NCBI GenBank assembly: GCA_963737905.1 | Contig: CAVTUQ010000019.1 | Span: forward strand, 1 to 64,000 | DNA: 64,000 nt | Reading direction: 5' to 3' | Origin: an uncultured delta proteobacterium | Lineage (GTDB): Bacteria; Desulfobacterota; Binatia; UBA9968 | Shown: positions 1-64,000 of the stretch, piece by piece | Layout of the letters: each line of letters opens with the position of its first letter | Position numbering within the stretch: position 1 is the first letter of the stretch | The notes under the pieces: generated by a model | Databases searched by the model: none | What the model was told of the DNA's origin: nothing | Seen by the model: the letters and a program-made list of their open reading frames with translations, nothing else | Made by a program: the position numbers and the translations under genes

Positions 1-240
1 AAGCACTGCACGGAGCTGCTCAAGATGCAGAATGACGAAGAGTGGGACTGTTTTTACGATACCCAAGCGGCTTCGCTCGAGGCTAAGCCCTATCCCACCC
101 TGGATGCGATCCAGAATGTTTTTGCCCTGGCACTCAAGCGAGATCCTGAGATCAAGAATTTCAATCCGCTGGCGCTCTGGGACCTTCACTATCTGCGGGA
201 GATTGACGACAGCGGCTATATCAACCGGCTTTACGGGTGA
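1..240 (+). CDS. C-terminal fragment of an NMT1/SsuA-like periplasmic-binding-fold protein (5' end outside window)
   Basis: KPYPTLDAI...PLALWDLHYLREIDDSGYINRLY, matching the C-terminus of the paralogue at 52931..53878. Confidence 0.8.
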   Translation, partial: KHCTELLKMQNDEEWDCFYDTQAASLEAKPYPTLDAIQNVFALALKRDPEIKNFNPLALWDLHYLREIDDSGYINRLYG

Positions 241-391
241 ACAAGTTCGAAGGCTTCTTGTTGCGGCTGTCTGGCGGCTATTATACGCAAAAGGTAGATG
301 TGAGCACCCAATTCCTCTTGTGCGAGGACTAACGAATGCGAGTTATCTTGCCGCAGCAAGAATTTGCGATCCAAGGTGCACAAGATCGGTT

Positions 392-3300
392 TCATCGAAT
401 TCTTCTGTTGTCTCTCCTCAGCAGCGCGTTCCCAAAAGCGATCGTAGATTGGCCACCCGCAACCGTCGTGCTGGTGGTAGCGGTGCTGCCATCAGCAAAA
501 GTCGCTGTCAGATTAAACGTAGAGCCTGGAGGAAAGTAAGTACTGCCGGTGCCGTCCGAGGCAAAGAGACTAAAACTGCTGCCCTCAGATACCGCAAAGT
601 TCACGCCGGCATTGGCAGTGTTGTTGTACAAAGCCCCATCCAAAGAAGCGGCAGCCCCCAACACCCAATAGTTATCCACCGTTGTGTTCCAGATCCCGCC
701 GTTGTCGCTGCGTCGAAGCTCAAGTTTGGTAACTGTCCGATTGCCACTTCCGGCCAGAAGATTCACTGTAAAGGTCGCATCGGCTGAGCCATCTGCGCTG
801 AGCAATCTGTCCCCTCTCCCAACTCGATCCCTCAACTTGCCATCAAAACTTAAAGCAATGTTGGCCGGAGGAGGAGCAGGCACCGTTGCGCTGGCAGTTG
901 CAGTGCTGCCATCGGCAAAGGTCGCGGTCAGATTAAAAGTGGAGCCTGGAGGGAAGTAAGTGCCGCCCGTTCCATCCGAAGCGAAAAGATTGAAACTTCC
1001 GCCCTCAGATACCGCAAAGTTCACAGTGGCATTGGCGGTGTTGTTGTACAGCATCGCATCCAAATTAGCCGCCGCTCCTAACGCCCAAATGGTGTCGGCT
1101 GTCGTATTCCAGATGCCGCCATTGTCGCTGCGTCGAAGCTCAAGTTTGGTAACTGTCCGATTGCCGCTCCCGGCCAGAAGATTCACTGTAAAGGTCGCAT
1201 CGGCTGAGCCATCTGCGCTGAGCAATCTATCCCCTCTCCCAACTCGATCCCTCAACTTGCCATCAAAACTCAAAGCAATGTTAGCTGGAGGAGGAGCAGG
1301 AACCGTTGCGCTGGCAGTTGCGGTGCTGCCATCGGCAAAAGTCGCTGTCAGATTAAAAGTGGAGCCTGGAGGGAAGTAAGTGCTGCCCGTGCCGTCCGAG
1401 GCGAAAAGATTGAAACTTCCGCCCTCAGATACCGCAAAGTTCACGCTGGCATTGGCGGTGTTGTTATACAGGACCGCATCCAAATTAGCCGCCGCCCCTA
1501 ACGCCCAAATGGTGTCGGCTGTCGTATTCCAGATGCCGCCATTGTCGCTGCGTCGAAGCTCAAGTTTGGTGACTGTCCGATTGCCGCTCCCGGCCAGAAG
1601 ATTCACTGTAAAGGTCGCATCGGCTGAGCCATCTGCGCTGAGCAATCTGTCTCCTCTTCCAACTCGATCCCTCAACTTGCCATTGAAGCTCAAGGCGAGA
1701 TTCGGCGGGATGACACCGGCGCCGCTAACGGCTAGCGATGCATCTCCACCGCCTGTAAGATTCACATTCCCTAAGAACGTTTGTGCAGACGTGGGGCTAA
1801 ACCGTATCGTCAGTGTCTGACTCTGGCCGGCATTCAAACTATAAGAACCGCCAGATATGATCGTAAAAGGCATAGTAGTCGTAGCATTTCCAGTGAGCAC
1901 GCCACCTCCGACATTTTTCACTGTAAAGCTTCGATCCGTCGTACCTCCGACGTTGATGCCGCCAAAATTGATCGAACTGGGACTAACGCTGATCAGAGGT
2001 GTGGCAACATTTACTGTCAACAGGTCACCGCCGGGAAACGTGAGTGTGTAAACTCCCGTTGCTAGAGGAGTCCATTCACCTGAATAGATTCCGTCCCCTG
2101 CGGCTTGATCCGATCCAAGACCATCGTCTACAAGCGTAACGATCTCTCCGCCAGGATTGACTGAGACGTCGACATTGCCGTTAGGGTTTGCACAGTTGAT
2201 ATTCAGAACCGAAAGATCGATCGGCGCACCGACTGAGCCGCTGATAGAGTCGCCTATGGGTCTCAGCCGGGAAACCACGTTAGAATTAGTGCAAGTTAAC
2301 GCACTGAAAGCATTGAGACGCTTTTGCGTGATCGTGTTGGTTAATGACGTAACGTTGTCCCCGCCTGCGAGAATAAGATTTTTGATGCTTCTCCAGTCCA
2401 AGCTCGGATCGTGCGCCTGTAACAGCGCTGCTACGCCAGTGACGTGCGGGGTGGCCATCGAAGTACCACTTAGGGACGCATATGAATTTCCGCGAATTGT
2501 ACTTAAGATCTCGCTGCCAGGGGCGCCAACGTGCACGGTTCGCCTGCCGAAGTTGGAAAAGGTGGAGCGAGCGTCGGTCCGTGTCGTAGAGGCTACGCAG
2601 ATAACGTTGGGAAGATAATAATTACAAGGATAGAACGGAGTGGTATCGTTGTTTTGGCCGATGCCGAAAATATTGCCGTTTCCCGCTGCCGTAATGAAGA
2701 GCATTCCCCGTTGTCGGTGGGCTTCGATGGCATCCAACAAAGCCTGCGAAAAACCTCCGCCGCCCCAACTGTTGCTGGTGGCAATGATGTTTAGCCCACG
2801 ATCTTTCATGGTCTTGACGTAATCAAGACAGTCGATGGCATCGGCGATGGTTCCAGATCCGCTGGCATTGACAAACTTGCAAGCCATGATTTTGATGTTC
2901 CAATTTATGCCTACCACACCGGCGCCGTTGTTCCCCACCGCCCCAATGATTCCGGCAACATGGGTTCCGTGATTGTTATCGTCCAGAGGATCCGAGTCGT
3001 TGTTCGCCGTGTCGATGCCGAAACAGTCATCGACAAAACCGTTGCCGTCATCGTCGATTCCATTATTGTTACAGTCAGCCGTGTTACGGAACATGTTGGC
3101 AGCCAGGTCTAGGTGATTATAATCAATCCCCGAGTCAATCACGGCGACGATAACATCGGAGCTCCCGGTTGTGATATCCCAAGCCGCCGATGCATCTATA
3201 TCAGCCTCGGGAGTACCACCCGACTGGCCAACGTTTTGTAGCGCCCATTGCTCACTGAAACGAGTATCGTTTGGTGTATTCGTGGTTCTCACGATGTAGT

Positions 3301-3619
3301 TCGGTTCGGCATAGAGGACATCGGGAGAACGCTGATAAAAATCAATCGCCTCTTTGACCGAGAGGCCTCGAGGCAGTTTGACAAGCTCAAGGCCTGCTAA
3401 ATTCCGAAACACCTTGGCTCGCCTGGCTCCTACCCCGTAATGAGTCATTAACTTCCTATATTCATCGCGTCCACCGCGGAATTTAACGATAAGCTCATCG
3501 TTGATATGCGGCCCGGTCTGGGGATCAGGCGGTTGAGCTGAAAAGCTAAGGGTAATGGGGGTCATTAAAAAGGAGAGCGCAAAATAGGAAAGCAAGAGAA
3601 ATACGTGCCGGTTCCTCAT
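392..3619 (-). CDS. Secreted S8 (subtilisin-like) serine peptidase with C-terminal Ig-like domains and three tandem 140-aa repeats
   Basis: Catalytic triad motifs VAVIDSG, HGTHVAG, GTSMATP; signal-peptide-like N-terminus from ATG 3619 with upstream AGGAGG; DDG..D..AGDGIYSG and ISVSPSSINFG..V anchor/Ig-like segments. Confidence 0.93.
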   Translation of the reverse strand: MRNRHVFLLLSYFALSFLMTPITLSFSAQPPDPQTGPHINDELIVKFRGGRDEYRKLMTHYGVGARRAKVFRNLAGLELVKLPRGLSVKEAIDFYQRSPDVLYAEPNYIVRTTNTPNDTRFSEQWALQNVGQSGGTPEADIDASAAWDITTGSSDVIVAVIDSGIDYNHLDLAANMFRNTADCNNNGIDDDGNGFVDDCFGIDTANNDSDPLDDNNHGTHVAGIIGAVGNNGAGVVGINWNIKIMACKFVNASGSGTIADAIDCLDYVKTMKDRGLNIIATSNSWGGGGFSQALLDAIEAHRQRGMLFITAAGNGNIFGIGQNNDTTPFYPCNYYLPNVICVASTTRTDARSTFSNFGRRTVHVGAPGSEILSTIRGNSYASLSGTSMATPHVTGVAALLQAHDPSLDWRSIKNLILAGGDNVTSLTNTITQKRLNAFSALTCTNSNVVSRLRPIGDSISGSVGAPIDLSVLNINCANPNGNVDVSVNPGGEIVTLVDDGLGSDQAAGDGIYSGEWTPLATGVYTLTFPGGDLLTVNVATPLISVSPSSINFGGINVGGTTDRSFTVKNVGGGVLTGNATTTMPFTIISGGSYSLNAGQSQTLTIRFSPTSAQTFLGNVNLTGGGDASLAVSGAGVIPPNLALSFNGKLRDRVGRGDRLLSADGSADATFTVNLLAGSGNRTVTKLELRRSDNGGIWNTTADTIWALGAAANLDAVLYNNTANASVNFAVSEGGSFNLFASDGTGSTYFPPGSTFNLTATFADGSTATASATVPAPPPANIALSFDGKLRDRVGRGDRLLSADGSADATFTVNLLAGSGNRTVTKLELRRSDNGGIWNTTADTIWALGAAANLDAMLYNNTANATVNFAVSEGGSFNLFASDGTGGTYFPPGSTFNLTATFADGSTATASATVPAPPPANIALSFDGKLRDRVGRGDRLLSADGSADATFTVNLLAGSGNRTVTKLELRRSDNGGIWNTTVDNYWVLGAAASLDGALYNNTANAGVNFAVSEGSSFSLFASDGTGSTYFPPGSTFNLTATFADGSTATTSTTVAGGQSTIAFGNALLRRDNRRIR
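460..1702 (-). repeat. Three tandem 420-bp (140-aa) intragenic repeats
   Basis: Units begin at 1702, 1282 and 862 (N[L/I]ALSF[N/D]GKLRDRVGRGD...); near-identical DNA with exact 420-bp period. Confidence 0.97.
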
Positions 3620-4264
3620 AGAAACCTCCTGACATTTCTCGTTCGCTGTTTTTGGAGCAAGATACATTCCACCCGTCTGGCGAAAACATTTCGGCAAAGT
3701 GTCATCGAATTGCGCTGCTTGTCACACAACCACTGCGTCTCTTTGTTTCTTCACATCCATCTCTTGCTTTTGATCGACGCCAAGTGATAACCGTCATCGT
3801 CAACTTTGGAGTGACAGTTCGTCATTGTCGGCGACGAGATACATGTCGAACGGAGAAATGTCAAACGCAGAAATTTTCCGAGCGAGCAAACTCAAGCCGT
3901 TTATGCACAAGAAGGGAAAAAACTGGTCAATCCTACCGAGCACAGGCTGGACGGCGCTGAGTCCCCTGAGAAAGAGCGAGGAGACCAATCGCTATTTTGC
4001 GGCTAGCGATTGAGCAGCCAAACAAGCGCACTTGTAGCAGGGCCGAAGTAAAAAGATGGAAGGTGACTGGCTTATGACGGTAGCGCAATCATTGAATCAT
4101 TTCGTCGTTCGCGTCGATGAATTGGTTGTAGCCAGAAGAATTCTACGTAAGAGTTTCGGCGACCGGATCACGCGCCGTAGCTGTACGGGTAGATTTGGCT
4201 ACATGCTGATACGGGAAATGATTGCATGCCGACGGGGGAGATTTTCCCAGAAGTTGGTCGGGTT

Positions 4265-5906
4265 TTATTTACACAGACTTAGTGGATAGGGCTTCAATTC
4301 AGGCATTGAGTCATCCGCGTCTACTTCTAATAACCATAGCCGATGGAATTGGAAGTACTCTGCGAGTTGACAGTCTTGCCTGCTGTTCATTGCGCGAGCA
4401 AAGATCACTTTCGCGCTGTCTATGTCTGCCTCGTTATATACCCACTCGTCGTGAAATGAATGCCCGGGTCCATAGCTCACGATAATCAAATGCTTTCCGT
4501 CCTCCTGTTTCAGTTGCTTGAGTAAGTGTGCGCGCTGATCCTGCCAACTGGATGAGCTGTCGTTCTCGATAGTTCTGTACAAAGACACCAGCAGCACGGC
4601 GATAGCCAAAAGCGGAGTTAGCCATAACATGAATGGCCCGGTCTTTCGGTTTCGCCATCGCGCCAACCGCAACGCGTTTAGGACGAAATAATAGTTGAGG
4701 CCAATGATCGGTGCTAAATAGTGTGGCCATTTGAACGTTTCCGTTACCAAGCCCAGAATCAAAACGAAATAGATCAGAAAAGCACGGCGCGCCCAGGGAT
4801 TCCGTAGCGTCCAGAGAAGCAACACACGATAAACAATTATTACCGGTATCAGAAAAATATTAACGGTCAGGAATCCTAAAGAAAACAGCGCATACACATC
4901 ATCTAATTAGGAAGCCAGAAATCGAGCGCTGGCTTGTATAGAACGGAAGGGCATAGGTCGCGTGGAAATCATGGATGACTTTATGGCGATATTCTGGTTC
5001 CGGAGAAAGCTTTTGCCAAAGAAAGACGGGAGCCATGCCGTATGTTTCTTCGTGAATTTGATACGGCATGCGCAAGGGGTTTCCCGTTACGCGTAGATTG
5101 TAAAATCCCATTGCTGTAATTGTGAGAACGAGAATAAAAAGGATAGGTAGTGCAATTGTTCTGATAGAAACCCGCAGCTCCTGCCCGCGCCGGCTGCTGA
5201 TTCGAATCATCAGAAAAATTCCTCCCGCCAGGCTAACGAGCATTCCCTCAAATGGACGACTATTCGCTAGGATTGCCAACCCGATCCCCGTGAGCAAAGA
5301 ATCGCAAATACGGGACTGGCGCATAAGACGCTTTATCCCGCCAAGCACCAAAGCTCCTCCTGTTGCCGCAACCGCCCCGCCCCAGTAACTTTGCGCCCAA
5401 TACCCAGCCATCCCCAGGGTCGGGTTAATCATCGCGAGGACAGTACCTAAAACGGCCCAGCGGGGCGAGACCCACGCATACAACATCCAACATATAGCTG
5501 CGCACATCAGTCCGAAACTCATCCATACGCCAACGATGGGGTGTCCTCCCACAACTTGACCGGTGGCCAAGACGAGTCCTTGAGCGGGTGGATATTTGGA
5601 CATGTACGTTGGCTGTTGGATGATATGAAAGCTTTCAAAATGAACCCACATCGGATGGGTGGGATTCGTTAACCGTCCATGGGCGAATGTGTCAGCCGCA
5701 AGCAAGTAGCTAAATTCATCGTGGATCTTGGGCTCCGAAATACCCACGACCAGCCCAACGGCAGCGCTGCTACCGAAACCGGCTAGTCCTAACAAGACCA
5801 CACATAACCATCGCCGACCTGCGATACGCCCGAGCTTACTCAATTCGAGATGCAACCGTAACTTTGCGTGTGGTGGGATTGAGGAAAGTGCGATCAAGCG
5901 CGCCAT
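4265..5906 (-). CDS. Polytopic membrane protein, probable GT-C fold glycosyltransferase (split by a frameshift near 4898)
   Basis: ORFs 4899..5930 and 4265..4897 abut; N-terminal HDEFSY acidic motif after TM1, KYPP motif, many TM helices; co-oriented with GT2; start uncertain. Confidence 0.7.
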
Positions 5907-5942
5907 AAAACAGAGCCCCCGCTCTTCCAAGCTCGTCGCCGG

Positions 5943-6645
5943 CTACGAAGGTTTGCGGCAAAGAACTTGATATTGCGCACCGAAGGGGAGTCGTGAGCAA
6001 AGGGGTTCGATGCGGCGACACCAATGGAGAATTCTGGGAAAGATAAACAAAAAATCTGTTCGGAGAATGTCGAACCCGCCAAGTCGAAGCAAGTGTCGAG
6101 CTTCGGGAGGAGGAAAGGGTGATGGCATCTCGATCGAAAGGAATTCGGCTCATCACATAACGAGTGCCCGGATTCCAAGGATTGTTTTCCCAAAACGCGA
6201 ACAATCCACCCGCACGCAACGATCGTAAAACGTAGTCGATTGCGGGAGCGCGGTCCAAAGGGGGAATATGATGAAAGACACCATTGCAGAACACCACATC
6301 GAATTGACCGCGGGGTTGATATTCATCAAACAAAAAGAAATGGGCGCGTTCCGATCCGTGCTGCCGCCTCGCGACGTCCAAAGATTTCGGCGACTGATCT
6401 GTACCGACAAAATCCTCGACGCCGAGTAGGTCAAAAAACAATGGCGAGCTTGAACCCGTGCCGCAGCCAAAATCCATGAGCCTTGTGACCGGAGCTGAAA
6501 GTGGTTGTAAGCAATCGCGAAGCCATTCGATGCGCCGTTGCGCGAAATAGTCCTTTTGCTCACCCGATACGGAAATTCCGCGGGCTAAGGCGACATCATA
6601 ATCGTCAGCATAGACATCAAATATTGTGCGGCCATTTTCCGTCAT
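5943..6645 (-). CDS. Class I SAM-dependent methyltransferase (frameshift near 6110)
   Basis: LMDFGCGTG motif I, FDVVFCNGVFHH; C-terminus continues in ORF 5943..6128 (..LPFGAQYQV); ATG 6645 overlaps the GT2 stop (ATGA). Confidence 0.85.
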
Positions 6646-7853
6646 CGCCGGCGCATTCCTAAAATGCTCACGAAAAAACTTGAAAGAATCGTCTGAAACC
6701 CGAGCGCTGTGAGAGTTGCTCCTGGGACAACCAGTCGCATGGTTTGTGCGTAATCCAGGTGTCCGAAGCCTGTCAGTCGCCAATGGTTGATTGCCATGAC
6801 TAACAGGCCGACGCCGACAAGAAGAGCGATCGACGAAACGATTAATCCTCTTTCTAGATTTACGAATTCGAAGAAACGATTCATTCGAGGATCTTCGGGC
6901 AAGAGTCCATCGCTGATGGCAAAGGTCTTGGTCAAGATTGCAAAGACGATGGACTGATAACCGCAGAGGATGGCCAAGCTAGCAAACAATAACGTATGAG
7001 CGTCAAAAGTCATTCCATTGAGCGTCATACCGGGCATTGCGATCCCGTACCCCGTCATACCGAGAAGGATCAACAGGATACCCGGAACTAGAAACAGCCA
7101 GCGCGGACTGCAGATAAAGAAAAGCCGTATCGTCCGCCAGCCGTCACGAAAAGTCCGAAGGTGGGGAGCGCGATCCTTTCGTCCGTCGGGATGAAGAGTG
7201 ATCGGGACCTCGGCGATTTTCGCTCTGTATAGGCTGGCCTTGATGATCATTTCGGTGGCGAATTCCATCCCCGTACAACGTTGATCAAGCAAAAAATAAA
7301 CATCTTTTCTGAAGCCACGCAGTCCGCAATACACGTCGTGCAAGGGTGATCTGAACCACCATCGGGCGAGAAACGAGAACATGGGATTTCCCCATACTCG
7401 ATGAAGAAACGGCATGGCGCCTCGCTTTACGATCCCGCCGCCGGCAGGAAGACGGCACCCTTGGACGATATCGAATCCTTCACGAAGTTTCTCCACGAAC
7501 TTCGGAGTCTCCAGGAAATCATAGCTGTCGTCAGCATCGCCCATGATGATATATTTCCCTCGGGCAGCCAGAATCCCACCCATGAGGGCGCTGCCATATC
7601 CTCTCTCTCTTATATTGATCAGGCGGGCGCCGAGCTTCGTCGCGATCGCCTGACTTCCATCGGTGCTTCCATTGTCGGCAACGATGATTTCTCCTGCTAT
7701 TTCTTGTTCATTTAGTGCTCGTCTGGCTTTGCCGATGCACGCCGCAAGGGTATCTGCCTCGTTGAGGCAAGGCATGATGATTGAGACTTCCGGGAAGTTT
7801 TCGTCAGTTGCGGGGATTTGGTTTGCTATTGCTTCCATCAGCATTGGTGACAT
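6642..7853 (-). CDS. Glycosyltransferase family 2, DPM synthase-like, with C-terminal TM helices
   Basis: VSIIMPCLNE, IVADNGSTDGS, GYG.AL, MGDADDSYD DxD motif; hydrophobic C-terminus. Confidence 0.92.
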   Translation of the reverse strand: MSPMLMEAIANQIPATDENFPEVSIIMPCLNEADTLAACIGKARRALNEQEIAGEIIVADNGSTDGSQAIATKLGARLINIRERGYGSALMGGILAARGKYIIMGDADDSYDFLETPKFVEKLREGFDIVQGCRLPAGGGIVKRGAMPFLHRVWGNPMFSFLARWWFRSPLHDVYCGLRGFRKDVYFLLDQRCTGMEFATEMIIKASLYRAKIAEVPITLHPDGRKDRAPHLRTFRDGWRTIRLFFICSPRWLFLVPGILLILLGMTGYGIAMPGMTLNGMTFDAHTLLFASLAILCGYQSIVFAILTKTFAISDGLLPEDPRMNRFFEFVNLERGLIVSSIALLVGVGLLVMAINHWRLTGFGHLDYAQTMRLVVPGATLTALGFQTILSSFFVSILGMRRR

Positions 7854-8132
7854 ACCGGTGTATCTTCAGTACACATGCAAATTATAGGTTATCCCGCACT
7901 GCCCGGAAAGTTTTTTAAGAGTCGCTCTCGTTCTCTAGGACGATAGAAAGGACGAGGCTGTTTTACACGAATGAAAGCCAATGTGAATGGAGGAGCAGGA
8001 GGGCACGATTGCAAGCGCTAACGGCATTGAGTTATGTTGCCTAAACAAAGGGTAACAGAGAACCAATTTAGGCGGGCGAATAAGAGCCGCGGAATTGCTG
8101 AGTGACAGCGAATCTAGGAGGAGAAACAGCGC

Positions 8133-9173
8133 ATGCGATTTGGGACTTTCAGTTACAATCAGGCACGACCCTGGGTGCCGGAGCGCCAGGCCTTTGAGGA
8201 ACTGCTGGAGCAGATTGAACTCACCGAGCGGCTGGGTTTCGACGAGGCCTGGTTCGCCGAGCATCATCATTCGGACTACGGCATGTTGGCGTCTCCCAAT
8301 TTGATTATCGCCGCCCTTGCTCCTCGTACCCGGCGGCTCCGCCTTGGGAACCTGGTCAATGCCCTGCCCCTCCACGACCCGATGCGCCTCGCAGAAGAGT
8401 GCGCGACCCTGGACATCCTCACCGGTGGAAGACTGAACGTAGGGCTCGGTCGCGGAGTGCCGCGCGATGACCTCAAACATGGGCTCGATCGCGATACGGC
8501 GCAGGCGCGCTTCGAAGAGGGAATCGAGATTCTTCTGCGCGCGTGGTCAGAAAACACCTTCACGTACTCCGGCAAGGCTTGGAACTATGTTGATATCGTG
8601 TGCCGTCCACGGCCGCTGCAGCGACCGCACCCGCCGATCTACTATGGTGCTACTTCGCCCGAGAGCCCGGCGATGGTGGCGCGCCGGGGCTGGAACCTGG
8701 CCCTGTCACGCCAGCCGCTGGCAAACTGCGCACGCGCCATCACATCCTATCGAGCGGAGCGGGCCGCGCATGGCAAAGCGGATCGCGGAGACGCGATTAT
8801 GGTGCGGGATGTCTATGTTGCCGAGACCGACGAGCAGGCATGGAAGGAGGCTCCCCCGCAAATCACTCGCTTTTGGCAATTGGCTACGGATAATGTCTGG
8901 CGCGGCGAGTCCATCGCCACGGACGATCTTCCCAAGTTTACCGAGCGCTTTCCCTATTTTCCCGGCGGTTTAACCGTGAAGCGACTCGACGAATGGGGAA
9001 CCTCGCTCATCGGCAGCCCCGAAACAGTCGTCAAAAAGGCGCGTTCAATGATCGAAACGGCAAAACCGGACAGCCTGGTCGGCATGTTCAGTTTCGGCGG
9101 CCTGAGCCACGAGCAGGTGACGCGATCCATCGAGCTGTTTGCCACCAAAGTGATGCCGGCCCTGGGAGCGTAA
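8133..9173 (+). CDS. LLM class flavin-dependent oxidoreductase (luciferase-like)
   Basis: GFDEAWFAEHH, PMRLAEE.ATLD.L.GGRL..GLGRG, P.QRPHPPI motifs. Confidence 0.92.
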   Translation: MRFGTFSYNQARPWVPERQAFEELLEQIELTERLGFDEAWFAEHHHSDYGMLASPNLIIAALAPRTRRLRLGNLVNALPLHDPMRLAEECATLDILTGGRLNVGLGRGVPRDDLKHGLDRDTAQARFEEGIEILLRAWSENTFTYSGKAWNYVDIVCRPRPLQRPHPPIYYGATSPESPAMVARRGWNLALSRQPLANCARAITSYRAERAAHGKADRGDAIMVRDVYVAETDEQAWKEAPPQITRFWQLATDNVWRGESIATDDLPKFTERFPYFPGGLTVKRLDEWGTSLIGSPETVVKKARSMIETAKPDSLVGMFSFGGLSHEQVTRSIELFATKVMPALGA

Positions 9174-10673
9174 TCAAAGCCCCGTCGTGCTCGCAGGCGG
9201 CCGGCGATAATGGGTCGCTTGTTCGTAGGCGTAGGCAAACTTGATCAAATTGCCATCGTCGTAAGGCCGTCCAATAAAGCAAACCCCCGCCGGGAGGTTG
9301 TCGCGCGTGAAACCGGCGGGGACGACGATGGTCGGAACATAGACCAAAAACGTGTTCAGATGCGGCGCGCCTTTTTGGTCGACGAAGGGCGGGTTGACGC
9401 CGTCCTTGATCAAGGTCGGTTGATGTTCGACGGCTTTGTGTACGATCGCATCAAGCTTGTGATCGGCCATGACCTTCAAGAAAATCGTCATCAATTCCTC
9501 TTGCGCTCTGAGACTCTCGTAATGTTTCGCCGCATCCGGATTTCTCTTGAACCGATCTTGCGAGCGTTTGACGACTTTGGCGAAGTCAGGTGAAGCGATG
9601 ACCTCTTCAGGCGTCTTGAACGGCGGATTGGCGCTCCGGCCGTAATAATTCCTAAACGATTGATCCGTTTCGCCCGGTCCTCCTGAACGTTTGGCGAGCA
9701 GTTCTTTCACTTTGGGAATGACGACTGGGTCGATGACCTCGGCGCCGGCGGCTTTGAATTCGACTACGGCTCTGTCAAAAACCTCCGAGATTTTCTTGAA
9801 GTCTTCCGAATCCGGCTCAGCATTGAGGCCGATCGACTCACGCAAGATACCCAGGCGCGCACCTTTAAGTCCATCTTTGTTCAGAAACTTTGTGAACGTG
9901 TCGGGAATATGGCCGACGCCGCGCGCTGTGATCGGATCTTCCGGATCGTAGCCTACCATGACGTCTAACAGCGTCGCCAAATCCTTCACGCTGCGCGCCA
10001 TGGGGCCGAGCGAGCCGAAAATTTCCGGCCAACAGCCGTAAACGCCGCCGCGGCTGACGAGACCCGCCGACGGGCGCATGCCGGTGATGCCGTTCCAGGT
10101 CGACGGCCGGCGGATCGATGCCAAGCCTTCCTGTCCCACGCCCACCGTTGAGAAATTTGCTGAAACCGACGCGGCGGAACCGCCGGACGAACCGCCCACC
10201 GTCCGTTCCGTGTCGTACGGGTTGCGGGTCGACCCGAAAAGCGAACCGTGCGTGTCGCCGCCGCCGAGTTCACCGAGCGTCGCTTTCGCCAAAATAACCG
10301 CGCCCGCATTTTTCAATTTTTCCGCGACGAAGGAGTCGCGGTCGGGATAATAGTTTTTGAACAACACCGAGCCGAGGGTGGTCGGCATGCCTTTGACGTC
10401 GGCCTGGTCTTTTACGATCACGGGAATGCCATGCAGCGGACCCACCGGGCCGGAAGCTTTGTACGCCGCATCGAGGCGGTCAGCTTCTTCGAGCGCGTCG
10501 GAATTGATCGTGATAATCGCGTTGATGGCCGGGCCTTTTTTGTCGAACGCTTCGATACGGTCGAGATACATCTGGATCAGCTGGCGACAAGTAAGTTGGC
10601 CGGATTTGTAAGCGGCGTGGATATCTTCGATGGTCGCCTCGACAACATTGAACGGCGCGTTGGATTGAGCCAT
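9174..10673 (-). CDS. Amidase signature family protein
   Basis: GPLHGIPVIVKD, GGSSGGSAASV, SIRRP; ATG 10673 with GAGGAG RBS. Confidence 0.92.
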   Translation of the reverse strand: MAQSNAPFNVVEATIEDIHAAYKSGQLTCRQLIQMYLDRIEAFDKKGPAINAIITINSDALEEADRLDAAYKASGPVGPLHGIPVIVKDQADVKGMPTTLGSVLFKNYYPDRDSFVAEKLKNAGAVILAKATLGELGGGDTHGSLFGSTRNPYDTERTVGGSSGGSAASVSANFSTVGVGQEGLASIRRPSTWNGITGMRPSAGLVSRGGVYGCWPEIFGSLGPMARSVKDLATLLDVMVGYDPEDPITARGVGHIPDTFTKFLNKDGLKGARLGILRESIGLNAEPDSEDFKKISEVFDRAVVEFKAAGAEVIDPVVIPKVKELLAKRSGGPGETDQSFRNYYGRSANPPFKTPEEVIASPDFAKVVKRSQDRFKRNPDAAKHYESLRAQEELMTIFLKVMADHKLDAIVHKAVEHQPTLIKDGVNPPFVDQKGAPHLNTFLVYVPTIVVPAGFTRDNLPAGVCFIGRPYDDGNLIKFAYAYEQATHYRRPPASTTGL

Positions 10674-11065
10674 GGGAAACCTCCTCGTCATTGGAAAAGG
10701 TTGCGTCCATCCTTGATATTCAAACGCGGCGAAAATGTCCAGGGTTGATACCGCGAAAGGGGAGATCGGGTCAGTGGGAAAGATTTAACCGTGGTTTGAC
10801 GGACGGCTACGTCTCCTCGGACTTTTGGTTCATCTCCGCAGCGTGCTCTGCGCTGCTCTCCGGATTCTGTACGCCGAACAGATCTGAGTCAGACATCCAC
10901 TCCTAGGATTCAATGTCTCGGAAGGCTAGGGCGGCATCGTAGAGGTTTTTCCAAATCGGGAGAGGGCAAGACGGTATGTTCATAAGTAAGATTTTCTGTA
11001 TGGATACTTAGCATCTATATTCGAATGGTCGGCGTTCGAGAGGGTAACTCTGATGGCACCTGCGT

Positions 11066-12088
11066 TTACGGGTTCTTCCAGAATATTTCCATGTACTGTT
11101 TGTTGATCTCGTCGAACCGCGACATCATCTTCGGGTTGACCGGATGGAGGCGATAACCGGCGGTCTTCTTTCGCAAATCGGATTCCACGTTGGGGTTTGC
11201 CGGATAACTGCCGATAACATTTGCCGTCAAGCTCTGCCCTTCTTTAGAAAGCAAAAAGTCGACGAACAGCTTGGCGGCATTGGGATGTCGAGCGTGGGCA
11301 TAGATGCCGAGCAGGTGAGTAGAAGCCGGGATCGGGTTTCTTCCTGCCACCCATTCAATCGGCGCCCCGGCTTTCTGAATTCTCATGTAAGTATCGAGAT
11401 AAGTATTGGCCAGGATCGGGAACTCGCCGGCAGCGAGCAATTGAGTCAAGAGATTCTTGTTTTCCCGCATGTAGAGATCCTTGGCGGCGAGTTGCTTCAT
11501 GAACGCCAGGCCTGCTTGCTCGCCCATGATTTCAAGCATGACGGCCATCCAAGAGCTGTCGCGAAAGTCCATCGCGATCTGTTTGGGTCCCCATCGGGGA
11601 TGCAGCAAATCTTCATATCGCCTGGGCGCGATTTCGGGAGGAACTAACTTTGTATTGTAGGCCATACCCTGAACGCCGAGGTGCAAAATGTTCCAGTAAC
11701 CTTCCGGATCTTTTAATGAATCCGGATACCTTGCACGCTCGGGTGAGTCGTATTTCATCACCAACTTGCCTCGTGTCAGCTCGTTCCAGATTGTAAATGT
11801 TGCGCTGATGACATCGGCCTCGTGTTGCTGTGTGCGCGCTTCAAGCTGAATTTTGGGAAGCAGTTTCTGTGTGTTCGCCCGGTAAAGGGAGGTCTCGATG
11901 AAAGGATACTTTTTCTTGAACTCCGCTAGCAGTGCAGTGGCATTCTCCGTGAGCATGCTGGCATATACAATGAGCCTCCCTTCCTTTTTGGCCCCCTCCA
12001 GGATATTCAACTCCGCTGCGTAAGCCCAAGTCGTAGCCAACAGCGCAGCGAAACCGGTGACTAGAGATTTCAACCTGCGACGATTCAT
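11066..12088 (-). CDS. Extracellular solute-binding protein (Fe/thiamine/polyamine-type ABC SBP)
   Basis: Signal peptide; AKKEG.L..Y, YNTKLV, HPNAAKLFVDFLLSKEGQ. Confidence 0.88.
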   Translation of the reverse strand: MNRRRLKSLVTGFAALLATTWAYAAELNILEGAKKEGRLIVYASMLTENATALLAEFKKKYPFIETSLYRANTQKLLPKIQLEARTQQHEADVISATFTIWNELTRGKLVMKYDSPERARYPDSLKDPEGYWNILHLGVQGMAYNTKLVPPEIAPRRYEDLLHPRWGPKQIAMDFRDSSWMAVMLEIMGEQAGLAFMKQLAAKDLYMRENKNLLTQLLAAGEFPILANTYLDTYMRIQKAGAPIEWVAGRNPIPASTHLLGIYAHARHPNAAKLFVDFLLSKEGQSLTANVIGSYPANPNVESDLRKKTAGYRLHPVNPKMMSRFDEINKQYMEIFWKNP

Positions 12089-12212
12089 GGAACGCTCTCC
12101 TCGCTTGCGCGCAATTGTTTCCCACAATACTCAGACGAGGCGATGAGGGCAAGTTGAATATTCCCGTCAAAAACGGACCGCAATTCGAGTTGAAGTGGAT
12201 AATAGCGTTCGT

Positions 12213-13200
12213 TTAGTGGCTGTAAAGCTCCTTGACGAAGCCGCTATCCTCCAGCTCTTTGAGCGGGCGTGTTATCGTAGAAATCCTTTGGGTCGGCCGA
12301 CGCGGCCTTGGGGTTGTCCGAAAGCGACAGAACCGTGCGGATCGCCTCCTCGGGCATGTAAGGAACCTTTAAAAACAGATCGGCAAGGCTTTGATAGGAG
12401 TCGTCGATCATCTCGGGATCTTTGGTTCCGAGATATTCGGCGAGCGCTTTTTTCGCGACTTCGGGTTGCTCGTGAATGATTTTTATAGACGCGAGGTAAG
12501 CTTTGAGAAAACCTTTGATTGCTTCCGGGTTTTGCCGGATGAGAGATTTCCGAGTCGCGATGGCATTGTGCGGGTACGGATATTTGAACGAGGCGATGTC
12601 CACCAGTTTTTTGAAACCAAGACGCTTAGCCATCACGGTTGTCGGCGATGAGAACACTCCGCCCGCAATGATTCCCTTTTGTAAGGAGGCTAGGAGGTCT
12701 CCTTGCCGCGCAAAATAGAGAATCTTCACGTCTTGCCCGTAACGAATCCCGTACCGCTTAAAGAGCGCGATGGCAGCATGGTCGGAGGAAGCGCCTTTAG
12801 TAATGACTCCGAAAACCTTACCTCGGAGATCATTGATGTCCTTGATCTCGGGCTTGGCATAGACAGTAAATCCATAGGTTGAGAGCCCGATACCGACATA
12901 AGTGAGGTCGGCTCCGCCAAGGATGGCGCCGACGACCGCCCCGCCCGTGAGCGCTATGGCCACGTCACCGGCGATGAGCGAGTGGGTGAGGATAGCTCCA
13001 CCCGCGATGTAAATCGGCTTGACATCGATGCCGTACTGTTGGTCGAGATGGTTTTTGGCGATCACCCAGAGCGGCATCGAACCGCCGCTCAACTGGGGAT
13101 ATCCGACCGTGATGGGGGCCGCGGCGCTATTTTGGGGGCTTAGCATCGGCAACAACAGCAGGGCTAGCGCACAAACAAGCGACAGGCGCTTTGATTTCAT
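12213..13200 (-). CDS. NMT1/SsuA-type ABC substrate-binding protein (frameshift near 12265)
   Basis: Signal peptide; DLRGKVFG; family C-terminus LKELEDSGFVKELY read in the adjacent frame to TAA at 12213. Confidence 0.85.
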
Positions 13201-13335
13201 AGGGCGATCCTCCGAAATGCGCGGCTGAGGCCGAGCGAGTTCAATTTTGAGAGCACGATCCTATTCATTTCCCAGGAAAAGTTCCGTTGCGTCACGATAA
13301 ATAACGTGCACCCTTACGGCAAAATACCACCCCTT

Positions 13336-15019
13336 TCACTCTCGCGTCAAAGGTCGATATTTAATCCTATGCGGTTGCTCCACGGCGGCGCCGAGCCGGC
13401 TCTTGCGATCCGTCTCGTATTCCGAATAGTTGCCGTCAAACCAAATAACCTTGCTATCGCCTTCGAAGGCGAGGATATGAGTCGCGATGCGGTCAAGAAA
13501 CCACCGATCGTGAGAGATTACCACCGCGCAACCGGCAAAATTCTCCAGCGCTTCCTCCAGAGCGCGCAGTGTGTTCACATCCAGGTCGTTGGTCGGTTCG
13601 TCGAGCAGCAAAACGTTGGCGCCTTCTTTCAGCATCTTCGCCAGATGAACACGATTCCGTTCGCCGCCCGATAGCGTGCCGACCTTCTTTTGCTGGTCCG
13701 TTCCGGAGAAATTGAACCGGGCGACGTAAGCGCGGGAGTTCACTTCGCGAGCGCCGATTTTCAGTAAGTCAGTCCCGCCGCTGATCTCTTCCCAGATCGA
13801 TTTTTTGGGGTCGAGGGTGCGGCTCTGATCGACGTATCCCAGGGCAACCGTCTCGCCGATGCGAATCTTGCCGCTATCGGGTTGTTCTTGACCGATGATC
13901 ATGCGAAACAACGTCGTCTTGCCGGCGCCGTTGGGGCCGATGACGCCGACGATACCACCGGGAGGGAGCTTGAACGTCATGTCGTCCACTAAAACTTTAT
14001 CACCGTAGGCTTTGCCGACTCCTTCCGCTTCGATAACGACGTTGCCCAAGGCGCGGCCCCGGCGGAATGGGGATCTCCAGATCTTCGCGCCGTTTCTGCG
14101 CTTCCTGATCGAGCAATGCTTCATAAGCCGTGATGCGCGCTTTGCCCTTGGCGCGGCGCGCCTTCGGCGACATCCGAATCCATTCGAGCTCGCGTTCAAG
14201 CGTCTTTTGCCGCTCGCTTTCGGATTTTTCCTGGTGGCGCAAGCGCTCTTGCTTCTGTTCCAGCCAAGACGTGTAGTTGCCTTTGAACGGAATGCCCTGG
14301 CCACGATCCAGTTCCAGAATCCAACCGGCCACGTTGTCGAGAAAATATCGGTCATGCGTAACGGCGATTACCGTTCCCGGATAACTCTGCAGGTGACGCT
14401 CGAGCCACGCTACTGATTCGGCATCCAGGTGATTCGTCGGCTCGTCGAGCAGCAGAATGTCGGGCTTTTGCAAGAGCAGCCGGCAGAGAGCAACCCGGCG
14501 ACGTTCGCCGCCGGACAAGATCTTTACCGGCGTGTCTGGCGGCGGACAGCGGAGCGCGTCCATGGCCATCTCCAGCCGCGCATCGAGATCCCAGGCCTCC
14601 TGATGGTCCAGCTTCTCCTGCACTTGGCCCTGACGTTCGAGTAGCTTGTTCATGTCGTCGTCAGACATCGGTTCTGCAAACTTGGCGTTGATCTCTTCAA
14701 ACTCTTTCAGCAGCTTGACAGTCTCTTGTACGGCTTCTTCGACGACTTCGCGCACAGTTCGTGAATCGTCGATCAACGGTTCCTGTTCCAAATAACCTAC
14801 CGTATAACCCGGTGATAGCACGGCCTCGCCGTTGATCTCTTTGTCCACGCCCGCCATGATGCGCAAGAGCGACGACTTGCCCGAGCCGTTGAGACCGATC
14901 ACGCCGATCTTGGCGCCATAGAAGTAGGAAAGGTAGATGTCTTTGAGGACGGCCTTCTTGTCGTAGTACTTACCGACGCCGACCATAGAATAGATAACTT
15001 TGTTTGGTTCAGTGCTCAT
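13336..15019 (-). CDS. ettA: Energy-dependent translational throttle protein EttA (ABC-F), split by one extra G near 14047
   Basis: [38 protein letters not shown]; second cassette [21 protein letters not shown]; C-terminal PHRIKYRPL. Confidence 0.93.
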
Positions 15020-15179
15020 GATTGAATCGTGTTATCAAATTTGAAGCTTGCGTAGCAGATCTTCGATTAAGCTCCCTCACGTGCCCATGTGAAAATTATA
15101 CACGGACACGGGCCTGAAATCGAAAGGAGAAAGGCAAAGGGGGCGACCAGCCGGTCTCCACCCGCCGCAACGGCGCTCA

Positions 15180-17573
15180 TCACTTCTTCAGCTTGGCTCG
15201 CTCCAGCGCGATAGCGAACACGTTGGTGGGCTGTGGCTCGCGCCCTGGGGCGCGCTTGGGTTCGAGCGGACGACGGTCACGCGGGGCGCGCGCTGTTTCG
15301 AAATTAGCGTCTGCGGGCGTGTCGCCTGAGCGCGACGAGATGCCGGGCGCGTCCTCGAGGCGCATACTGAGAGCGATGCGCTGGCGCTTCGCGTCGACGT
15401 CGATCACTTTGACCTTGACGATCTGGCCGGGCTTGACGATTTCGTGCGGGTCTTTGACGAATTTGTTCGCCAGCGCAGACACGTGCACGAGGCCGTCTTG
15501 GTGCACGCCGACGTCAACAAAGGCGCCGAAGGCGGCGACGTTGGTCACGACGCCTTCGAGGATCATGCCGGGTTGCAGGTCGGCAAGCGACTCGATGCCG
15601 TCCTGGAATGTGGCGGTTTTGAATTCGGGGCGCGGATCGCGGCCGGGCTTTTCCAACTCGGTTAGGATGTCGCGCACCGTCGGGATGCCGAATTTGCCAT
15701 CGGTGAATTCGGCGGGCGAAAGCCCCTTCAGCGCCGCCGGTTGGCCCATCACCGCGCCGATTTCTTTGCCGATGCGCGCCAGAATGCGCTCGACTACCGG
15801 ATAGGCTTCCGGGTGAACCGAGGAGCGGTCCAGTGGATTGTCGCCGTCGTTGATGCGTAGGAACCCGGCGGCCTGCTCGAAGGTCTTATCGCCCATGCGC
15901 GGCACCTTGCGTATGGTTTTGCGATTCGTGAATGGGCCGTTGGCATTTCTGTACTCGACGATGTTTTTCGCCAGCGCGTTGTTCAGTCCCGACACGCGCG
16001 CCAGCAGCGGCGCCGAAGCGGTATTCACGTCTACGCCCACCGCGTTGACGCAGTCTTCGACGGTCGCATCGAGCGAGCGCGCCAGCGCGCGCTGGTTTAC
16101 GTCGTGCTGATATTGTCCCACGCCGATGGACTTGGGGTCTATTTTTACCAACTCGGCCAATGGGTCTTGCAGCCGCCGCGCGATGGACACGGCGCCGCGC
16201 AGGCTCACGTCCAGATCGGGAAACTCGGCGGCGGCGAATTCCGACGCCGAATAGACCGAAGCGCCGGCTTCGCTGACCACGATCTTGTTGAGCTTCCGTT
16301 CCGGCATCTTAGCCGCCACCAGCTTGATCACCTCGGCGGCGAGCTTGTCGGTCTCACGGCTGGCGGTGCCGTTGCCGATGGAGATCAATTCAACATTATG
16401 CTGCACCACCAGGCGTGCCAGCGTCGCCAGCGAGCCCTGCCAGTCATTGCGCGGCTGGTGCGGATAGAGGGTAGCGATCTCCAGCAGCTTGCCGGTGGCA
16501 TCGACGACCGCGACTTTGCAGCCGGTGCGTATGCCGGGGTCGAGGCCGAGCACGGCCTTGGGGCCGGCGGGTGCCGCCAGCAGCAACTCGTGCAAATTGC
16601 GGCCGAATATTTTGATCGCCTCGGCTTCTGCCGCTTCCCGCAATTGCATCAGCAGCTCGGTGCTGATATGCAGATGCGCCCGCACGCGCCAGGTCCAATG
16701 GCAAACGTCGGCGAGCCACTTATCGGCGCGACGGCCGCGGTCTACGATGCCGAAATGCGCTGCGATCATCGCTACGCATGGATGCGGCACGGCGGCGGCT
16801 TCGATTTCTTCGCCCAGCCCCAGTTCGATCTTCAGCACGCCCAGGCTTTGGCCGCGGAACAGCGCGAGCGCGCGATGCGAGGGGATCGTGCGTATGGCCT
16901 CGGAATAGTCGTAGTAATCACGGAACTTCTCCGCCTCGGCGGTTTCTTTGCCTTTGGCCACTTTGGAGGTAACGACGCCTTGTTCCCACATGCGGGCACG
17001 AAGTTTGGCCAGCAGTTCGGCCGTCTCGGCAAAACGTTCGGCAAGAATGTCGCGCGCGCCGTCGAGAGCGGCTTTCACGTCCGGAACACCGTTTTCGGCG
17101 ACAGGCTTGTCATTGATATATTTCGCCGCTTCCTGTTGCGGGTCGAACGTGGGATCGGCAAGCAGCGCATCCGCCAGCGGCTCCAGCCCGGCCTCGCGCG
17201 CAATCTGCGCCCGCGTGCGGCGCTTGGGCTTGTAAGGCAGGTAGATGTCTTCCAGTGCTTGCTTGGTAGCCGCCGTTTCGATGGCGCCGCGCAGTTCGTC
17301 GGTGAGCTTGCCCTGCTCCTCGATGGACGCCAGGATCACCGCGCGCCGTTCTTCCAGTTCGCGCAGATACAGCAGCCGTTCTTCCAGATTACGCAGTTGC
17401 GTGTCGTCCAGGTTGCCGGTGGCCTCCTTGCGATAGCGCGCGATGAAGGGCACCGTCGAACCTTCGTCGAGCAGCGCGACAGCCGCAGCAACCTGATGGG
17501 GCCCGGCGATGAGCTCCTTAGCGATGGTTTGAACAATCTTGATCTGGGCAGCTTCTGAAATGTTATTGGTCAT
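15180..17573 (-). CDS. tex: Tex family RNA-binding transcriptional accessory protein
   Basis: [45 protein letters not shown]-terminal S1 domain. Confidence 0.95.
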
Positions 17574-17655
17574 TGGATGATTATACCAAAGTATTTGCTA
17601 ATTATAGGCATGACATGGGAGCTTCGCTATCGTCGATTCCGGAATCGGAAATACA

Positions 17656-17680
17656 AGGGGCAGGTTTGAAACCTGCCCCT
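17656..17680. repeat. Perfect REP-like palindrome
   Basis: AGGGGCAGGTTT-G-AAACCTGCCCCT (12-bp arms). Confidence 0.75.
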
Positions 17681-17955
17681 AGGACTGACATGCAAATTTT
17701 GCTTCGGCTAGCTTACGCCTTCACCGGATTCACAATTCTATCCCGAATGTGTTGAGGTAGGTCTCTGTGAAACACATCATCATTAAACTTATATAATTTC
17801 GGGGGTACCAAACGTTTTGGCTTTAACTTCTGGTGAAATTACGATTTTCAGATCATTTAAACAGAGTCTTTCAGCTGACATCGGATCAGTGGCGATGGGG
17901 GCCATGGATGTGACGCGGACGATTTTGCCGGCGCCGTTGCAACCGTAGGAGCCGT

Positions 17956-18978
17956 TTATTCTCGTCCCTGCTGCGTGGCGATGGCTTCGACGTGTTTGGC
18001 CAAGTCTTCTTCGAACTGTGAGAAACTTTCCCAATACAACACTGGAACGTCATTAACATCGAAGGGGCGGTTGCTCCCTTTCTTCGCTACAACAATGATA
18101 TCTTTGTTCATTCCACTTGCGAGTCCTAGTTCCCAATAAACGTTGGATTTTTCCTCACTAATATCCGCTATGATAAACGCGCTCTGACGGATTCCTCGCA
18201 TGATCTCTGGTATGATGCGCTTGCGATCACTCGATTCGTCAACTCGCCTTGCGTTATAACCGAATCGTTGGCAGGCTTTTTGAATCGCGATGCGAAGATC
18301 TTTGTACTCCGGGGAATCTTTAAACGACATGATTACGAATACTTCACGACTGGTGACCATCCGTTCCGCAAGATTGATCACCGTTGTCGCCAACTGATTC
18401 CAATCCGTTGAAAGAGACTTGAGCACTGCTTCGTAATCTTTTTTTGAGACGTTTCCCGGATAAAGGGTTTCCACCCGTTTGGCCTCTTCCAAACAAATGT
18501 CCTTGGCTGCGCCCCCAAACAGAGAGATGGGAAGTAAGGGCTTGCGCTCGATGCGCGCCCAGTTTGCCGCACGATAAGTTCCGCGGAACCCGCCGATAAG
18601 AATCACGGCATCTGCATATCGAATAATTTCCGGCGCGTTAAGATCCTTACCTCCCAACTCCCAGTCAACCAATTCAGACTGCAAAATCGCGCCATGTTTG
18701 TGGATGGGTTCGGTTCCCTGGTTAACATAGCTGACAATACGTCGATGGAGTACTTCGTTGGTTGCATTCTGACTGAGCAAATATTGTTCGGCGCCATCTG
18801 CGACACTGGAATCCAGATCAGTTCGACAGCCCGTAAGAAGCACGTGCCCTTGACGCATCATCTCTTCTCCGAGAGTACGCGCGAAACTCATGATTTCCGC
18901 CGGAGACCGGGCGAGGGCTTTTTCATCCTTTTTATCCAGACCGCCCGCGACCAAAATGGTCAGTTTTCTCCCGGCCAT
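17956..18978 (-). CDS. SLOG-superfamily domain fused to a nucleoside 2-deoxyribosyltransferase/TIR-like domain
   Basis: N-terminal LLTGC..D..VADGA and ADAVILIGGFRGT...KP.LP...GGAA (SLOG); C-terminal VFVIMSF...RVD...IIADI...NVYWELG.A.G..K. Confidence 0.75.
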   Translation of the reverse strand: MAGRKLTILVAGGLDKKDEKALARSPAEIMSFARTLGEEMMRQGHVLLTGCRTDLDSSVADGAEQYLLSQNATNEVLHRRIVSYVNQGTEPIHKHGAILQSELVDWELGGKDLNAPEIIRYADAVILIGGFRGTYRAANWARIERKPLLPISLFGGAAKDICLEEAKRVETLYPGNVSKKDYEAVLKSLSTDWNQLATTVINLAERMVTSREVFVIMSFKDSPEYKDLRIAIQKACQRFGYNARRVDESSDRKRIIPEIMRGIRQSAFIIADISEEKSNVYWELGLASGMNKDIIVVAKKGSNRPFDVNDVPVLYWESFSQFEEDLAKHVEAIATQQGRE

Positions 18979-19077
18979 GGCGTCCTCCCTAAAAATTTTA
19001 TCTTAGTGTCCTTAGCGTTAGCTGCCGGCCTTGTGTTACCGAATACCTACGGAGGGGAATTGCCCGCTTTGATTCAC

Positions 19078-19102
19078 AGAGGCGACCGACTTGGTCGCCT
19101 CT
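19078..19102. repeat. REP-like hairpin / possible terminator downstream of the Mo-hydroxylase operon
   Basis: AGAGGCGACC-GACTT-GGTCGCCTCT. Confidence 0.65.
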
Positions 19103-19118
19103 ATGCTAAATATTTGTC

Positions 19119-21407
19119 TTACGCCTTCCCCGCCTCCTTCAACGCGCGCAGCACATTTTCCGGACTCAACGGCAACTTGTTAATCCGTACACCCACCGCA
19201 TTGTAAATCGCGTTGGCGATGGCGGCCATCGGCGGGACGCAGGCGATCTCGCCGGCCCCTTTGGCGCCGTAGGGGCCGGCGCCGGGGTAGCCGGACACCA
19301 ATGTCGTTTCGATGCGCGGCATCATGTTGATGGTCGGCATCAGGTAATCGACGAAGGACGGGTTCATGGTGCGGCCGTCTTTATCGAAGACGACTTGCTC
19401 GCATAGCGCCTGGCCGATGCTCATCGCCGCGGCGCCTTCGATCTGGCCTTCGACGGCGGCTTTGTGGATCGGCTGGCCGATGTCGTGGACCGCGACGTAT
19501 TTCAAGATTTTCACGTTGCCCGTGTCGGGACTCACCTCGACAATGCAGGCGTGCGCGGTGAACGGCTGCGAGCTGCCGTGGGCTTTTTCTTCGGCCACCA
19601 GTTCCAAGTTGTCGCAGTAGCCGCGGCCGATCACTTCGCCGATGACGTTGTGCGCGTTGGTGGCGACCGTGGCGAGCGCCACCGCTTTCGCCGGCGTGCC
19701 TTTCACCCGGATCTGCTTGTCGACGATCTCGAGATCGTCCGGGCTCGCTTCGAGCTGGCGCGCGGCCATTTTGAAGATCTGGTTGCGCGCGTCGATGGCT
19801 GCGAGTCGAGATGCGGTGCCGGAAACCAGAATGCCGCGGCTGCCGACCGTGCCGGCATCCCACGGGCTGGCATCGGTGTCGACGTTGACCACGGTAACAT
19901 CGCTCACTGGAATGCCGAGCTCTTCGGCAACGATCATCGGAATACCGAACCCGGGGATGGTGCCCATATCGATCTTGCCAATATGCACCGTCACCGAACC
20001 GTCTTCGTTGACTTTCACGATGGCGCCGCCGCCGGGACCGGCACTCTCGATCCACGAACCGGTGGCGATGCCGATGCCCTGGTTTTTTTCCAGCTTCACG
20101 GTGCCCCAGCCGATCTTCTCCTTGGCGATGCGGATGGTCTCACCCAGCGAAACATCGCGTAGCTTGGGCACGCCGACGATCTTGTCCCCGGCTTTAGGAA
20201 TATTCTTAAGGCGGAATTCTGTCGGATCCATACCGAGCTTGGCGGCGATGGAGTCCATATGCGACTCGACGGCGAATGCGGCCTGGGGTCCGCCCGGACC
20301 GCGCACCGGGCCGCAGACCTGCTTGTTGGTGTAAACGGTGTAGCCCTCGATGTGACAATTGGGCATCAGGTACCAGCCGCCGAGCATGTTGGTGCAGCGG
20401 CCGCCGGCCTGAACGCCGAAGCCAGAATAGCCACCGGCGTCGTAAAACACTTTGCCGGTGCGAGCGACGATGGTGCCGTCTTTTTTTACGCCGGTCTTGA
20501 TGTACATTTTGGCGCCGGCACGGATGGTCGTCGAGATGGTTTCCTCGGCCTTGTCGAGGACGATCATCACCGGCCGCTTGGCCTTGATCGCCAAAAGACC
20601 GCAGATCGGCTCGATGGCGGCGCCGGAGGTGATGCCGCTGCCCTTGCCGCCGAAGCCGCCGCCCAGGCCGGCGGAGATCACGCGCACGTTGTTGAGGGAG
20701 AGTCCGAGCGTTTTCGCCGTTTCCTGACGCACGGGAAAGGGCGCCTGGGCGTTGGCCCAAACGGTGAGACGGCCGTTGGGCTCCATCTGAGCCGCGGCGA
20801 TGCGCGGCTCGAGATACTGCGGATGGATCATTTTCGTCTCGTAAACTTCCTCGACCACGACATCAGCTTCGGCCATTGCCTTTTCGGCATCGCCGACATG
20901 GACGACGGCATGGCCGCAAATATTTTTAAGCTTCGCGTCCGCGGGAATCGTCTTCGGCAGCGGCATGTCTTCGTGCAAAGTTGGCGCGTCCGGCTTGGTC
21001 GCTTGTTCGGGATCGATGACCACAGGCAGCGGATCGTAGACGACCTTGATTTTTTTGAGCGCTTGCTTGGCGATCGCCGGTGATTCCGCGGCGACGGCGG
21101 CCACCGGGTCGCCCATGAAGCGCACTTTGCCGCGCGCCAGAACATGGCGGTCGATGTAACTACGACCGTAGCGCACGTTCGGCGCATCGTCGGCGGTGAC
21201 GACGGCGTGCACACCGGGAAGTTTTTCCGCTTCGCTAATGTCGATGCTGACGATTTTCGCGTGGGCGTACTGGCTGCGCAGGATCGCGCCGTGCAACTGA
21301 TCTTTGAGCATCAAGTCGATGCCGTAGACGCCCTTGCCGACGACGCGCTCGATGCCGCCCATTCTGGCGGGACTGCTGCCGATGATTTTGAGTTCTGGTT
21401 TGGCCAT
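19119..21407 (-). CDS. Xanthine dehydrogenase family molybdopterin-binding large subunit
   Basis: LRSQYAHAKI, GLGGGFGGK, RGPGGPQ, TVGSR, GQIEG, GAKGAGE. Confidence 0.93.
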   Translation of the reverse strand: MAKPELKIIGSSPARMGGIERVVGKGVYGIDLMLKDQLHGAILRSQYAHAKIVSIDISEAEKLPGVHAVVTADDAPNVRYGRSYIDRHVLARGKVRFMGDPVAAVAAESPAIAKQALKKIKVVYDPLPVVIDPEQATKPDAPTLHEDMPLPKTIPADAKLKNICGHAVVHVGDAEKAMAEADVVVEEVYETKMIHPQYLEPRIAAAQMEPNGRLTVWANAQAPFPVRQETAKTLGLSLNNVRVISAGLGGGFGGKGSGITSGAAIEPICGLLAIKAKRPVMIVLDKAEETISTTIRAGAKMYIKTGVKKDGTIVARTGKVFYDAGGYSGFGVQAGGRCTNMLGGWYLMPNCHIEGYTVYTNKQVCGPVRGPGGPQAAFAVESHMDSIAAKLGMDPTEFRLKNIPKAGDKIVGVPKLRDVSLGETIRIAKEKIGWGTVKLEKNQGIGIATGSWIESAGPGGGAIVKVNEDGSVTVHIGKIDMGTIPGFGIPMIVAEELGIPVSDVTVVNVDTDASPWDAGTVGSRGILVSGTASRLAAIDARNQIFKMAARQLEASPDDLEIVDKQIRVKGTPAKAVALATVATNAHNVIGEVIGRGYCDNLELVAEEKAHGSSQPFTAHACIVEVSPDTGNVKILKYVAVHDIGQPIHKAAVEGQIEGAAAMSIGQALCEQVVFDKDGRTMNPSFVDYLMPTINMMPRIETTLVSGYPGAGPYGAKGAGEIACVPPMAAIANAIYNAVGVRINKLPLSPENVLRALKEAGKA

Positions 21408-21410
21408 GAC

Positions 21411-21887
21411 TTACGCCCTCCCTGCGATTCTGTCGGCTGCGAGCTGGATCGCGTCGACGATCTTGTTATAGCCGGTGCAGCGGCAGATGTTGCCAGAGAC
21501 CGCTTCTTCGATGTCTTCCGTCGTCGGTTTCGTGGTCCGGTCGAGCAGGGCTTTCACCGAGATGATGTATCCCGGCGTACAATAGCCGCACTGCACGGCG
21601 CCGGTGTCGATGAAGGCTTGCTGCACCGGATGTAGCTTGTCGCCGTCGGCCAAACCTTCGATGGTGGTAATCTGTGCGCCGTTGGCATCGGCGGCCATGG
21701 TGACGCACGAGTTGATCGGCTTGCCGTTATAGATAATCGTGCAGGCGCCGCACTCACCCGTATTGCAGCAGAGTTTGGTGCCTTTGTATTCCAAAGTGTC
21801 GCGCAGGAATTCCAAGAGCGAAGTCGACGCTTCCGCACTGGCGCTGACCGACTTGCCGTTAATCGTAGTGTTGATTGTGAGACTCAT
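21411..21887 (-). CDS. (2Fe-2S)-binding small subunit (CoxS/CutS-like)
   Basis: C..GECGACT, QCGYCTPG, GNICRCTGY. Confidence 0.95.
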   Translation of the reverse strand: MSLTINTTINGKSVSASAEASTSLLEFLRDTLEYKGTKLCCNTGECGACTIIYNGKPINSCVTMAADANGAQITTIEGLADGDKLHPVQQAFIDTGAVQCGYCTPGYIISVKALLDRTTKPTTEDIEEAVSGNICRCTGYNKIVDAIQLAADRIAGRA

Positions 21888-22757
21888 TACGCTACCTCCT
21901 TGCCGGTTGCCGCTTGCCAGCTCTGTTGTAGACCTCGGCGGGTCAGTGCTTCGACGATCCAGCGGCGGTTTTCCGCGCTGCTGCGTTGATCGCTGATCGG
22001 GCTCGATTCCGATGCCGCCATTTGTGCGGCCTCTTTGGCCAGTGCTGCGGTCAGTGATTTGCCGCGCAGCATCGATTCGGTCTTCGTCGCGCGAATCGGC
22101 GTCGGCGCGACCGCGCCCAGACCGATGCGGACATCTTGTAAACTATTCTTTGCGGTATCGGGTGTAACTAAGACGGCGACGCCGACCATGGCGATATCCA
22201 TGGCGCCGCGCACCGCGTGTTTGAGATACACGCCGCGGCTACCGTTCGGCGGATAAGGGATCTCGATCTCCGTAAGCAATCCTTTGTAACCCAGAGCGGT
22301 CTTGCCCGGCCCCTGGAAAAAGGATTTGAATGGCTCGACCTTTCTCTCCGTCGGCAAAAGCAAGCTTGCCCTTCGCCTCTAACACCAGCAGCGGCGCCAG
22401 TGTTTCTCCCGAAGGCGAGGCCCGGCAGATGTTGCCGCCGACCGTAGCCGTGTTGCGGATCTGCAGCGACGCGAACTGATGGCAGGATTCCCAAAACACC
22501 GGCAGCCGCTCGCGCACGATCGAGTTCGTCTCAATCTCGCGGATCGTCACCAGCGATCCGACGCGCAGACTGCCGCCGTTTTCCTGGATTGCGCCCAGGC
22601 CGGGGATTTTCTTGATATTCACCAAGCAACCCGGTTCCTCCTTATACTTTATGTCGACCATCACATCGGTGCCGCCGGCGATCACCTTGGCCTGCTCGCC
22701 ATATTTCGCCAGTAGTGACAGAGCTTCGCTTAACGTCTTCGGCTCAAAATAATCCAT
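21887..22757 (-). CDS. FAD-binding medium subunit (CoxM/CutM-like), frameshift near 22345
   Basis: IAGGTD, QIRNTATVGGNIC in ORF 22239..22772; RIGLGAVAPTP, SPISDQRSS in ORF 21887..22363. Confidence 0.9.
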
Positions 22758-22779
22758 AAATGTTCTCCTCAATGAAAGC

Positions 22780-22862
22780 TGGAGTAATGGAATGGTGGAA
22801 CAATGGAAGCAATGTATCTAGACCCAGACCCGCTATTCCAACATTCCAATGTTCCAATAACT
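22780..22862. repeat. Short-unit (~8-nt) tandem array followed by its inverted copy
   Basis: TGGAGTAA TGGAATGG TGGAACAA TGGAAGCA ... TATTCCAA CATTCCAA TGTTCCAA. Confidence 0.7.
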
Positions 22863-23236
22863 CGTTTCTAGTCTAGACAATCCTCATAGCCCAAGTCGAA
22901 GATAGATGGCAAGCCTACCGCTGGATTTAAATGCGCGCCGGCCTTGGGGCAAACGATAGGTCGTTGTTGATTCAATCGGAAGGCGATCCGTGGCCCCCAT
23001 AATAAGGAACCTCGATGGGTTTGACGTCTGCTTTAAATTACGGTCAAGCGGGCATATTATAGACCGTGGGGGGAACTCGATGACGATCGCTGAAATCATT
23101 TTGTTTGGACCGGAAGAAGGAAACAGCACGACCTTGTCTCCCTCTGGCGTTCCTGTGTAGACTTTGGACGGCGATACAGACTCAAGTAAGCCGGGTTGAA
23201 GCTGACATCAAGCCATTCCCCCCAATTGGTCCGCCA

Positions 23237-24532
23237 ATGCTGACACAACTTCCATCATGGCCATATCTTCCAACCCTCGCTCGGATCGGGTTGGCACTCG
23301 CCATTGGTCTTTTCATCGGTATCGAGCGGGAACGACGGCATAAAGAAGCAGGACTCCGAACGTTTGCCTTTACAGCTATTCTGGGAGCCGTCGGTGGAAT
23401 GCTCGGTGAGTCATTTTCGCTTTTGGCACTGGGTCTAGTCGGCGTCTTGGTTATCTTTCTAAACGTAGAGACGATTCGGACCGGCGAGGGCGCGGAAATC
23501 ACCACGTCGGCAGCTCTTTTCGTGACGGGCTTTGCGGGCCTGCTTGCAGGTCAGGGACATACTTTCACTCCGACTGCTCTTGGAATTGCGACAGCCGCCT
23601 TGCTTGCCTGGAAGGAACCGCTTGCGGGTTTTAGCCACGGGCTAACGGAGTCGGAACTGCGGTCGGCGATTCTCCTCGCGATCCTGGCGTTTGTTGCCTA
23701 TCCGGTGCTTCCGACGGGAAGCATCGATCCCTGGGGGCTGATCGAGCCCCGACCTGCCTGGGTGACGGTGCTGCTCATCGCCGGACTGGGGTTCGCGAAT
23801 TACGTTTTGCTCAAGCTCTACGGCGCACGCGGTATCGAGCTCACCGGCTTTCTCGGCGGCCTCGTCAATAGCACGGTTACCGTAACCGAGCTTACCCAAC
23901 GAGCGCGCGCAGCCGGCGGTCGACTTTCCGACGTCACCTACCGCGGCGTCGTGCTAGCGACCGCGGCCATGCTCATCCGGAATGCGGTCATCCTCGGCCT
24001 CCTCGCCCCGGCGGCGCTGTTCGATTCCGCTGTTCCGCTTGCGCTCATGATTGGCGGCGCCGCAGTCGCCGTGGCAACACATGGCGGACACAGCACCGCC
24101 GTCAGAACCACAGATGCGAGAGAAGGCCAAGCTGCCGAGCCCGCACGCGAACCGTTGTTGCCTGCACTGGAATCGCCCTTCTCCCTCACCGCCGCACTCA
24201 AATTTGGTATTATCTTTCTCGTCCTCCAGATCGCGGGCACGCTCGCGCAGCGGGCGCTCGGCCACTGGGGATTTTATGCCGTTAGTGTGGCCGGCGGCAT
24301 CGTGTCGAGCGCAAGCGCAGTCGCATCGGCAGCAAATCTGGCGGCCGCTGGGACACTGACGCCGCAAGTGGCGGGGATCGGAGCAACCTTCGCGTCGGCG
24401 GCGAGCGCGATCGTAAACCTACCGTTGGTTGCTCGCCTCGCAAAAGATCGCGTCCTTACCTGGAAATTTGCACGGGTCCTCGGCGGCATTGTACTGCTTG
24501 GGGCGCTCGGCGCCGTCGTTCAAGGCTTTTGA
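23237..24532 (+). CDS. MgtC/SapB family membrane protein with DUF4010-like C-terminus
   Basis: LAIGLFIGIERE, AGLRTF, EITT, GFLGGLVNST; multiple TM helices; start uncertain. Confidence 0.88.
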   Translation: MLTQLPSWPYLPTLARIGLALAIGLFIGIERERRHKEAGLRTFAFTAILGAVGGMLGESFSLLALGLVGVLVIFLNVETIRTGEGAEITTSAALFVTGFAGLLAGQGHTFTPTALGIATAALLAWKEPLAGFSHGLTESELRSAILLAILAFVAYPVLPTGSIDPWGLIEPRPAWVTVLLIAGLGFANYVLLKLYGARGIELTGFLGGLVNSTVTVTELTQRARAAGGRLSDVTYRGVVLATAAMLIRNAVILGLLAPAALFDSAVPLALMIGGAAVAVATHGGHSTAVRTTDAREGQAAEPAREPLLPALESPFSLTAALKFGIIFLVLQIAGTLAQRALGHWGFYAVSVAGGIVSSASAVASAANLAAAGTLTPQVAGIGATFASAASAIVNLPLVARLAKDRVLTWKFARVLGGIVLLGALGAVVQGF

Positions 24533-24866
24533 GAGAGTTACTTATTGGAGTGAGTGGTGAGTGGTTGTCATCGACCTGGGCTAGAGCTGTAGAGCCGGTC
24601 AATGAAGCCTGAATCGATTAGGTCTTCTACTTTGAGAGCGGCAATATTCTGATTCTGCAGCGCCATCATCGAATACATCCAAGTACTGCCGACGATGCTC
24701 TGCACGCCTAGCCGCTTGCTGCACAAATCGGGCGCTTTTTATCTGCGGAATCGAAAAGCCCTCCCCTTGACGACCGTCGCGGCTTCAGTATACGAACGAC
24801 GCAGTAATCTTTGGCGGCAAAAAAAGCAGCCGGGCGAAAGCCCGGTGGTTTTTGGAGGGCACAAGC

Positions 24867-26505
24867 ATGGAGAGAGAGCTGATAAAGATTGTGAATCCGA
24901 CGGCGCCCCGAGTTTCTAAGCGGACCCATCTCGCTCCCAGAAAATACCGCAGCCTACGACACAAACGCATTGGCCTCCTGGACAATAACAAACCCAATGC
25001 CGATAAATTTCTCGTCTATGTCGGCGAGCTTCTGAAGCAACGCTACGACGGTGTTGAGCTCATCCCCAGAAGAAAAATGACCCGCACAGGAGCGGATTTT
25101 CTCCAGGAGCTCACCGAGGGATGCGACGTAGTGATCAACGCTTTTGCCGATTGAGGATCTTGCACGTCGTGGAGTATCCACGATTCCGTTCAGCTGGAAA
25201 ATGCGGGTGTTCCAACCGCCACCCTGGTCACCGACGAGTTTCTTGTGCTTGCGAAGACTGAATCTTCGACCCGCGGCTTGACCGACTTGCCGCTTGTAGA
25301 GCTTCCTCATCCGGTTGGCTCGATTTCTCTCGATGTTTTGCGCTCGCTGGCGGAGTCAGCTATCGACTCCATCGTTAACACACTAACAGCCGGTGGTGTC
25401 CGCGCCGGTTGTACTCTGAATGAAGAGAACGGGTCCGCTGTCGAATCCATGGCAACGGTAGAGGTGCCGGCGGACCCCGGCCTGATGTTTCAATACTTCA
25501 TAAACAGGGGTTGGTCGGACGGTCTGCCGATGTTGCCGCCGACCGAAGCTCTGATCGATGCAATGATCGCCGGCAGCGGGCTGGACAAGGATCATGTGCT
25601 AGGCGTCATTCCTCCTCTCAATGGGATCGCCACTGTCGAGATAGTCGCCGCCAATGCCGTGATGGCCGGCTGTTTGCCGGACTATTTTCCGTTGGTGGTG
25701 TCCGCCGTCCAGGGCGTACTGCAACCGCGGTTTAATCTTGACGGTGTGCAAACAACCACCGGCAACGTGGCTCCTCTGGTGATCATTAACGGGCCGTGTC
25801 GCAATACTCTTCAGATCAACTATTCGAGCAACGCCTTGGGACAGGGCTGGCGAGCCAACTCCACGATGGGCAGAGCTTTACGGCTCGTGCTGAGCAATAT
25901 CGGCGGCGCGACGCCCGGGGTGTACGACAAAGCCACTCTGGGTCAACCGGCCAAATACACCTTTTGCATCGCTGAAAACGAGGAGGAGAATCCCTGGGAT
26001 CCGCTTCATGTGGAGCGTGGCTTGCCACCGGAGTCGGACGCTGTCAGCGTCTTCGGCTGCACGGGCGTGAATAGCGCCGTCGATATGGCGAGCCAGACGG
26101 CGAAGGGACTTTTGAAGACGTTCGCTCTCACGATGATAGGCGGGCTCACCAGCGGTGTCACCTCCACTGAAACCATGCTGATCGTTTGCCCGGAGCATGC
26201 GTCGATCTTGTCCTCGGGAGGCTACTCCAAAGCGGCCATTCGCCACGAGCTCTTTGCCGCTGCGCGCGTGCCGCACGAAAAAATCTCGGATGAAAACCTG
26301 GAGCTGTTGGCAAAAAGAAGACCGTTTTGGTTTCAGCACCATGAGTCGGAGATCGGTGTCGTCGACCGGCCAGAGGATATATGGATTGTCGTTGCCGGGA
26401 GGAAAAGGCGCCAAGTCGGCTTATATCCCGGGCCGCACCGGCACTCACCTGCAGACAACGCCGGTGGCCAATCACTCGGCGGCGATCAATTGCAGCTGCT
26501 CATGA
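24867..26505 (+). CDS. UGSC-family selenoprotein (Sec96) fused to a ~350-aa uncharacterised domain, about 545 aa (frameshift near 26398)
   Basis: ORF 24852..25154 ends in TGA and the same frame stays open into ORF 25245; readthrough gives AFAD-U-GSCTSWSIHDSVQLENAGVPT; SECIS-like hairpin follows; GGAGGG RBS before ATG 24867. Confidence 0.82.
25155..25187 (+). promoter_or_regulatory. Putative bacterial SECIS element
   Basis: Stem TCGTGGA (25167-25173) / TCCACGA (25177-25183) with a G-initial loop about 20 nt 3' of the UGA at 25152-25154. Confidence 0.7.
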
Positions 26506-26536
26506 GTTACGGAGCGGGACGACCGAAGGAGTTTCT

Positions 26537-27526
26537 ATGAAGCGCTTCATTGATGCTGTTATGATCGCTTTGGCTGCGGTCTGTTTGATGCCGGGTGGCG
26601 CCGCTTCGCAAACGAAGTCGATCGTTATCGGCGAAGGGGTTCGCGGGGCCATGTACATGCCCGCCTATATCGCGGAAGAAAAGGGCTACTTCAAGAAACG
26701 AGATCTCGACTCGAAGATTGTGACCTTCAGCCGCAGCAACGACATCAATGCTCTCGTCTCGGGCGACATTCAGTTCGATCAAACCTCGCCGGATAAGGTG
26801 ATCCACAGCGCTTTGGGCGGGTTCCCGGTGAAAATGGTTATGGCGACGACCCGCGGCTTGAATCTCGCCCTGGTCGTTCACCCGTCGATCAGATCAGCCG
26901 CTGACCTGAAAGGCAAGTCCGTGGCGATCACGAGCTTCTCGGGCCTGCCCTACACCGGTTTGCTTCTGTGTTTGAAAGAACTGGGTTTGACAAAGGAGCA
27001 AGTCGTTCCACTCAATATCGGAGGGAAAGCGGCTCGCTTCGAAGCTCTGGTGAACAACAAGGTTCCCGCTGCGATTCTGGATCCTCCCTATACCACCATG
27101 GCGGCCAAGGAAGGTTTCAAGCTGATCGTCGATCTTACGCCTCTCGACGTCCCGTACCTGCGCAATATCGTCGCGGTCTCCGAGAAATCTCTGCGCGAGC
27201 AACCCCGCATGATCTCGAAGTTCGTCGAGGCCTTATCGGAGGGAATTCAGTTCTACCGTAACAACGCCAACAGAGAAGAAAACATGCGAATTTTGGCCAA
27301 GTACCTGCGCGTTCCGCTGGATAAGAACCGGGCGATGGTCGAAGAGGGCTACGAGACCTACCGCGACATGCTATTGACAAAGCCCTACGCAGACCCCAGT
27401 GCGATGAAGATTCTCTTGGACGTCATCGCCGAATCCAATCCCAGAGCAAAGAATGTAAACCTCGCGTCATTAATTGATTCCTCCTTTGTCGAGCGGTTGG
27501 ATCGGGAAGGGGTTTTCGGCAAATAG
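26537..27526 (+). CDS. NMT1/SsuA-type ABC substrate-binding protein
   Basis: AAGGAG RBS, signal peptide MKRFIDAV.., DLKGKSVAI, C-terminal ERLDREG. Confidence 0.88.
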   Translation: MKRFIDAVMIALAAVCLMPGGAASQTKSIVIGEGVRGAMYMPAYIAEEKGYFKKRDLDSKIVTFSRSNDINALVSGDIQFDQTSPDKVIHSALGGFPVKMVMATTRGLNLALVVHPSIRSAADLKGKSVAITSFSGLPYTGLLLCLKELGLTKEQVVPLNIGGKAARFEALVNNKVPAAILDPPYTTMAAKEGFKLIVDLTPLDVPYLRNIVAVSEKSLREQPRMISKFVEALSEGIQFYRNNANREENMRILAKYLRVPLDKNRAMVEEGYETYRDMLLTKPYADPSAMKILLDVIAESNPRAKNVNLASLIDSSFVERLDREGVFGK

Positions 27527-27729
27527 CGGGAAAAATCGGCTGGGTCAAGCAAACTTGCCGTAGGAGATTGAGTTCTACGGGAATAAGATTCGGGACGAAT
27601 CTAAAGTGATGCAAGAAGTGAAGACGCAACGCCATTTACACATTCGAACGGGTGGGCGGGAGTCAGTTGTTGGGGTTTCTTCATTGTGATAGGCAGCGCA
27701 GTACCATCAAAAAGAGAGGAGGATCCAAT

Positions 27730-28155
27730 ATGCTAAAGGAATTCAAAGAATTCATAATGCGAGGCAATGTAATCGACTTAGCCGTGGCTGTCGTGATCGG
27801 TGCGGCGTTTGGGAAGATCGTTACATCTTTTGTCGAGGACATTCTGATGCCACCGATTGGGTTGGCGCTCGGTGGCGTGGATTTTTCTAATTTGTTTATC
27901 AATCTCTCCGGGAAAGACTATCCCAGCATCGCGGCAGCCAAGGCGGCGGGGGCGCCAACTTTTAATTACGGTATCTTCCTTAACACCATTCTCAACTTCT
28001 TGATCATCGCGTTCGCGATTTTCCTGATCATCAAACAAATGAACCGCTTTCAAAAACCGGCGCCTGCACTCGTAACCAAAGATTGCCCCCATTGTCTCTC
28101 CGCCATTCCCATCAAGGCCACACGCTGCCCGCATTGCACGTCCGAATTAAAATAG
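27730..28155 (+). CDS. mscL: Large-conductance mechanosensitive channel with C-terminal double-CxxC extension
   Basis: [33 protein letters not shown]; NYG.FL..ILNFLII; tail CPHC..CPHC. Confidence 0.95.
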
Positions 28156-28214
28156 CTCGCGCTCGGGTGACAGAATGGGGACTTGTTGTATTCGGCAATG
28201 AGAAGAAAGAGAGC

Positions 28215-29246
28215 ATGCCCTTGAATATCAAGATGTTTCGGAGAAGCTGTGCTGCACTTAGTGGTTTTCTGCTAGTGTTGGTCCTAGTCTGCGACATCGT
28301 TCTGGCTCAGGGAAAAAGCGATCTCATCCCCGTCATCGAGGGTATTTCATCGCCCGACTTTGGCTATCTTACCTCCTATCTGGCGCGCGCGAGGGGGTTT
28401 TTTGAAAACGAGGGACTAGATTTAAAGATCGTCATCATGCGGTCCAGTGTGTCTGTGCCAGCCCTGGTGACGGGAGAAGTGCAGTTTGCTGTTCACGGTT
28501 CCGCCATGACCGCGGCGCTTAAAGGGGCCCCGCTGAAAGCCGTTTTCTTTACCTATAATACGTCTACGATGCAATTCATGGTTCGGCCGGAAATTCAGAA
28601 ACCTGAAGATCTTAGGGGGAAGGTCGTCGCGATCTCCAGCCCCGGCGGATCTCAGGACCAGGCCACCCGGCTGATTCTCAAGAAACTCGGCTTGGATCCG
28701 GCTCGCGACGTGAAACTCCTTGCAGTCGGGAGCGCAAAGGCAAGGGTGATCGGCATGGAAACCGGGCAGATCGCCGGCTCAGCGAACAATCTCGACATCG
28801 CCGCAGAGCTGGTAAAGAAAGGTTATCGTATCCTGGCTAACTCGTCTGAGGTCTACCCTGTGCCCTGGGCCGGCTTGGCGGCCAATGATCGGTTGCTGCG
28901 GACAAATCCTGCGCTCGTGAAAAAGTGGCTCCGGGGTCAGGTGAAAGCGTTGCTCTTTATCCGTGAGCACCCCGACGAGGCGGCTCAAGTGGCGGCGAAA
29001 GAGTTGAACCTAAATTACGAAGTCGCGCGTGAAGCGATAGGGCAGGCGATCGATTTCATAAACCCGAAGGATCCGGGAGGGTTTACGGAAAACGGCATGC
29101 GCTCGCTCATCGAATATAGCGTCGAGCGCGTCGGCATCGATCCCAGGAAAGTGAAGATTACCGACGTAGCCGACGTGACGCTCTTGAGAGAGGTACAGAA
29201 AGAGCTGGGCATTCAGTGCCGCGGCGGTTATCTCTGTCCTCCATAG
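28215..29246 (+). CDS. NMT1/SsuA-type ABC substrate-binding protein
   Basis: Signal peptide; GFFENEGLD, DLRGKVVAIS; start uncertain. Confidence 0.85.
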   Translation: MPLNIKMFRRSCAALSGFLLVLVLVCDIVLAQGKSDLIPVIEGISSPDFGYLTSYLARARGFFENEGLDLKIVIMRSSVSVPALVTGEVQFAVHGSAMTAALKGAPLKAVFFTYNTSTMQFMVRPEIQKPEDLRGKVVAISSPGGSQDQATRLILKKLGLDPARDVKLLAVGSAKARVIGMETGQIAGSANNLDIAAELVKKGYRILANSSEVYPVPWAGLAANDRLLRTNPALVKKWLRGQVKALLFIREHPDEAAQVAAKELNLNYEVAREAIGQAIDFINPKDPGGFTENGMRSLIEYSVERVGIDPRKVKITDVADVTLLREVQKELGIQCRGGYLCPP

Positions 29247-29532
29247 CAGTCAAATGATGCCGGCCTGGGATACGCCAAATCAATAAATTCCGCACATCCA
29301 ACACGCTTCAATGGACAAATTCGGGTTTTTTCGTTAATTCAGCCTTCGAACCACTCTTCACGCCGCGACCACAGCCAGCAGTTTAGCAAAATGGTCCACT
29401 GCCATTTGGTGACCGCAGCTGAGGCAGCGCTCACGTTACGCCGATCAGCTTGACATGTTGACCCCGTCTTGAAGTATCTTGTCGTCGGGTAGCAAGCGGC
29501 TCAATTCAAAGCCACAGAAAAAGGAGGATACG

Positions 29533-31014
29533 ATGAAACGCCTATATGCAGTCGCCAGGGCGACTAGCCATCGTTTTTTGTTTGTACGGGATAGGATCGT
29601 CGGCGGAACTTTCCACAGAGAATCAAGCCAAGCTGCTGAAGAGCGTCGATTCATATGCTCCGCGAATGTCGGAGGTGGCGCTAAAAATTTGGTCGAAGCC
29701 GGAGCTCGGCTATCAAGAGACCGGGACCTCAGCATTACTCCAGGACGAGCTAAAGAAAGCCGGCTTCAAAATCGAAGCGGGTGTAGCCGGCATTCCGACC
29801 GCGTTTGTCGCGCGCGCTGGGACGAACGACGGTCCGGTGATCGCCATCCTTGCCGAGATCGACGCTTTGCCCGGCATGTCGCAAGCCGCGGTACCGGAAC
29901 GCAAGCCGATTCCGGAGCAGATCGCGGGCCATGCCTGCGGGCATCATTTATTCGGCTCGGGCTCGGTTGCCGCGGCCATCGCCGTCAAAAACTGGCTTCA
30001 AGAGACTGGGATGAAGGGCCAGATCCGTGTCTATGGCACGCCTGCAGAAGAAGGTGGCGGTGGCAAGGTGTATATGGTTCGCGCCGGACTGTTCAAAGAC
30101 GTGGATGTGACATTGTATTGGCATCCCGGCGATGCAAACAATGCCTCCCAGGACCGTAATCTGGCGAACACCAGCGCAAAGTTCCGTTTCCATGGCCAAG
30201 CCTCCCACGCGGCCGTTGCTCCCGATCGTGGCCGTTCCGCGCTCGATGCTGTGGAGGCGATGAACTTCATGGTCAATTATATGCGCGAGCATGTTCCTCA
30301 GGACGTGCGCATTCATTACGTGATCACCAACGGCGGCGCGGCGCCGAACATCGTTCCTGAATTTGCCGAATCCTATTACTACGTTCGCCACCCCGATCCA
30401 CGCGTCGTTGCCGACGTGTTCGAACGCGTCAAGAAAGCCGCCGAAGGCGCTGCACTCGGCACAGGGACGACTTTTGATTACGAGGTCATCAACGGGGTTT
30501 ACAGCATCCTGCCCAATGACGTGCTCGGCCGTGTCATGGACGCCAACCTTCGTCGCGTCGGCCCTGCCGCGTGGACGGCGGAGGAGATGGCTTTCGCGGA
30601 GAAGCTTCAGAAGACTCTGCCTGGGAAGAACCTGCCGGCGCTGGCAAGCGCAAAGGAGGTCATAGATATCGGTTCAATGGACAGAAATATTCGTCCACCG
30701 ATTCGGGGGATGTGAGCTGGGTTACGCCACTGGCGACGCTGAATACGGCGACCTGGGTTCCCGGAACATCGGCCCATACCTGGCAAGCCACGGCAGCCGG
30801 CGGTATGAGCATCGGACTCAAGGGAACCGTTGTCGCGGCCAAGACACTCGCGCTCACGGTAGCGCAGCTATATGCGAGTCCCGATGTGATCCAGTCCGCC
30901 AAGAATGAGTTCGATAAGAGCCGCGGTCCTGGCTTCGTCTACAAGCCCCTCATCGGCGACCGGCAGCCGCCACTGGATTATCGCAAGGGATCAACTTCGA
31001 CCGGGGCTGAATAA
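29533..31014 (+). CDS. M20 amidohydrolase, p-aminobenzoyl-glutamate hydrolase subunit B (AbgB)-like, with signal peptide (frameshifts near 29560 and 30665)
   Basis: PELGYQE, GHACGHHL, YGTPAEEGGGGK, GRSALDAVE, STD.GDVSW..P, H.WQ; AAGGAGG RBS before ATG 29533. Confidence 0.85.
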
Positions 31015-31558
31015 GCGGCGCACGCGTATATCCAATTTCGAGTTTGCTATTTAGAGCGGCTCCTTGGATTGTTAAGGAACAAGAAAATCAGCGCCAGCGT
31101 CCATCGCCGCGCACCCCCGAGCGGCTCAAGATTCCGCGCGGCTCCTGGAAGCGGAAGGAAAAATCGGCTAGGTCAGGCCACGCTGATCGAAGGTGGACGT
31201 GGAAAAATTCGGTTCCGTGCGGATAAGATTCGGGGCGAATCTGACGGGATGAAGAGGCTGGAGTTGAAACGTAACAGCCCTATTTTTTCGTATGTGTTGA
31301 TTGGGATGGAGGTGAGGCGTCATTCAATTCAATCCTGCCGAGGAATATTGGGCTTACTCCGTTTTTAACTCGACCGCCAAAGGTTGCAAAGGCTATGTTT
31401 GTCGGGTTACGTTTCTGCTATCAGACGCGGTTGTGGAAGTACCAATCTTGCCCTGAGCAGATCTTCCTGTGACCCCTTTAGGCAGAGAGTTTTCGGAGAT
31501 CATTCTCACAGAATAAGCTTCCGCGCGGCAAATCTTCGATACGGAGAACACAAGCCAG

Positions 31559-34500
31559 ATGATCCGACCACTGTCCCGTCGCTTGCGTGTCAGAGACGAC
31601 GGCAGCGGCAAGGGAAGGGAAGTCGAGACCACATTCCCGGAATTCGAGACCGAGGACGCAATCATTCTCCTCGGCGATCCCGGAATGGGAAAGACGACCT
31701 TTTTTAGGGAGGCGTCCAATGCAAAATACATTACGGTCCGAAATTTCCTAGTTGGGCCGCATGCCATGCGGAAACGAGGCGCTTTTCCTTGACGCCCTCG
31801 ATGAATACAGAACTATTACAGGGGGGCAAGGCGCAAGCGACGAAGTCGCCAAAGAGCTGTGCAAGCTGCGGAAGCCTAAGTTTCGGTTCTCCTGTAGAGC
31901 GGCGGATTGGTTCGGCTCACAGGATCAAGACGTTCTGAGGGCCGCTAGTGCATCGGGCCGGGTCGTAGTACTCGAACTCTGTCCGCTCTCACATGATGAA
32001 ATTCTGACTGCTGTGGAGCCGATAGTTCCCGACCCAGTCGTATTTCTAGATGAAGCAGAATCGGCGGGGCTCGGAAAGTTACTTAGTAACCCTCAAACTC
32101 TTGAGTTTATAGCGCGTGCTTGGGGAAGCGACAAGAAGCCTAAAAACAAATTCGAGGCATATGAGATAGGAATCTCTGAACTACTTAAGGAGACGAATGA
32201 TAAACATGCGCGCAGCGTGCTTAGGTCCGGTAGCGAATTACGCAAAGCTGCAAGCGCCGTCGCGTCGATACTGCTCCTTTCGAACTCCGCCGGTATTGCG
32301 CGGACAGAGCCGGCAAGCGGCAATGACTATACCATTCTCTCGGTTGTACCATATCCGAACAGAGATGCAATTGATGCTGTTTTGAGACGGCGGCTTTTTA
32401 TTTCCCCGGAGAGCGGATCGGTTCGAACTGATTCATCGTACCGTTGCTGAGTTCTTGGCCGCAGAGGATTTATTCGATCGGATCCAGAAGGGTCTTCCAA
32501 TTGATCGGGTAATGGCGCTGATATGCGGGAGTCGACGGGAGGCCCGTCTCCTCGCTTCGAGGTCTTTTCGCCTGGTTGATGTGCAGGCTTCGCCAGCGCG
32601 CCGAGGATTACGTCGAGCGTGACCCCTATGGAGTTGCTACATATGGCGATGCCAGCGTATTGCCGCCAAGCGGCCAAAGGGCAATCTGGGCTGGACTTCG
32701 GAGGCTTCGTGATCCGTGGTTTCTCGGGAACGAAGACGACCGCGGCTCGTTCCGTGGCCTCGCCAACAAAAATACGGCCAAAATGGTTACTGAAATCTTC
32801 CAAGATCCGGCAAGCGGAGTTCATCTGCGAATCGCCGCGCTCGAAGCAGCCGCCAATACCAGAGAAGACATTGGATTGAAAGCCACTTTTCGAGACATGA
32901 CGCTAGCGAAACACGAAAGCGAATGGCTTAGATCAAAAGCATTAAACGCCTTCGCGGAATCGGTCAAGAACGATTGGGCGCTACTAGAGGCTCTCGATCG
33001 CGAACTTGCCCAAGCGGCCGATGATGCGACCGCCTCTGAAGTACGGGTTAAATTGCTCTGCCTGACGCCAGGATGTGGTATCTTGCCCTTGCGGTTGCTC
33101 TCGATTCTGGAGCAGGCTGCCTCTGCAAAAAATGAAAGGCATGTTCTTGGCGGTTTCCGTTCACTGATTGATCTACCGTCCGATTCCGATTTGACTGCGA
33201 TTCTTGACGGCGACATTCTCGAGGTATTAACGCCGGAGAAGAAGAAATACTATTTTGAGCTCCGCTCAATTTTCGATAAATGGTTGAAGCGGCGTCTAGA
33301 CGGCCCCGCACCGACCGCGGCAATACAGCTAGCCAGTTGGATCAAAAGCATACAGGTCGGGCGGGACCGATATCCCGAGCTGACACTGGCATCTTTAAAA
33401 GCACGATTTGAACGGGAGCCGTCGCTCTTTGAAGAAGTGTTCGAAGAGCTCGCCAGTAAGCCAGGCAAGGAACGGTCGTTCTTGTTTTTTGTCTTTCACG
33501 ATGTGCGGCGACTATTGCCGGCGACAATATGGCCTATTCCTCAATGCGAATTCTTCTTGGCCCGCGCCGAGAAGGAAAACGATCCCGAACGTGGCGCCGC
33601 ATTCTTCCAGATGTATCTGCATTGCTTCCCAAGCGAGGGAGCATCTGTCGCACTAGCTGAGGCGGGTTTCAATTTGTTGGATCGTCGACGTGATCTGGCG
33701 GAGACACTCGGAGATTGGAACATTTGTAAAATCGAAGAATCGCAAAAGGATCAGTCGGAGAGACTTCAAAAAGAGAGTCGAGAACGCTCCGAGAATCGCG
33801 CGCAAATCATTGCGTACTTAACACCGCGCCTCACTACCATTCGAGAGGGAAGCGAGGAAAAGGTCCGACTGTGGGCGGTCCGGTTCTATTTAGGGTTTGT
33901 TGAGGGGACTGAAGATGTGTCCGAGCCGCGGGAGCGCCTAGTTAAATTCACGACCGAAGAGATCGCAGATGCTCTTATTGAGGGAATCATCCGGTACGCG
34001 CAGAATCCAGCCGTCGCGCAAAAAGGGAACGGTGAATTCCAACTATGATTTATTGAGTCTGTCGGTCTTTCTACGATTCACTGAAGACATGACCGTACCC
34101 GAGGACGCGCTGCCGAATTGTATCGCGGCGGTAGTCACCTCCTACTTAGGTGATACTTTGCCGGACTATGATGGCAAGCTGTCCAAATGGCTGCTTCGAC
34201 AAGCGTCCGAAAAACCAACCGTTGTGAAATCTGTTCTAAAGAGGATGTGGGTTTCTGACGGGACGAGTAAGAAAAGGCTACTGCCGGGCTTTGATGTATT
34301 GAGCCGTGATCCCGGCTCTCAACAATTCCTCGCTTCGTTGTCAGCCGATGTTCTCAAGACGGGGATCAATGAAGATCACGGAGCAGTTGCCGAACTGGTA
34401 TCCGTCCTTCTGCGTCATGATCGGGAGGAAGCCCTCGCCATCGGAGAGAGTGAGCTCATACGAAACGAATTGTCGCCGGAAGTGCGAGCCATCTGGATCA

Positions 34501-35509
34501 CTATCCTTTTTGTGATCGATCCGAGTCGGTATTTGCAGGCTTGGAGAACCTACATGTCGCGACCAGATGCGGCTCTATGGGAAGCCATTGATGTCGTTAG
34601 AGACGGTCGCGACGGAAGGAAAAATGGCATTAGCCTCACGTCAGAACAACGCACGGAAGTCATAGCGTCGGTCGGGGCGCGGTTTCCTGAACGTCGGACA
34701 CCCTTCCGACGACTGGATCGATAACCGAGACCCATGGGACGCGTCGGAATTTGTCGGCAAACAAATCAAGCTGTTAGCCACCGACATCTCGCCAACCACT
34801 GATGCTCAACTTGAACGGTTGGAAATTAGTGACGCCTTGTTAAGTTACCGCGAATTGATCAGGCACCAAAGGGCGCAGCATCAAAAGCGGCGGCGTGATT
34901 CTAGCTTTTTGTTTGCATCGCCCGAGCAAGTCGCCCATGCCATTTTAAATTGCGCTCCTGCTACTTCGGGTGATTTTCTGGCTTTCATAGTCGATCACTT
35001 GAACGCCCTATCGCGAGAATTGACCGGAACGCAAAGAGAGAGATACCGCGCCTACTGGAATGAGAGGGGCGTACCTGCAAGCCGAAACGCGAGGAAGAAT
35101 GCTCGGGGTTTTTAGCAGACGATTTACAGAATAGAATTGATGCTCATGGCCTTATAGTTACGGTAGAACACCACATGATTGACAACAAGGAATGCGATAT
35201 AGTCGCGTCGCAGGGAACCGATCGGCTATTGCCGATAGAGGTGAAGCATCACTACAACCCGAAACTTTGGACGGCATGGCAAACCCAGCTCGATCGCCTA
35301 TACACAGAGACGCAAAGGCGGGCAGACTCGGCATCTATCTCGTTCTCTGGTCGGGCGAGGCCAAGAATAGGAAGATGCCGAAGCTTCCGAACGGCATCAA
35401 ACGTCCGACTAGCGCGGCTGAACTTAAGAACGCGATTGAATCACTCGTCCCGGAAGCGGATCGGCACCGGCTTAAAGTGGTCGTCGTGGATATTTCGGAG
35501 CGGACCTGA
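31559..35509 (+). CDS. NACHT/STAND NTPase (NLR-like) with C-terminal PD-(D/E)xK nuclease-like domain, about 1300 aa, broken by many frameshifts
   Basis: Walker A LLGDPGMGKT, Walker B LFLDALDE, SCRAADW, NPQTL, winged-helix IHRTVAEFLAA; C-terminal ECDIV...PIEVK...QLDRLY...GIYLVLW across consecutive + strand ORFs. Confidence 0.72.
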
Positions 35510-35775
35510 TGCCTGCTAACTTCGTTCGAGCTGACAAATGGAAAAAAAAGCGGCAATGGCGGTGAATGTGAATTTCCACTAAATGACGATGGGTGGACGA
35601 CTTCCACTCTGGGCGGTATTCTCTAATTGAACTGAATTCTCCTACAGTCAAACCCCGCGCGCAAACGGGTATGCCAGAAATGTGTACAGAAGCACATTGG
35701 TCAGCGGTTCAGAAAAAATTGATAAGGGGAGTTAAAGGGTCAGGCGTCTCTCCTCTCCCTAATTCAACCTATCTC

Positions 35776-35960
35776 TTCATACCACTCTTCGTGCTGTGAC
35801 CAGCGCTGGCAGCTTAAGCAGATCGTCCAGCGCCATTGGTGACCGGCAGCCAGGGCAGCGCCCGCGGGTCTTAAACATTCCACGCCGTGCCGCCGCCTTC
35901 GAAGAATTACTCCGGGTATCGCCGCAATAATGGGGGCTCGATGCTTTCCGACGCGATACG
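35776..35960 (-). pseudogene. Decayed paralogous copy of the 3' half of the Cys-rich gene at 39288..39644
   Basis: TCATACCACTCTTC..CCAGCGCTGGCAGC..CCAGCGCCATTGGTG..CCCGCGGGTC..TTCCACGCCGT..CCTTCGAAGAA..ACTCCGGGTA aligns with 39301-39475 but with indels. Confidence 0.75.
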
Positions 35961-36100
35961 CCTACCCTTTGTTCGCTTCGGGCTAATCCACAATATTTCT
36001 TTTTGATCTTGAGTCTACGTGGGTTCTTCCTGGGTTGGCGAATCCAGTCCCTGCGTAGTATCTTGAGAGAGATCTCTTTGATCGGGTGATTTGTACTCTT

Positions 36101-36361
36101 ATGCCGACGATCAGCGTTTTCTATGGCATCGTGATTCAGATGTTTTGGCGGGATCATGGGCCGCCGCACTTCCATGCTCTGTACGCCGAGCACGAAGCAT
36201 TGATTGACTTGGTAGACTTGCGTGACATTCGCGGCTCTTTGCCCGAGCGAGCAATGAAGTTAGTATTGGAGTGGGCGACCGAACATCGCGATGAATTGAT
36301 GGAGAATTGGAGCCTGTGCAGTCAACTGAAAACACCGAAGGCAATCGAACCGCTGAAGTAG
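36101..36361 (+). CDS. DUF4160 family protein (HicA-like putative toxin)
   Basis: MPTISVFYGIVIQMFWRDHGPPHFHA.Y...W...H..EL..NW. Confidence 0.88.
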   Translation: MPTISVFYGIVIQMFWRDHGPPHFHALYAEHEALIDLVDLRDIRGSLPERAMKLVLEWATEHRDELMENWSLCSQLKTPKAIEPLK

Positions 36362-36651
36362 AACCGGCGATATGGCATACCGTTCCGTGGCGTGTGACGT
36401 CTGTGACCGCTTTGCCGGATTCTCGGCTTCATGTGACTTTTGTGGATGGGGTGGTCGGGGATGTCGATATGCGCTCGTTTCTGAGCGATCCAAAGATCGA
36501 CAGCACCATTTTCGAGTCGCTGCGGGATCAAGCAGTCTTTGCTCAAGCCCGCGTCGTGCTGGGAGCGGTTCAGTGGCCGAACGGCGCCGATCTGGCCCCG
36601 GATGCGATGTATGATGCCATTCGTGAATATAGCGTTTGGGTTTTGAATTGA
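36307..36651 (+). CDS. DUF2442 family protein (putative antitoxin)
   Basis: L.V.F.DG..G.VD...F..L.D...F......GAV.WPNGADLAPDAMY; overlaps the DUF4160 gene. Confidence 0.85.
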   Translation: MEPVQSTENTEGNRTAEVEPAIWHTVPWRVTSVTALPDSRLHVTFVDGVVGDVDMRSFLSDPKIDSTIFESLRDQAVFAQARVVLGAVQWPNGADLAPDAMYDAIREYSVWVLN

Positions 36652-36860
36652 GACGCCAGGAAGGAAAAGTCACGGAGGCGCAGGCCAAACGAATCGCGGA
36701 TGAGGCCAAGCACTACGCGCGCAAAGCTCGGCGCAGATAGCCTGTGCTCCGAGCGGTCCTTGATGCCAATGTAGTGATCAGTACCGTCAGGACGAATCCT
36801 GACAAGCCCATCTTCTTTCTCTCAAAGCTTACGAAAGTATTCGCATTATAACTCCTCGAG
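36652..36860 (+). pseudogene. Remnant antitoxin C-terminus plus truncated PIN-domain toxin N-terminus
   Basis: ..VTEAQAKRIADEAKHYARKARRR* then GTG 36744 MLRAVLDANVVIS (PIN-type x-VLDxNV motif) that degenerates. Confidence 0.55.
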
Positions 36861-37030
36861 TATTCCTGGGTTTGCTCTAGTCACGGACGGAGAGCGACGC
36901 ATGGATCTTTCGGCGGCGCCATGATAATCAGTTGGCGGCCGGCGCGCTCAGGAGTTGACGCGAATGGCGTCATTTTATTTGTTGTCAGATGCTGGGACGT
37001 TCGGGATTCAAGCGAAAGGCGGTTATTCAA

Positions 37031-38091
37031 ATGCGTTTTGGCATGCAGTTCTATCCGTTGCCCGCCGCCCCACAGACGGCGGCTTACGCCAGGCGGGCGA
37101 TGTCGCAACATCCGTTCGAACGGCTCTGGGTTCCCGATCATCTGACTCACGAGAATCCGTTCGTGACCCTGGCGGCGATTCTCGCCGAAACGCGCGCCAA
37201 TGTGGGCACGTCGGTGACCAACCCCGTGTGCCGGACGCCGGTGGATCTTGCCTCCAGCTTCAGTGCCCTCGCCCATCTGGCGGGCGAGCAGGGCGTCACG
37301 GCGGGAATCGGCGCCGGCTCCGCGTCGTCCAACATGATTCGCAAAGAGCGCCGGATCGGCATGCTGCGCGAGATGATCTTGTTTCTCCGAGAAATGTTTA
37401 GCGGGCGGCGGGTCAGGTTAGGAAAGTTTCCCGACCTGACCGGCTTCTTTCGCCTCGACTCGACGCCGAGGCGTTCCTGCGCATGCCGCCGGAGCGATCG
37501 CCGGAAATTTTTGTCGCGGCCGCCGGGCCGCAGAGCCTAAGAATCGCCGGTGAACTCGGCGACGGTTTGATCATCAGCAACCTCTCCTTTCCCTCGGCAT
37601 TGATTCGTCAAGGCGCTCTGGCGGATGCTCTGGCCAATCTCCCAGTGCGTCGCGCGCATTTCACCAAAGTGCTCCACCTGCATGTCTCGGTGGCGCGCGA
37701 CGGCGCGGCGGCGCGGCGCTGCTCCCGGCGCATGGCCGTCAACGGCCTGATCGGCGGACATCTACTGGGCAAGAGGATGGTCGAGCTGCCGGTGCCGGCC
37801 GCGACGCGGGCCGTCATTCAGGAGGGTCACCGGCAGGGCAAGACCGTTGAAGAACTCGACCCGCTGATCAGCGAGCGCGTGATCGAAGAGAGCGGCATCG
37901 TCGTCGCGGGCACGCCCGCGGAGTGCCTTGCCCAACTCGACGAAGTGCTGCGCTTGGCCAAACCCTATCGCTTCGACATCGTGGACATGGCCTCGCCCCT
38001 CGGCCCCGATTGGAACGAGGCCATCGACATCATCTGCCAGGAGATTCTGCCCGAGCTCGAGCGCCGTTCGAGCGCTTATGTCGAAAATTGA
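37031..38091 (+). CDS. LLM class (F420/flavin-dependent) oxidoreductase (frameshift near 37465)
   Basis: LWVPDH, VGTSVTNP..RTP, IFVAAAGPQSLRIAGELGDG, VAGTPAEC. Confidence 0.82.
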
Positions 38092-38133
38092 TAGCGTAAA
38101 TATCCGCGGCGACAGACGGAAGGAGCACCAACG

Positions 38134-39183
38134 ATGCGGAAGATGTTTATCGTTCTGATTCACGCGTGGCTAACTTCACCGCCAATGATAAGCGCCGCGG
38201 AGCAGCCGTACTTCCAGGGCAAGACCGTGACGCTGCAAGTCGGCGCTCCCGCGGGCGGGAGGCAGGATCGCATCGCCAGAACCATGGCCAAGTATTTCTC
38301 CAAATACACGCCGGGCAATCCGGCATTCTTGATTCAAAACAAGACCGGCGGACAAGGGATACCCGCCATGTTGGCTCTTAGCAAGGGGCCCACCGATGGG
38401 AGCTTCATGTCGACGGTCATCTCCTCGTATTTGGAAGCGCCTTACTTCGGCGCGCCTGGGGCGACGTATGAACCGCGAAGCTTCGTCTACGTTGGCGGTC
38501 CGAGCACCGGCAAACAGCGAAACGTTCTTTTTTTTCATCAACGAGCAGGAATCAAAACGTTGGACGATGTAAAAAGCCGGGAAGTGACCCTCGGCTCCCA
38601 GGGAGTCGGCAGCCGAAGTTATCTCTACTCCCGGCTGATGACCGAAGTTTTGGGGCTCAAGGTTCGGTGGGTCCTGGGCTATGACACGCTCCAGCTCAAC
38701 GTCGCGATGGAGCAAGGCGAGGTGCAGGGCCGGGTGAACGATGCCGCTTCCATGATGACCGATAAGTCCGAATGGTTTGCCAATCGCGAGATTGTTGCGC
38801 TGCTGGCGATGACCTTGCCGGCGGAATTGCCGCCGGTCAAGCATCCGATGTTCGAAGGGATTCCGTCGATTATGCAATTCGCCAAGACCGATGTGCAAAA
38901 AAACATTATTCAGAAAATCAACTCCACCGGCCGGCTGGGCGCCGCTCTGGCTTTCCCGCCGGGAACTCCCGAAGCGATTCGCGGGATCATGGAAGAAGCG
39001 CTGCTAAAAGTCGGCAAGGATCCGGCGTTTAGAAAAGATTGGGAAGAGCTGGTTTTGGAAGGACTTGCGTTCGAGCAGATGTTTTCCGGCAAAGAGATTT
39101 TCGAAAACGTGAAAATCTATACAGATTGGCGGCCCGAAATCCTGAGCATGTACAAGAGGCTGGCCCACGAAGCGCCAAAATAG
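38134..39183 (+). CDS. Tripartite tricarboxylate transporter (Bug/TctC-like) substrate-binding protein
   Basis: YFQGKTVTL.VG..AGG..D..AR, PGNP..L.QN..GG, AMEQGEVQG, PPGTP. Confidence 0.85.
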   Translation: MRKMFIVLIHAWLTSPPMISAAEQPYFQGKTVTLQVGAPAGGRQDRIARTMAKYFSKYTPGNPAFLIQNKTGGQGIPAMLALSKGPTDGSFMSTVISSYLEAPYFGAPGATYEPRSFVYVGGPSTGKQRNVLFFHQRAGIKTLDDVKSREVTLGSQGVGSRSYLYSRLMTEVLGLKVRWVLGYDTLQLNVAMEQGEVQGRVNDAASMMTDKSEWFANREIVALLAMTLPAELPPVKHPMFEGIPSIMQFAKTDVQKNIIQKINSTGRLGAALAFPPGTPEAIRGIMEEALLKVGKDPAFRKDWEELVLEGLAFEQMFSGKEIFENVKIYTDWRPEILSMYKRLAHEAPK

Positions 39184-39287
39184 TTAGATTCAAGGAGTTT
39201 GATTTCGATCGTGAGTGAGTGTCTCTGCCAACCGATTTTGTTTTCGTTGCCTTTGGCGCGAAGTAAAAGGTCTGCCTTGTCTTCGAT

Positions 39288-39644
39288 TCAATCCTGATTC
39301 TCATACCACTCTTCATGCCGCGACCAGCGCTGGCAGCATAGACAGATGGTCCAGCGCCATTGGTGGCCGCAGCCGGGGCAGTGCCCGCGGGTCGTAAACG
39401 TATTCCACGCCGTCCCGCAGCCTTCGAAGAAGTACTCCGGGTAATCGCAGTCGCCGCAATACCAGCGGCTCGATGGGTTCGGACGCCATTTACAAAGCGG
39501 GCAACGAACACGGCTGAACTCTTTCGCTTTGTCGTGAGCTGTAGCTTTCTTAGTGCTTTCCGCTGGCTTCAATCTCTCTTGGAAAAGCCGGAACACTATC
39601 GCGCGATGCAGAAGTTGCAGCACTTGTTTTTGTAGCGGGGCCAT
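39288..39644 (-). CDS. Small Cys/Trp-rich putative multi-zinc-binding protein of unknown function
   Basis: CPLC..WYCGDC..CGTAWNTF..CPGC..W..TICLCC..WSRH..WY. Confidence 0.75.
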   Translation of the reverse strand: MAPLQKQVLQLLHRAIVFRLFQERLKPAESTKKATAHDKAKEFSRVRCPLCKWRPNPSSRWYCGDCDYPEYFFEGCGTAWNTFTTRGHCPGCGHQWRWTICLCCQRWSRHEEWYENQD

Positions 39645-39656
39645 TTCTTTGCTCGT

Positions 39657-40532
39657 TTAAGGCAAGTTCTCAGGCAGGTGTTTGAGAAAGAAGTCTTTAA
39701 TCCTGGTTCGGTAGTCGGAAGCCAATTGACCGTGGGCATACTGTTCGTGGAACCAAAACTCGGCGTTGGGATTTTTTGCCAGGGCCTGCTGCAACAATCG
39801 GGCGTGGGAAAAGGGAATCACGGCATCAGCAGACGAGTGGATCAAGAGGATCGGAATCGTGGTGTTGCGGATACGATCTGCCGGCGATGCATCTCTCACA
39901 TCGACGCCAAGAAAAAGCTTGGCCCAGATACCGACAAGATACGCAATCGGATAGTTGAGCACTGGGATTCGAAGAAGCTCGAAAGCCATGTCCGCGAGAC
40001 TAGCGTAACTTGATTCTGCGATGACCGCTCTGATCTCGGGAGCTTTCTGGATCGCCATCAGAGCCACGGCGCCACCCATAGAAAATCCCCACACGCCTAC
40101 TTCGTTTATCCCTCTAGTTCGCAGAAATTGAATCGCCGCGAGGAGATCTTCGACCTCCTTAGCACCGGCCGTCGAATAGCTCCCCTCGCTTTTCCCGAGA
40201 TAGCGGAAATCGAATAAGAGCAGATTAAAGTCATCATGCAGAAACGCCAGCGCAGGCAAGATATTTCCTTTATCCGCAGGGTAGCCGTGGAGCAGGATCA
40301 ACGTTTTCTGGTTTTTTTTCATAGATGGGATATACCAGCCGCGGAGCGTGAGGCCGTCCGCCGTTCTGAACGACACGTCCTCGTAATTCATCTTCAAGTC
40401 GCGCGGGGTGATTGAGGAGATAATCTTCGGCGGTCGAATCGAAGAATAAAAGCCCCAGAGGCTAATGATGATCAGAACTGAAACGACGATAAGGACAATA
40501 CGGAGGATTGCTGCGTCCACCTTTGCGCGCAT
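39657..40532 (-). CDS. Membrane-anchored alpha/beta hydrolase
   Basis: LRGWYIP, LLHGY, FDFR..G.SEG, GFSMGG nucleophile elbow, D and H downstream; start uncertain. Confidence 0.88.
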   Translation of the reverse strand: MRAKVDAAILRIVLIVVSVLIIISLWGFYSSIRPPKIISSITPRDLKMNYEDVSFRTADGLTLRGWYIPSMKKNQKTLILLHGYPADKGNILPALAFLHDDFNLLLFDFRYLGKSEGSYSTAGAKEVEDLLAAIQFLRTRGINEVGVWGFSMGGAVALMAIQKAPEIRAVIAESSYASLADMAFELLRIPVLNYPIAYLVGIWAKLFLGVDVRDASPADRIRNTTIPILLIHSSADAVIPFSHARLLQQALAKNPNAEFWFHEQYAHGQLASDYRTRIKDFFLKHLPENLP

Positions 40533-40597
40533 TGTCCCCGACGGGGCGAGAGCTGTCAACTTCGCGCTGTAGCCTCGGTTCGCCGATAAAAATTGGT

Positions 40598-40808
40598 TCT
40601 TCCGGGTTTACTGTGAAACAGTATTCACCACGAGAGGGCCAGCGCGGCAGGGCCGCAAGAAAAAGTCAGAATATCTCGCGCAAAGGCGCAAAGCATGTCC
40701 TGAGCGCAGTCGAAGGGACCGCCAAGTTCGGACAAGTAACAAGAAGTTTTTCTTTGCGTCTTGGCGCGATCAATTTTCCAACTCCGCGCCCTCAGCGTCT
40801 CCGTGGTG
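40598..40808. repeat. Composite palindromic intergenic element, related to 43561..43673
   Basis: TTCCGGGTTTACTGTGAA..AGTATTCACC.. and ..CCCTCAGCG.CTCCG.GGT blocks shared with 43561-43673; nested CGCGCAAAGGCGCAAAG/CTTTGCGTCTTGGCGCG arms. Confidence 0.65.
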
Positions 40809-40963
40809 GGTCACATGAAGGTTTGAAGAGCTTAAAATTCAACGGCTATACGAGATTAGTTGATGCATTAACAACTCGCCTTGCAGTTTCATTCGGCCAA
40901 GACTATAGAATCTGTTTAGCTCGGTAACGGGGTTCCAATTATTTGAACGAGACAGGTTGATTC

Positions 40964-42001
40964 ATGAGACTGCCCCATCGTGATCCGATACGTTTGGGTC
41001 CGACACCCTATGAAGTTTTTCAGGAAAGAGAAGGTATTCCTTCCGTCAAAGGGTTTTTTGTCGAAGATTTGATGGATGTCGAGGTCAAACTATGGGAACG
41101 TATGGGCGCCCTGGGGTCGTTTCTGAATCTCGGCGAGCAGCAGGAGACGGACGCGTACGTTTGCGAGATACCGCCCGGCCGGCAGACGAATCCGCAAAGG
41201 CATCTGTTCGAGACCCTCGTTTACATTCACAAGGGCCGCGGCGCGACGACGGTGTGGTTCGAAGAAAATGCTAAACAGACTTTCGAGTGGAGCGCCGGAG
41301 CGATCTTCGCGATTCCGCTGAACGTTTCTTATCAGCATTTCAATGTTTCCAACGAACCGGTGCGTTTTCTTGGCGGCACCAATGCCCCGCACGTGATCAA
41401 TCTGTTTCACAACGATGATTTTATTTTTCGTAATCCGTTCCAGTTCCGCGACCGGTTTCGCCCCGAACGCGAGTTTTTTCAAGAAAATAAACGCCTGACC
41501 GTCCGTTCGTGGGAAAGTAATTTGGTGCCCGACGTCAATGAGTTCGCTCTCGATGATTATCCGATGAAGGGTAAGGGCGTAAAAATCATGCGCTTTGGTC
41601 TCGCGGGAACAACCTATGGCTGCCACGTTCAGGAATTTCCTCCTGGCAGCCGGAGCACGTTTCACCGCCACGGGCCGGGCGCGATTGTCTGTGTGACGCA
41701 AGGAGAAGGCTTCGCCATGGTCTGGCGCGAAGGCGAAGAGCCGACACGTTTCGAGATCAAGCCTGGGTCCATTTATTCGCCCGGCGATCTCATGTACCAC
41801 GGCCATTTCAACACGGGACAGACGACCTTGCGTCACTTCGCCATGCGGGGCCGGAGCCCGAAGTACAGTCAGGACCGCTATCGAACCAAGCTCCATGAAA
41901 TGATTCCGTTCGATGAAGAGCCGCCGGATATTCATCCAATGTTTCTGGAAGAGTTGAAACGAAAGGGCGTAAAGAGCGAAGTCTCATTGGTAGAGGAATA
42001 A
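40964..42001 (+). CDS. Bicupin protein (gentisate dioxygenase-like fold)
   Basis: EIPPG...PQRHLFE..Y..KGRG, FEW..G..F.IPLN..YQHFN; second cupin FHRHGPG...YHGHFN. Confidence 0.82.
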   Translation: MRLPHRDPIRLGPTPYEVFQEREGIPSVKGFFVEDLMDVEVKLWERMGALGSFLNLGEQQETDAYVCEIPPGRQTNPQRHLFETLVYIHKGRGATTVWFEENAKQTFEWSAGAIFAIPLNVSYQHFNVSNEPVRFLGGTNAPHVINLFHNDDFIFRNPFQFRDRFRPEREFFQENKRLTVRSWESNLVPDVNEFALDDYPMKGKGVKIMRFGLAGTTYGCHVQEFPPGSRSTFHRHGPGAIVCVTQGEGFAMVWREGEEPTRFEIKPGSIYSPGDLMYHGHFNTGQTTLRHFAMRGRSPKYSQDRYRTKLHEMIPFDEEPPDIHPMFLEELKRKGVKSEVSLVEE

Positions 42002-42005
42002 AACT

Positions 42006-42040
42006 GTTCAAGGTTCCAAGTTCAAAGTTCAAGGTCAAAA
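42006..42040 (+). repeat. Heptamer tandem array GTTCAAG
   Basis: GTTCAAG GTTCCAA GTTCAAA GTTCAAG GTCAAAA. Confidence 0.7.
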
Positions 42041-42064
42041 GTCTCGGAGATCAGGAGAAATAAG

Positions 42065-43522
42065 ATGGCAGAGCTTGCATATCAAGATTTTCGGAGTTTC
42101 ATCGAAGAGGCGAAAAAGATCAGCGACTATCGGTTGATCGAAGGAGCCGATTGGGACGGCGAGATCGGCGCGTTGGTGGAATCCACGGCGGAGCTTGTGC
42201 CGCAACCGCCGATGCTTCTCTTCGATAAGGTCAAAGGTTATCCGGCCGGCTTTCGGGTTTGCAGCCTTCCCTACGCAGCTTACAAACGGGTTGCATTGGC
42301 GTTGGGTTTGCCCACCGACAAACCCAAACTGGAAATCCTTCGTCTGGCCGCCCGCAAGATACAGTCGGCAAAACCGATTCCGCCGAAGGAAGTGAGCAGC
42401 TCGCCGCTACTGGAGAACAAGTTAACAGGCAGCGACGTCAATCTACTCAAGTTTCCGGCTTTACGCTTTCACGAACACGACGGCGGCCGTTACTTCGGGC
42501 CAGGGGGCGGTCTGATCAACCGCGATCCGGATTCCGGCTACGTCAACACCGGTACCTACCGGATGCAACTCCACGACAAGAGCACGTTGGGATTGTGGAT
42601 GAGCCCCGGGCAAAACGGCCGACAGATTTGCATGAAGTATTGGGAAAAGGGCAAGAGCTGTCCGATGGTGGCGACTTACGGCCAGCATCCGCTGGTTTTT
42701 ATGCCGTCCTACACGAAGTTTCCATACGGCAGCTCAGAGATGGAGGTTTCCGGCGGCCTCATCGGTAAACCCCTGGAAGTTTTTCGCGGGCCCCTCACGG
42801 GCCTGCCGATTCCGGCGTCCTCTGAAATTGCGATCGAAGGCGAAGTGCCGCCACCGTCCGAAGAAGCGCGCGACGAAGGGCCCTTTGGGGAATGGCCGGG
42901 TTATTATTCCGGCGGGACCCTCGGTACCGGCGACAAGCAACCGATCATTCGAGTCAAAGCGATCTATCACCGCAACGATCCGATATTAGAAGACGAAGCG
43001 CCGCTCTGGCCAGGCGCCGTCAAGATGGATTTGCATATCTCCGCGGGTGTTCTCTGGGATCAGCTGGAAAGCGCCGGAATTCAAGACATCGTGGGCGTGT
43101 ACAATCATACTTCCTATCTGACCGTCGTTGCCATCAAGCAAAAATACGCCGGCCATGCCAAGCAGGCGGGCTTGGCCGCGGTGAGTTCCGCCGCCGCGGC
43201 GCGCAACGGCCGCTACGTGGTGGTGGTCGACGAAGATATCGATCCCACTAATCAAAAAGAAGTGCTCTGGGCGATGATGACGCGCGTGGACCCGGCGACC
43301 AACATTGACATCGTCGATGGTTGCTGGAGCACGCCGCTGGACCCGCGCATGCCGCCGGACAAACGGGAGAACCGCGACCACACCAACAGCCGAGGAATCT
43401 TCTACGCCGTGAGGCCGTTTGAGTGGCGGGACAAGTTTCCGAAAGTGAGTCGGTCCAGCCGGGAGCTGCGCGAGAAGACCATCGCCAAGTTCAAAGGAAT
43501 AATTCCATTCCCAGGGGTTTGA
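42065..43522 (+). CDS. UbiD family (prFMN-dependent) decarboxylase
   Basis: LLFDKVKGYP, DGGRY, N.GTYRMQ, EGPFGEWPGYY, VVVVDEDIDP...VLWA..TR. Confidence 0.92.
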   Translation: MAELAYQDFRSFIEEAKKISDYRLIEGADWDGEIGALVESTAELVPQPPMLLFDKVKGYPAGFRVCSLPYAAYKRVALALGLPTDKPKLEILRLAARKIQSAKPIPPKEVSSSPLLENKLTGSDVNLLKFPALRFHEHDGGRYFGPGGGLINRDPDSGYVNTGTYRMQLHDKSTLGLWMSPGQNGRQICMKYWEKGKSCPMVATYGQHPLVFMPSYTKFPYGSSEMEVSGGLIGKPLEVFRGPLTGLPIPASSEIAIEGEVPPPSEEARDEGPFGEWPGYYSGGTLGTGDKQPIIRVKAIYHRNDPILEDEAPLWPGAVKMDLHISAGVLWDQLESAGIQDIVGVYNHTSYLTVVAIKQKYAGHAKQAGLAAVSSAAAARNGRYVVVVDEDIDPTNQKEVLWAMMTRVDPATNIDIVDGCWSTPLDPRMPPDKRENRDHTNSRGIFYAVRPFEWRDKFPKVSRSSRELREKTIAKFKGIIPFPGV

Positions 43523-43560
43523 ATGAACATCAAAGCATCGTCAGCAAAAAAATTGAGCCG

Positions 43561-43673
43561 CTTCCGGGTTTACTGTGAAGAAGTATTCACCGCAGAGACG
43601 GGGAGTTCACGGAGGTCGGAATATTTTCTTGATCAAGAACTCTTTACTCTGTGCCCTCAGCGCCTCCGCGGTT
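43561..43673. repeat. Palindromic intergenic element
   Basis: CACCGCAGAGAC...CTCTGTGCCCTCAGCGCCTCCGCGGT arms; shares blocks with 40598..40808. Confidence 0.65.
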
Positions 43674-43711
43674 AGCCACAGGAAAGCCTGCCAGTCAATC
43701 AGGGGAATTTA

Positions 43712-43850
43712 GTGGCTGAAGTTCTACGATTCGGCATCGCCGGCCTGGGGGTGGCGAGCACACAAATCCTGCCGCCCATTTCAACGTTGCCGTTTATCAA
43801 AGTTAGTGCAGCAGCGGACACGCGCACCGAAGCGCCCGCGAAGTTCGGCT
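43712..43850 (+). pseudogene. Truncated Gfo/Idh/MocA oxidoreductase (dihydrodiol dehydrogenase-like) N-terminus
   Basis: MAEVLRFGIAGLGVASTQILP...VSAAAD Rossmann start, then loss of similarity and an early stop. Confidence 0.7.
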
Positions 43851-43908
43851 GTTGCGCACGATTAAAACATTCACCAGATCGCTCCGTAGCTGAACCTTCG
43901 CAATTCCT

Positions 43909-45036
43909 ATGAAACAGAAACACCTTATAGCTTTCGTTACCATTGTCTGTGTTTGCTTGTTGCTTTTAGCCTATTCCCAAGCCGGGGAGCCGAAGCCGGG
44001 ATGGCAGCAGGAATGGGAGAAAACGCTCGAAGCCGCCAAGAAAGAAGGGCAAGTCACGATTTACATCAGTGGCTACGAGGCGGTGTTGCCGGATTTCGAG
44101 AAGGAATTTCCCGATATGAAGGTCGTGGCCGTCACTATGCGGGGTAACCAACTCGGGCAACGGCTGCTCGCTGAGCGGCGCGCGGAGAAGTATATTGCCG
44201 ATGTGGTGAGCTCGGGCGCGAATCCAAACTATCAGCAATTCTATCCGGCGAAAGCGCTCGACCCGATCAGACCTGCGCTGATCCTGCCCGAGGTCACCGA
44301 TCAAACAAAGTGGTATCTCAAACAGCACCAGTACTCCGATCCTGAAGGCCAGTACGTATTCAATTATGTCGGTTCGGCAACGTATGGAGCGGTCAACTAC
44401 AACACGAAGCTCGTCGACGTTAAGGAGTTTAGGTCTTACTGGGACTTGCTGAACCCTAAGTGGAAGGGCAAGATCGAAGCTCGTGACATCCGCGAAGCCG
44501 GGCCGGGCGCCGGCAACACACGGTTCTTCTACTATCATCCAGAACTTGGACCGTCGTTCATCAAGCGGCTTTTCGGCGAGATGGACGTAACTTTGTTTCG
44601 CGATTTTCGCCAGGGGCCGGATTGGTTGGCGACGGGAAAGTTCGCGATTTGTTTCTTTTGCGACGTGGATGTTCTGAAGCGACAGGGTTTGCCGGTGGAT
44701 ACGTTCGGCCCCGAGGTGTTCAAGGAGGGCGGCGGGCTGGTGCAGCAATTCGGCACAGTGGTGTTAGTGAACCGTGCGCCGCACCCAAATGCCGCCAAGG
44801 TTTTTATCAATTGGCTATTGTCGCGCAGGGGACAAATCGCGTTGCAAAAAAGGACATTGACCGGCGAGAGCCCGGCGGATTCATTGCGAACCGATATTCC
44901 CAAAGACGATGTGCCTTACCTGAATCGTCGGCTCGAGGGCATCAAATATCTCGACACCGGCAAACCGGAGTGGATCGAGATGAAGCCGATCCTCGAGGTC
45001 GTCAATGACGCACTGAAAGCGGCAGGGAAGAATTAG
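43909..45036 (+). CDS. Extracellular solute-binding protein
   Basis: Signal peptide; WEKTLEAAKKEGQV, ERRA.KY..D, YWDLL.PKWKGKI, APHPNAAKVFINWLLS. Confidence 0.9.
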   Translation: MKQKHLIAFVTIVCVCLLLLAYSQAGEPKPGWQQEWEKTLEAAKKEGQVTIYISGYEAVLPDFEKEFPDMKVVAVTMRGNQLGQRLLAERRAEKYIADVVSSGANPNYQQFYPAKALDPIRPALILPEVTDQTKWYLKQHQYSDPEGQYVFNYVGSATYGAVNYNTKLVDVKEFRSYWDLLNPKWKGKIEARDIREAGPGAGNTRFFYYHPELGPSFIKRLFGEMDVTLFRDFRQGPDWLATGKFAICFFCDVDVLKRQGLPVDTFGPEVFKEGGGLVQQFGTVVLVNRAPHPNAAKVFINWLLSRRGQIALQKRTLTGESPADSLRTDIPKDDVPYLNRRLEGIKYLDTGKPEWIEMKPILEVVNDALKAAGKN

Positions 45037-45115
45037 TGGTCGCTGAGGATGGAAATGGAGGATGGAAGTTGGCAATCCTCGATCTTCTATTCTCAATTTT
45101 CGGTCTCCAATGGTG

Positions 45116-45199
45116 TCATTCCGAGCCGATGAGATCTGAGAAAGGAAGTCTTGTTAGGAGAACGTCTCGTTGCCTATAGGTAACTTTCCCAGACGGCAT
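45116..45199 (-). pseudogene. Truncated MazF/PemK-like toxin
   Basis: MPSGKVTYRQRDVLLTRLPFSDL resembles the PemK N-terminal motif (Y.RGDVVL..FPFSD); stops after 27 codons; overlaps the antitoxin end. Confidence 0.6.
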
Positions 45200-45415
45200 C
45201 GTCTTCGTCCTTCCAGACATCGGCAAACTTCTTTTCTGCCGCCTGTCGTAGGCTCTTCAATTCCTGTTTTTCTTCCACCCGGGTTATGGACCGGAGAAAA
45301 TCGTGCCGTCTCGCTAATCAACCTTTACGTAAGAACCCTTCCTCATTTTCGCCTTCTGTCGGACAGATTTGGGAATGGTAACTTGGTAGTGGGCATTGAC
45401 TTTGGCAACCTCCAT
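45174..45415 (-). CDS. AbrB/MazE-type antitoxin (frameshift near 45315)
   Basis: MEVAKVNAHYQVTIPKSVRQK AbrB motif; acidic C-terminus FADVWKDEDDAVWESYL in another frame. Confidence 0.65.
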
Positions 45416-45460
45416 GACGAACCGCCTCATAATAACTTTAATGTTACGGACCGTGAGTGA

Positions 45461-46069
45461 ATGATGCTCGATCCCGCTATGGCGTACATGGTTCTGCTGA
45501 CAGACTTCGCGTCGAAGATCGACGGCCTCTGGGCATTTCAGGTCGCCATTCACGCGCAGATCGAACGCATCGCCAAGACCGACTGGTTGGATGCAAGCCT
45601 CAGTCGTCGTGACAACAAGGATCGAAAGAAGGAGCTCGGTGGCTTTCTCTTCTTCAGCCGCGATCTCCTGCGGGAATTCGAAATACTTGGAATGGCGAAG
45701 ACTTTCGACGATACCCTGGTCCTGGCCAAGGAACTGGGCTTGCCAGCCTTCAACATCTGGGCCGATAACGAATTGAGACTGCCCTACTACCACGAAATGC
45801 GCAGTGTGCGGGCCTTGGCCAACGTCATCAAGCACAACGGCTCACGTATCGTTGCTGGGGGTGGCGAGGCTTGCCGGTTCCTGATCGAGAAGGTCGGCTT
45901 CAAGCCCGATACGCAGATCGCCTATATTGACTTTGACATCGAAAAGGCACTCTACCAGACATACGTGTTTCTTGATGCGCTCTCTGGTTATCTCACCGGA
46001 GTGGCAGTCGAGACTATCGACTTCGAGCAGTTCAAGACCAGCGTTCTGCCATGGTTTCTCAAGCAGTAA
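45461..46069 (+). CDS. Hypothetical helical protein with a HEPN-like R..N..H motif
   Basis: 202-aa ORF, VRALANVIKHNG. Confidence 0.6.
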   Translation: MMLDPAMAYMVLLTDFASKIDGLWAFQVAIHAQIERIAKTDWLDASLSRRDNKDRKKELGGFLFFSRDLLREFEILGMAKTFDDTLVLAKELGLPAFNIWADNELRLPYYHEMRSVRALANVIKHNGSRIVAGGGEACRFLIEKVGFKPDTQIAYIDFDIEKALYQTYVFLDALSGYLTGVAVETIDFEQFKTSVLPWFLKQ

Positions 46070-46367
46070 GTTCGCAACCGCCCTTTCGTGCCGCCGTTGT
46101 GACGCGGCGCTCGAGCCCGCATGAGTCCCCGCAAGATTCTGTTCACGTTTAACGTGGTGCCCCCGAGACGAGCCACCCGCCGGTCCACGGTAAAGCCAAA
46201 AAGGGCCAAGCCCTGAAGGCCCGATTGCCGGACGCACCTGTCCTCGCACTGTATCAACGGCCCGTTTCAAGCCAATAAGGTGTTCGTCACGCCAGCGCCG
46301 CGCATGCTGCTGGCTTCTGGTCGTGCTTTGCTTGCAACTGGTTCTCAACGATCCTCGGACATTACCC

Positions 46368-46396
46368 TTGATAGGGTGCCGGAGTCGTAATAGAAT
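46368..46396 (+). promoter_or_regulatory. Sigma70-like promoter of the REase-NTPase gene
   Basis: TTGATA-N17-TAGAAT ending 57 nt upstream of ATG 46454. Confidence 0.55.
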
Positions 46397-46453
46397 CGTG
46401 AAAAATGAAATTCCGAAGCCCGGTCGTTCAAAATTGCGACGAATGGGTACGAA

Positions 46454-48892
46454 ATGGCTGACTACGAATCCGGCCGGGAAGCACTCCAAAAGCTCGCCGA
46501 TGTAGAACTCGGCGATTCTCAGCAGATTGAGTCTGCTCGTAATGAGGCCAGTACTAGATATCACATCATCGACCTTCTCGTGACTGATGTGCTTTGCTGG
46601 CACAAGTCGGCCGTCAAGGTGGAGCGTCATGAGGACTCCGGCTACTCAGACTACGAACTTGGTTCCCCATCGTCACTTCTCCTAGAAGCGAAAAAAGAGG
46701 GCGTTCACTTTTCGCTGCCTGCGGGATGGGATAAGGAAATCGCTAGGCTCGAGACGCTATTTTCCGCTTCCGAAGACACGAAAAAGGCAGTTCAGCAGGC
46801 TATCGACTACGCCGTTCAGCGAGGTATACCATATGCAGCCATCTGCAATGGTCATCAGCTTATCGCCTTTCTTGCAAGCCGCCAGGATGGTACACCGCCT
46901 ATTCGTGGCACCGCGCTTATTTATAAATCTCAGCGTGATATGCTCGCACGTTTTGCTCAATTATGGGATGCTCTATCCCCGCCGGGGCTGGCAATGGGAG
47001 GCCTATCTCGGATTCTTGGTGCTGCTCCTCTCAGCGCACCGCCTCAGAAACTCTCAGCCAGTATTGTAAATTATCCAGGCTACAAAAACCGCAATCCAAT
47101 TGCTACGGAGTTGCAGATTCTCGGTGGAATTTTTCTCGAGGATCTGACCCGCGAGCCAGGTTTGGAAGACGACTTCTTGCAGCAGACATACTGTACAAGC
47201 GGTGCGCTTTCCCAATACGCGCTCGTCAGTAAAGAGCTGTTGCAGGCACGGTACGCTAGTGTCTTCGAGAACGATGGTAACGTCTCGGCAAGCCCCGCAG
47301 CAAGTAAGAGAGGCGTTTCGCCAGAATTGACTCAAGACGTAGTTGCTGCAAGTCTCAGCCGCCGACCAATCCTATTGGTGGGAGATGTCGGAGCCGGTAA
47401 GTCTATATTCATCCGATATCTGATTAAAGTAGCTGCAAAAGAAGCGCTCGAGCGAGCGTTGGTTCTCTATATCGACTTTGGAACAAAACCGGCCTTGGCG
47501 AGCGACCTTCGGCCATATGTCGTTCAGGAAATTGTACGTCAACTTCGAGATGATTATGAATTGGACGTGTATGAGCGCGACTTCGTCAGAGGGGTCTACC
47601 ATGGAGAATTACTTCGGTTCGAGCGCGGGATCTACGCTGATCTCAAGGACTCCGATCCGCCCACATTTCGTGCGAAGGAAATACAGCGCCTAGAACAACT
47701 CACGAGTGATACTGAACAACACCTCAAAGCATGTCTTACCGACGCCGTACGAGGTCAGCGACGTCAGGTAGTTCTCTTCCTTGATAACGTCGATCAGCGG
47801 CCGGGACAGTTTCAGGAGGAAGTTTTCCTCATTGCTCAGGCTCTCGCAGATCAATGGCCCTTGACAGCCTTCGTGGCACTTCGTCCTGAAACATTTGCCG
47901 AATCACGGGTTAAAGGTTCTCTCACGGCATATCAACCCCGGGTCTTCACCATAGATCCGCCGCGGGTCGATCTAGTGCTCCGACGAAGACTAGCATTCGC
48001 TCTGAAGCAGCTTGCGGAACAAGGCCGGTTGGGCGCCATACTGCAACTGAACGTTCAATCAGACACGCTCAAGCGATATATCAGTATGCTTCTACGAGCC
48101 TTCGAGAATGAGGAATCAATCATTGAGTTTGTTGACAACATGAGCGCAGGTAATATTCGGCGCGCGCTAGACTTCGTCGCGGCGTTCTTTGGTAGCGGGC
48201 ATGTTGACAGCCAGAAGATCCTGAGAGCTGAAGAGAAAGAACCGGGAAGCTATAGGCTGCCATTGCACGAGTTTCTCCGGGCGGTAACGTATGGTGACAA
48301 TGCGCACTATGATCCTTCGAAGTCTCCCATCCTGAACGTCTATGACGTATCCTCTCGCGATGGGAAAGAGCACTTTCTAGTTGGAGTCTTGGTAGCCTTC
48401 ACTGAACGCGCGGGTCAACTCGGTGGCAGCGAAGGCTATGTCATGCGAGACACAGTGTTTCGGTTTGCCCGGAGTCTTGGTTTTCAGCCCTCACAAGTCC
48501 AACTAGCTTTGAGGAGATGCATTGAGAAAAGACTTCTGGCAACTCCAGCAACCCTGAGCGGGGAGGACTATTCCAGGCTCAGGGTCACAACGGTCGGGGC
48601 GTACACGATTAAGAAGTTGATGTTCTTCTTTACCTACCTAGATGCCGTAGTAGTGGATACACCGATTCTGGATCCTAGTGTGCGAGCCAAGATACGTGAT
48701 GTTGGGCTGACAGACGAGCGGCTCGTCAGAGCGGAAATTTTTTTGGATTACCTAGATGAGCAGTGGGTAGCCCTTCGAGAGACGGCGGCAGAAATCCTGG
48801 ATTGGTCGAATCGGGCTGGTCGTGCACGCGAAGAGATTCGCTGGATCAAAGAACGACTTCGACGCATAGCAGTCAGCACAGGTACCCTGTAA
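46454..48892 (+). CDS. HsdR-N-like restriction endonuclease domain fused to a P-loop (STAND/AAA-like) NTPase
   Basis: NEASTR..IID.L...LCW, YSDY...LLEAKK, ICNG (type I REase N-domain); Walker A LVGDVGAGKS, Walker B VVLFLDNVD, GNIRRAL. Confidence 0.8.
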   Translation: MADYESGREALQKLADVELGDSQQIESARNEASTRYHIIDLLVTDVLCWHKSAVKVERHEDSGYSDYELGSPSSLLLEAKKEGVHFSLPAGWDKEIARLETLFSASEDTKKAVQQAIDYAVQRGIPYAAICNGHQLIAFLASRQDGTPPIRGTALIYKSQRDMLARFAQLWDALSPPGLAMGGLSRILGAAPLSAPPQKLSASIVNYPGYKNRNPIATELQILGGIFLEDLTREPGLEDDFLQQTYCTSGALSQYALVSKELLQARYASVFENDGNVSASPAASKRGVSPELTQDVVAASLSRRPILLVGDVGAGKSIFIRYLIKVAAKEALERALVLYIDFGTKPALASDLRPYVVQEIVRQLRDDYELDVYERDFVRGVYHGELLRFERGIYADLKDSDPPTFRAKEIQRLEQLTSDTEQHLKACLTDAVRGQRRQVVLFLDNVDQRPGQFQEEVFLIAQALADQWPLTAFVALRPETFAESRVKGSLTAYQPRVFTIDPPRVDLVLRRRLAFALKQLAEQGRLGAILQLNVQSDTLKRYISMLLRAFENEESIIEFVDNMSAGNIRRALDFVAAFFGSGHVDSQKILRAEEKEPGSYRLPLHEFLRAVTYGDNAHYDPSKSPILNVYDVSSRDGKEHFLVGVLVAFTERAGQLGGSEGYVMRDTVFRFARSLGFQPSQVQLALRRCIEKRLLATPATLSGEDYSRLRVTTVGAYTIKKLMFFFTYLDAVVVDTPILDPSVRAKIRDVGLTDERLVRAEIFLDYLDEQWVALRETAAEILDWSNRAGRAREEIRWIKERLRRIAVSTGTL

Positions 48893-49123
48893 AATCTTTC
48901 AGATGGATTGAACTGGTTAAAATTTCACTCCCCGTTTGTATCGTACCGCGAGAGTCGCCGATTGCATGAATCTGATTTGTAGCTGGTCATTCGGACCTGT
49001 TGCGGGCTGAGCGCTTGTGTCTTCTTCCTCACTGCTTGCTTTTTCTTCGACAATGGAAGGTGTATGTTCTGCCCAGGTTCAGGCACAGAACAAGCACAGT
49101 CGTGCGTGATGCGTGAGGGAGAA

Positions 49124-50119
49124 ATGAATAAGCGGAAACGCGGTAGCTTTGCTCTATGGGCCATGCTTTTTGCGCTTTGCTTGCCCGCCGAGGCGCAGCA
49201 GCCGCAGAAAGTCCCGCGGATAGGATACGTAGCGCCGGTCGATGCCGCTAGTGACTCCGCCCGTGCGGAGGCAATTAGGCTGGCTCTGCGCGAGCGTGGC
49301 TACATAGAAGGACAGAATATCGCCATCGAATACCGATATTCGGAGGGGAAGCGCGATCGGCTCCCTGAGCTTGCGGCTGAGCTGGTGCGTCTCAAGGTTG
49401 ATATCATCGTGGTAACAGGAGGGAACAGGATAATCCCCGCGGCCAAGAACGCGACCAAGACGATTCCCATCGTTATGACGGGTGCTGGGATTGATCCGGT
49501 TGACGCAGGCCTAGTGGAAAGTCTTGCCCGTCCCGGCGGCAATGTCACTGGCGTTACAAACCTTATCGGAGAGCTAGGCGGTAAGAGGCTGGAGCTTTTC
49601 AAAGAGGCCGTTCCCAAAGTTGCCCGTGTTGCGGTTCTCCACGATCCGGGCACTGCGGCCAGTGTACACCAGGTGAAAGAAGTGCTTCCCGCCGCGGCGC
49701 GCGCACTGGGGTTGACTATTAAGCCTTGGGAGGTACAAGGCACGGACGGTTTCGAGCGGGTATTCGCTGCGTTAAACAAGGAGCGCCCGGATGGACTCTA
49801 CGTGTCCTTGGGACCGCTGATGCTTGCTAACGGAAAACGGATCGCGGGCTTTGCGTTGAAGAGCCGGTTACCTTCGATATACGTCAGAAGGGAATTTGTA
49901 GATGCCGGTGGGCTCATGTCCTACGGAGCCGACCTCGCGGACAGCTACAAGCGCGTCGCTTATTTCGTGGACAGAATTCTCAAGGGAGCCAAGCCTGCCG
50001 ATCTTCCCGTCGAGCAGCCGACGCGGTTCGAGCTCGTGGTCAATCTGAAAACTGCGAAACAGATCGGCCTGACGATTCCGCCAGAGGTGCTCGCCCGAGC
50101 GACCAAGCTGATCAAGTGA
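49124..50119 (+). CDS. ABC transporter substrate-binding protein (ABC_sub_bind type)
   Basis: AQQPQKVPRIG, GYIEGQNIAIEYR, SLARPGGNVTG, ILKGAKPADLPVEQPT. Confidence 0.92.
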   Translation: MNKRKRGSFALWAMLFALCLPAEAQQPQKVPRIGYVAPVDAASDSARAEAIRLALRERGYIEGQNIAIEYRYSEGKRDRLPELAAELVRLKVDIIVVTGGNRIIPAAKNATKTIPIVMTGAGIDPVDAGLVESLARPGGNVTGVTNLIGELGGKRLELFKEAVPKVARVAVLHDPGTAASVHQVKEVLPAAARALGLTIKPWEVQGTDGFERVFAALNKERPDGLYVSLGPLMLANGKRIAGFALKSRLPSIYVRREFVDAGGLMSYGADLADSYKRVAYFVDRILKGAKPADLPVEQPTRFELVVNLKTAKQIGLTIPPEVLARATKLIK

Positions 50120-50492
50120 TTTCCGATTACCGATTTTCCGATTCAGCGCGAGCCAGAGCGGATGAGTGGACATCGAATCGGAGATGTTCCGCTGACTGAA
50201 TATCAGATGTTCTACCCTGACTGTAGGAGAGGCGAGGCGTGCCGCGTCACGTCTGTGGCACGTCGCTCAGGTTGAAAATGGGGCGATATGAGGTCACTTG
50301 AGGCGCACGAGGCACCAGAAGCCCAATGATTTCGCGGCCTCGCCCGGCGCTTCGTGGCTACGTGACTTTTCCGCCGAATGTGCTGGCGCGGGCGGACCGG
50401 GTCATTAAATGAAGCAAGATCCTTCACGTTCGTTCAGGACAAGTTTTAGATTGCCGATTTTCGATTAGGAGAGAGTCAAGGTGACTCAGTTC

Positions 50493-50699
50493 TTACAGCG
50501 CGCGAAATTGCTCTTCGCTGAGGCCGGCCTGTTTAAGAATCTTACGAAAGGTTCCCGTTGGCAGTGCACCTGGATGCATTGCGACGTAGGTTTGCCTTCC
50601 ATCGGGATGGCGAAGAACTTTGTGGCTCCCACTCTGTCTTACTTCTACGAATCCGGCGCGAATCAATCTTGCGAGGACCTCACGGGCGGAGTATGGCAT
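50493..50699 (-). CDS. hicA: HicA family toxin
   Basis: L.RAGF..VRQSGSH....HPDGR...V.MH...LPTGTF..IL.QAG. Confidence 0.9.
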
Positions 50700-50922
50700 C
50701 GGGAATTTCGACCTGAGCGATCAACGACTTCGTTTCGACAGGAACGCTTTCGCCGCGCGAGCGCTTCTCTTCGACCCACGCTTCAATCAATTCTTGAGCA
50801 GCAGCAATGGCTCCTTCGATACCCTGGCCGTGCGTGGTCAGGTCGAGAGTTGGAATGTGGGCGTAATAGTAACCCTGAAATTCAGGTTCGTTTATCGGCT
50901 CAAGAAGCACGGAGTAGCGCAT
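50680..50922 (-). CDS. hicB: Short HicB family antitoxin (no DNA-binding domain), upstream of hicA
   Basis: MRYSVLLE...GYY..IP.L...T.G..IE.A...A.E.I..W; GGAGG RBS; overlaps the hicA start. Confidence 0.88.
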
Positions 50923-50995
50923 GATGACCCCTCCAGGAGAGAATTCTATAACAGCCTCGCCCATCAGCACAAGGTTGTCATTGGTCAGAGGCAAA

Positions 50996-51560
50996 GTGTT
51001 CAAAACCCTGATACTCGTAACCTTCATGTTGGGGTTCGTATATTTAGCCGACGCACAGCAGCAGAAGAAAATCCCGCGGATAGCTTTTCTAGGGGCTGCC
51101 TCTGCTACGTCTCGAGCTTCCCGTCTTGATGCATTTCGCCAAGGGTTGTGGGAGCTGGGCTATGTAGAGGGGAAGAACATCATTATTGAGTACCGCCATG
51201 CCGAAGGGAAATTTGAACGGTTGCCCGAACTTTCAGCCGAACTGGCGCATCTCAAGGTGGACATCATCGTCACCCAGGGAAGTCCGGCGGCCGAAGCTGC
51301 CAGGAAAACGACAAGCACAATTCCGATCATCATGGCAACAGGTGGCGATGCCTGTTGGCTCGGGGCTGGTTGCGAGCCTCGCCCGGCCGGGCGGGAACGT
51401 CACCGAATTATCCAGTCTCGTCACAGATCTGGCTGGGAAACGGCTGGAGCTTCTCAAGGAAGTCGCACCCAAGGTCTCCCGCGTCGCCATGACGGCGCAG
51501 CAGATCGGTCTCACGATTCCGCCGAATGTGCTGGTGAGAGCGGATAAAGTAATAAAATGA
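50996..51560 (+). pseudogene. ABC_sub_bind paralogue with a large internal deletion
   Basis: Matches 49124..50119 up to PKVSRVA, then jumps directly to TAQQIGLTIPPNVL.RADKVIK. Confidence 0.8.
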
Positions 51561-51642
51561 AACATTTTGGATTTCGGATTGGAGAAGGGAACACACGCAG
51601 CGATATTCGCTTCGCGATCTTAGGTTCAATGCTCGTCCTAAT

Positions 51643-51747
51643 CGTCATTCCAGCCGGGTTGGCGTGATCCCCGCCTTCGCGGGGAGGCGAGAGCCGGAAT
51701 CCAGGAGATTCAGTCGAATCTGGATTCCCGCGTTCGCGGGAATGACG
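51643..51747. repeat. Palindromic REP/RPE-like element overlapping the 5' end of an SBP gene
   Basis: Terminal inverted repeats CGTCATTCC/GGAATGACG, inner GGAATCCAG/CTGGATTCC and ATTCCCGCGTTCGCGGGAAT hairpin. Confidence 0.8.
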
Positions 51748-52833
51748 TTTGTGGCGGTGGCGATTGCTGCAGCCTTCACTGCGATTGTGTCAGCCGCGGA
51801 GATACCTAAGTGGAAAGAAGAATGGCTGAGAGTGGCGGAAGCGGCCAAGAAGGAAGGGCAGGTTTCGCTCTACGGTGGGCAAGAAATCACCCATCCGGAT
51901 ATCATCGCGGCGTTCAACAAAGAGTTTCCTTTCATTAAAGTCCTGACCACCAGTGGACGCGGCGGAGATCTGCTCGCGCGCATTATATCAGAGCGGCGAG
52001 CGGACAAATATTTAGTGGACGTTATTGCGACTGGCCCCAACGGGCCGCGCATGCTTTATTTGGCCAAAGCGTTGGACCCCATCGCGCCAGCGCTAATTCT
52101 GCCCGAGGTCACGGATGTGTCCAAATGGTACAGCGGGAAGCACTGGTACGCGGACCCCGAGAATCAATACATCTTCATGTTCGAAGGTACTCTGAACAGC
52201 ACCGCCCTTTCGTATAACACGAAGCTCATGCATCCCGACGAGATCACGTCTTATTGGGATCTCTTGAGGCCGGAATGGAAAGGCAAACTCTTGACCTTGG
52301 ACCCGCGGGGGACGACGCCGCCGACAACGGTCTTGAATCTCTATCATAGACCCGGGCTCGGCGCAGACTTTGTGCGGCGATTTTACTCGGAAATGGAGGT
52401 CACCTTCTTCAGAGACCGGCGCCAGGGAACGAATTGGTTGGCCACGGGGAAATTCCCACTCTGTTTTCTGTGCCGGGATATTGACAAGGCGAATAGACAA
52501 GGTCTCCCGGTGGATGTGATTCTACCCGATCGCATCAAGGAAGGCGGAACGTTAGGCGGAGGCAGCGCGAGTAATCTAGCGCTGATCAATCGCGCGCCGC
52601 ATCCCAACGCGGCCAAGGTTTTCATAAATTGGTACCTATCCCGAAAGGGCCAATCAGTCTGGCAAAAGGTGATGAATACCAAAGAATTGGAAGCTTCGGA
52701 GTCGATGCGGAGCGACATCCCGAAGGACGACGTGTTGCTCGAGGGCCGGCGTGTCGAAGGCAAAGAGTATCAAGTTGTCGGCTTTTTGGACCCAGAGCCG
52801 GTGCAGAAGTTGTTGCAGGAGATTTTGAAGTAA
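51742..52833 (+). CDS. Extracellular solute-binding protein
   Basis: AAKKEGQV, ERRADKY, YWDLL.PEWKGK, APHPNAAKVFINWYLS; start uncertain. Confidence 0.88.
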   Translation: MTFVAVAIAAAFTAIVSAAEIPKWKEEWLRVAEAAKKEGQVSLYGGQEITHPDIIAAFNKEFPFIKVLTTSGRGGDLLARIISERRADKYLVDVIATGPNGPRMLYLAKALDPIAPALILPEVTDVSKWYSGKHWYADPENQYIFMFEGTLNSTALSYNTKLMHPDEITSYWDLLRPEWKGKLLTLDPRGTTPPTTVLNLYHRPGLGADFVRRFYSEMEVTFFRDRRQGTNWLATGKFPLCFLCRDIDKANRQGLPVDVILPDRIKEGGTLGGGSASNLALINRAPHPNAAKVFINWYLSRKGQSVWQKVMNTKELEASESMRSDIPKDDVLLEGRRVEGKEYQVVGFLDPEPVQKLLQEILK

Positions 52834-52930
52834 GAGACAAGTTCACCACGAAGAACGCGAAGTTCACGAAGGAAGAGATCGAAAGGCGGATTTTTAGCCG
52901 CAAAGAACCTAGCGCGGCAAGGAGACGAAC

Positions 52931-53878
52931 ATGTCCGAATACAACACAATGGATATTCGCGGTTTCTACCGTTCGCACTCGCACCTGCCCATCTGGGAAC
53001 TGATGGACAAGGCAGGGATCTGGGAGCGGGTCGGATTGAAAGTGACTTTCGAGTTTTGCGACAGTTCGTCGGCGGCGGAGAAAGCACTTTTCGACGGCAG
53101 CGTCGATTTTGTCTCCGGGAACCACATCTCGCCTTACTTGTTGGTGCGCCGTGGAAAGCCGATTGTAAGCCTCACTTCGCCGTCCAACAGCGTGAACGAT
53201 AAGTTGGTGGCTCGGTTTCCGATCAAGAAGATCTCGGAGTTACGTGGAAAGCGCATCGGCGATACCACACTGGTGGATTCCATCGGCGGCTACCATCACC
53301 CGCGAGGCAATCACATGCTGTATGTCATGCGCGGCGGTTTGCGCCTGGATGAGGTGGAATTTGTGGAGCTGACGGAATCGAACAACGAGTTTCACGCGAT
53401 GCAGCTCGAAGTCGTCAAGTCCGGCAAAGTCGACGCCGTTTTTGTTACCGGAAATACAGATAAGTTCGAGCAGGCCGGTTTGCATGTTTTGCCGTTGGAG
53501 CGGCTGCCCATGATCAATGGGCCGACGTTGACATCGACGTTGACCACACTGCAAAAGAAACCGGGCTTAGCAGAGCGGCTAGTGAAGGCGCAAGTGATGG
53601 GTATCCACTTCGCGCGCACCCGGCGCGGCGAGACGGAAGACATTCTCGCCGGGCTGCGCCGGCGGGTGCCGGAGGCGAAAAACGCGGCCTATCGGAGCGT
53701 GGCGAAACTATTGCCCAAGCCCTATCCGGATCATGAAGGCGTGGCGAACGCTTACAAGCTCTGCTGTCTCAAGAGTCCCGAGACGGAGGAGATGAGCCCT
53801 ATGGCACTGTGGGACCTTCACTACCTTAGAGAATTGGACAGCTCAGGATTCATCGATGCGCTTTATGCGAACGACTGA
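52931..53878 (+). CDS. NMT1/SsuA-like periplasmic-binding-fold protein lacking a signal peptide
   Basis: ELRGKRIG, KPYP, PMALWDLHYLRELDSSGFIDALY; polar N-terminus after AAGGAG RBS. Confidence 0.8.
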   Translation: MSEYNTMDIRGFYRSHSHLPIWELMDKAGIWERVGLKVTFEFCDSSSAAEKALFDGSVDFVSGNHISPYLLVRRGKPIVSLTSPSNSVNDKLVARFPIKKISELRGKRIGDTTLVDSIGGYHHPRGNHMLYVMRGGLRLDEVEFVELTESNNEFHAMQLEVVKSGKVDAVFVTGNTDKFEQAGLHVLPLERLPMINGPTLTSTLTTLQKKPGLAERLVKAQVMGIHFARTRRGETEDILAGLRRRVPEAKNAAYRSVAKLLPKPYPDHEGVANAYKLCCLKSPETEEMSPMALWDLHYLRELDSSGFIDALYAND

Positions 53879-54014
53879 GCGCGCTCTTGCGGGATGCGTC
53901 GCCCAGTCGCCGGAACTCGGGGCACTACGGTTGACATTGACTTTCGCGTGGGGGACTATTCTGCCGTGGTTTATGTGGAAAGTGTTTCTTTGGTCATTCC
54001 CAGTCGGAGGTAGA

Positions 54015-55145
54015 ATGATGTTGGGTATATTCGGGAGCAGGTTTGTAGCGGCCGGAGCAATGATGCTCTTGTTCTTCGCGTTGGCGGGAGAAGGCGGGGC
54101 CCAATCCAATTGGCAGAAGGAATGGGAAAAGACTCTCGCAGAGGCGAAAAAAGAGGGACAGGTCAATATCTATATATATCGCTACGAGCGGCTGCTGCAG
54201 GATTTCAGGAAGGAATACCCCGATATTAATGTTGTTTCCGTCACCGGAAGAGGGACGGAGTTGACAGCACGCATTATGGCAGAGCGACGGGCCGGTAAAT
54301 ATATCGCGGACGTTTACAGCGGTGGAACTAACGGTAACTACAATACATTTTATAAGGGTAAAGTCCTCGATCCAATTAAGCCGGCACTGATTCTCCCCGA
54401 AGTTACCGATCAATCCAAGTGGTACGGGAATGAACACCGTTACGCCGACCGGGAAGGGCAATACATCTTTGCCTATCTTGCGAATCCGAGCGGCGCGCAA
54501 CTCGCTTTCAACTTGAATCTCGTCAACCCGAAGGATTTCAAGTCCTACTGGGATGTTACGAATTCCAAGTGGAAGGGTAAGATCGTGTCACTTGATCCTA
54601 GAGACACCGGGTTGGGTGCGACTATGCAGTTCCTCTACTATAACCCGGAGATCGGTCCTGAGTTCATGAAGAAGTTTTTTGGCGGCATGGATATGCAGTT
54701 TGTCAAGAATTTCCGCCAAATGACCGACTGGTTGGCCCAGGGAAAGTATGCTATCTGCATGGGCTGTAAGGATTCCATGAGGGCCAAGAATCAGGGGCTT
54801 CCTGTGGACGACTTTGATACGACGAAGTGGAAAGAGGGGTCGAGCTTTTCCTCGGGTGGCGGCTCGCTCAGCCTGCTGAATCAGGCGCCGCACCCTAATG
54901 CGGCCAGGGTTTTTATCAACTGGTTTCTCTCGCGCAAGGGACAGTTGGCGTTGCAAAAACTGGGCGACCCAGATGATCCACCTAACTCACGGCGCATAGA
55001 CATTTCCAAGGACGACGTCCCGATGGACGCCCGCCTGCAGCCCGGGGCCAAATATTTTGACGTCGTGAAGCCGGAATACGGCGACATGAAGCCGATTTTC
55101 GATCTCGCTAAGGAGATCATGGCGGCGAACGAGGCGAAGAAATAG
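54015..55145 (+). CDS. Extracellular solute-binding protein
   Basis: GGAGG RBS, signal peptide, WEKTLAEAKKEGQV, APHPNAARVFINWFLS. Confidence 0.9.
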   Translation: MMLGIFGSRFVAAGAMMLLFFALAGEGGAQSNWQKEWEKTLAEAKKEGQVNIYIYRYERLLQDFRKEYPDINVVSVTGRGTELTARIMAERRAGKYIADVYSGGTNGNYNTFYKGKVLDPIKPALILPEVTDQSKWYGNEHRYADREGQYIFAYLANPSGAQLAFNLNLVNPKDFKSYWDVTNSKWKGKIVSLDPRDTGLGATMQFLYYNPEIGPEFMKKFFGGMDMQFVKNFRQMTDWLAQGKYAICMGCKDSMRAKNQGLPVDDFDTTKWKEGSSFSSGGGSLSLLNQAPHPNAARVFINWFLSRKGQLALQKLGDPDDPPNSRRIDISKDDVPMDARLQPGAKYFDVVKPEYGDMKPIFDLAKEIMAANEAKK

Positions 55146-55153
55146 GAGGGACC

Positions 55154-56324
55154 ATGCTGACTCGTGAAGAAAATGAGATGTTGACTCGAGTTGGGCGGGG
55201 GACAGCGGCCGGCGAACTGCTGCGCCGGTACTGGCAGCCCGTGGCCGCCGCCGGTGAACTAACCGATGAAAAGCCGATTAAAGCGGTGCGCCTCCTGGGT
55301 GAAAACCTCGTTGTGTATCGTGACAAGCGGGGAAGCTATGGCCTGGTGGGCGAACAATGCCCGCATCGCAAGGCGTCCTTGGCTTTTGGTCGCGTCGATG
55401 AAGACGGCATTCGTTGTCCGTATCACGGTTGGAAATATGACTGCACAGGAAGGTGTCTTGAACAGCCCGCCGAACCCGAATCCGGCGGATTCAAAGACAA
55501 GATCAAACATCTCGCGTATCCGGTGCAGAAGTTAGGCGGGCTCTTGTGGGCCTATCTCGGACCGGAACCGAAGCCGCTACTGCCCCGCTGGGACGTGTTG
55601 GCATGGGAGAACGGCAAACGTTGGATCGAGAAGCACGAGATTTACAACTGCAACTGGCTGCAGCCCATGGAGAACTCTGTCGATCCCTCGCATCTCTACT
55701 GGCTCCATGGCGACACCGCACACCTGGTCGGTGCGGTGGAGCGGTACGAAGAAGAGCACGAATTCATCCCGTTCGAATTCGGCATCATGAAAGTACGACG
55801 GACGCCGGGGAAAAAACCCAGCGACAGGTCAGAGATCGACCAGCATCCGCTGGTTTTTCCGAACACGCTGCGGCATGTCTTCCGGATGATAAAAACCGAT
55901 AGCCTGCTTGCGCCATAACTTGCAGATCCGTGTGCCGGTGGACGACACGCACACGCAAATCTACGTCGTTTATTTCACGCCCAACGACACCGATCTTTCG
56001 CCCGCGGAGGGCGACGCGCCGTGGGAGTTTTTCCCGATCAGGGATGAGCGAGGTCAGTATCGTCTCGACCACGTGCTGGTACAGGATGCGATGGCTTGGG
56101 AAACCCAAGGAGCGATCACGGATCGGACGCAAGAACATCTCGGCGTGGGCGACGAAGGCATTATTATCTTTCGGAAGCTTTTGCACGAGCAGATCGAAAT
56201 CGTGCGCAATGGCCGAGAACCGCTGGGGGTAGTGCGGGATCCCGGCAAGAATCGGCTCATAGAATTCGACGTCATCAACGAACGGATCGCTGTTTACGGC
56301 ACTGAGCGGCAGAAGGTCGCGTGA
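55154..56324 (+). CDS. Rieske non-heme iron oxygenase, phthalate 4,5-dioxygenase-like (frameshift near 55905)
   Basis: MLTREENE.LTRVG.GT..GELLRRYW, CPHR..CPYHGW, ENSVDPSH...LH, VPVDDTHT, QD.MAWETQG. Confidence 0.9.
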
Positions 56325-56362
56325 TGTGCGGTTCACACCAAGGGACTGTGTCGAAATAGCGC

Positions 56363-56422
56363 TGTCATCCCGAGCGAATGCGAGGGATCTAAAACAGATT
56401 TCTCCCTTCGGTCGAAATGACA
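56363..56422. repeat. Palindromic intergenic element
   Basis: TGTCATCCCGAGCGAATGCGAGGGATCT-AAAAC-AGATTTCTCCCTTCGGTCGAAATGACA. Confidence 0.7.
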
Positions 56423-56486
56423 GAAGAGATGAACAGTTAAGAGAAGTGAATCACGGCCATCAGGGAGTTTTCAGGAGGAGCTTGCA

Positions 56487-57584
56487 ATGGCAGTTGATCA
56501 AAGACCACAGGATCTCAAGCCGGAAAGGATCGATACTTACAAGGACTGGCAAGCGGAGCAGAAGATTCCAGTCGTGCGCGGCTTCTTCGTCGAGGACGTG
56601 AACAAAGTCGAACTCGAATACTGGGACCTGAAAGGCGTTCCCTGTTCTTTCGTTGTTCTCGACGGTACCGGAGGCACCAACGACGCGTACGTTTGCGAGA
56701 TCCCGGCGGGCGGCAAAACCAAACCGCAAAAACACATGTACGAAGAGATGGTCTACGTCACCCAGGGCTATGGCGCGACTACGGTCTGGCAAAGAGACGG
56801 CAAGAAGCACACTTTCGAGTGGGGACCGGGAAGCATGTTTGCGATTCCGATCAACGCCGACTATCAGCATTTTAACGCCAGCGGCAGCGATCCGGCGCGC
56901 TATTTTGCCGTGACCAACTGCTGCTTCATGATGAACTTGTTCCACAACGTCGATTATATCTTTAACAGCGACTACACCTTTTTTGACCGTTTTGATCCGC
57001 GCACCGAGGGTTATTTCAGCGGCCAGGGCGAGCTCACGGGACGCTTCTTCCTGACCACCAACTTCGTGTCCGACACCCACACTCTCAAGCTCACCGAGTA
57101 CAACGAGCGCGGCAAGGGCAGCACCAACATGAAATTCAACCTGGCAAAAAACACCATGGGCGCGCATATCTCCGAATTTCCGGTGGGGACTTATAAAAAA
57201 GGGCACCGGCATGGTCCCGGCGCCCACGTAATTATCTTGACCGGCCAGGGCTACTCCATCCTGTGGCCGGAAGGTGAGGAGATGAAGCGGGTCGATTGGA
57301 AGCCTGGGAGCGTCGTCGTTCCTCCTGATCGGTGGTTCCATCAACATTTCAACTCCGGCGCAAAGCCGGCGCGCTACCTGGCGCTCCGCTGGAACAACTG
57401 GCGCTTTCGTTTCATGCGTTCGCAGGACGGCGAGGGAGGCACATTCACGAGCGTCAAATTGGGCGGCGGCCAGATCGAGTTCGAGGATGAGGACCCGCAG
57501 ATTCACCGTGACTTCGAAGCGGCGATGAAATCCGCCGGCGCGCACTGCAACATGCCTTATCACCCGGGGTGCACGCAAAAGTAG
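56487..57584 (+). CDS. Bicupin protein, paralogue of 40964..42001
   Basis: PQKHMYEE, FEWGPGS.F.IP.N..YQHFN, KGHRHGPG, WFHQHFN. Confidence 0.85.
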   Translation: MAVDQRPQDLKPERIDTYKDWQAEQKIPVVRGFFVEDVNKVELEYWDLKGVPCSFVVLDGTGGTNDAYVCEIPAGGKTKPQKHMYEEMVYVTQGYGATTVWQRDGKKHTFEWGPGSMFAIPINADYQHFNASGSDPARYFAVTNCCFMMNLFHNVDYIFNSDYTFFDRFDPRTEGYFSGQGELTGRFFLTTNFVSDTHTLKLTEYNERGKGSTNMKFNLAKNTMGAHISEFPVGTYKKGHRHGPGAHVIILTGQGYSILWPEGEEMKRVDWKPGSVVVPPDRWFHQHFNSGAKPARYLALRWNNWRFRFMRSQDGEGGTFTSVKLGGGQIEFEDEDPQIHRDFEAAMKSAGAHCNMPYHPGCTQK

Positions 57585-57608
57585 TCGCGCATAAGCGCGC
57601 CTACTTGT

Positions 57609-57696
57609 GTTCAAGGTTCCAGGTTCGACGTTCAATGTGTGAAGGCCAAATCTTAAATCCGATTCGTTGAACCTTGAACGTGGAACGTTGAACCTA
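57609..57696. repeat. Heptamer array with inverted copy
   Basis: GTTCAAG GTTCCAG GTTCGAC GTTCAAT ... TTGAACC TTGAACG TGGAACG TTGAACC. Confidence 0.72.
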
Positions 57697-57722
57697 TAAC
57701 AGGGAGCAGGCAGGCAAAACCG

Positions 57723-58736
57723 ATGGCGCGGTTGAGATTGAGCTTCGTTTCCGCATTCAACGAGAGAGTCGAGCCGCTCATGAACGGCAGCGTTCAGCCC
57801 GAAGGCGTCGAGCTGATTTCGACCTATTCAGATCCTTCGGAGACTTTCTGGCGCCAGCTCAAATTCCAAGAGTTTGAGATTTCCGAGATGTCGCTTTCGT
57901 CCTATCTCATCGCCAAATCCCGTGGGATGGATATGGTGGCGATACCGGTTTTTCCGTCCAGACGGTTTATGCACGCGCAGCTCTCGTACCATGCCGATTC
58001 GGGCATTTGCCAGCCCAGCGACGTTACGGGCAAGCGAATCGGCGTCGGCGAATACCAGCAGACCGCTTCCCTCTGGGTGCGCGGCGTTTTGGAGCATGAT
58101 TTCGGCGTGTCGCAATACCGGGTTCATTGGTACATGGAGAGAAGCGAGGAGTTGAGCCATGGGGGCGCTACGGGATTTACGCCGCCGCCGGGAATTTCGT
58201 TCCAGCGAATTCCGCCGGACAAGAGTCTCGCCTCCATGCTCGTGGCTAACGAAATCGATGTTGCTGCGGTCAACCGAGCGTTTCAAAAGGATAGCAACAT
58301 AATCGACCGCTCCACCCATATCCGCGCTCGCGGGGGCGACTGGAGCAAGGTCAAGCCTCTTTTTCCCGACATGATCGCCGAAGGGACGCGGTTCTTCACC
58401 AAACATGGTTTCATCCCCGCAAACCATGCCTATGTCATCAGAGGCGACGTGGACAGAAAATATCCCTGGCTCGCATTCAACCTGTTCAGCGCCTTTGTCA
58501 AAGCGAAGGCAATTGCCCAAGATCAACTGGCCGATAGCATTCCAACGGGATTAATTTTCGGCAAAGAGTATTTCGCGAAAACAAGAGATATCTTTGGCGC
58601 AGATCCTTTTCCTTACGGCATCAAACAGAATCGCCCGATGCTCCAGACCATCATCGAATATTCGCATGAGCAGGGTTTGACGCCGAAAAAGAGCGAGCTC
58701 GAAGATCTTTTCGCGCCCAGCACCTTGGACCTTTGA
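57723..58736 (+). CDS. 4,5-dihydroxyphthalate decarboxylase-like protein (periplasmic-binding-protein fold)
   Basis: G.V.PEG..L, FWRQL...EF..SEMS.SSY, IPVFPSR.F, GKRIGV.EYQQTA..W.RG, DPFPYG...NR. Confidence 0.82.
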   Translation: MARLRLSFVSAFNERVEPLMNGSVQPEGVELISTYSDPSETFWRQLKFQEFEISEMSLSSYLIAKSRGMDMVAIPVFPSRRFMHAQLSYHADSGICQPSDVTGKRIGVGEYQQTASLWVRGVLEHDFGVSQYRVHWYMERSEELSHGGATGFTPPPGISFQRIPPDKSLASMLVANEIDVAAVNRAFQKDSNIIDRSTHIRARGGDWSKVKPLFPDMIAEGTRFFTKHGFIPANHAYVIRGDVDRKYPWLAFNLFSAFVKAKAIAQDQLADSIPTGLIFGKEYFAKTRDIFGADPFPYGIKQNRPMLQTIIEYSHEQGLTPKKSELEDLFAPSTLDL

Positions 58737-58767
58737 CCCTCTGACCTGGGCTTGAGAGGAAACTCTC

Positions 58768-59876
58768 ATGATCCGCAACGCCGTCCTGAACCGGACGTTA
58801 ATCGTTTTAACGCTGCAATTTTTCTTTCGCCCGCAAGCGACTGCCGCTGAAATCGCCTGGGAGATCGAATGGGAGCGCACGGTCAAAGCCGCTGAGCAAG
58901 AAGGGCAGGTCGTTGTCTACAAGATCGCCCACGACGCGGAATGGCACGCCTTCCAGAAAAAGTTTCCCAAGATCAAAGTTATCTTGGTACCCGGCGGCGC
59001 CGCGCAGATCCAGCAACGCATTTTAGCCGAGCGAAGGGCGGGAAAGTTTCTCGCCGATGTGATCCGGCTCGGTGGCGGTACCTCTACGTCGCTCTACAAA
59101 GCCAAGGCGCTCGATCCAATAGGCCCGGCGCTGATTCTTTCCGAAGTCAAAGATGTTTCGAAATGGCTCGACGGCAAACATCACTACAACGACATCGATA
59201 ATCAGTATGTTTTTGTCTACGCGGCCTTTCCCTTGCATTTGCTCGGCTACAATCAAAAATTAGTCGACCCGAAAACATTGACGAGCTATTGGGATCTTCT
59301 CGACGCGAAGTGGAAAGGCAAGATCACCCTCAAAGACCCGCGGGAGCCCGGCGGCGGAAGCCCGCTGGTGTTTCTCTACCACAACCCGCAGCTCGGACCG
59401 GAGTACATAAAAAATCTTTTCTCTGTGGCCGGCGTTACCTTGGTGCGAGACGAGCGCCAACAGACCGACTGGATCGGTTCGGGGAGATTCCCGCTCGCCA
59501 TCACGGCGAAGGCGGATCAAGTCCAAGAAGCGAAGAAGCAGGGATTGCCCGTCGAGATGCTTGACGCCCACGCTTTCAAGAAAGACGGTGTCGGCCTGGA
59601 AGCCGGGGGAACTATGATTGCGCTGGCAAACAAAGCGCCGCATCCCAACGCGGCGAAGGTGCTGATTAACTGGTTTTTATCCCGCGAGGGACAGACGGCT
59701 ATCCAGAAAACCGGCCCCGGTGAGCCCGGCCAGAACTCCCTGCGTGAAGATATTCCGAAAGAGCATTTGCCGCATGGGCGCAGCGTCAGAAGGGAGTTAA
59801 GTATATTCGCCTCTGGGGGCCGGATGCGTGGGACAGGGAAGCCGTAACGAAATTAGTCACGGAGCTGGCGAAGTGA
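58768..59876 (+). CDS. Extracellular solute-binding protein (frameshift near 59770)
   Basis: WERTVKAAEQEGQV, ERRAGKF, APHPNAAKVLINWFLS; C-terminus completed in the adjacent frame to TGA 59876. Confidence 0.86.
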
Positions 59877-60005
59877 GAGTGTTGCCCCTATCCTAGCCTT
59901 CCCCCGGAGGCGGGGGAAGGAATAAGTCGGTTGGGCGAAAGGTCAGTCTGTCGTTCTGTCGGAAACTATTTTTGCTAAGTGAAAAATCATCCAGGGGGAA
60001 ATACC

Positions 60006-61217
60006 ATGATCAAACCGAGTGAGCTCACATGGGATGATGTCGTTAGAGTAGGACCCGGCACGCCGGGAGGGAACTATCTGCGATCGTTTTGGTGGCCCGT
60101 GGCGGTTTCAGAGGAAGTCAAGGATATCCCCGTGCCCGTAAAACTTCTCGGCGAAGAACTGGTGCTTTTCCGCGATCTCTCAGGCGAGTTGGTGCTGCTC
60201 GGAGGCTACTGCTCGCACCGCCGTGCCTCACTGGAGTATGGCATCATTCAAGCGAACGGTATTCGTTGCGCCTATCACGGATGGTGCTACGACCGGCGAG
60301 GTAGAGTGGTGGACCGGCCTGCCGAGCCGATCAAGACCGCGACCCACATTCAGCACCCATGGTATCCCACGCAGGAATTGAGCGGGTTTGTGTTCGCTTA
60401 TTTAGGCAAAGACAAAGAAAGTCCGCCGCCGCTGCCCAGGTACGACGTGCTCGTCCAAGACGGTTACCGAGTGGTGGAAAGAGGCGACGCCGAGGCCGGC
60501 AAAGCTTACAACTGCAACTGGCTCCAGGGCGTGGAAAACACCACGGACACAACCCACCTAACTTATCTTCACCGAATCTACGAAAAGTGTCCCGCGTTCA
60601 AGCCGGTGGAAAGCGAATACGGCGTCAAGCTGTACATCTTGGAGCCGCGCACGAAACCCAATCATGTGGCATTGCGAAAAAGATGCACCGTGCTGCCTAC
60701 GATCAATCGAAAATCCCGCGAGCTTCGGCCCAAAAATCCCGGTGAGCGTGGCGTTACGCTCCAGCAGGCCATTTGGGTTATTCCGATCGACGACACCCAC
60801 TGCGAGGAGATGCGCCTGACGGTTTATCCGGAAAAACCCAGCGAGCGCAGATATCATGGCGCGTATTTGGATCAAGCCAAAGAACGGGAAAGAAAACCGT
60901 ACGACCGGCGCTTTTACGGCGAGATCAAGGGCAACGTTCCTCTAGAAGACAAAGCTATGGTGGAGAGTCAGGGGTCCATCGTCGATCGTACGCTGGAACA
61001 TCCCGGTTACGGGGACAGAGCGATTCTGCTTCTCCGCAAAATGATCCGCGATGGCATCGCTGAGGTGGCTAACGGCGGCACGCCGAAGGGCGTGCTGCGC
61101 GAGAATAGGGCGCTGGTCGATCTCGATATCGGCGTTGAAGAGTATGCCATCGATAAAGTCCCCGAGGGAAGAGCAGCGCTGCTGGCGGAACTGCGGCAGC
61201 AATCGGAGCAAATATGA
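60006..61217 (+). CDS. Second Rieske non-heme iron oxygenase alpha subunit
   Basis: VGPGTPGGNYLRSFW.PV, CSHR..CAYHGW, ENTTDTTH...LH, PIDDTH, ED..MVESQG. Confidence 0.9.
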   Translation: MIKPSELTWDDVVRVGPGTPGGNYLRSFWWPVAVSEEVKDIPVPVKLLGEELVLFRDLSGELVLLGGYCSHRRASLEYGIIQANGIRCAYHGWCYDRRGRVVDRPAEPIKTATHIQHPWYPTQELSGFVFAYLGKDKESPPPLPRYDVLVQDGYRVVERGDAEAGKAYNCNWLQGVENTTDTTHLTYLHRIYEKCPAFKPVESEYGVKLYILEPRTKPNHVALRKRCTVLPTINRKSRELRPKNPGERGVTLQQAIWVIPIDDTHCEEMRLTVYPEKPSERRYHGAYLDQAKERERKPYDRRFYGEIKGNVPLEDKAMVESQGSIVDRTLEHPGYGDRAILLLRKMIRDGIAEVANGGTPKGVLRENRALVDLDIGVEEYAIDKVPEGRAALLAELRQQSEQI

Positions 61218-62095
61218 AAAACACCGGCGATGCTGTGGCGCCGTTGGAGCGCTTGGGGTTTATCGGCCTTGGCAACATGGGCGGCGCCATCGCTCTGCGA
61301 CTTTTACGGGCCGGCTACCCGCTGACTGTCCTCGATCTCGATGAGGAAAAGTTGAAGCGGCTCGTACGCGAGGGCGCGAGCAGCGCGACTACACCGGGCG
61401 AAATTGCCGACCGGTCTACCATCGTCCTGGCGTCGCTGCAGCCGGCTGATGTTGAAAGAGTCGCCTGCGGCGAAAACGGCATCGCCGACGCGAAAAAGGA
61501 CGGCTTGGTCTTTGTCGATCTGAGCAGCACTGCGCCGGAGCTTGCTATCAAAGTCTCCGATGCCCTGCGCGTGCGCGGCATCGAGATGCTCGATGCGCCG
61601 CTGAGCGGCGCCGACATCGGCGCCACCAACGGCAACCTCACGATCTTTGTCGGCGGTAATTATGCCGCCTATCAGCGCTGCCTGCCGGTGCTTCAACATG
61701 TCGGGCGGATGGTCACGTACTTGGGCAAGAATGGCAACGGACAGATCGGCAAACGGATCAATCAAATGATGCAAGCTTTATCGGAACTGGCGATCTACGA
61801 AGGCTTGCTGTTGGCGAAAAAATCCGGCCTCGACTTGAAGATGTTCGCCCGCGCGGCTTCCGGAGGTTGCGCGCAGTCGTGGCGCTTGGATGAGTTGGTC
61901 GATAACGTTTTCAACAAAGGCGACACGACTTACCAACTTGGCTTGCGTCCGGGTCGCACCGGGAACGCGCTCAAGATGGCCGAGACACTTGGGTTAAACT
62001 TGGCGGGAGCGAAGGCGGCCGATCAAATTTTCTCACGCCAAGGTTGGCGGGTGGAGATCGATTTTGAAAAAGACGAGCTGCCGGATCCAGTATGA
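61214..62095 (+). CDS. NAD(P)-dependent beta-hydroxyacid dehydrogenase (3-hydroxyisobutyrate dehydrogenase family)
   Basis: LGFIGLGNMG, LDAPLSG, G.LTIFVGG, G.GQ..K..NQ. Confidence 0.88.
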   Translation: MKNTGDAVAPLERLGFIGLGNMGGAIALRLLRAGYPLTVLDLDEEKLKRLVREGASSATTPGEIADRSTIVLASLQPADVERVACGENGIADAKKDGLVFVDLSSTAPELAIKVSDALRVRGIEMLDAPLSGADIGATNGNLTIFVGGNYAAYQRCLPVLQHVGRMVTYLGKNGNGQIGKRINQMMQALSELAIYEGLLLAKKSGLDLKMFARAASGGCAQSWRLDELVDNVFNKGDTTYQLGLRPGRTGNALKMAETLGLNLAGAKAADQIFSRQGWRVEIDFEKDELPDPV

Positions 62096-62274
62096 TTAAA
62101 ATGATTTTGGATTTTCGATTGAGGATAGAAACACGCGAGCCGATAGAGCATTATTCGGTGAGGACCGAAGAGTTTGGGAGTAATGCGAGAATATGACCAG
62201 GATAGGACAAAGAAGGTAGGCTTTTATTTCTCCCACTTCGGGAAGAGCTTTGTAGACCATTTTGGAGACTGAAT

Positions 62275-63285
62275 ATGAGCGCAACGTCGAGGCCCAAATC
62301 CCTGTGGCTTTACGTCTTCGTTCTTTTGACCCCGGGTGCCGGTGTTATGAGTGCGGAGCCGCAAGGGGAAAGATTGCACATGGGCTACAGCATCTATTCG
62401 GGCATGACCGCGCCGATTTGGGCGACCAAGGAAGCGGGTTTGTTTGAGAAAAATGGGCTCAACGTGCAATTGGTTTACCTCAGAGGCGGCACCGAGGCTG
62501 CCCAGGCTCTGATCACGGGCGATATTCCCTTCGCCATGATGGGAGGAGGCGCCGTGATCGCCTCCAATCTCGCCGGCTCGGGGAGCGTCATTCTTGCGGG
62601 GATTGAGAATACGATGCTCTTTAAATTAGTGACTTCGAAAGACATCGACTCCGCAGAGAAGTTGCGCGGCAAAAAACTCGGCGTCGCATCGCTGGGCGGA
62701 TCCACGTATCTGGCTACCGTTCGTGCCCTTCAACATTTTGGAATGAAAGCTAATGACGCGACCATTTTGGCGATTGGCAGCGGACCGAACCGATTGGCGG
62801 CCGTGCAATCGGGCTCGATCCAAGGCGGCGTCTTCCTGCCTCCTGAAACTCTTATCGCTAAGAAACTGGGGCTCAATTTCCTTCTCGACTTGGGATCATT
62901 GGGCGTGGAATTCCAAAATGCGGTCATCGCCGCAGGAAGGAATGTCGTAGAAAAAAAGCCGGAAACGGCTAGAAGATTCATCAAGGCGATAGTCGAGGGA
63001 ATACACGCGTACAGGACCGATAGAGATTTTGGCCTGAGAGTTCTCAGAAAATATCTGAAGACCAGCGATCAAGAGATCCTTGAAGAGACTTATGATTTCT
63101 ACAGCGATAAGGTTTTCCCCAAGCCCTACCCGACCGTTAAGGGCATGCAGGCAGTATTAAGCGACCTGGCCGGCAGAAATCCTAAGGCCAAAGATGTCCA
63201 GACCTCTCAACTTGTAAACTTAAGTTTCCTCAAAGAATTAGACGAGAGCGGCTACATCGATCGGCTCTATAAGAGTTCCCGATAA
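62275..63285 (+). CDS. NMT1/SsuA-type ABC substrate-binding protein
   Basis: P.W...EAGLFEKNGL, LRGKKLGV, KPYPT, LKELDESGYIDRLY. Confidence 0.9.
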   Translation: MSATSRPKSLWLYVFVLLTPGAGVMSAEPQGERLHMGYSIYSGMTAPIWATKEAGLFEKNGLNVQLVYLRGGTEAAQALITGDIPFAMMGGGAVIASNLAGSGSVILAGIENTMLFKLVTSKDIDSAEKLRGKKLGVASLGGSTYLATVRALQHFGMKANDATILAIGSGPNRLAAVQSGSIQGGVFLPPETLIAKKLGLNFLLDLGSLGVEFQNAVIAAGRNVVEKKPETARRFIKAIVEGIHAYRTDRDFGLRVLRKYLKTSDQEILEETYDFYSDKVFPKPYPTVKGMQAVLSDLAGRNPKAKDVQTSQLVNLSFLKELDESGYIDRLYKSSR

Positions 63286-63409
63286 GCTGGACACTCGCTC
63301 GAAGGCGCAAGTGCGCTAAGAGAGAAAGTGAGGAAACGGGTTGCACGATACGCTTGAACTTCCCGCTTCTACGCGCTAAAAACGCGGTGGCTTAGAAAGG
63401 GACTGCGAT

Positions 63410-64000
63410 ATGGCAAAAACCGAGACGCTAAGTCCGGCGCCGGTTATCCGTTCTTGGCTACCTCCACTGAACGGCGGCACCGCGCTTATGGCTGGGCTGA
63501 TTGGTATCATGGGATTTATCGTCGTGTATCCCTTGGTATTGATCCTGATCAACAGCTTCAACACCGCCACGATTGCCGAGCCGCCGGTATATGGATTGAA
63601 AGCTTGGCGCGACGCTTTCAGCGAGTATGGCATTTGGCGCTCGCTGTGGAATAGCGTGAAGATCGGCATCGTGTTGCAAGTGATCGCCTTGCCACTGGGA
63701 ATTTTTGTTTCCTGGTTGCTCGCTCGCACGAACATTCTTTTCGCCAACGTCTTTGAGTTGGGCTTCTGGATCTCGTTTTTCCTACCGAATTTAGCGACCA
63801 CGTTCGGCTGGATGTTGATGCTCGATCCAAGCACGGGCTTGATCAATGCTTGGCTGCGTCAGCTTCCTTTTTTGAGCGGGCTCAATTTCGACATCTATTC
63901 CTTCTCGGGGATCATCTGGGTGCACCTGGTTTCCACCGGCTTGTCGACCAAGGTGATGCTCATGACACCGGCGTTTCGGCGCATGGACGCGTCGATGGAA
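63410..64000 (+). CDS. ABC transporter permease, FbpB/iron-type (runs off the window)
   Basis: Open from ATG 63410: VVYPLVLILINSF, LWNS, SWLLARTN, FFLP..A..FGW, GLIN, F..MD.S.E. Confidence 0.85.
   Translation, partial: MAKTETLSPAPVIRSWLPPLNGGTALMAGLIGIMGFIVVYPLVLILINSFNTATIAEPPVYGLKAWRDAFSEYGIWRSLWNSVKIGIVLQVIALPLGIFVSWLLARTNILFANVFELGFWISFFLPNLATTFGWMLMLDPSTGLINAWLRQLPFLSGLNFDIYSFSGIIWVHLVSTGLSTKVMLMTPAFRRMDASME

Follow-up and report, generated by a model that had tools for sequence, protein, structure and literature searches.

Does the TGA at positions 25152-25154 end a short gene, or is it read as selenocysteine (Sec) inside a much longer one? The question arises in a 64,000-nt stretch of DNA from an uncultured delta proteobacterium, referred to here as the window. 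Our answer, for which the evidence is set out below, is that positions 24867-26505 of the forward strand very probably constitute one selenoprotein gene of about 545 residues, in which a UGSC domain carrying the predicted selenocysteine (Sec96) is joined to a partner domain, the two modules being proposed to act as one reductase. The annotation would accordingly be corrected from a 100-residue product followed by a 419/431-residue 'hypothetical protein' to one 545-residue selenoprotein, with an assembly indel flagged near its 3' end.

Reading frame and 3' end of the gene

The frame beginning at ATG 24867 (frame 0) is open to position 26540, and the TGA at 25152-25154 is its sole internal stop codon. 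An earlier note on this DNA had proposed that the in-frame UGA gives a U-G-S-C motif and that ORFs of 100 and 431 codons share a frame; both statements hold, the ORFs 24852-25154 (which ends with this TGA) and 25245-26540 forming a single frame with no other stop when the TGA is read as U. Translation in this manner gives a product of 557-558 residues that includes ...VVINAFAD-U-GSCTSWSIHDSVQLENAGVPTATLVT. The N termini of homologues align at the start codon ATG 24867, and the match to the Pfam UGSC model begins at residue 8 (model position 2); direct reading of the sequence places a Shine-Dalgarno-like GGAGG at 24854-24858 on the forward strand, 8 nt before this ATG. A terminator-like, G+C-rich hairpin (24829-24846) precedes the start codon by about 20 nt; flanked by a run of A on its 5' side and a run of T on its 3' side, it fits both strands (seven pairs, six of them G-C, on the forward strand and six pairs on the reverse strand). 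In a comparison of the 5' leader with Rfam, the one match at E≤1 was to isrK and was weak (15.3 bits; gathering score 50).

As written, the window continues frame 0 to the TGA at 26538-26540. One extra base near 26395, in the GCCGGG at 26394-26399 of the forward strand, puts the final 47 residues of this 558-residue reading in the wrong frame. The conserved C-terminus lies in the +1 frame: the gene runs in frame 0 to about 26393 and then in the +1 frame to the TGA at 26503-26505, which gives 545 residues when the extra base is disregarded, the last 36 of them being those shifted by it. The homologue P0002 (99% identical) ends in ...NCSCS and matches this +1-frame reading. Neither the 3' frameshift nor the partner domain had appeared in the earlier note.

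If the extra base is real, the window holds a gene copy without the conserved C-terminus, that is, a selenoprotein of the lineage that has become a pseudogene here through the loss of its conserved last 36 residues. The sequence as given is indeed frameshifted, and two further split UGSC-plus-partner pairs of the same genome, both on contig C31, could cover the function. We nevertheless consider a pseudogene unlikely: the site is covered by three runs from three other studies, and none of these has the base (one run is otherwise identical over 26341-26526); the remainder of the 1.6-kb frame is intact; and P0058, another public homologue, has a scrambled sequence at this place too. Assembly indels would also fit the other split genes, both in the window (FAD_binding_5 plus CO_deh_flav_C at 22772-21887, and half an ABC-F gene at 15019-14000) and elsewhere in the assembly, where GrdB-like genes are split too. 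Because the contigs of the three other studies lack the base and at least two other genes of the window are split, the extra base is most likely an assembly error.

The UGSC domain, its partner and a proposed mechanism

Residues 8-174 (24888-25388, forward strand) make up a UGSC domain, and the matches to both models of the family span the TGA. The PF24696 match covers model positions 2-171 of 172 (E 1.3e-46; 159.3 bits, cut-off 25), and NF041046, 'UGSC family (seleno)protein', matches with 138.7 bits (cut-off 125); these scores bear out the family assignment made previously, and the gene is a member of the known UGSC family from which nothing essential sets it apart. In the AlphaFold2 model the domain has pLDDT values mostly above 90 and a predicted alternating beta-alpha fold, with a strand at 88-94, U96, and a helix at 97-112. 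Fold matches of the domain in a search with the whole model were flavodoxin-like proteins, for example AzoR (2z98; TM 0.46).

The partner domain comprises residues ~197-545 (25455-26505, forward strand) and has neither a Pfam nor an NCBIfam model, and its family amounts to 4,879 clusters at 50% identity (E≤0.001). Near-invariant residues include D218-G-L-P, N263-A-V-M-A-G-C269, G335-R336, C367, E370, P442 and V509-x-G-G. Together with U96 and C99 of the UGSC domain, C269 and C367 bring the conserved Sec/Cys positions of the protein to four. Near-identical copies of the domain are present in soil and freshwater metagenome contigs. A UGSC domain was found within 700 nt and on the same strand in 26 of 28 partner copies (20 larger loci); the two are fused in both orders, occur as separate neighbouring genes in other genomes, and in one relative an AhpC/TSA domain replaces UGSC. 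This nearly constant coupling, by fusion or adjacency, of UGSC to one large unnamed family makes a biochemical test easier to design. When the neighbours at 21 loci were clustered, no third gene accompanied the pair consistently; an AMP-binding enzyme, present at four loci, formed the most widespread of the other clusters. NMT1-type binding proteins and Amidohydro_2 recur near the pair in this genome only. TctA-type transporters are also among the neighbours.

The single-chain AlphaFold2 model of the protein has a pLDDT of 90.1 and a pTM of 0.91, values that support a confident predicted placement of the two domains relative to each other; the partner domain of the near-identical, intact P0002 was modelled with a pLDDT of 91.4. 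A fold search of the PDB with the partner model gave no convincing match (best E 9.5e-4, TM 0.22), and PDB sequence searches with the family profile and with a GrdB-like profile gave no match. DHQS, class I fumarate hydratase and Toblerone-fold hydrolases were rejected as candidate folds (TM≤0.32 with the whole and partner models). An ESM Atlas search gave unnamed clusters only, one of them auto-named 'thiol-disulfide oxidoreductase family'.

A clue to function is provided by the Sec-bearing part of the UGSC domain, which profile alignment identifies as homologous to the Sec module of GrdB/PrdB (hhalign 96.5%, E 8.6e-10, 93 columns, Sec on Sec); the resemblance suggested in the earlier note is thus real for this module, and the homology likewise eases the design of a biochemical test. 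In GrdB/PrdB, Sec is the nucleophile. Modelled on that chemistry, the partner domain, with its near-invariant C269 and C367, would bind or activate a small substrate, Sec96 would attack this substrate, Cys99 would resolve the adduct to give an Se-S bond, and a thioredoxin-type donor would re-reduce that bond. We infer that Sec96 is catalytic; that UGSC and partner form a single selenium-dependent reductase working in this way is a serious possibility that falls somewhat short of probable.

The same residues could instead serve as metal or iron-sulfur ligands, with U-x-x-C and the partner cysteines meeting at the domain interface of, for example, a hydro-lyase rather than forming a redox relay. 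Four conserved Sec/Cys positions would suit such a centre. So would the top-ranking structural matches to the partner, weak as they are: fumarate hydratases of class I, the iron-sulfur type (E 9.5e-4, probability 0.85). However, the TM-scores of these hydratases are just 0.17-0.32 with an rmsd near 17 Å, the homologous Sec module uses its Sec as a nucleophile, and both the AhpC/TSA swap and the absence of any U/C motif from some relatives fit an exchangeable redox donor better than fixed ligands. A metal centre is therefore quite improbable, and the redox role proposed for Sec96 is the reading that we retain.

Predicted recoding of the TGA

The assignment of the TGA at 25152-25154 (forward strand) as Sec96 of the motif U96-G-S-C99 is based on the conservation of its column. 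Alignment of homologues, which the earlier note had suggested as a check, shows a TGA here in 29 of the 30 related UGSC domains and a Cys (C-G-S/N-C) in 10 of the 16 UGSC-to-partner fusions that lack a stop. Among 301 genomes of the phylum, 37 matches span both domains, 34 of them with one TGA and three with none. Contigs from two other studies cover the TGA of the window and show no difference from it. Public gene calls of the family divide the gene, as had been anticipated: the 120 best homologues listed begin after the TGA and have lengths of 322-447 residues.

The UGA is followed by a hairpin at 25166-25184 of the forward strand. The stem TCGTGGA/TCCACGA with a G-initial loop, described before, is present at 25167-25173 and 25177-25183, and an added G25166-U25184 pair extends it to 8 bp around the loop GUA (25174-25176); counted from the A of the UGA, the stem starts after 11 nt and the loop after about 20 nt. 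By the criteria known from E. coli fdhF and the bSECISearch literature, a bacterial SECIS is a stem-loop that follows the UGA closely and has a G near the start of its apical loop, and it is the element bound by SelB-GTP-Sec-tRNA(Sec). Judged by its sequence, the hairpin resembles a bacterial SECIS both in its position and in having a loop that starts with G.

The folding of this hairpin is unexceptional when considered alone (z -0.52 over 71 nt, where 61 of 200 shuffles fold equally well; z -0.86 over 44 nt, equalled by 33 of 200), and its significance comes from comparison across relatives rather than from single-sequence folding. Among 29 related UGSC genes, 81% of cells are paired, relative to 68.1 ± 1.7 in shuffles, and both-sided changes occur in 32 cells, relative to 13.7 ± 2.5, neither value being reached by any of 500 shuffles. 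The covariation score of 0.338, also reached in none of 500 shuffles, compares with a maximum of 0.181 after sliding of the partner columns, and this covariation is partly entangled with coding constraints. At least seven of the eight pairs form in the same register in 22 of the 29 relatives, and 21 of these 22 have a G-first loop. Furthermore, many foreign contigs match the window solely at 25144-25183, that is, the UGA plus the hairpin. No Rfam family matches the hairpin in a search with the UGA region.

The earlier note had also called for a search for selA, selB, selC and selD, of which three were found and one was not. The genes selA, selB and selD (606.9, 409.8 and 381.4 bits, all above cut-off) are clustered at C29:71024-75669; selD itself contains an in-frame TGA, as do at least three intact GrdB-like genes of the same genome. 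As for selC, ARAGORN reported 44 tRNAs in the 87%-complete assembly, none of them tRNA-Sec; the best RF01852 score was 46.6 bits (threshold 47), at a site that ARAGORN calls tRNA-Leu, and the tRNA-Sec of a relative, used as a DNA query, had no match in the assembly. Lowered ARAGORN thresholds produced noise (1,210 to 32,329 'tRNAs'), and a 96-nt tRNA candidate at C2:437547-437642 was rejected for having no Rfam match. The same RF01852 search detected tRNA-Sec at ~73 bits in three of four relatives with the same genes.

If the TGA were an ordinary stop, the locus would hold either a dead gene or two separate genes, for a 95-residue fragment and a 419/431-residue protein, and the hairpin would be incidental. 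This reading would accord with the public homologues that begin after the TGA, the tRNA-Sec not found in the assembly and the weak single-sequence z-scores, but is exceedingly improbable in view of the single Pfam/NCBIfam domain spanning the TGA, the aligned TGA or Cys of homologues, the compensatory changes in the hairpin, the presence of selA, selB and a selD that itself needs UGA recoding, and the tRNA-Sec of the relatives. An alternative code with TGA as an ordinary sense codon was rejected because the gene's own terminator is a TGA and Sec machinery is present. The TGA at 25152-25154 is thus almost certainly read as selenocysteine, as predicted from these comparisons.

Comparison with known selenoproteins

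The UGSC-containing protein family, first mentioned in 2007 (NAR, PMC1976440), was described by Zhang and Gladyshev (PLoS Genet 2008, PMC2398784), who count 255 Sec and 21 Cys sequences in GOS and rank UGSC with the prokaryotic selenoprotein families that are most abundant in metagenomes; a 2026 review lists the function of the family as uncharacterised (PMC13188914). The gene analysed here has in common with this family the model match, the U-G-S-C motif, the in-frame TGA with a downstream hairpin and the rare Cys forms. The main text of the 2008 paper (PMC2398784) also describes a 'UGSC/Unknown_1 fusion', in which UGSC is fused to a conserved, functionally uncharacterised domain that holds conserved Cys and is found as a separate protein as well. 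Compared by this main-text description, our partner domain is probably 'Unknown_1'.

The second comparison is with selenoprotein B of the glycine/sarcosine/betaine and D-proline reductases (GrdB/PrdB; PF07355): the C-terminal Sec module of GrdB-like proteins aligns with the final ~95 residues of the UGSC domain. Both follow the pattern of a strand, U-G-x-x, a helix, L-E-x-x-G-[IV]-P-T and P-H-P, with identical spacing after the U. The protein lacks the ~325 residues that make up the N-terminal body of GrdB, and for this reason the PF07355 search gave no match even at E≤10; the Pfam model describes a body of ~347 positions, and the Sec module falls beyond it. The partner domain has no detectable similarity to the N-terminal region of GrdB in a profile comparison (8%), and its alignment with GrdE/PrdA (PF09338) has an hhalign probability of 0.5%; genuine GrdE-GrdB-like pairs are encoded elsewhere in the same genome. 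More tentatively still than the mechanism, we propose that UGSC plus partner may be a two-module selenoenzyme, as yet without a name and widespread among soil, freshwater and marine bacteria, with a Sec module that is kin to the Stickland-reductase selenoprotein B and a substrate-binding partner whose fold has no counterpart in the PDB; the enzyme would carry out a GrdB/PrdB-like reductive cleavage of an imported small molecule.

The readthrough gene and its hairpin

The TGA-terminated ORF at 24852-25154 (+ strand) shares its frame with the ORF at 25245-26540 (+ strand), and translation of 24867-26540 with TGA read as U revealed a sole internal stop, the TGA at 25152-25154 (...DVVINAFAD-U-GSCTSWSIHDSVQLENAGVPTATLVTDEF...). 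This confirmed the observation of an earlier note, made from the sequence alone, that readthrough joins the two ORFs; its call of a hidden selenoprotein gene was correct, and the gene is a member of the known UGSC family. ATG 24867 is the likely start codon: GGAGG at 24854-24858 lies 8 nt before it, and both the family models and the N-termini of homologues start at this point. Only ~20 nt upstream of this codon, at 24829-24846, lies a G+C-rich hairpin between an A run and a T run, which on either strand scores as an intrinsic terminator; it could serve as terminator of the preceding MgtC/DUF4010 gene (23231-24532) or work on the leader of the selenoprotein gene.

Pfam PF24696 ('UGSC') matched residues 8-174, across the TGA (E=1.3e-46), and NCBIfam NF041046 ('UGSC family (seleno)protein') matched residues 33-174 (138.7 bits; cut-off 125), identifying the N-terminal part, by sequence, as the 'UGSC-containing protein' of Zhang and Gladyshev (PMC2398784). 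The first mention of UGSC, in 2007, is as a selenoprotein without known function (PMC1976440), and reviews from 2022 and 2026 (PMC9312934, PMC13188914) still place it among the uncharacterised selenoproteins, in agreement with the earlier note; a literature search for 'UGSC' returned no title or abstract about its function.

Matches at E<=1e-10 were found in 34 of 301 genomes sampled from the phylum. Among the matches listed, 37 span both protein halves, with one TGA in 34 and none in 3, and the motif column, located in 30 UGSC-like domains of the fetched loci, holds TGA in 29, the motif being wholly lost in the other. The column reads C-G-S/N-C in 10, C-G-T-S in 2 and is degenerate in 4 of the 16 stop-free UGSC-to-partner fusions among the 150 best cluster representatives; homologues carry the TGA or Cys for which the earlier note had suggested looking at this position. 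Contigs of two other metagenome studies (run X5, record 17; run X12, record 8) cover the TGA with 0 differences. Some relatives carry arrays of at least three UGSC-partner units (G124:C3:1-12153 and G126:C29:20000-39999, loci L065 and L066), which include partner copies without a UGSC domain of their own and one UGSC-like domain with neither Sec nor Cys.

The SECIS-like hairpin described in the same note is present, beginning 11 nt past the UGA and comprising eight pairs (G25166-U25184 and seven Watson-Crick pairs) with a GUA loop at 25174-25176. Taken alone it is not unusual (z-scores -0.52 and -0.86), and an Rfam search of the UGA region yielded no family matching it. Covariation was measured in an ungapped 54-nt alignment around the TGA of all 29 Sec-containing genes: 81% of cells were paired (68.1 +/- 1.7 in shuffles) and 32 double-sided changes occurred (13.7 +/- 2.5 in shuffles), each value being reached by 0 of 500 shuffles, and the covariation score was 0.338 versus at most 0.181 with slid partners. 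At least 7 of the 8 pairs form in the window's register in 22 of the 29 genes, with a G-first loop in 21 of those 22; the remaining 7 genes have hairpins at other offsets. With the compensatory changes, amino acids are replaced in pairs (W..H to C..H to G..L), which shows that RNA pairing constrains the protein and also means that coding and RNA structure are not fully separable. The stretch 25144-25183, holding the UGA and hairpin, is the sole matching stretch in many metagenome contigs of other organisms (runs X1, X5, X6 and X12; at least 90% identity over 40 nt, divergent on both sides, depth spike up to 58), and its nucleotide conservation is unusually strong, under double protein-and-RNA constraint.

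Frame changes in the window

After V509 the window continues ...AGRKRRQVGLYPGP... to the TGA at 26540, whereas homologues have ...AGGKGAKSAYIPGRTG.H.QT... at this place, a sequence encoded in the window's +1 frame down to TGA 26503-26505. One base at 26395 is missing in all three runs covering the site, from three studies, and one of those contigs is otherwise identical over 26341-26526. P0058, a public homologue with 81% identity, also has frame changes at this G/C-rich site, which scramble its C-terminus (...VVDRPGGYMDCGCRGKGRQVGLYPGS...) and suggest a stretch prone to assembly indel errors. The extra base near 26395 is quite probably such an error rather than the mark of a pseudogene.

Another apparent assembly indel affects a molybdenum hydroxylase operon, whose FAD-binding medium subunit is divided between two ORFs that overlap in different frames (21887-22772; FAD_binding_5 at 22239-22772, CO_deh_flav_C at 21887-22363), next to the large subunit (19119-21407) and the 2Fe-2S subunit (21411-21887), all on the - strand. 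Half an ABC-F-type ATPase (14000-15019, - strand), which has no more than the first ABC domain with its linker (ABC_tran, ABC_tran_Xtn) and ends in an Arg/Ser-rich tail, was probably cut by a frameshift too, and the assembly has split GrdB-like genes outside the window as well. A 340-residue protein at 17956-18978 (- strand) has weak SLOG-family matches (STALD, LDcluster4); such domains are frequently found in settings of nucleotide sensing or defence.

The partner domain

Residues ~190-520, the C-terminal two thirds, match no Pfam or NCBIfam model. Sequence searches point to a very large family, with 5634 proteins at E<=0.001 among 8000 candidates scored in a word-indexed collection, and 4879 clusters at E<=0.001 (1233 at E<=1e-30) in an exhaustive search of clusters at 50% identity. 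The 120 best matches (322-447 residues) are all named 'hypothetical protein' and come from MAGs with the label Candidatus Binatia or Deltaproteobacteria; many bear a partial PF24696 match at the N-terminus and are gene calls starting just after the Sec codon, in line with the earlier note's statement that gene callers split this gene. Among the 150 best cluster representatives, the partner stands alone in 83, the call begins within the UGSC domain after Sec in 28, and 16 are stop-free UGSC-to-partner fusions; 4 are partner-to-UGSC fusions whose call stops right at the Sec codon (P0142 is one), 5 have tandem partner domains, 12 an unmatched N-terminal extension and 2 another N-terminal domain, one of them AhpC/TSA. 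Of the 28 partner copies in 20 larger loci, 26 have a UGSC domain at most 700 nt before or after them in the same orientation, and the other two both lie within a multi-copy array. Near-invariant partner residues include D218-G-L-P, N263-A-V-M-A-G-C269, R336, C367, E370 and P442. At the level of sequence, the gene is shown to encode Sec with a SECIS-like element and to fuse the UGSC Sec module to a near-constant partner, a fusion probably already noticed in 2008 as the 'UGSC/Unknown_1 fusion' in the main text of Zhang and Gladyshev (PMC2398784).

AlphaFold2 modelled the window protein (144-sequence alignment) with pLDDT 90.1 and pTM 0.91, low confidence being confined to residues ~180-195, the linker, and 525-558, the out-of-frame tail; P0002, a 99% identical public homologue with an intact, near-identical partner, gave pLDDT 91.4. 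Strands and helices alternate in the UGSC model, U96 being predicted between strand 88-94 and helix 97-112, and the fold search returned flavodoxin-like matches (for example, AzoR, TM 0.46). The model and these matches agree better with a Rossmann or flavodoxin-like module than with the 'Trx-like fold' suggested in the 2008 text (PMC2398784). No PDB fold matched the partner model convincingly (best, class I fumarate hydratase, E=9.5e-4, TM 0.22, followed by Toblerone-fold hydrolases), and a sequence-profile search of PDB gave no match.

Sec machinery and comparison with GrdB and PrdB

The Sec genes that the earlier note had proposed seeking were recovered in part: selD, selB and selA form a cluster on contig C29 of the source assembly, each over its curated cut-off and selD with its own in-frame TGA, and selC was not found in this 87%-complete assembly. 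ARAGORN reported 44 tRNAs and no tRNA-Sec, the best RF01852 score (46.6 bits) fell on a tRNA-Leu, and a relative's tRNA-Sec used as DNA query had no match. The same type of RF01852 search recovered tRNA-Sec at ~73 bits in 3 of 4 relatives carrying these genes, and we read the miss as a probable assembly gap.

The genome also holds two split UGSC pairs on contig C31 and several pairs of GrdE-like (PF09338) and GrdB-like (PF07355) genes (C34:76609-79281, C9:237848-240553 and C38:887-3510, with split copies on C28 and C38). In each GrdB-like gene the codons for ...ILT[ST]T are followed immediately by an in-frame TGA, and the product reads U-G-T-[SG]-T-R-S-G; the pairs thereby add to the selenoprotein genes left unannotated in a soil-type MAG.

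An NMT1-type binding protein gene lies directly downstream of the fusion (26537-27526), and further downstream come an M20 peptidase and another NMT1-type protein; the paralogous pair on C31 has NMT1 and Amidohydro_2 genes around it, and MmgE/PrpD, TctA, TatD and CoA-transferase genes are neighbours in one relative. No neighbour is constant across lineages, and none indicates a substrate. GrdB and PrdB use a Sec nucleophile, a Se-S bond and thioredoxin-type re-reduction. By analogy with this chemistry, and from the relative carrying AhpC/TSA in place of UGSC, we tentatively propose a two-module reductase, in which the partner would bind the substrate for nucleophilic attack by Sec96, resolution of the adduct by Cys99 would leave a Se-S bond, and reduction by a thioredoxin-type donor would complete the cycle. 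The interest lies in what this abundant selenoprotein and its unnamed partner do, rather than in the present instance.

The likeness to GrdB/PrdB described in the earlier note holds for the C-terminal Sec module only. A 29-sequence UGSC alignment was compared by hhalign with two GrdB-like alignments from the source genome and four relatives, giving a probability of 88.5% (E=2.7e-6) with 3 sequences and 96.5% (E=8.6e-10) with 10. In the GrdB-like proteins 93 columns align with UGSC, Sec on Sec and P-H-P on P-H-P, all within the C-terminal Sec module past the end of PF07355. The UGSC protein has no match to PF07355, and the partner resembles neither the GrdB body nor GrdE/PrdA; UGSC is therefore not a member of selenoprotein B, with which it shares the Sec module.

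Follow-up and report, generated by a model that had tools for sequence, protein, structure and literature searches.

A frameshifted EruA-like NACHT gene with a putative C-terminal nuclease domain in the assembly of an uncultured delta proteobacterium

The locus and its interrupted gene

The window, by which we mean the whole stretch of 64,000 nucleotides that was analysed, carries on its + strand a single gene of ~1,315 codons (31559..35509), which is divided into eight colinear pieces by seven frameshifts. This reconstruction, proposed in an earlier note made from the sequence alone, was obtained by three-frame translation and by tblastn with P0004, the closest full-length database relative (1328 aa) and the source of the residue numbering. 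In the tblastn search against the window, eight colinear HSPs span residues 1–1318 of P0004. The consecutive + strand fragments had been read in the earlier note as one gene, and this is borne out by the colinear HSPs and by profile matches that occur in order. All of the motifs it listed are present in the three-frame translation (GDPGMGKT, LFLDALDE, SCRAADW, NPQTL, IHRTVAEFLAA, ECDIV, PIEVK, and QLDRLY). The reading frame begins ~38 residues upstream of the Walker A loop, so that there is no N-terminal effector domain. The gene, its segments, and its downstream neighbours are as follows.

31559..35509, + strand: EruA-like gene, whole; 8 HSPs to P0004, submitted pieces match NF058535 2–1318
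31559–31759, + strand: segment 1, frame 2
31776–32420, + strand: segment 2, frame 0
32413–32532, + strand: segment 3, frame 1
~32530–34024, + strand: segment 4, frame 2
34050–34703, + strand: segment 5, frame 0
34675–35067, + strand: segment 6, frame 1
35079–35306, + strand: segment 7, frame 0
35309–35497, + strand: segment 8, frame 2; stop codon at 35507–35509
36086..36361, + strand: neighbour outside the gene, DUF4160 protein (DhiT-like putative toxin); PF13711, 75.8 bits, above cut-off
36307..36651, + strand: neighbour, DUF2442 protein (DhiA-like putative antitoxin); PF10387, 48 bits, above cut-off

The toxin-antitoxin genes that had been noticed next to the gene are recovered by Pfam as a toxin-antitoxin-like DUF4160/DUF2442 pair situated 0.6 kb downstream (36086–36651). 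With the NCBIfam model toxin_DhiT the score is 75.8 bits (E 3e-21), under the 100-bit cut-off, and with DhiA it is 14.4 bits (E 0.038), under the 200-bit cut-off. By these scores the two proteins appear to be a pair of the general DhiT/DhiA type and not equivalogs. The pair is found beside the gene in 0/12 of the closest loci (49 neighbour ORFs scanned), and its pairing with the gene in the window therefore looks incidental. The window itself is no dense defence island. For the flanking DNA, usable matches occur only in one genome of the same genus, where the region is variable and presents no clean empty site. In a scan for promoters and terminators, promoter-like sites numbered zero, and those resembling terminators were about as frequent as in shuffled sequence. 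The GC fraction of the gene is 0.529 as compared with 0.552 in the rest of the window; an argument for horizontal transfer from GC was dropped because this difference is too small.

Origin of the frameshifts

The frame steps across the seven frameshifts are, in order, +1, +1, +1, +1, +1, -1, and -1. Their positions are given by the ends of the HSPs and by comparison with metagenome contigs (X1, X2, X3, and X5 in the lines below).

31760..31776, + strand: frameshift 1 (+1); HSP ends, spanning metagenome contigs with 1 gap
32413..32420, + strand: frameshift 2 (+1); HSP ends, spanning contigs with 1–2 gaps
32522..32535, + strand: frameshift 3 (+1); HSP ends, spanning contigs with 1–2 gaps
34024..34050, + strand: frameshift 4 (+1); beside the A5 run 34020–34024, X5 contig omits one base at 34019
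34675..34703, + strand: frameshift 5 (+1); X1, X3, and X5 contigs omit one base at 34689
35067..35079, + strand: frameshift 6 (-1 or +2); X5 contig omits 6+3+2 bases at 35066–35077, X1 and X2 are without these
35306..35309, + strand: frameshift 7 (-1); X2 and X5 contigs have an extra C after 35306

Soil metagenome contigs that are 90–99% identical to the window (four runs from three studies) show length differences at frameshift sites 4–7, and the metagenome records that cross sites 1–3 carry 1–2 gaps. Third codon positions take 21/39 of the substitutions listed inside the gene relative to these contigs. Both the length differences and this share count in favour of an error of the assembly. 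No public run contains half or more of the sampled words of the locus, the best share being 0.22.

We lean towards tracing the frameshifts to errors of the consensus sequence in an accessory region that varies between strains. That they are real, and that the gene is a dead remnant inactivated in this lineage, for example because the receptor was costly or autoimmune, is a strong contender only a little short of even odds. The genes rpoB and rpoC are intact, as are four ORFs of 763–1109 aa within the window, so that seven shifts in 3.95 kb exceed the background of the window more than 10 times, in favour of real decay. The soil relatives lack the indels at sites 4–7, which makes these changes private to the window sequence and also speaks for decay, as does the lack of homopolymer enrichment. 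A homopolymer of at least four bases is found at 3/7 sites against 1.8 expected (P = 0.26), and a homopolymer link as an argument for sequencing error was dropped on this count.

In contrast, seven neutral indels are normally accompanied by several stop-creating substitutions, but the window copy has zero nonsense codons in the frame used and keeps 33/33 conserved residues. The only two stops internal to the HSPs (32510 and 32519) both lie in an over-extended HSP margin, outside the frame actually used. In addition, gene decay in bacteria is biased towards deletion, and five of the seven shifts are +1 steps. Neighbouring metabolic genes are split as well, which fits a consensus problem on the contig: elsewhere in the window, at least five further genes are each interrupted by one frameshift, among them those for an ABC-F ATPase, a CoxM-like protein, an M20 peptidase, and a luciferase-like oxygenase.

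Domains of the encoded protein

Structures were modelled with AF2 on the closest intact relative, L016. The domains and key residues map onto the window as listed here, with the nuclease residues in P0004 numbering.

31559..32990, + strand: NACHT NTPase and helical extension (residue mapping; 480 homologous residues of L016 modelled with AF2)
31673–31693, + strand: Walker A, G39–K45 (residue mapping)
31791–31805, + strand: Walker B, D78–E82 (residue mapping)
~31890–31910, + strand: SCRAADW block (residue mapping)
32434–32436, + strand: winged-helix His297 (residue mapping)
32990..35040, + strand: central sensor-like region (identities; both ends modelled helical, ~32990–34650 outside the models)
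35040..35509, + strand: C-terminal PD-(D/E)xK (restriction-endonuclease-like) domain, predicted (invariant columns, AF2 model, fold matches)
35091, + strand: E1183
35166, + strand: E1208
35196, + strand: D1218
35238, + strand: E1232
35244, + strand: K1234
35286, + strand: Q1248
35301, + strand: Y1253

The N-terminal 480-aa model of L016 has a pLDDT of 87 and a pTM of 0.89. A Foldseek search with this model returns 78 PDB matches at E ≤ 0.001, of which NOD2 is the best (3.3e-9), followed by NLRP3, NLRP9, and NLRC4, and the top rows are all NACHT modules of animal NLRs. The Walker A, Walker B, and winged-helix His residues are intact in the window copy, and the NACHT fold is supported by the model. 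The gene had been described as encoding an NLR-like NACHT NTPase without an N-terminal effector, and the predicted fold, which matches NOD2, NLRP3, and NLRC4, agrees with this. Although the NACHT module of the animal NLRs (NOD2, NLRP3, NLRC4) has a matching fold (Foldseek E 3e-9 to 1e-5, probability 1.00), the sequence identity is 11–14%, and in those proteins the sensor consists of LRRs and signalling is by CARD or PYD domains, with no nuclease.

The central region is the least conserved part of the protein, with 34–63% identity to close relatives as compared with 66–80% in the NTPase and the nuclease tail. It is helical in both modelled ends, in line with the long helical region that had been predicted after the NTPase, and helical-repeat matches occur over residues 1–93 of the C-terminal model. 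No named family for the region was found in Pfam or the ESM Atlas; in the latter, residues 480–1040 of P0004 matched unnamed 'hypothetical protein' clusters only (0.90–0.91).

The key columns of the nuclease domain (E, E, D, ExK, QxxxY) are invariant in 50 relatives and 23 loci, and all are kept in the window. In the C-terminal AF2 model of the closest intact relative (pLDDT 85.6), these invariant residues map onto a canonical alpha-beta-beta-beta-alpha-beta core. Structural comparison with VIA-align gives Z scores of 7.8 for Can2, 7.7 for PaqCI, 7.5 for BstYI, and 6.9 for BamHI, and residues ~110–293 of the model also align to AF1548, OkrAI, LlaBIII, BglII, Can1, McrC, EcoRV, and HamA. All twelve alignments fall within Z 5.9–7.8, and as Z ≤ 7.8 is a range that the tool calls common, these matches to nuclease folds are middling. 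Foldseek gives weak rows for the C-terminal model, mostly nucleases of the restriction-endonuclease-like fold and none at E ≤ 0.001. When the C-terminal alignment was searched as a sequence profile against the PDB, no match was significant, and the lowest E (0.046) belonged to an unrelated small protein. A homodimer prediction for two copies of model residues 96–293 scored 0.01 against a mark of 0.42, which weighs neither way.

On fold matches of middling strength, the C-terminal domain is predicted to have a PD-(D/E)xK restriction-endonuclease-like fold and to be a putative nuclease. A PD-(D/E)xK-like site followed by a QxxxY motif had been proposed for this end of the protein, and the modelled fold and the invariant E...D...ExK...QxxxY residues are consistent with it. 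The restriction-endonuclease-like core with D...ExK (Z 5.9–7.8 over 105–149 residues) is shared with Can2/Card1, Can1, McrC, BstYI, BamHI, BglII, PaqCI, and HamA, but to Can2/Card1, Can1, McrC, the type II restriction enzymes, and HamA there is no detectable sequence relationship, and the likeness is in fold only.

Family membership, trigger, and mechanism

The seven submitted pieces all match the NCBIfam profile NF058535, "NACHT domain-containing antiphage protein EruA" (1318 positions, curated equivalog cut-off 1000 bits). The matches run in order over positions 2–1318 (2–62, 69–283, 341–816, 862–1058, 1103–1184, 1181–1259, and 1257–1318), with E-values of 2.1e-07 to 3.8e-50 and a summed score of 615 bits, and the gap at 283–341 is bridged by the frame-1 piece in the tblastn with P0004. 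A colinear, piecewise match to one 1318-position profile is far beyond chance. It establishes membership of the family at the level of the profile, alongside the motifs and folds described above. At E ≤ 0.001 the 490-aa piece matches 194 proteins, of which those of full length have 1304–1439 aa. Intact relatives match the profile end to end, both those from the database (11/11, 676–984 bits) and the intact ORFs from the loci (35/35, 791–1167 bits), and the closest ones match positions 8–1318. The scores of the 35 ORFs form a continuum, in which 16/35 reach the 1000-bit cut-off.

The second-best profile is the distant HyoA (NF058534), which we take to be Hypnos. HyoA is likewise a NACHT antiphage protein of similar overall plan, and its matches can cover most of the length. 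However, its profile is longer (1430 positions) and the match far weaker, with 100–208 bits for the relatives and 41.7 bits for one window piece, neither of which reaches the cut-off of 1200 bits.

The names suggest that EruA is the gene of the Erebus system, which was reportedly described by van den Berg et al. in 2024 (Cell Host Microbe 32:1427). The literature search found no defence paper that uses the gene names EruA or HyoA (Eru/Hyo). Avs1–4, Avs7, and most bNACHT proteins carry the effector at the N-terminus and the sensor at the C-terminus. The window gene, unlike these, has nothing before the NTPase and has the nuclease as its last domain, an order that had been regarded as inverted. 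NTPase first and nuclease last is the standard layout of the EruA family, so that the order is normal for the family. The general plan is nevertheless shared, in that Avs1–4, Avs7, and most bNACHT proteins combine a STAND/NACHT switch with a repeat-type sensor for a phage protein and a cell-killing effector, often a PD-(D/E)xK nuclease such as Cap4 or Mrr. A Nature paper of 2026 (PMC13581612) groups Erebus, Hypnos, and bNACHT64 as Avs10 and reports sensing of the phage major capsid protein (MCP) by Avs10; there, the Avs10 sensor is modelled on the A-domain interface of the capsid, and cell death requires the effector domain.

Taken as a whole, the observations are best explained if the locus encodes a single-gene NLR-like antiphage protein that belongs, as a divergent member, to the EruA (Erebus)/Avs10 family, and we put the probability of this reading at roughly 0.85. 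Besides the end-to-end profile match, the protein shares with EruA a length of ~1,320 aa and the order NACHT, helical sensor, and C-terminal PD-(D/E)xK domain. The two also have identical invariant residues in Walker A and Walker B, at the winged-helix His, and at the E/D/ExK/QxxxY positions, and both are single-gene systems without a fixed partner. In contrast to EruA, the window copy is frameshifted, and its subclade is a sister clade whose 12 intact members score 791–887 bits (E about 1e-237 to 1e-266), with 0/12 at the 1000-bit cut-off that 16/23 of the other ORFs pass. This separate clade is recovered in a tree of the sensor region. On profile scores, the window gene would count as a relative within the EruA family and not as an equivalog by the NCBI rule.

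In 24/24 other genomes searched from the same family, the EruA-like gene was not found. It occurs in many phyla, with at least 517 relatives among the 599 candidate stretches listed, and on 14 plasmid records. PADLOC defence hits lie within 6 kb at 6/12 of the closest loci, and others contain an integrase, ArdC, Toprim, ParE, or a SocA-type antitoxin. The EruA family thus appears to be patchy and mobile, and is often found beside defence or mobile-element genes. An NA-iREase1 domain is present on a gene neighbouring one relative.

The trigger may be considered separately. The subclade might belong to the same family and have the same effector, but with a sensor that responds to another phage protein in place of the major capsid protein, which we consider unlikely but well worth weighing. 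The sensor is the most diverged part, being ~22–27% identical to high-scoring EruA relatives and 34–63% identical within the subclade, so the trigger could differ. The separate clade would fit a different trigger, and a March 2026 preprint still calls the mechanism of Erebus unclear. On the other hand, homology extends along the entire sensor, with NF058535 positions 341–1058 matched. No HK97-type capsid gene (PF05065) that might have served as a partner turned up in the 87% complete genome to which the window belongs. Less probable still are two more far-reaching readings: a sister EruA subfamily, mostly of Desulfobacterota, Nitrospirota, and soil lineages, with a sensor perhaps retargeted off the capsid, or seven private frameshifts that are real and mark a very recent, cost-driven shutdown of a receptor that is intact in co-occurring strains.

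The view put forward in the earlier note, that the gene is of a poorly described type, an undescribed single-gene sensor-nuclease distinct from named systems, is very improbable. The EruA family has no model in PADLOC v2.0.0 (2023) or in the Pfam version used, which is why the gene looked undescribed: with Pfam and PADLOC, the eight window pieces gave sub-threshold P-loop matches only, and three intact relatives searched with Pfam had no match at E ≤ 0.001. The position of the subclade, under the equivalog cut-off and in a clade of its own, also speaks for this view. The PADLOC run that had been proposed was thus without a significant hit, yet NCBIfam names the family EruA, and the end-to-end match is to an already named, curated antiphage family (NF058535), with Avs10 in print together with a reported trigger. 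Proteins above the cut-off have the same length, domain order, and invariant catalytic residues, and the scores grade into one another. At the level of the family, these profile matches already refute the view, and a match to a named system was among the outcomes that the earlier note itself had listed as refuting it.

If the locus is a member of the EruA/Avs10 family, a likely mechanism can be proposed from homology with published Avs10. The sensor would wrap a freshly synthesised protein of the phage, most probably the major capsid protein of the HK97 fold, and binding would free the NACHT module from an ADP-bound autoinhibited state. The protein would then presumably oligomerise, and the clustered C-terminal nuclease domains would cleave DNA, so that the infected cell dies or is arrested ahead of phage release. 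By this analogy we infer that the subclade may still sense capsid protein, that oligomerisation may occur, and that DNA may be the substrate. A non-defence STAND protein, for example a regulator, with an inactive nuclease-like C-terminal fold is hardly credible: the window copy does lie among metabolic genes outside any defence island, and the Pfam family NA-iREase1 comprises inactive restriction-endonuclease domains associated with NACHT proteins, but the catalytic-type residues are all invariant in 50 relatives, and the family is patchy, mobile, often near defence or mobile-element genes, and curated as antiphage in NCBIfam.

The proper label for the locus would name an EruA/Erebus-like (Avs10-type) NACHT-nuclease antiphage gene and state that it is frameshifted in the assembly. 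Beyond annotation, its significance is small, as it adds one more soil lineage to an already widespread and mobile family, although one that is easily missed with the PADLOC and Pfam versions used here, which have no model for it. Being just below the NCBIfam cut-off, the subclade could reasonably serve to probe the reach of capsid sensing within Avs10.

Extent and family assignment of the gene

Three-frame translation reveals a chain of open frames on the + strand from 31559 to 35509, with seven frame switches. A tblastn search of the window with P0004 (1328 aa), the nearest relative of full length in the database, places residues 1–1318 of that protein in eight colinear segments at 34–67% identity each, so the fragments that the earlier note had stitched together are one gene of ~1,315 codons. 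The start at 31559 matches the start position of intact relatives. The only two stops inside HSPs both lie in an over-extended margin, outside the frame used.

Frame switches in the EruA-like gene
Site 1: ~31760–31776, + strand, frame step +1
Site 2: ~32413–32420, + strand, frame step +1
Site 3: ~32522–32535, + strand, frame step +1
Site 4: ~34024–34050, + strand, frame step +1
Site 5: ~34675–34703, + strand, frame step +1
Site 6: ~35067–35079, + strand, frame step -1
Site 7: ~35306–35309, + strand, frame step -1

The pieces of the target gave nothing significant in Pfam or PADLOC v2.0.0, nor did three intact relatives in Pfam. In NCBIfam, all seven submitted pieces align in order to NF058535, the profile of the "NACHT domain-containing antiphage protein EruA" (positions 2–62, 69–283, 341–816, 862–1058, 1103–1184, 1181–1259 and 1257–1318; E 2.1e-07 to 3.8e-50; summed score 615 bits). 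When the 490-aa piece was run by phmmer against the whole library, 194 proteins were returned at E ≤ 0.001, the full-length ones being 1304–1439 aa. Eleven of these full-length proteins were scored, and each aligns to the EruA profile from end to end (676–984 bits), with the HyoA profile (NF058534) a distant second. The family is widespread: with one genome per species scanned, at least 599 candidate stretches were found across many phyla, at least 517 of them encoding a relative, and 14 plasmid records carry a member. The architecture and likely role proposed in the earlier note hold, but its "poorly described type" of sensor-nuclease is a match to a curated, named antiphage family.

The 80 loci kept yielded 58 full-length ORFs, of which 35 were scored against the profile. 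Sixteen reached the equivalog cut-off of 1000 bits (a Pseudomonas locus scored 1167), and the other 19 scored 791–998 bits, with no gap in the distribution. The 12 relatives nearest the target among the loci kept (L014–L019, L021, L022, L024, L026–L028) scored 791–887 bits, and none passed. In a midpoint-rooted FastTree of the sensor region, the 490-aa piece groups inside this low-scoring set, which a long branch separates from the clade of members at 1000 bits or more. The nearest intact relative among the loci kept is L016, from a groundwater MAG; its identity to the target is 63% over the sensor piece, 75% over the NTPase and 69–76% over the C-terminal pieces. The scores below 1000 bits, the sensor tree and the identities to L016 place the target in a sister subclade of an established family, of which it is a divergent member; by NCBI's own rule, it is not an equivalog of EruA.

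NACHT module, central region and nuclease-type tail

The target encodes a NACHT switch followed by a diverged middle region, helical where modeled, and ends in a nuclease-type tail that has every catalytic-type residue. No domain precedes the P-loop, as the earlier note had claimed in describing a protein without an N-terminal effector, and every motif that it quoted is found in the translation. An alignment of 50 full-length relatives, selected by length among 150 listed, identified the columns below; the target keeps all 33 conserved residues that were checked.

Invariant or near-invariant columns (P0004 numbering)
Walker A: G39, P41, G42, G44, K45
Walker B: D78, L80, D81, E82
C112, R113, D116, W117 block
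P181
Winged helix: H297-R298
Tail: W1170, E1183, E1208, D1218, E1232, K1234, W1242, Q1248, Y1253, G1263, W1269

An AlphaFold2 model of the first 480 residues of L016 (53 aligned loci; pLDDT 87, pTM 0.89) has 78 PDB matches at E ≤ 0.001 in Foldseek. Animal NLR NACHT modules fill all the top rows, with NOD2 first (3.3e-9) and then NLRP3, NLRP9, NLRC4 and NLRP1, and the fold of this module is common to them and the EruA-like N-terminus. The central region (~32990–34650) is the least conserved stretch of the target, and no named relative of it was found.

The last 293 residues of L016 were modeled by AlphaFold2 with 23 loci (pLDDT 85.6). Residues 1–133 of this model are helices, and an alpha-beta-beta-beta-alpha-beta core spans residues ~143–289: E156 lies on its first helix, D191 at strand 2, the E205-x-K207 motif on strand 3, and Q221...Y226 on the helix that follows. 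Foldseek gave no PDB match at E ≤ 0.001, and its weak rows are mostly PD-(D/E)xK nucleases (Cdn1, McrC, Can2, EcoRII, NucS and Hjc). A search independent of Foldseek returned Can2 (Z 7.8, rmsd 2.9, 114 aligned), PaqCI (7.7), BstYI (7.5), AF1548 (7.0) and BamHI (6.9), Z values that are middling by the tool's own warning, as well as OkrAI, LlaBIII, BglII, Can1, McrC, EcoRV, HamA and NgoMIV. Searching the PDB with a sequence profile of the tail gave nothing significant. Because the matches are consistent and the catalytic-type residues invariant, a PD-(D/E)xK fold is predicted with moderate confidence; the C-terminal nuclease of the earlier note is retained on these grounds, although the Foldseek result and the middling Z values weaken it.

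Origin of the frame switches

With a probability of about 55%, the frame switches are a consensus or assembly artefact. When 43 of the 91 stop-to-stop ORFs of at least 150 aa were checked, hand-picked as likely genes, a minimum of five further window genes were found to be broken, each by a single frameshift.

Other split genes in the window
13339–15031, - strand, ABC-F ATPase
21890–22817, - strand, CoxM-like flavoprotein
29546–31014, + strand, M20 peptidase
36989–38091, + strand, luciferase-like monooxygenase
50918 to 51544–51557, + strand, ABC substrate-binding protein (fragment)

Splits in such ordinary genes, alongside an intact rpoB and rpoC on another contig, suggest indel errors in the consensus of this one. 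The same intact rpoB and rpoC can also be read in favor of a real, decayed pseudogene, which we consider a little short of an even chance. Intact ORFs of 763–1109 aa in the same window, a frameshift density at the target more than 10 times the window background, and sites without a homopolymer signature likewise argue for decay. An artefact is favored by a target that has no nonsense codon and keeps its conserved residues. Among the indel rows listed, contigs 90–99% identical to it, which come from three studies with four soil runs between them, show length differences at 34019, 34689, 35066–35077 and 35306, which are sites 4–7; the three rows at 35066–35077 come from the contig of soil run X5 only, and not from the X1 and X2 contigs there. 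Records spanning sites 1–3 contain one or two gaps, and 21 of the 39 in-gene substitutions listed fall at third codon positions. The soil runs hold several alleles of the gene (in X1, seven contigs at ≥99% likeness, 15 at 95–99% and 14 at 90–95%), which makes a mixed-strain consensus plausible as the cause of such an artefact.

Genomic setting and predicted role

The target gene was not found in any of the 24 other genomes of the same taxonomic family that were searched, two of them of the same genus. In the same-genus genome G002 (L096, G002:C40), ~1 kb separates the genes that border window ~27.5 kb and ~37.0 kb, compared with 9.5 kb in the window (27527–37015); the NMT1-type binding-protein gene is 85% identical and the luciferase-like gene 81%. 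The window thus has ~8.5 kb extra, containing MscL, a substrate-binding protein, the M20 peptidase, the EruA-like gene and a DUF4160/DUF2442 pair, and this spacing marks the stretch that holds the EruA-like gene as variable and inserted. Within the same order, 8 of 11 genomes of another genus have relatives ~33% identical, with intact frames of 1353–1614 aa at the five best loci (L003–L007; G026, G028, G030, G038, G039). Some genomes of that genus have a second, partial copy.

There is no fixed partner gene. Neighbors differ across the 12 nearest loci among those kept and include a DUF4143 ATPase (1 of 12), a KAP NTPase, a Bro-N protein, Mrr, a type II restriction-modification pair, an integrase, ArdC, Toprim, ParE and a SocA-type antitoxin. 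At L019, the EruA-like gene is directly preceded by a DUF4143/AAA_14 ATPase (6757–7938, +; PADLOC PDC-S01, E 7e-103), and a ParE toxin (12116–12409, -) lies downstream of it. Genes at L027 6712–7791, L024 6484–7647 and L026 6234–7439, a tyrosine integrase, an ArdC-type anti-restriction/metallopeptidase and a Toprim/DUF7146 primase-like gene, directly adjoin EruA-like genes. Such genes beside close relatives indicate that the subclade travels on integrative/conjugative elements.

The window is not a dense defense island: PADLOC on 24 window ORFs gave matches for just two, a methyltransferase and, at a distance of 12.5 kb from the target, a SLOG-TIR-like protein. The latter (17959–19002, -; 348 aa) has a SLOG/STALD-like N-terminal and a TIR-like C-terminal part (PADLOC 'Effector TIR', E 2.9e-17; weak ThsA-STALD and ThsB-TIR matches; Pfam STALD, 27.2 bits) and is possibly a stand-alone defense or signaling protein. 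An 827-aa ORF (46409–48889, +) with weak AAA_16/AAA_22 P-loop matches (E ~1e-6, under cut-offs) and no PADLOC match is possibly a further large ATPase of STAND-like or regulatory type.

PMC13581612 (Nature 2026; preprint PMC12803255) states that "Avs10 (Erebus/Hypnos/bNACHT64)" sensed major capsid proteins, and cites Kibby 2023 and van den Berg 2024 for the names. Another paper describes Hypnos as inflammasome-like. Judging by the names, EruA would be the gene of Erebus and HyoA that of Hypnos. The sensor of the EruA-like protein would bind a phage structural protein, most likely capsid; oligomerization driven by the NACHT would follow, the predicted nuclease would then be activated, and infection would be aborted.
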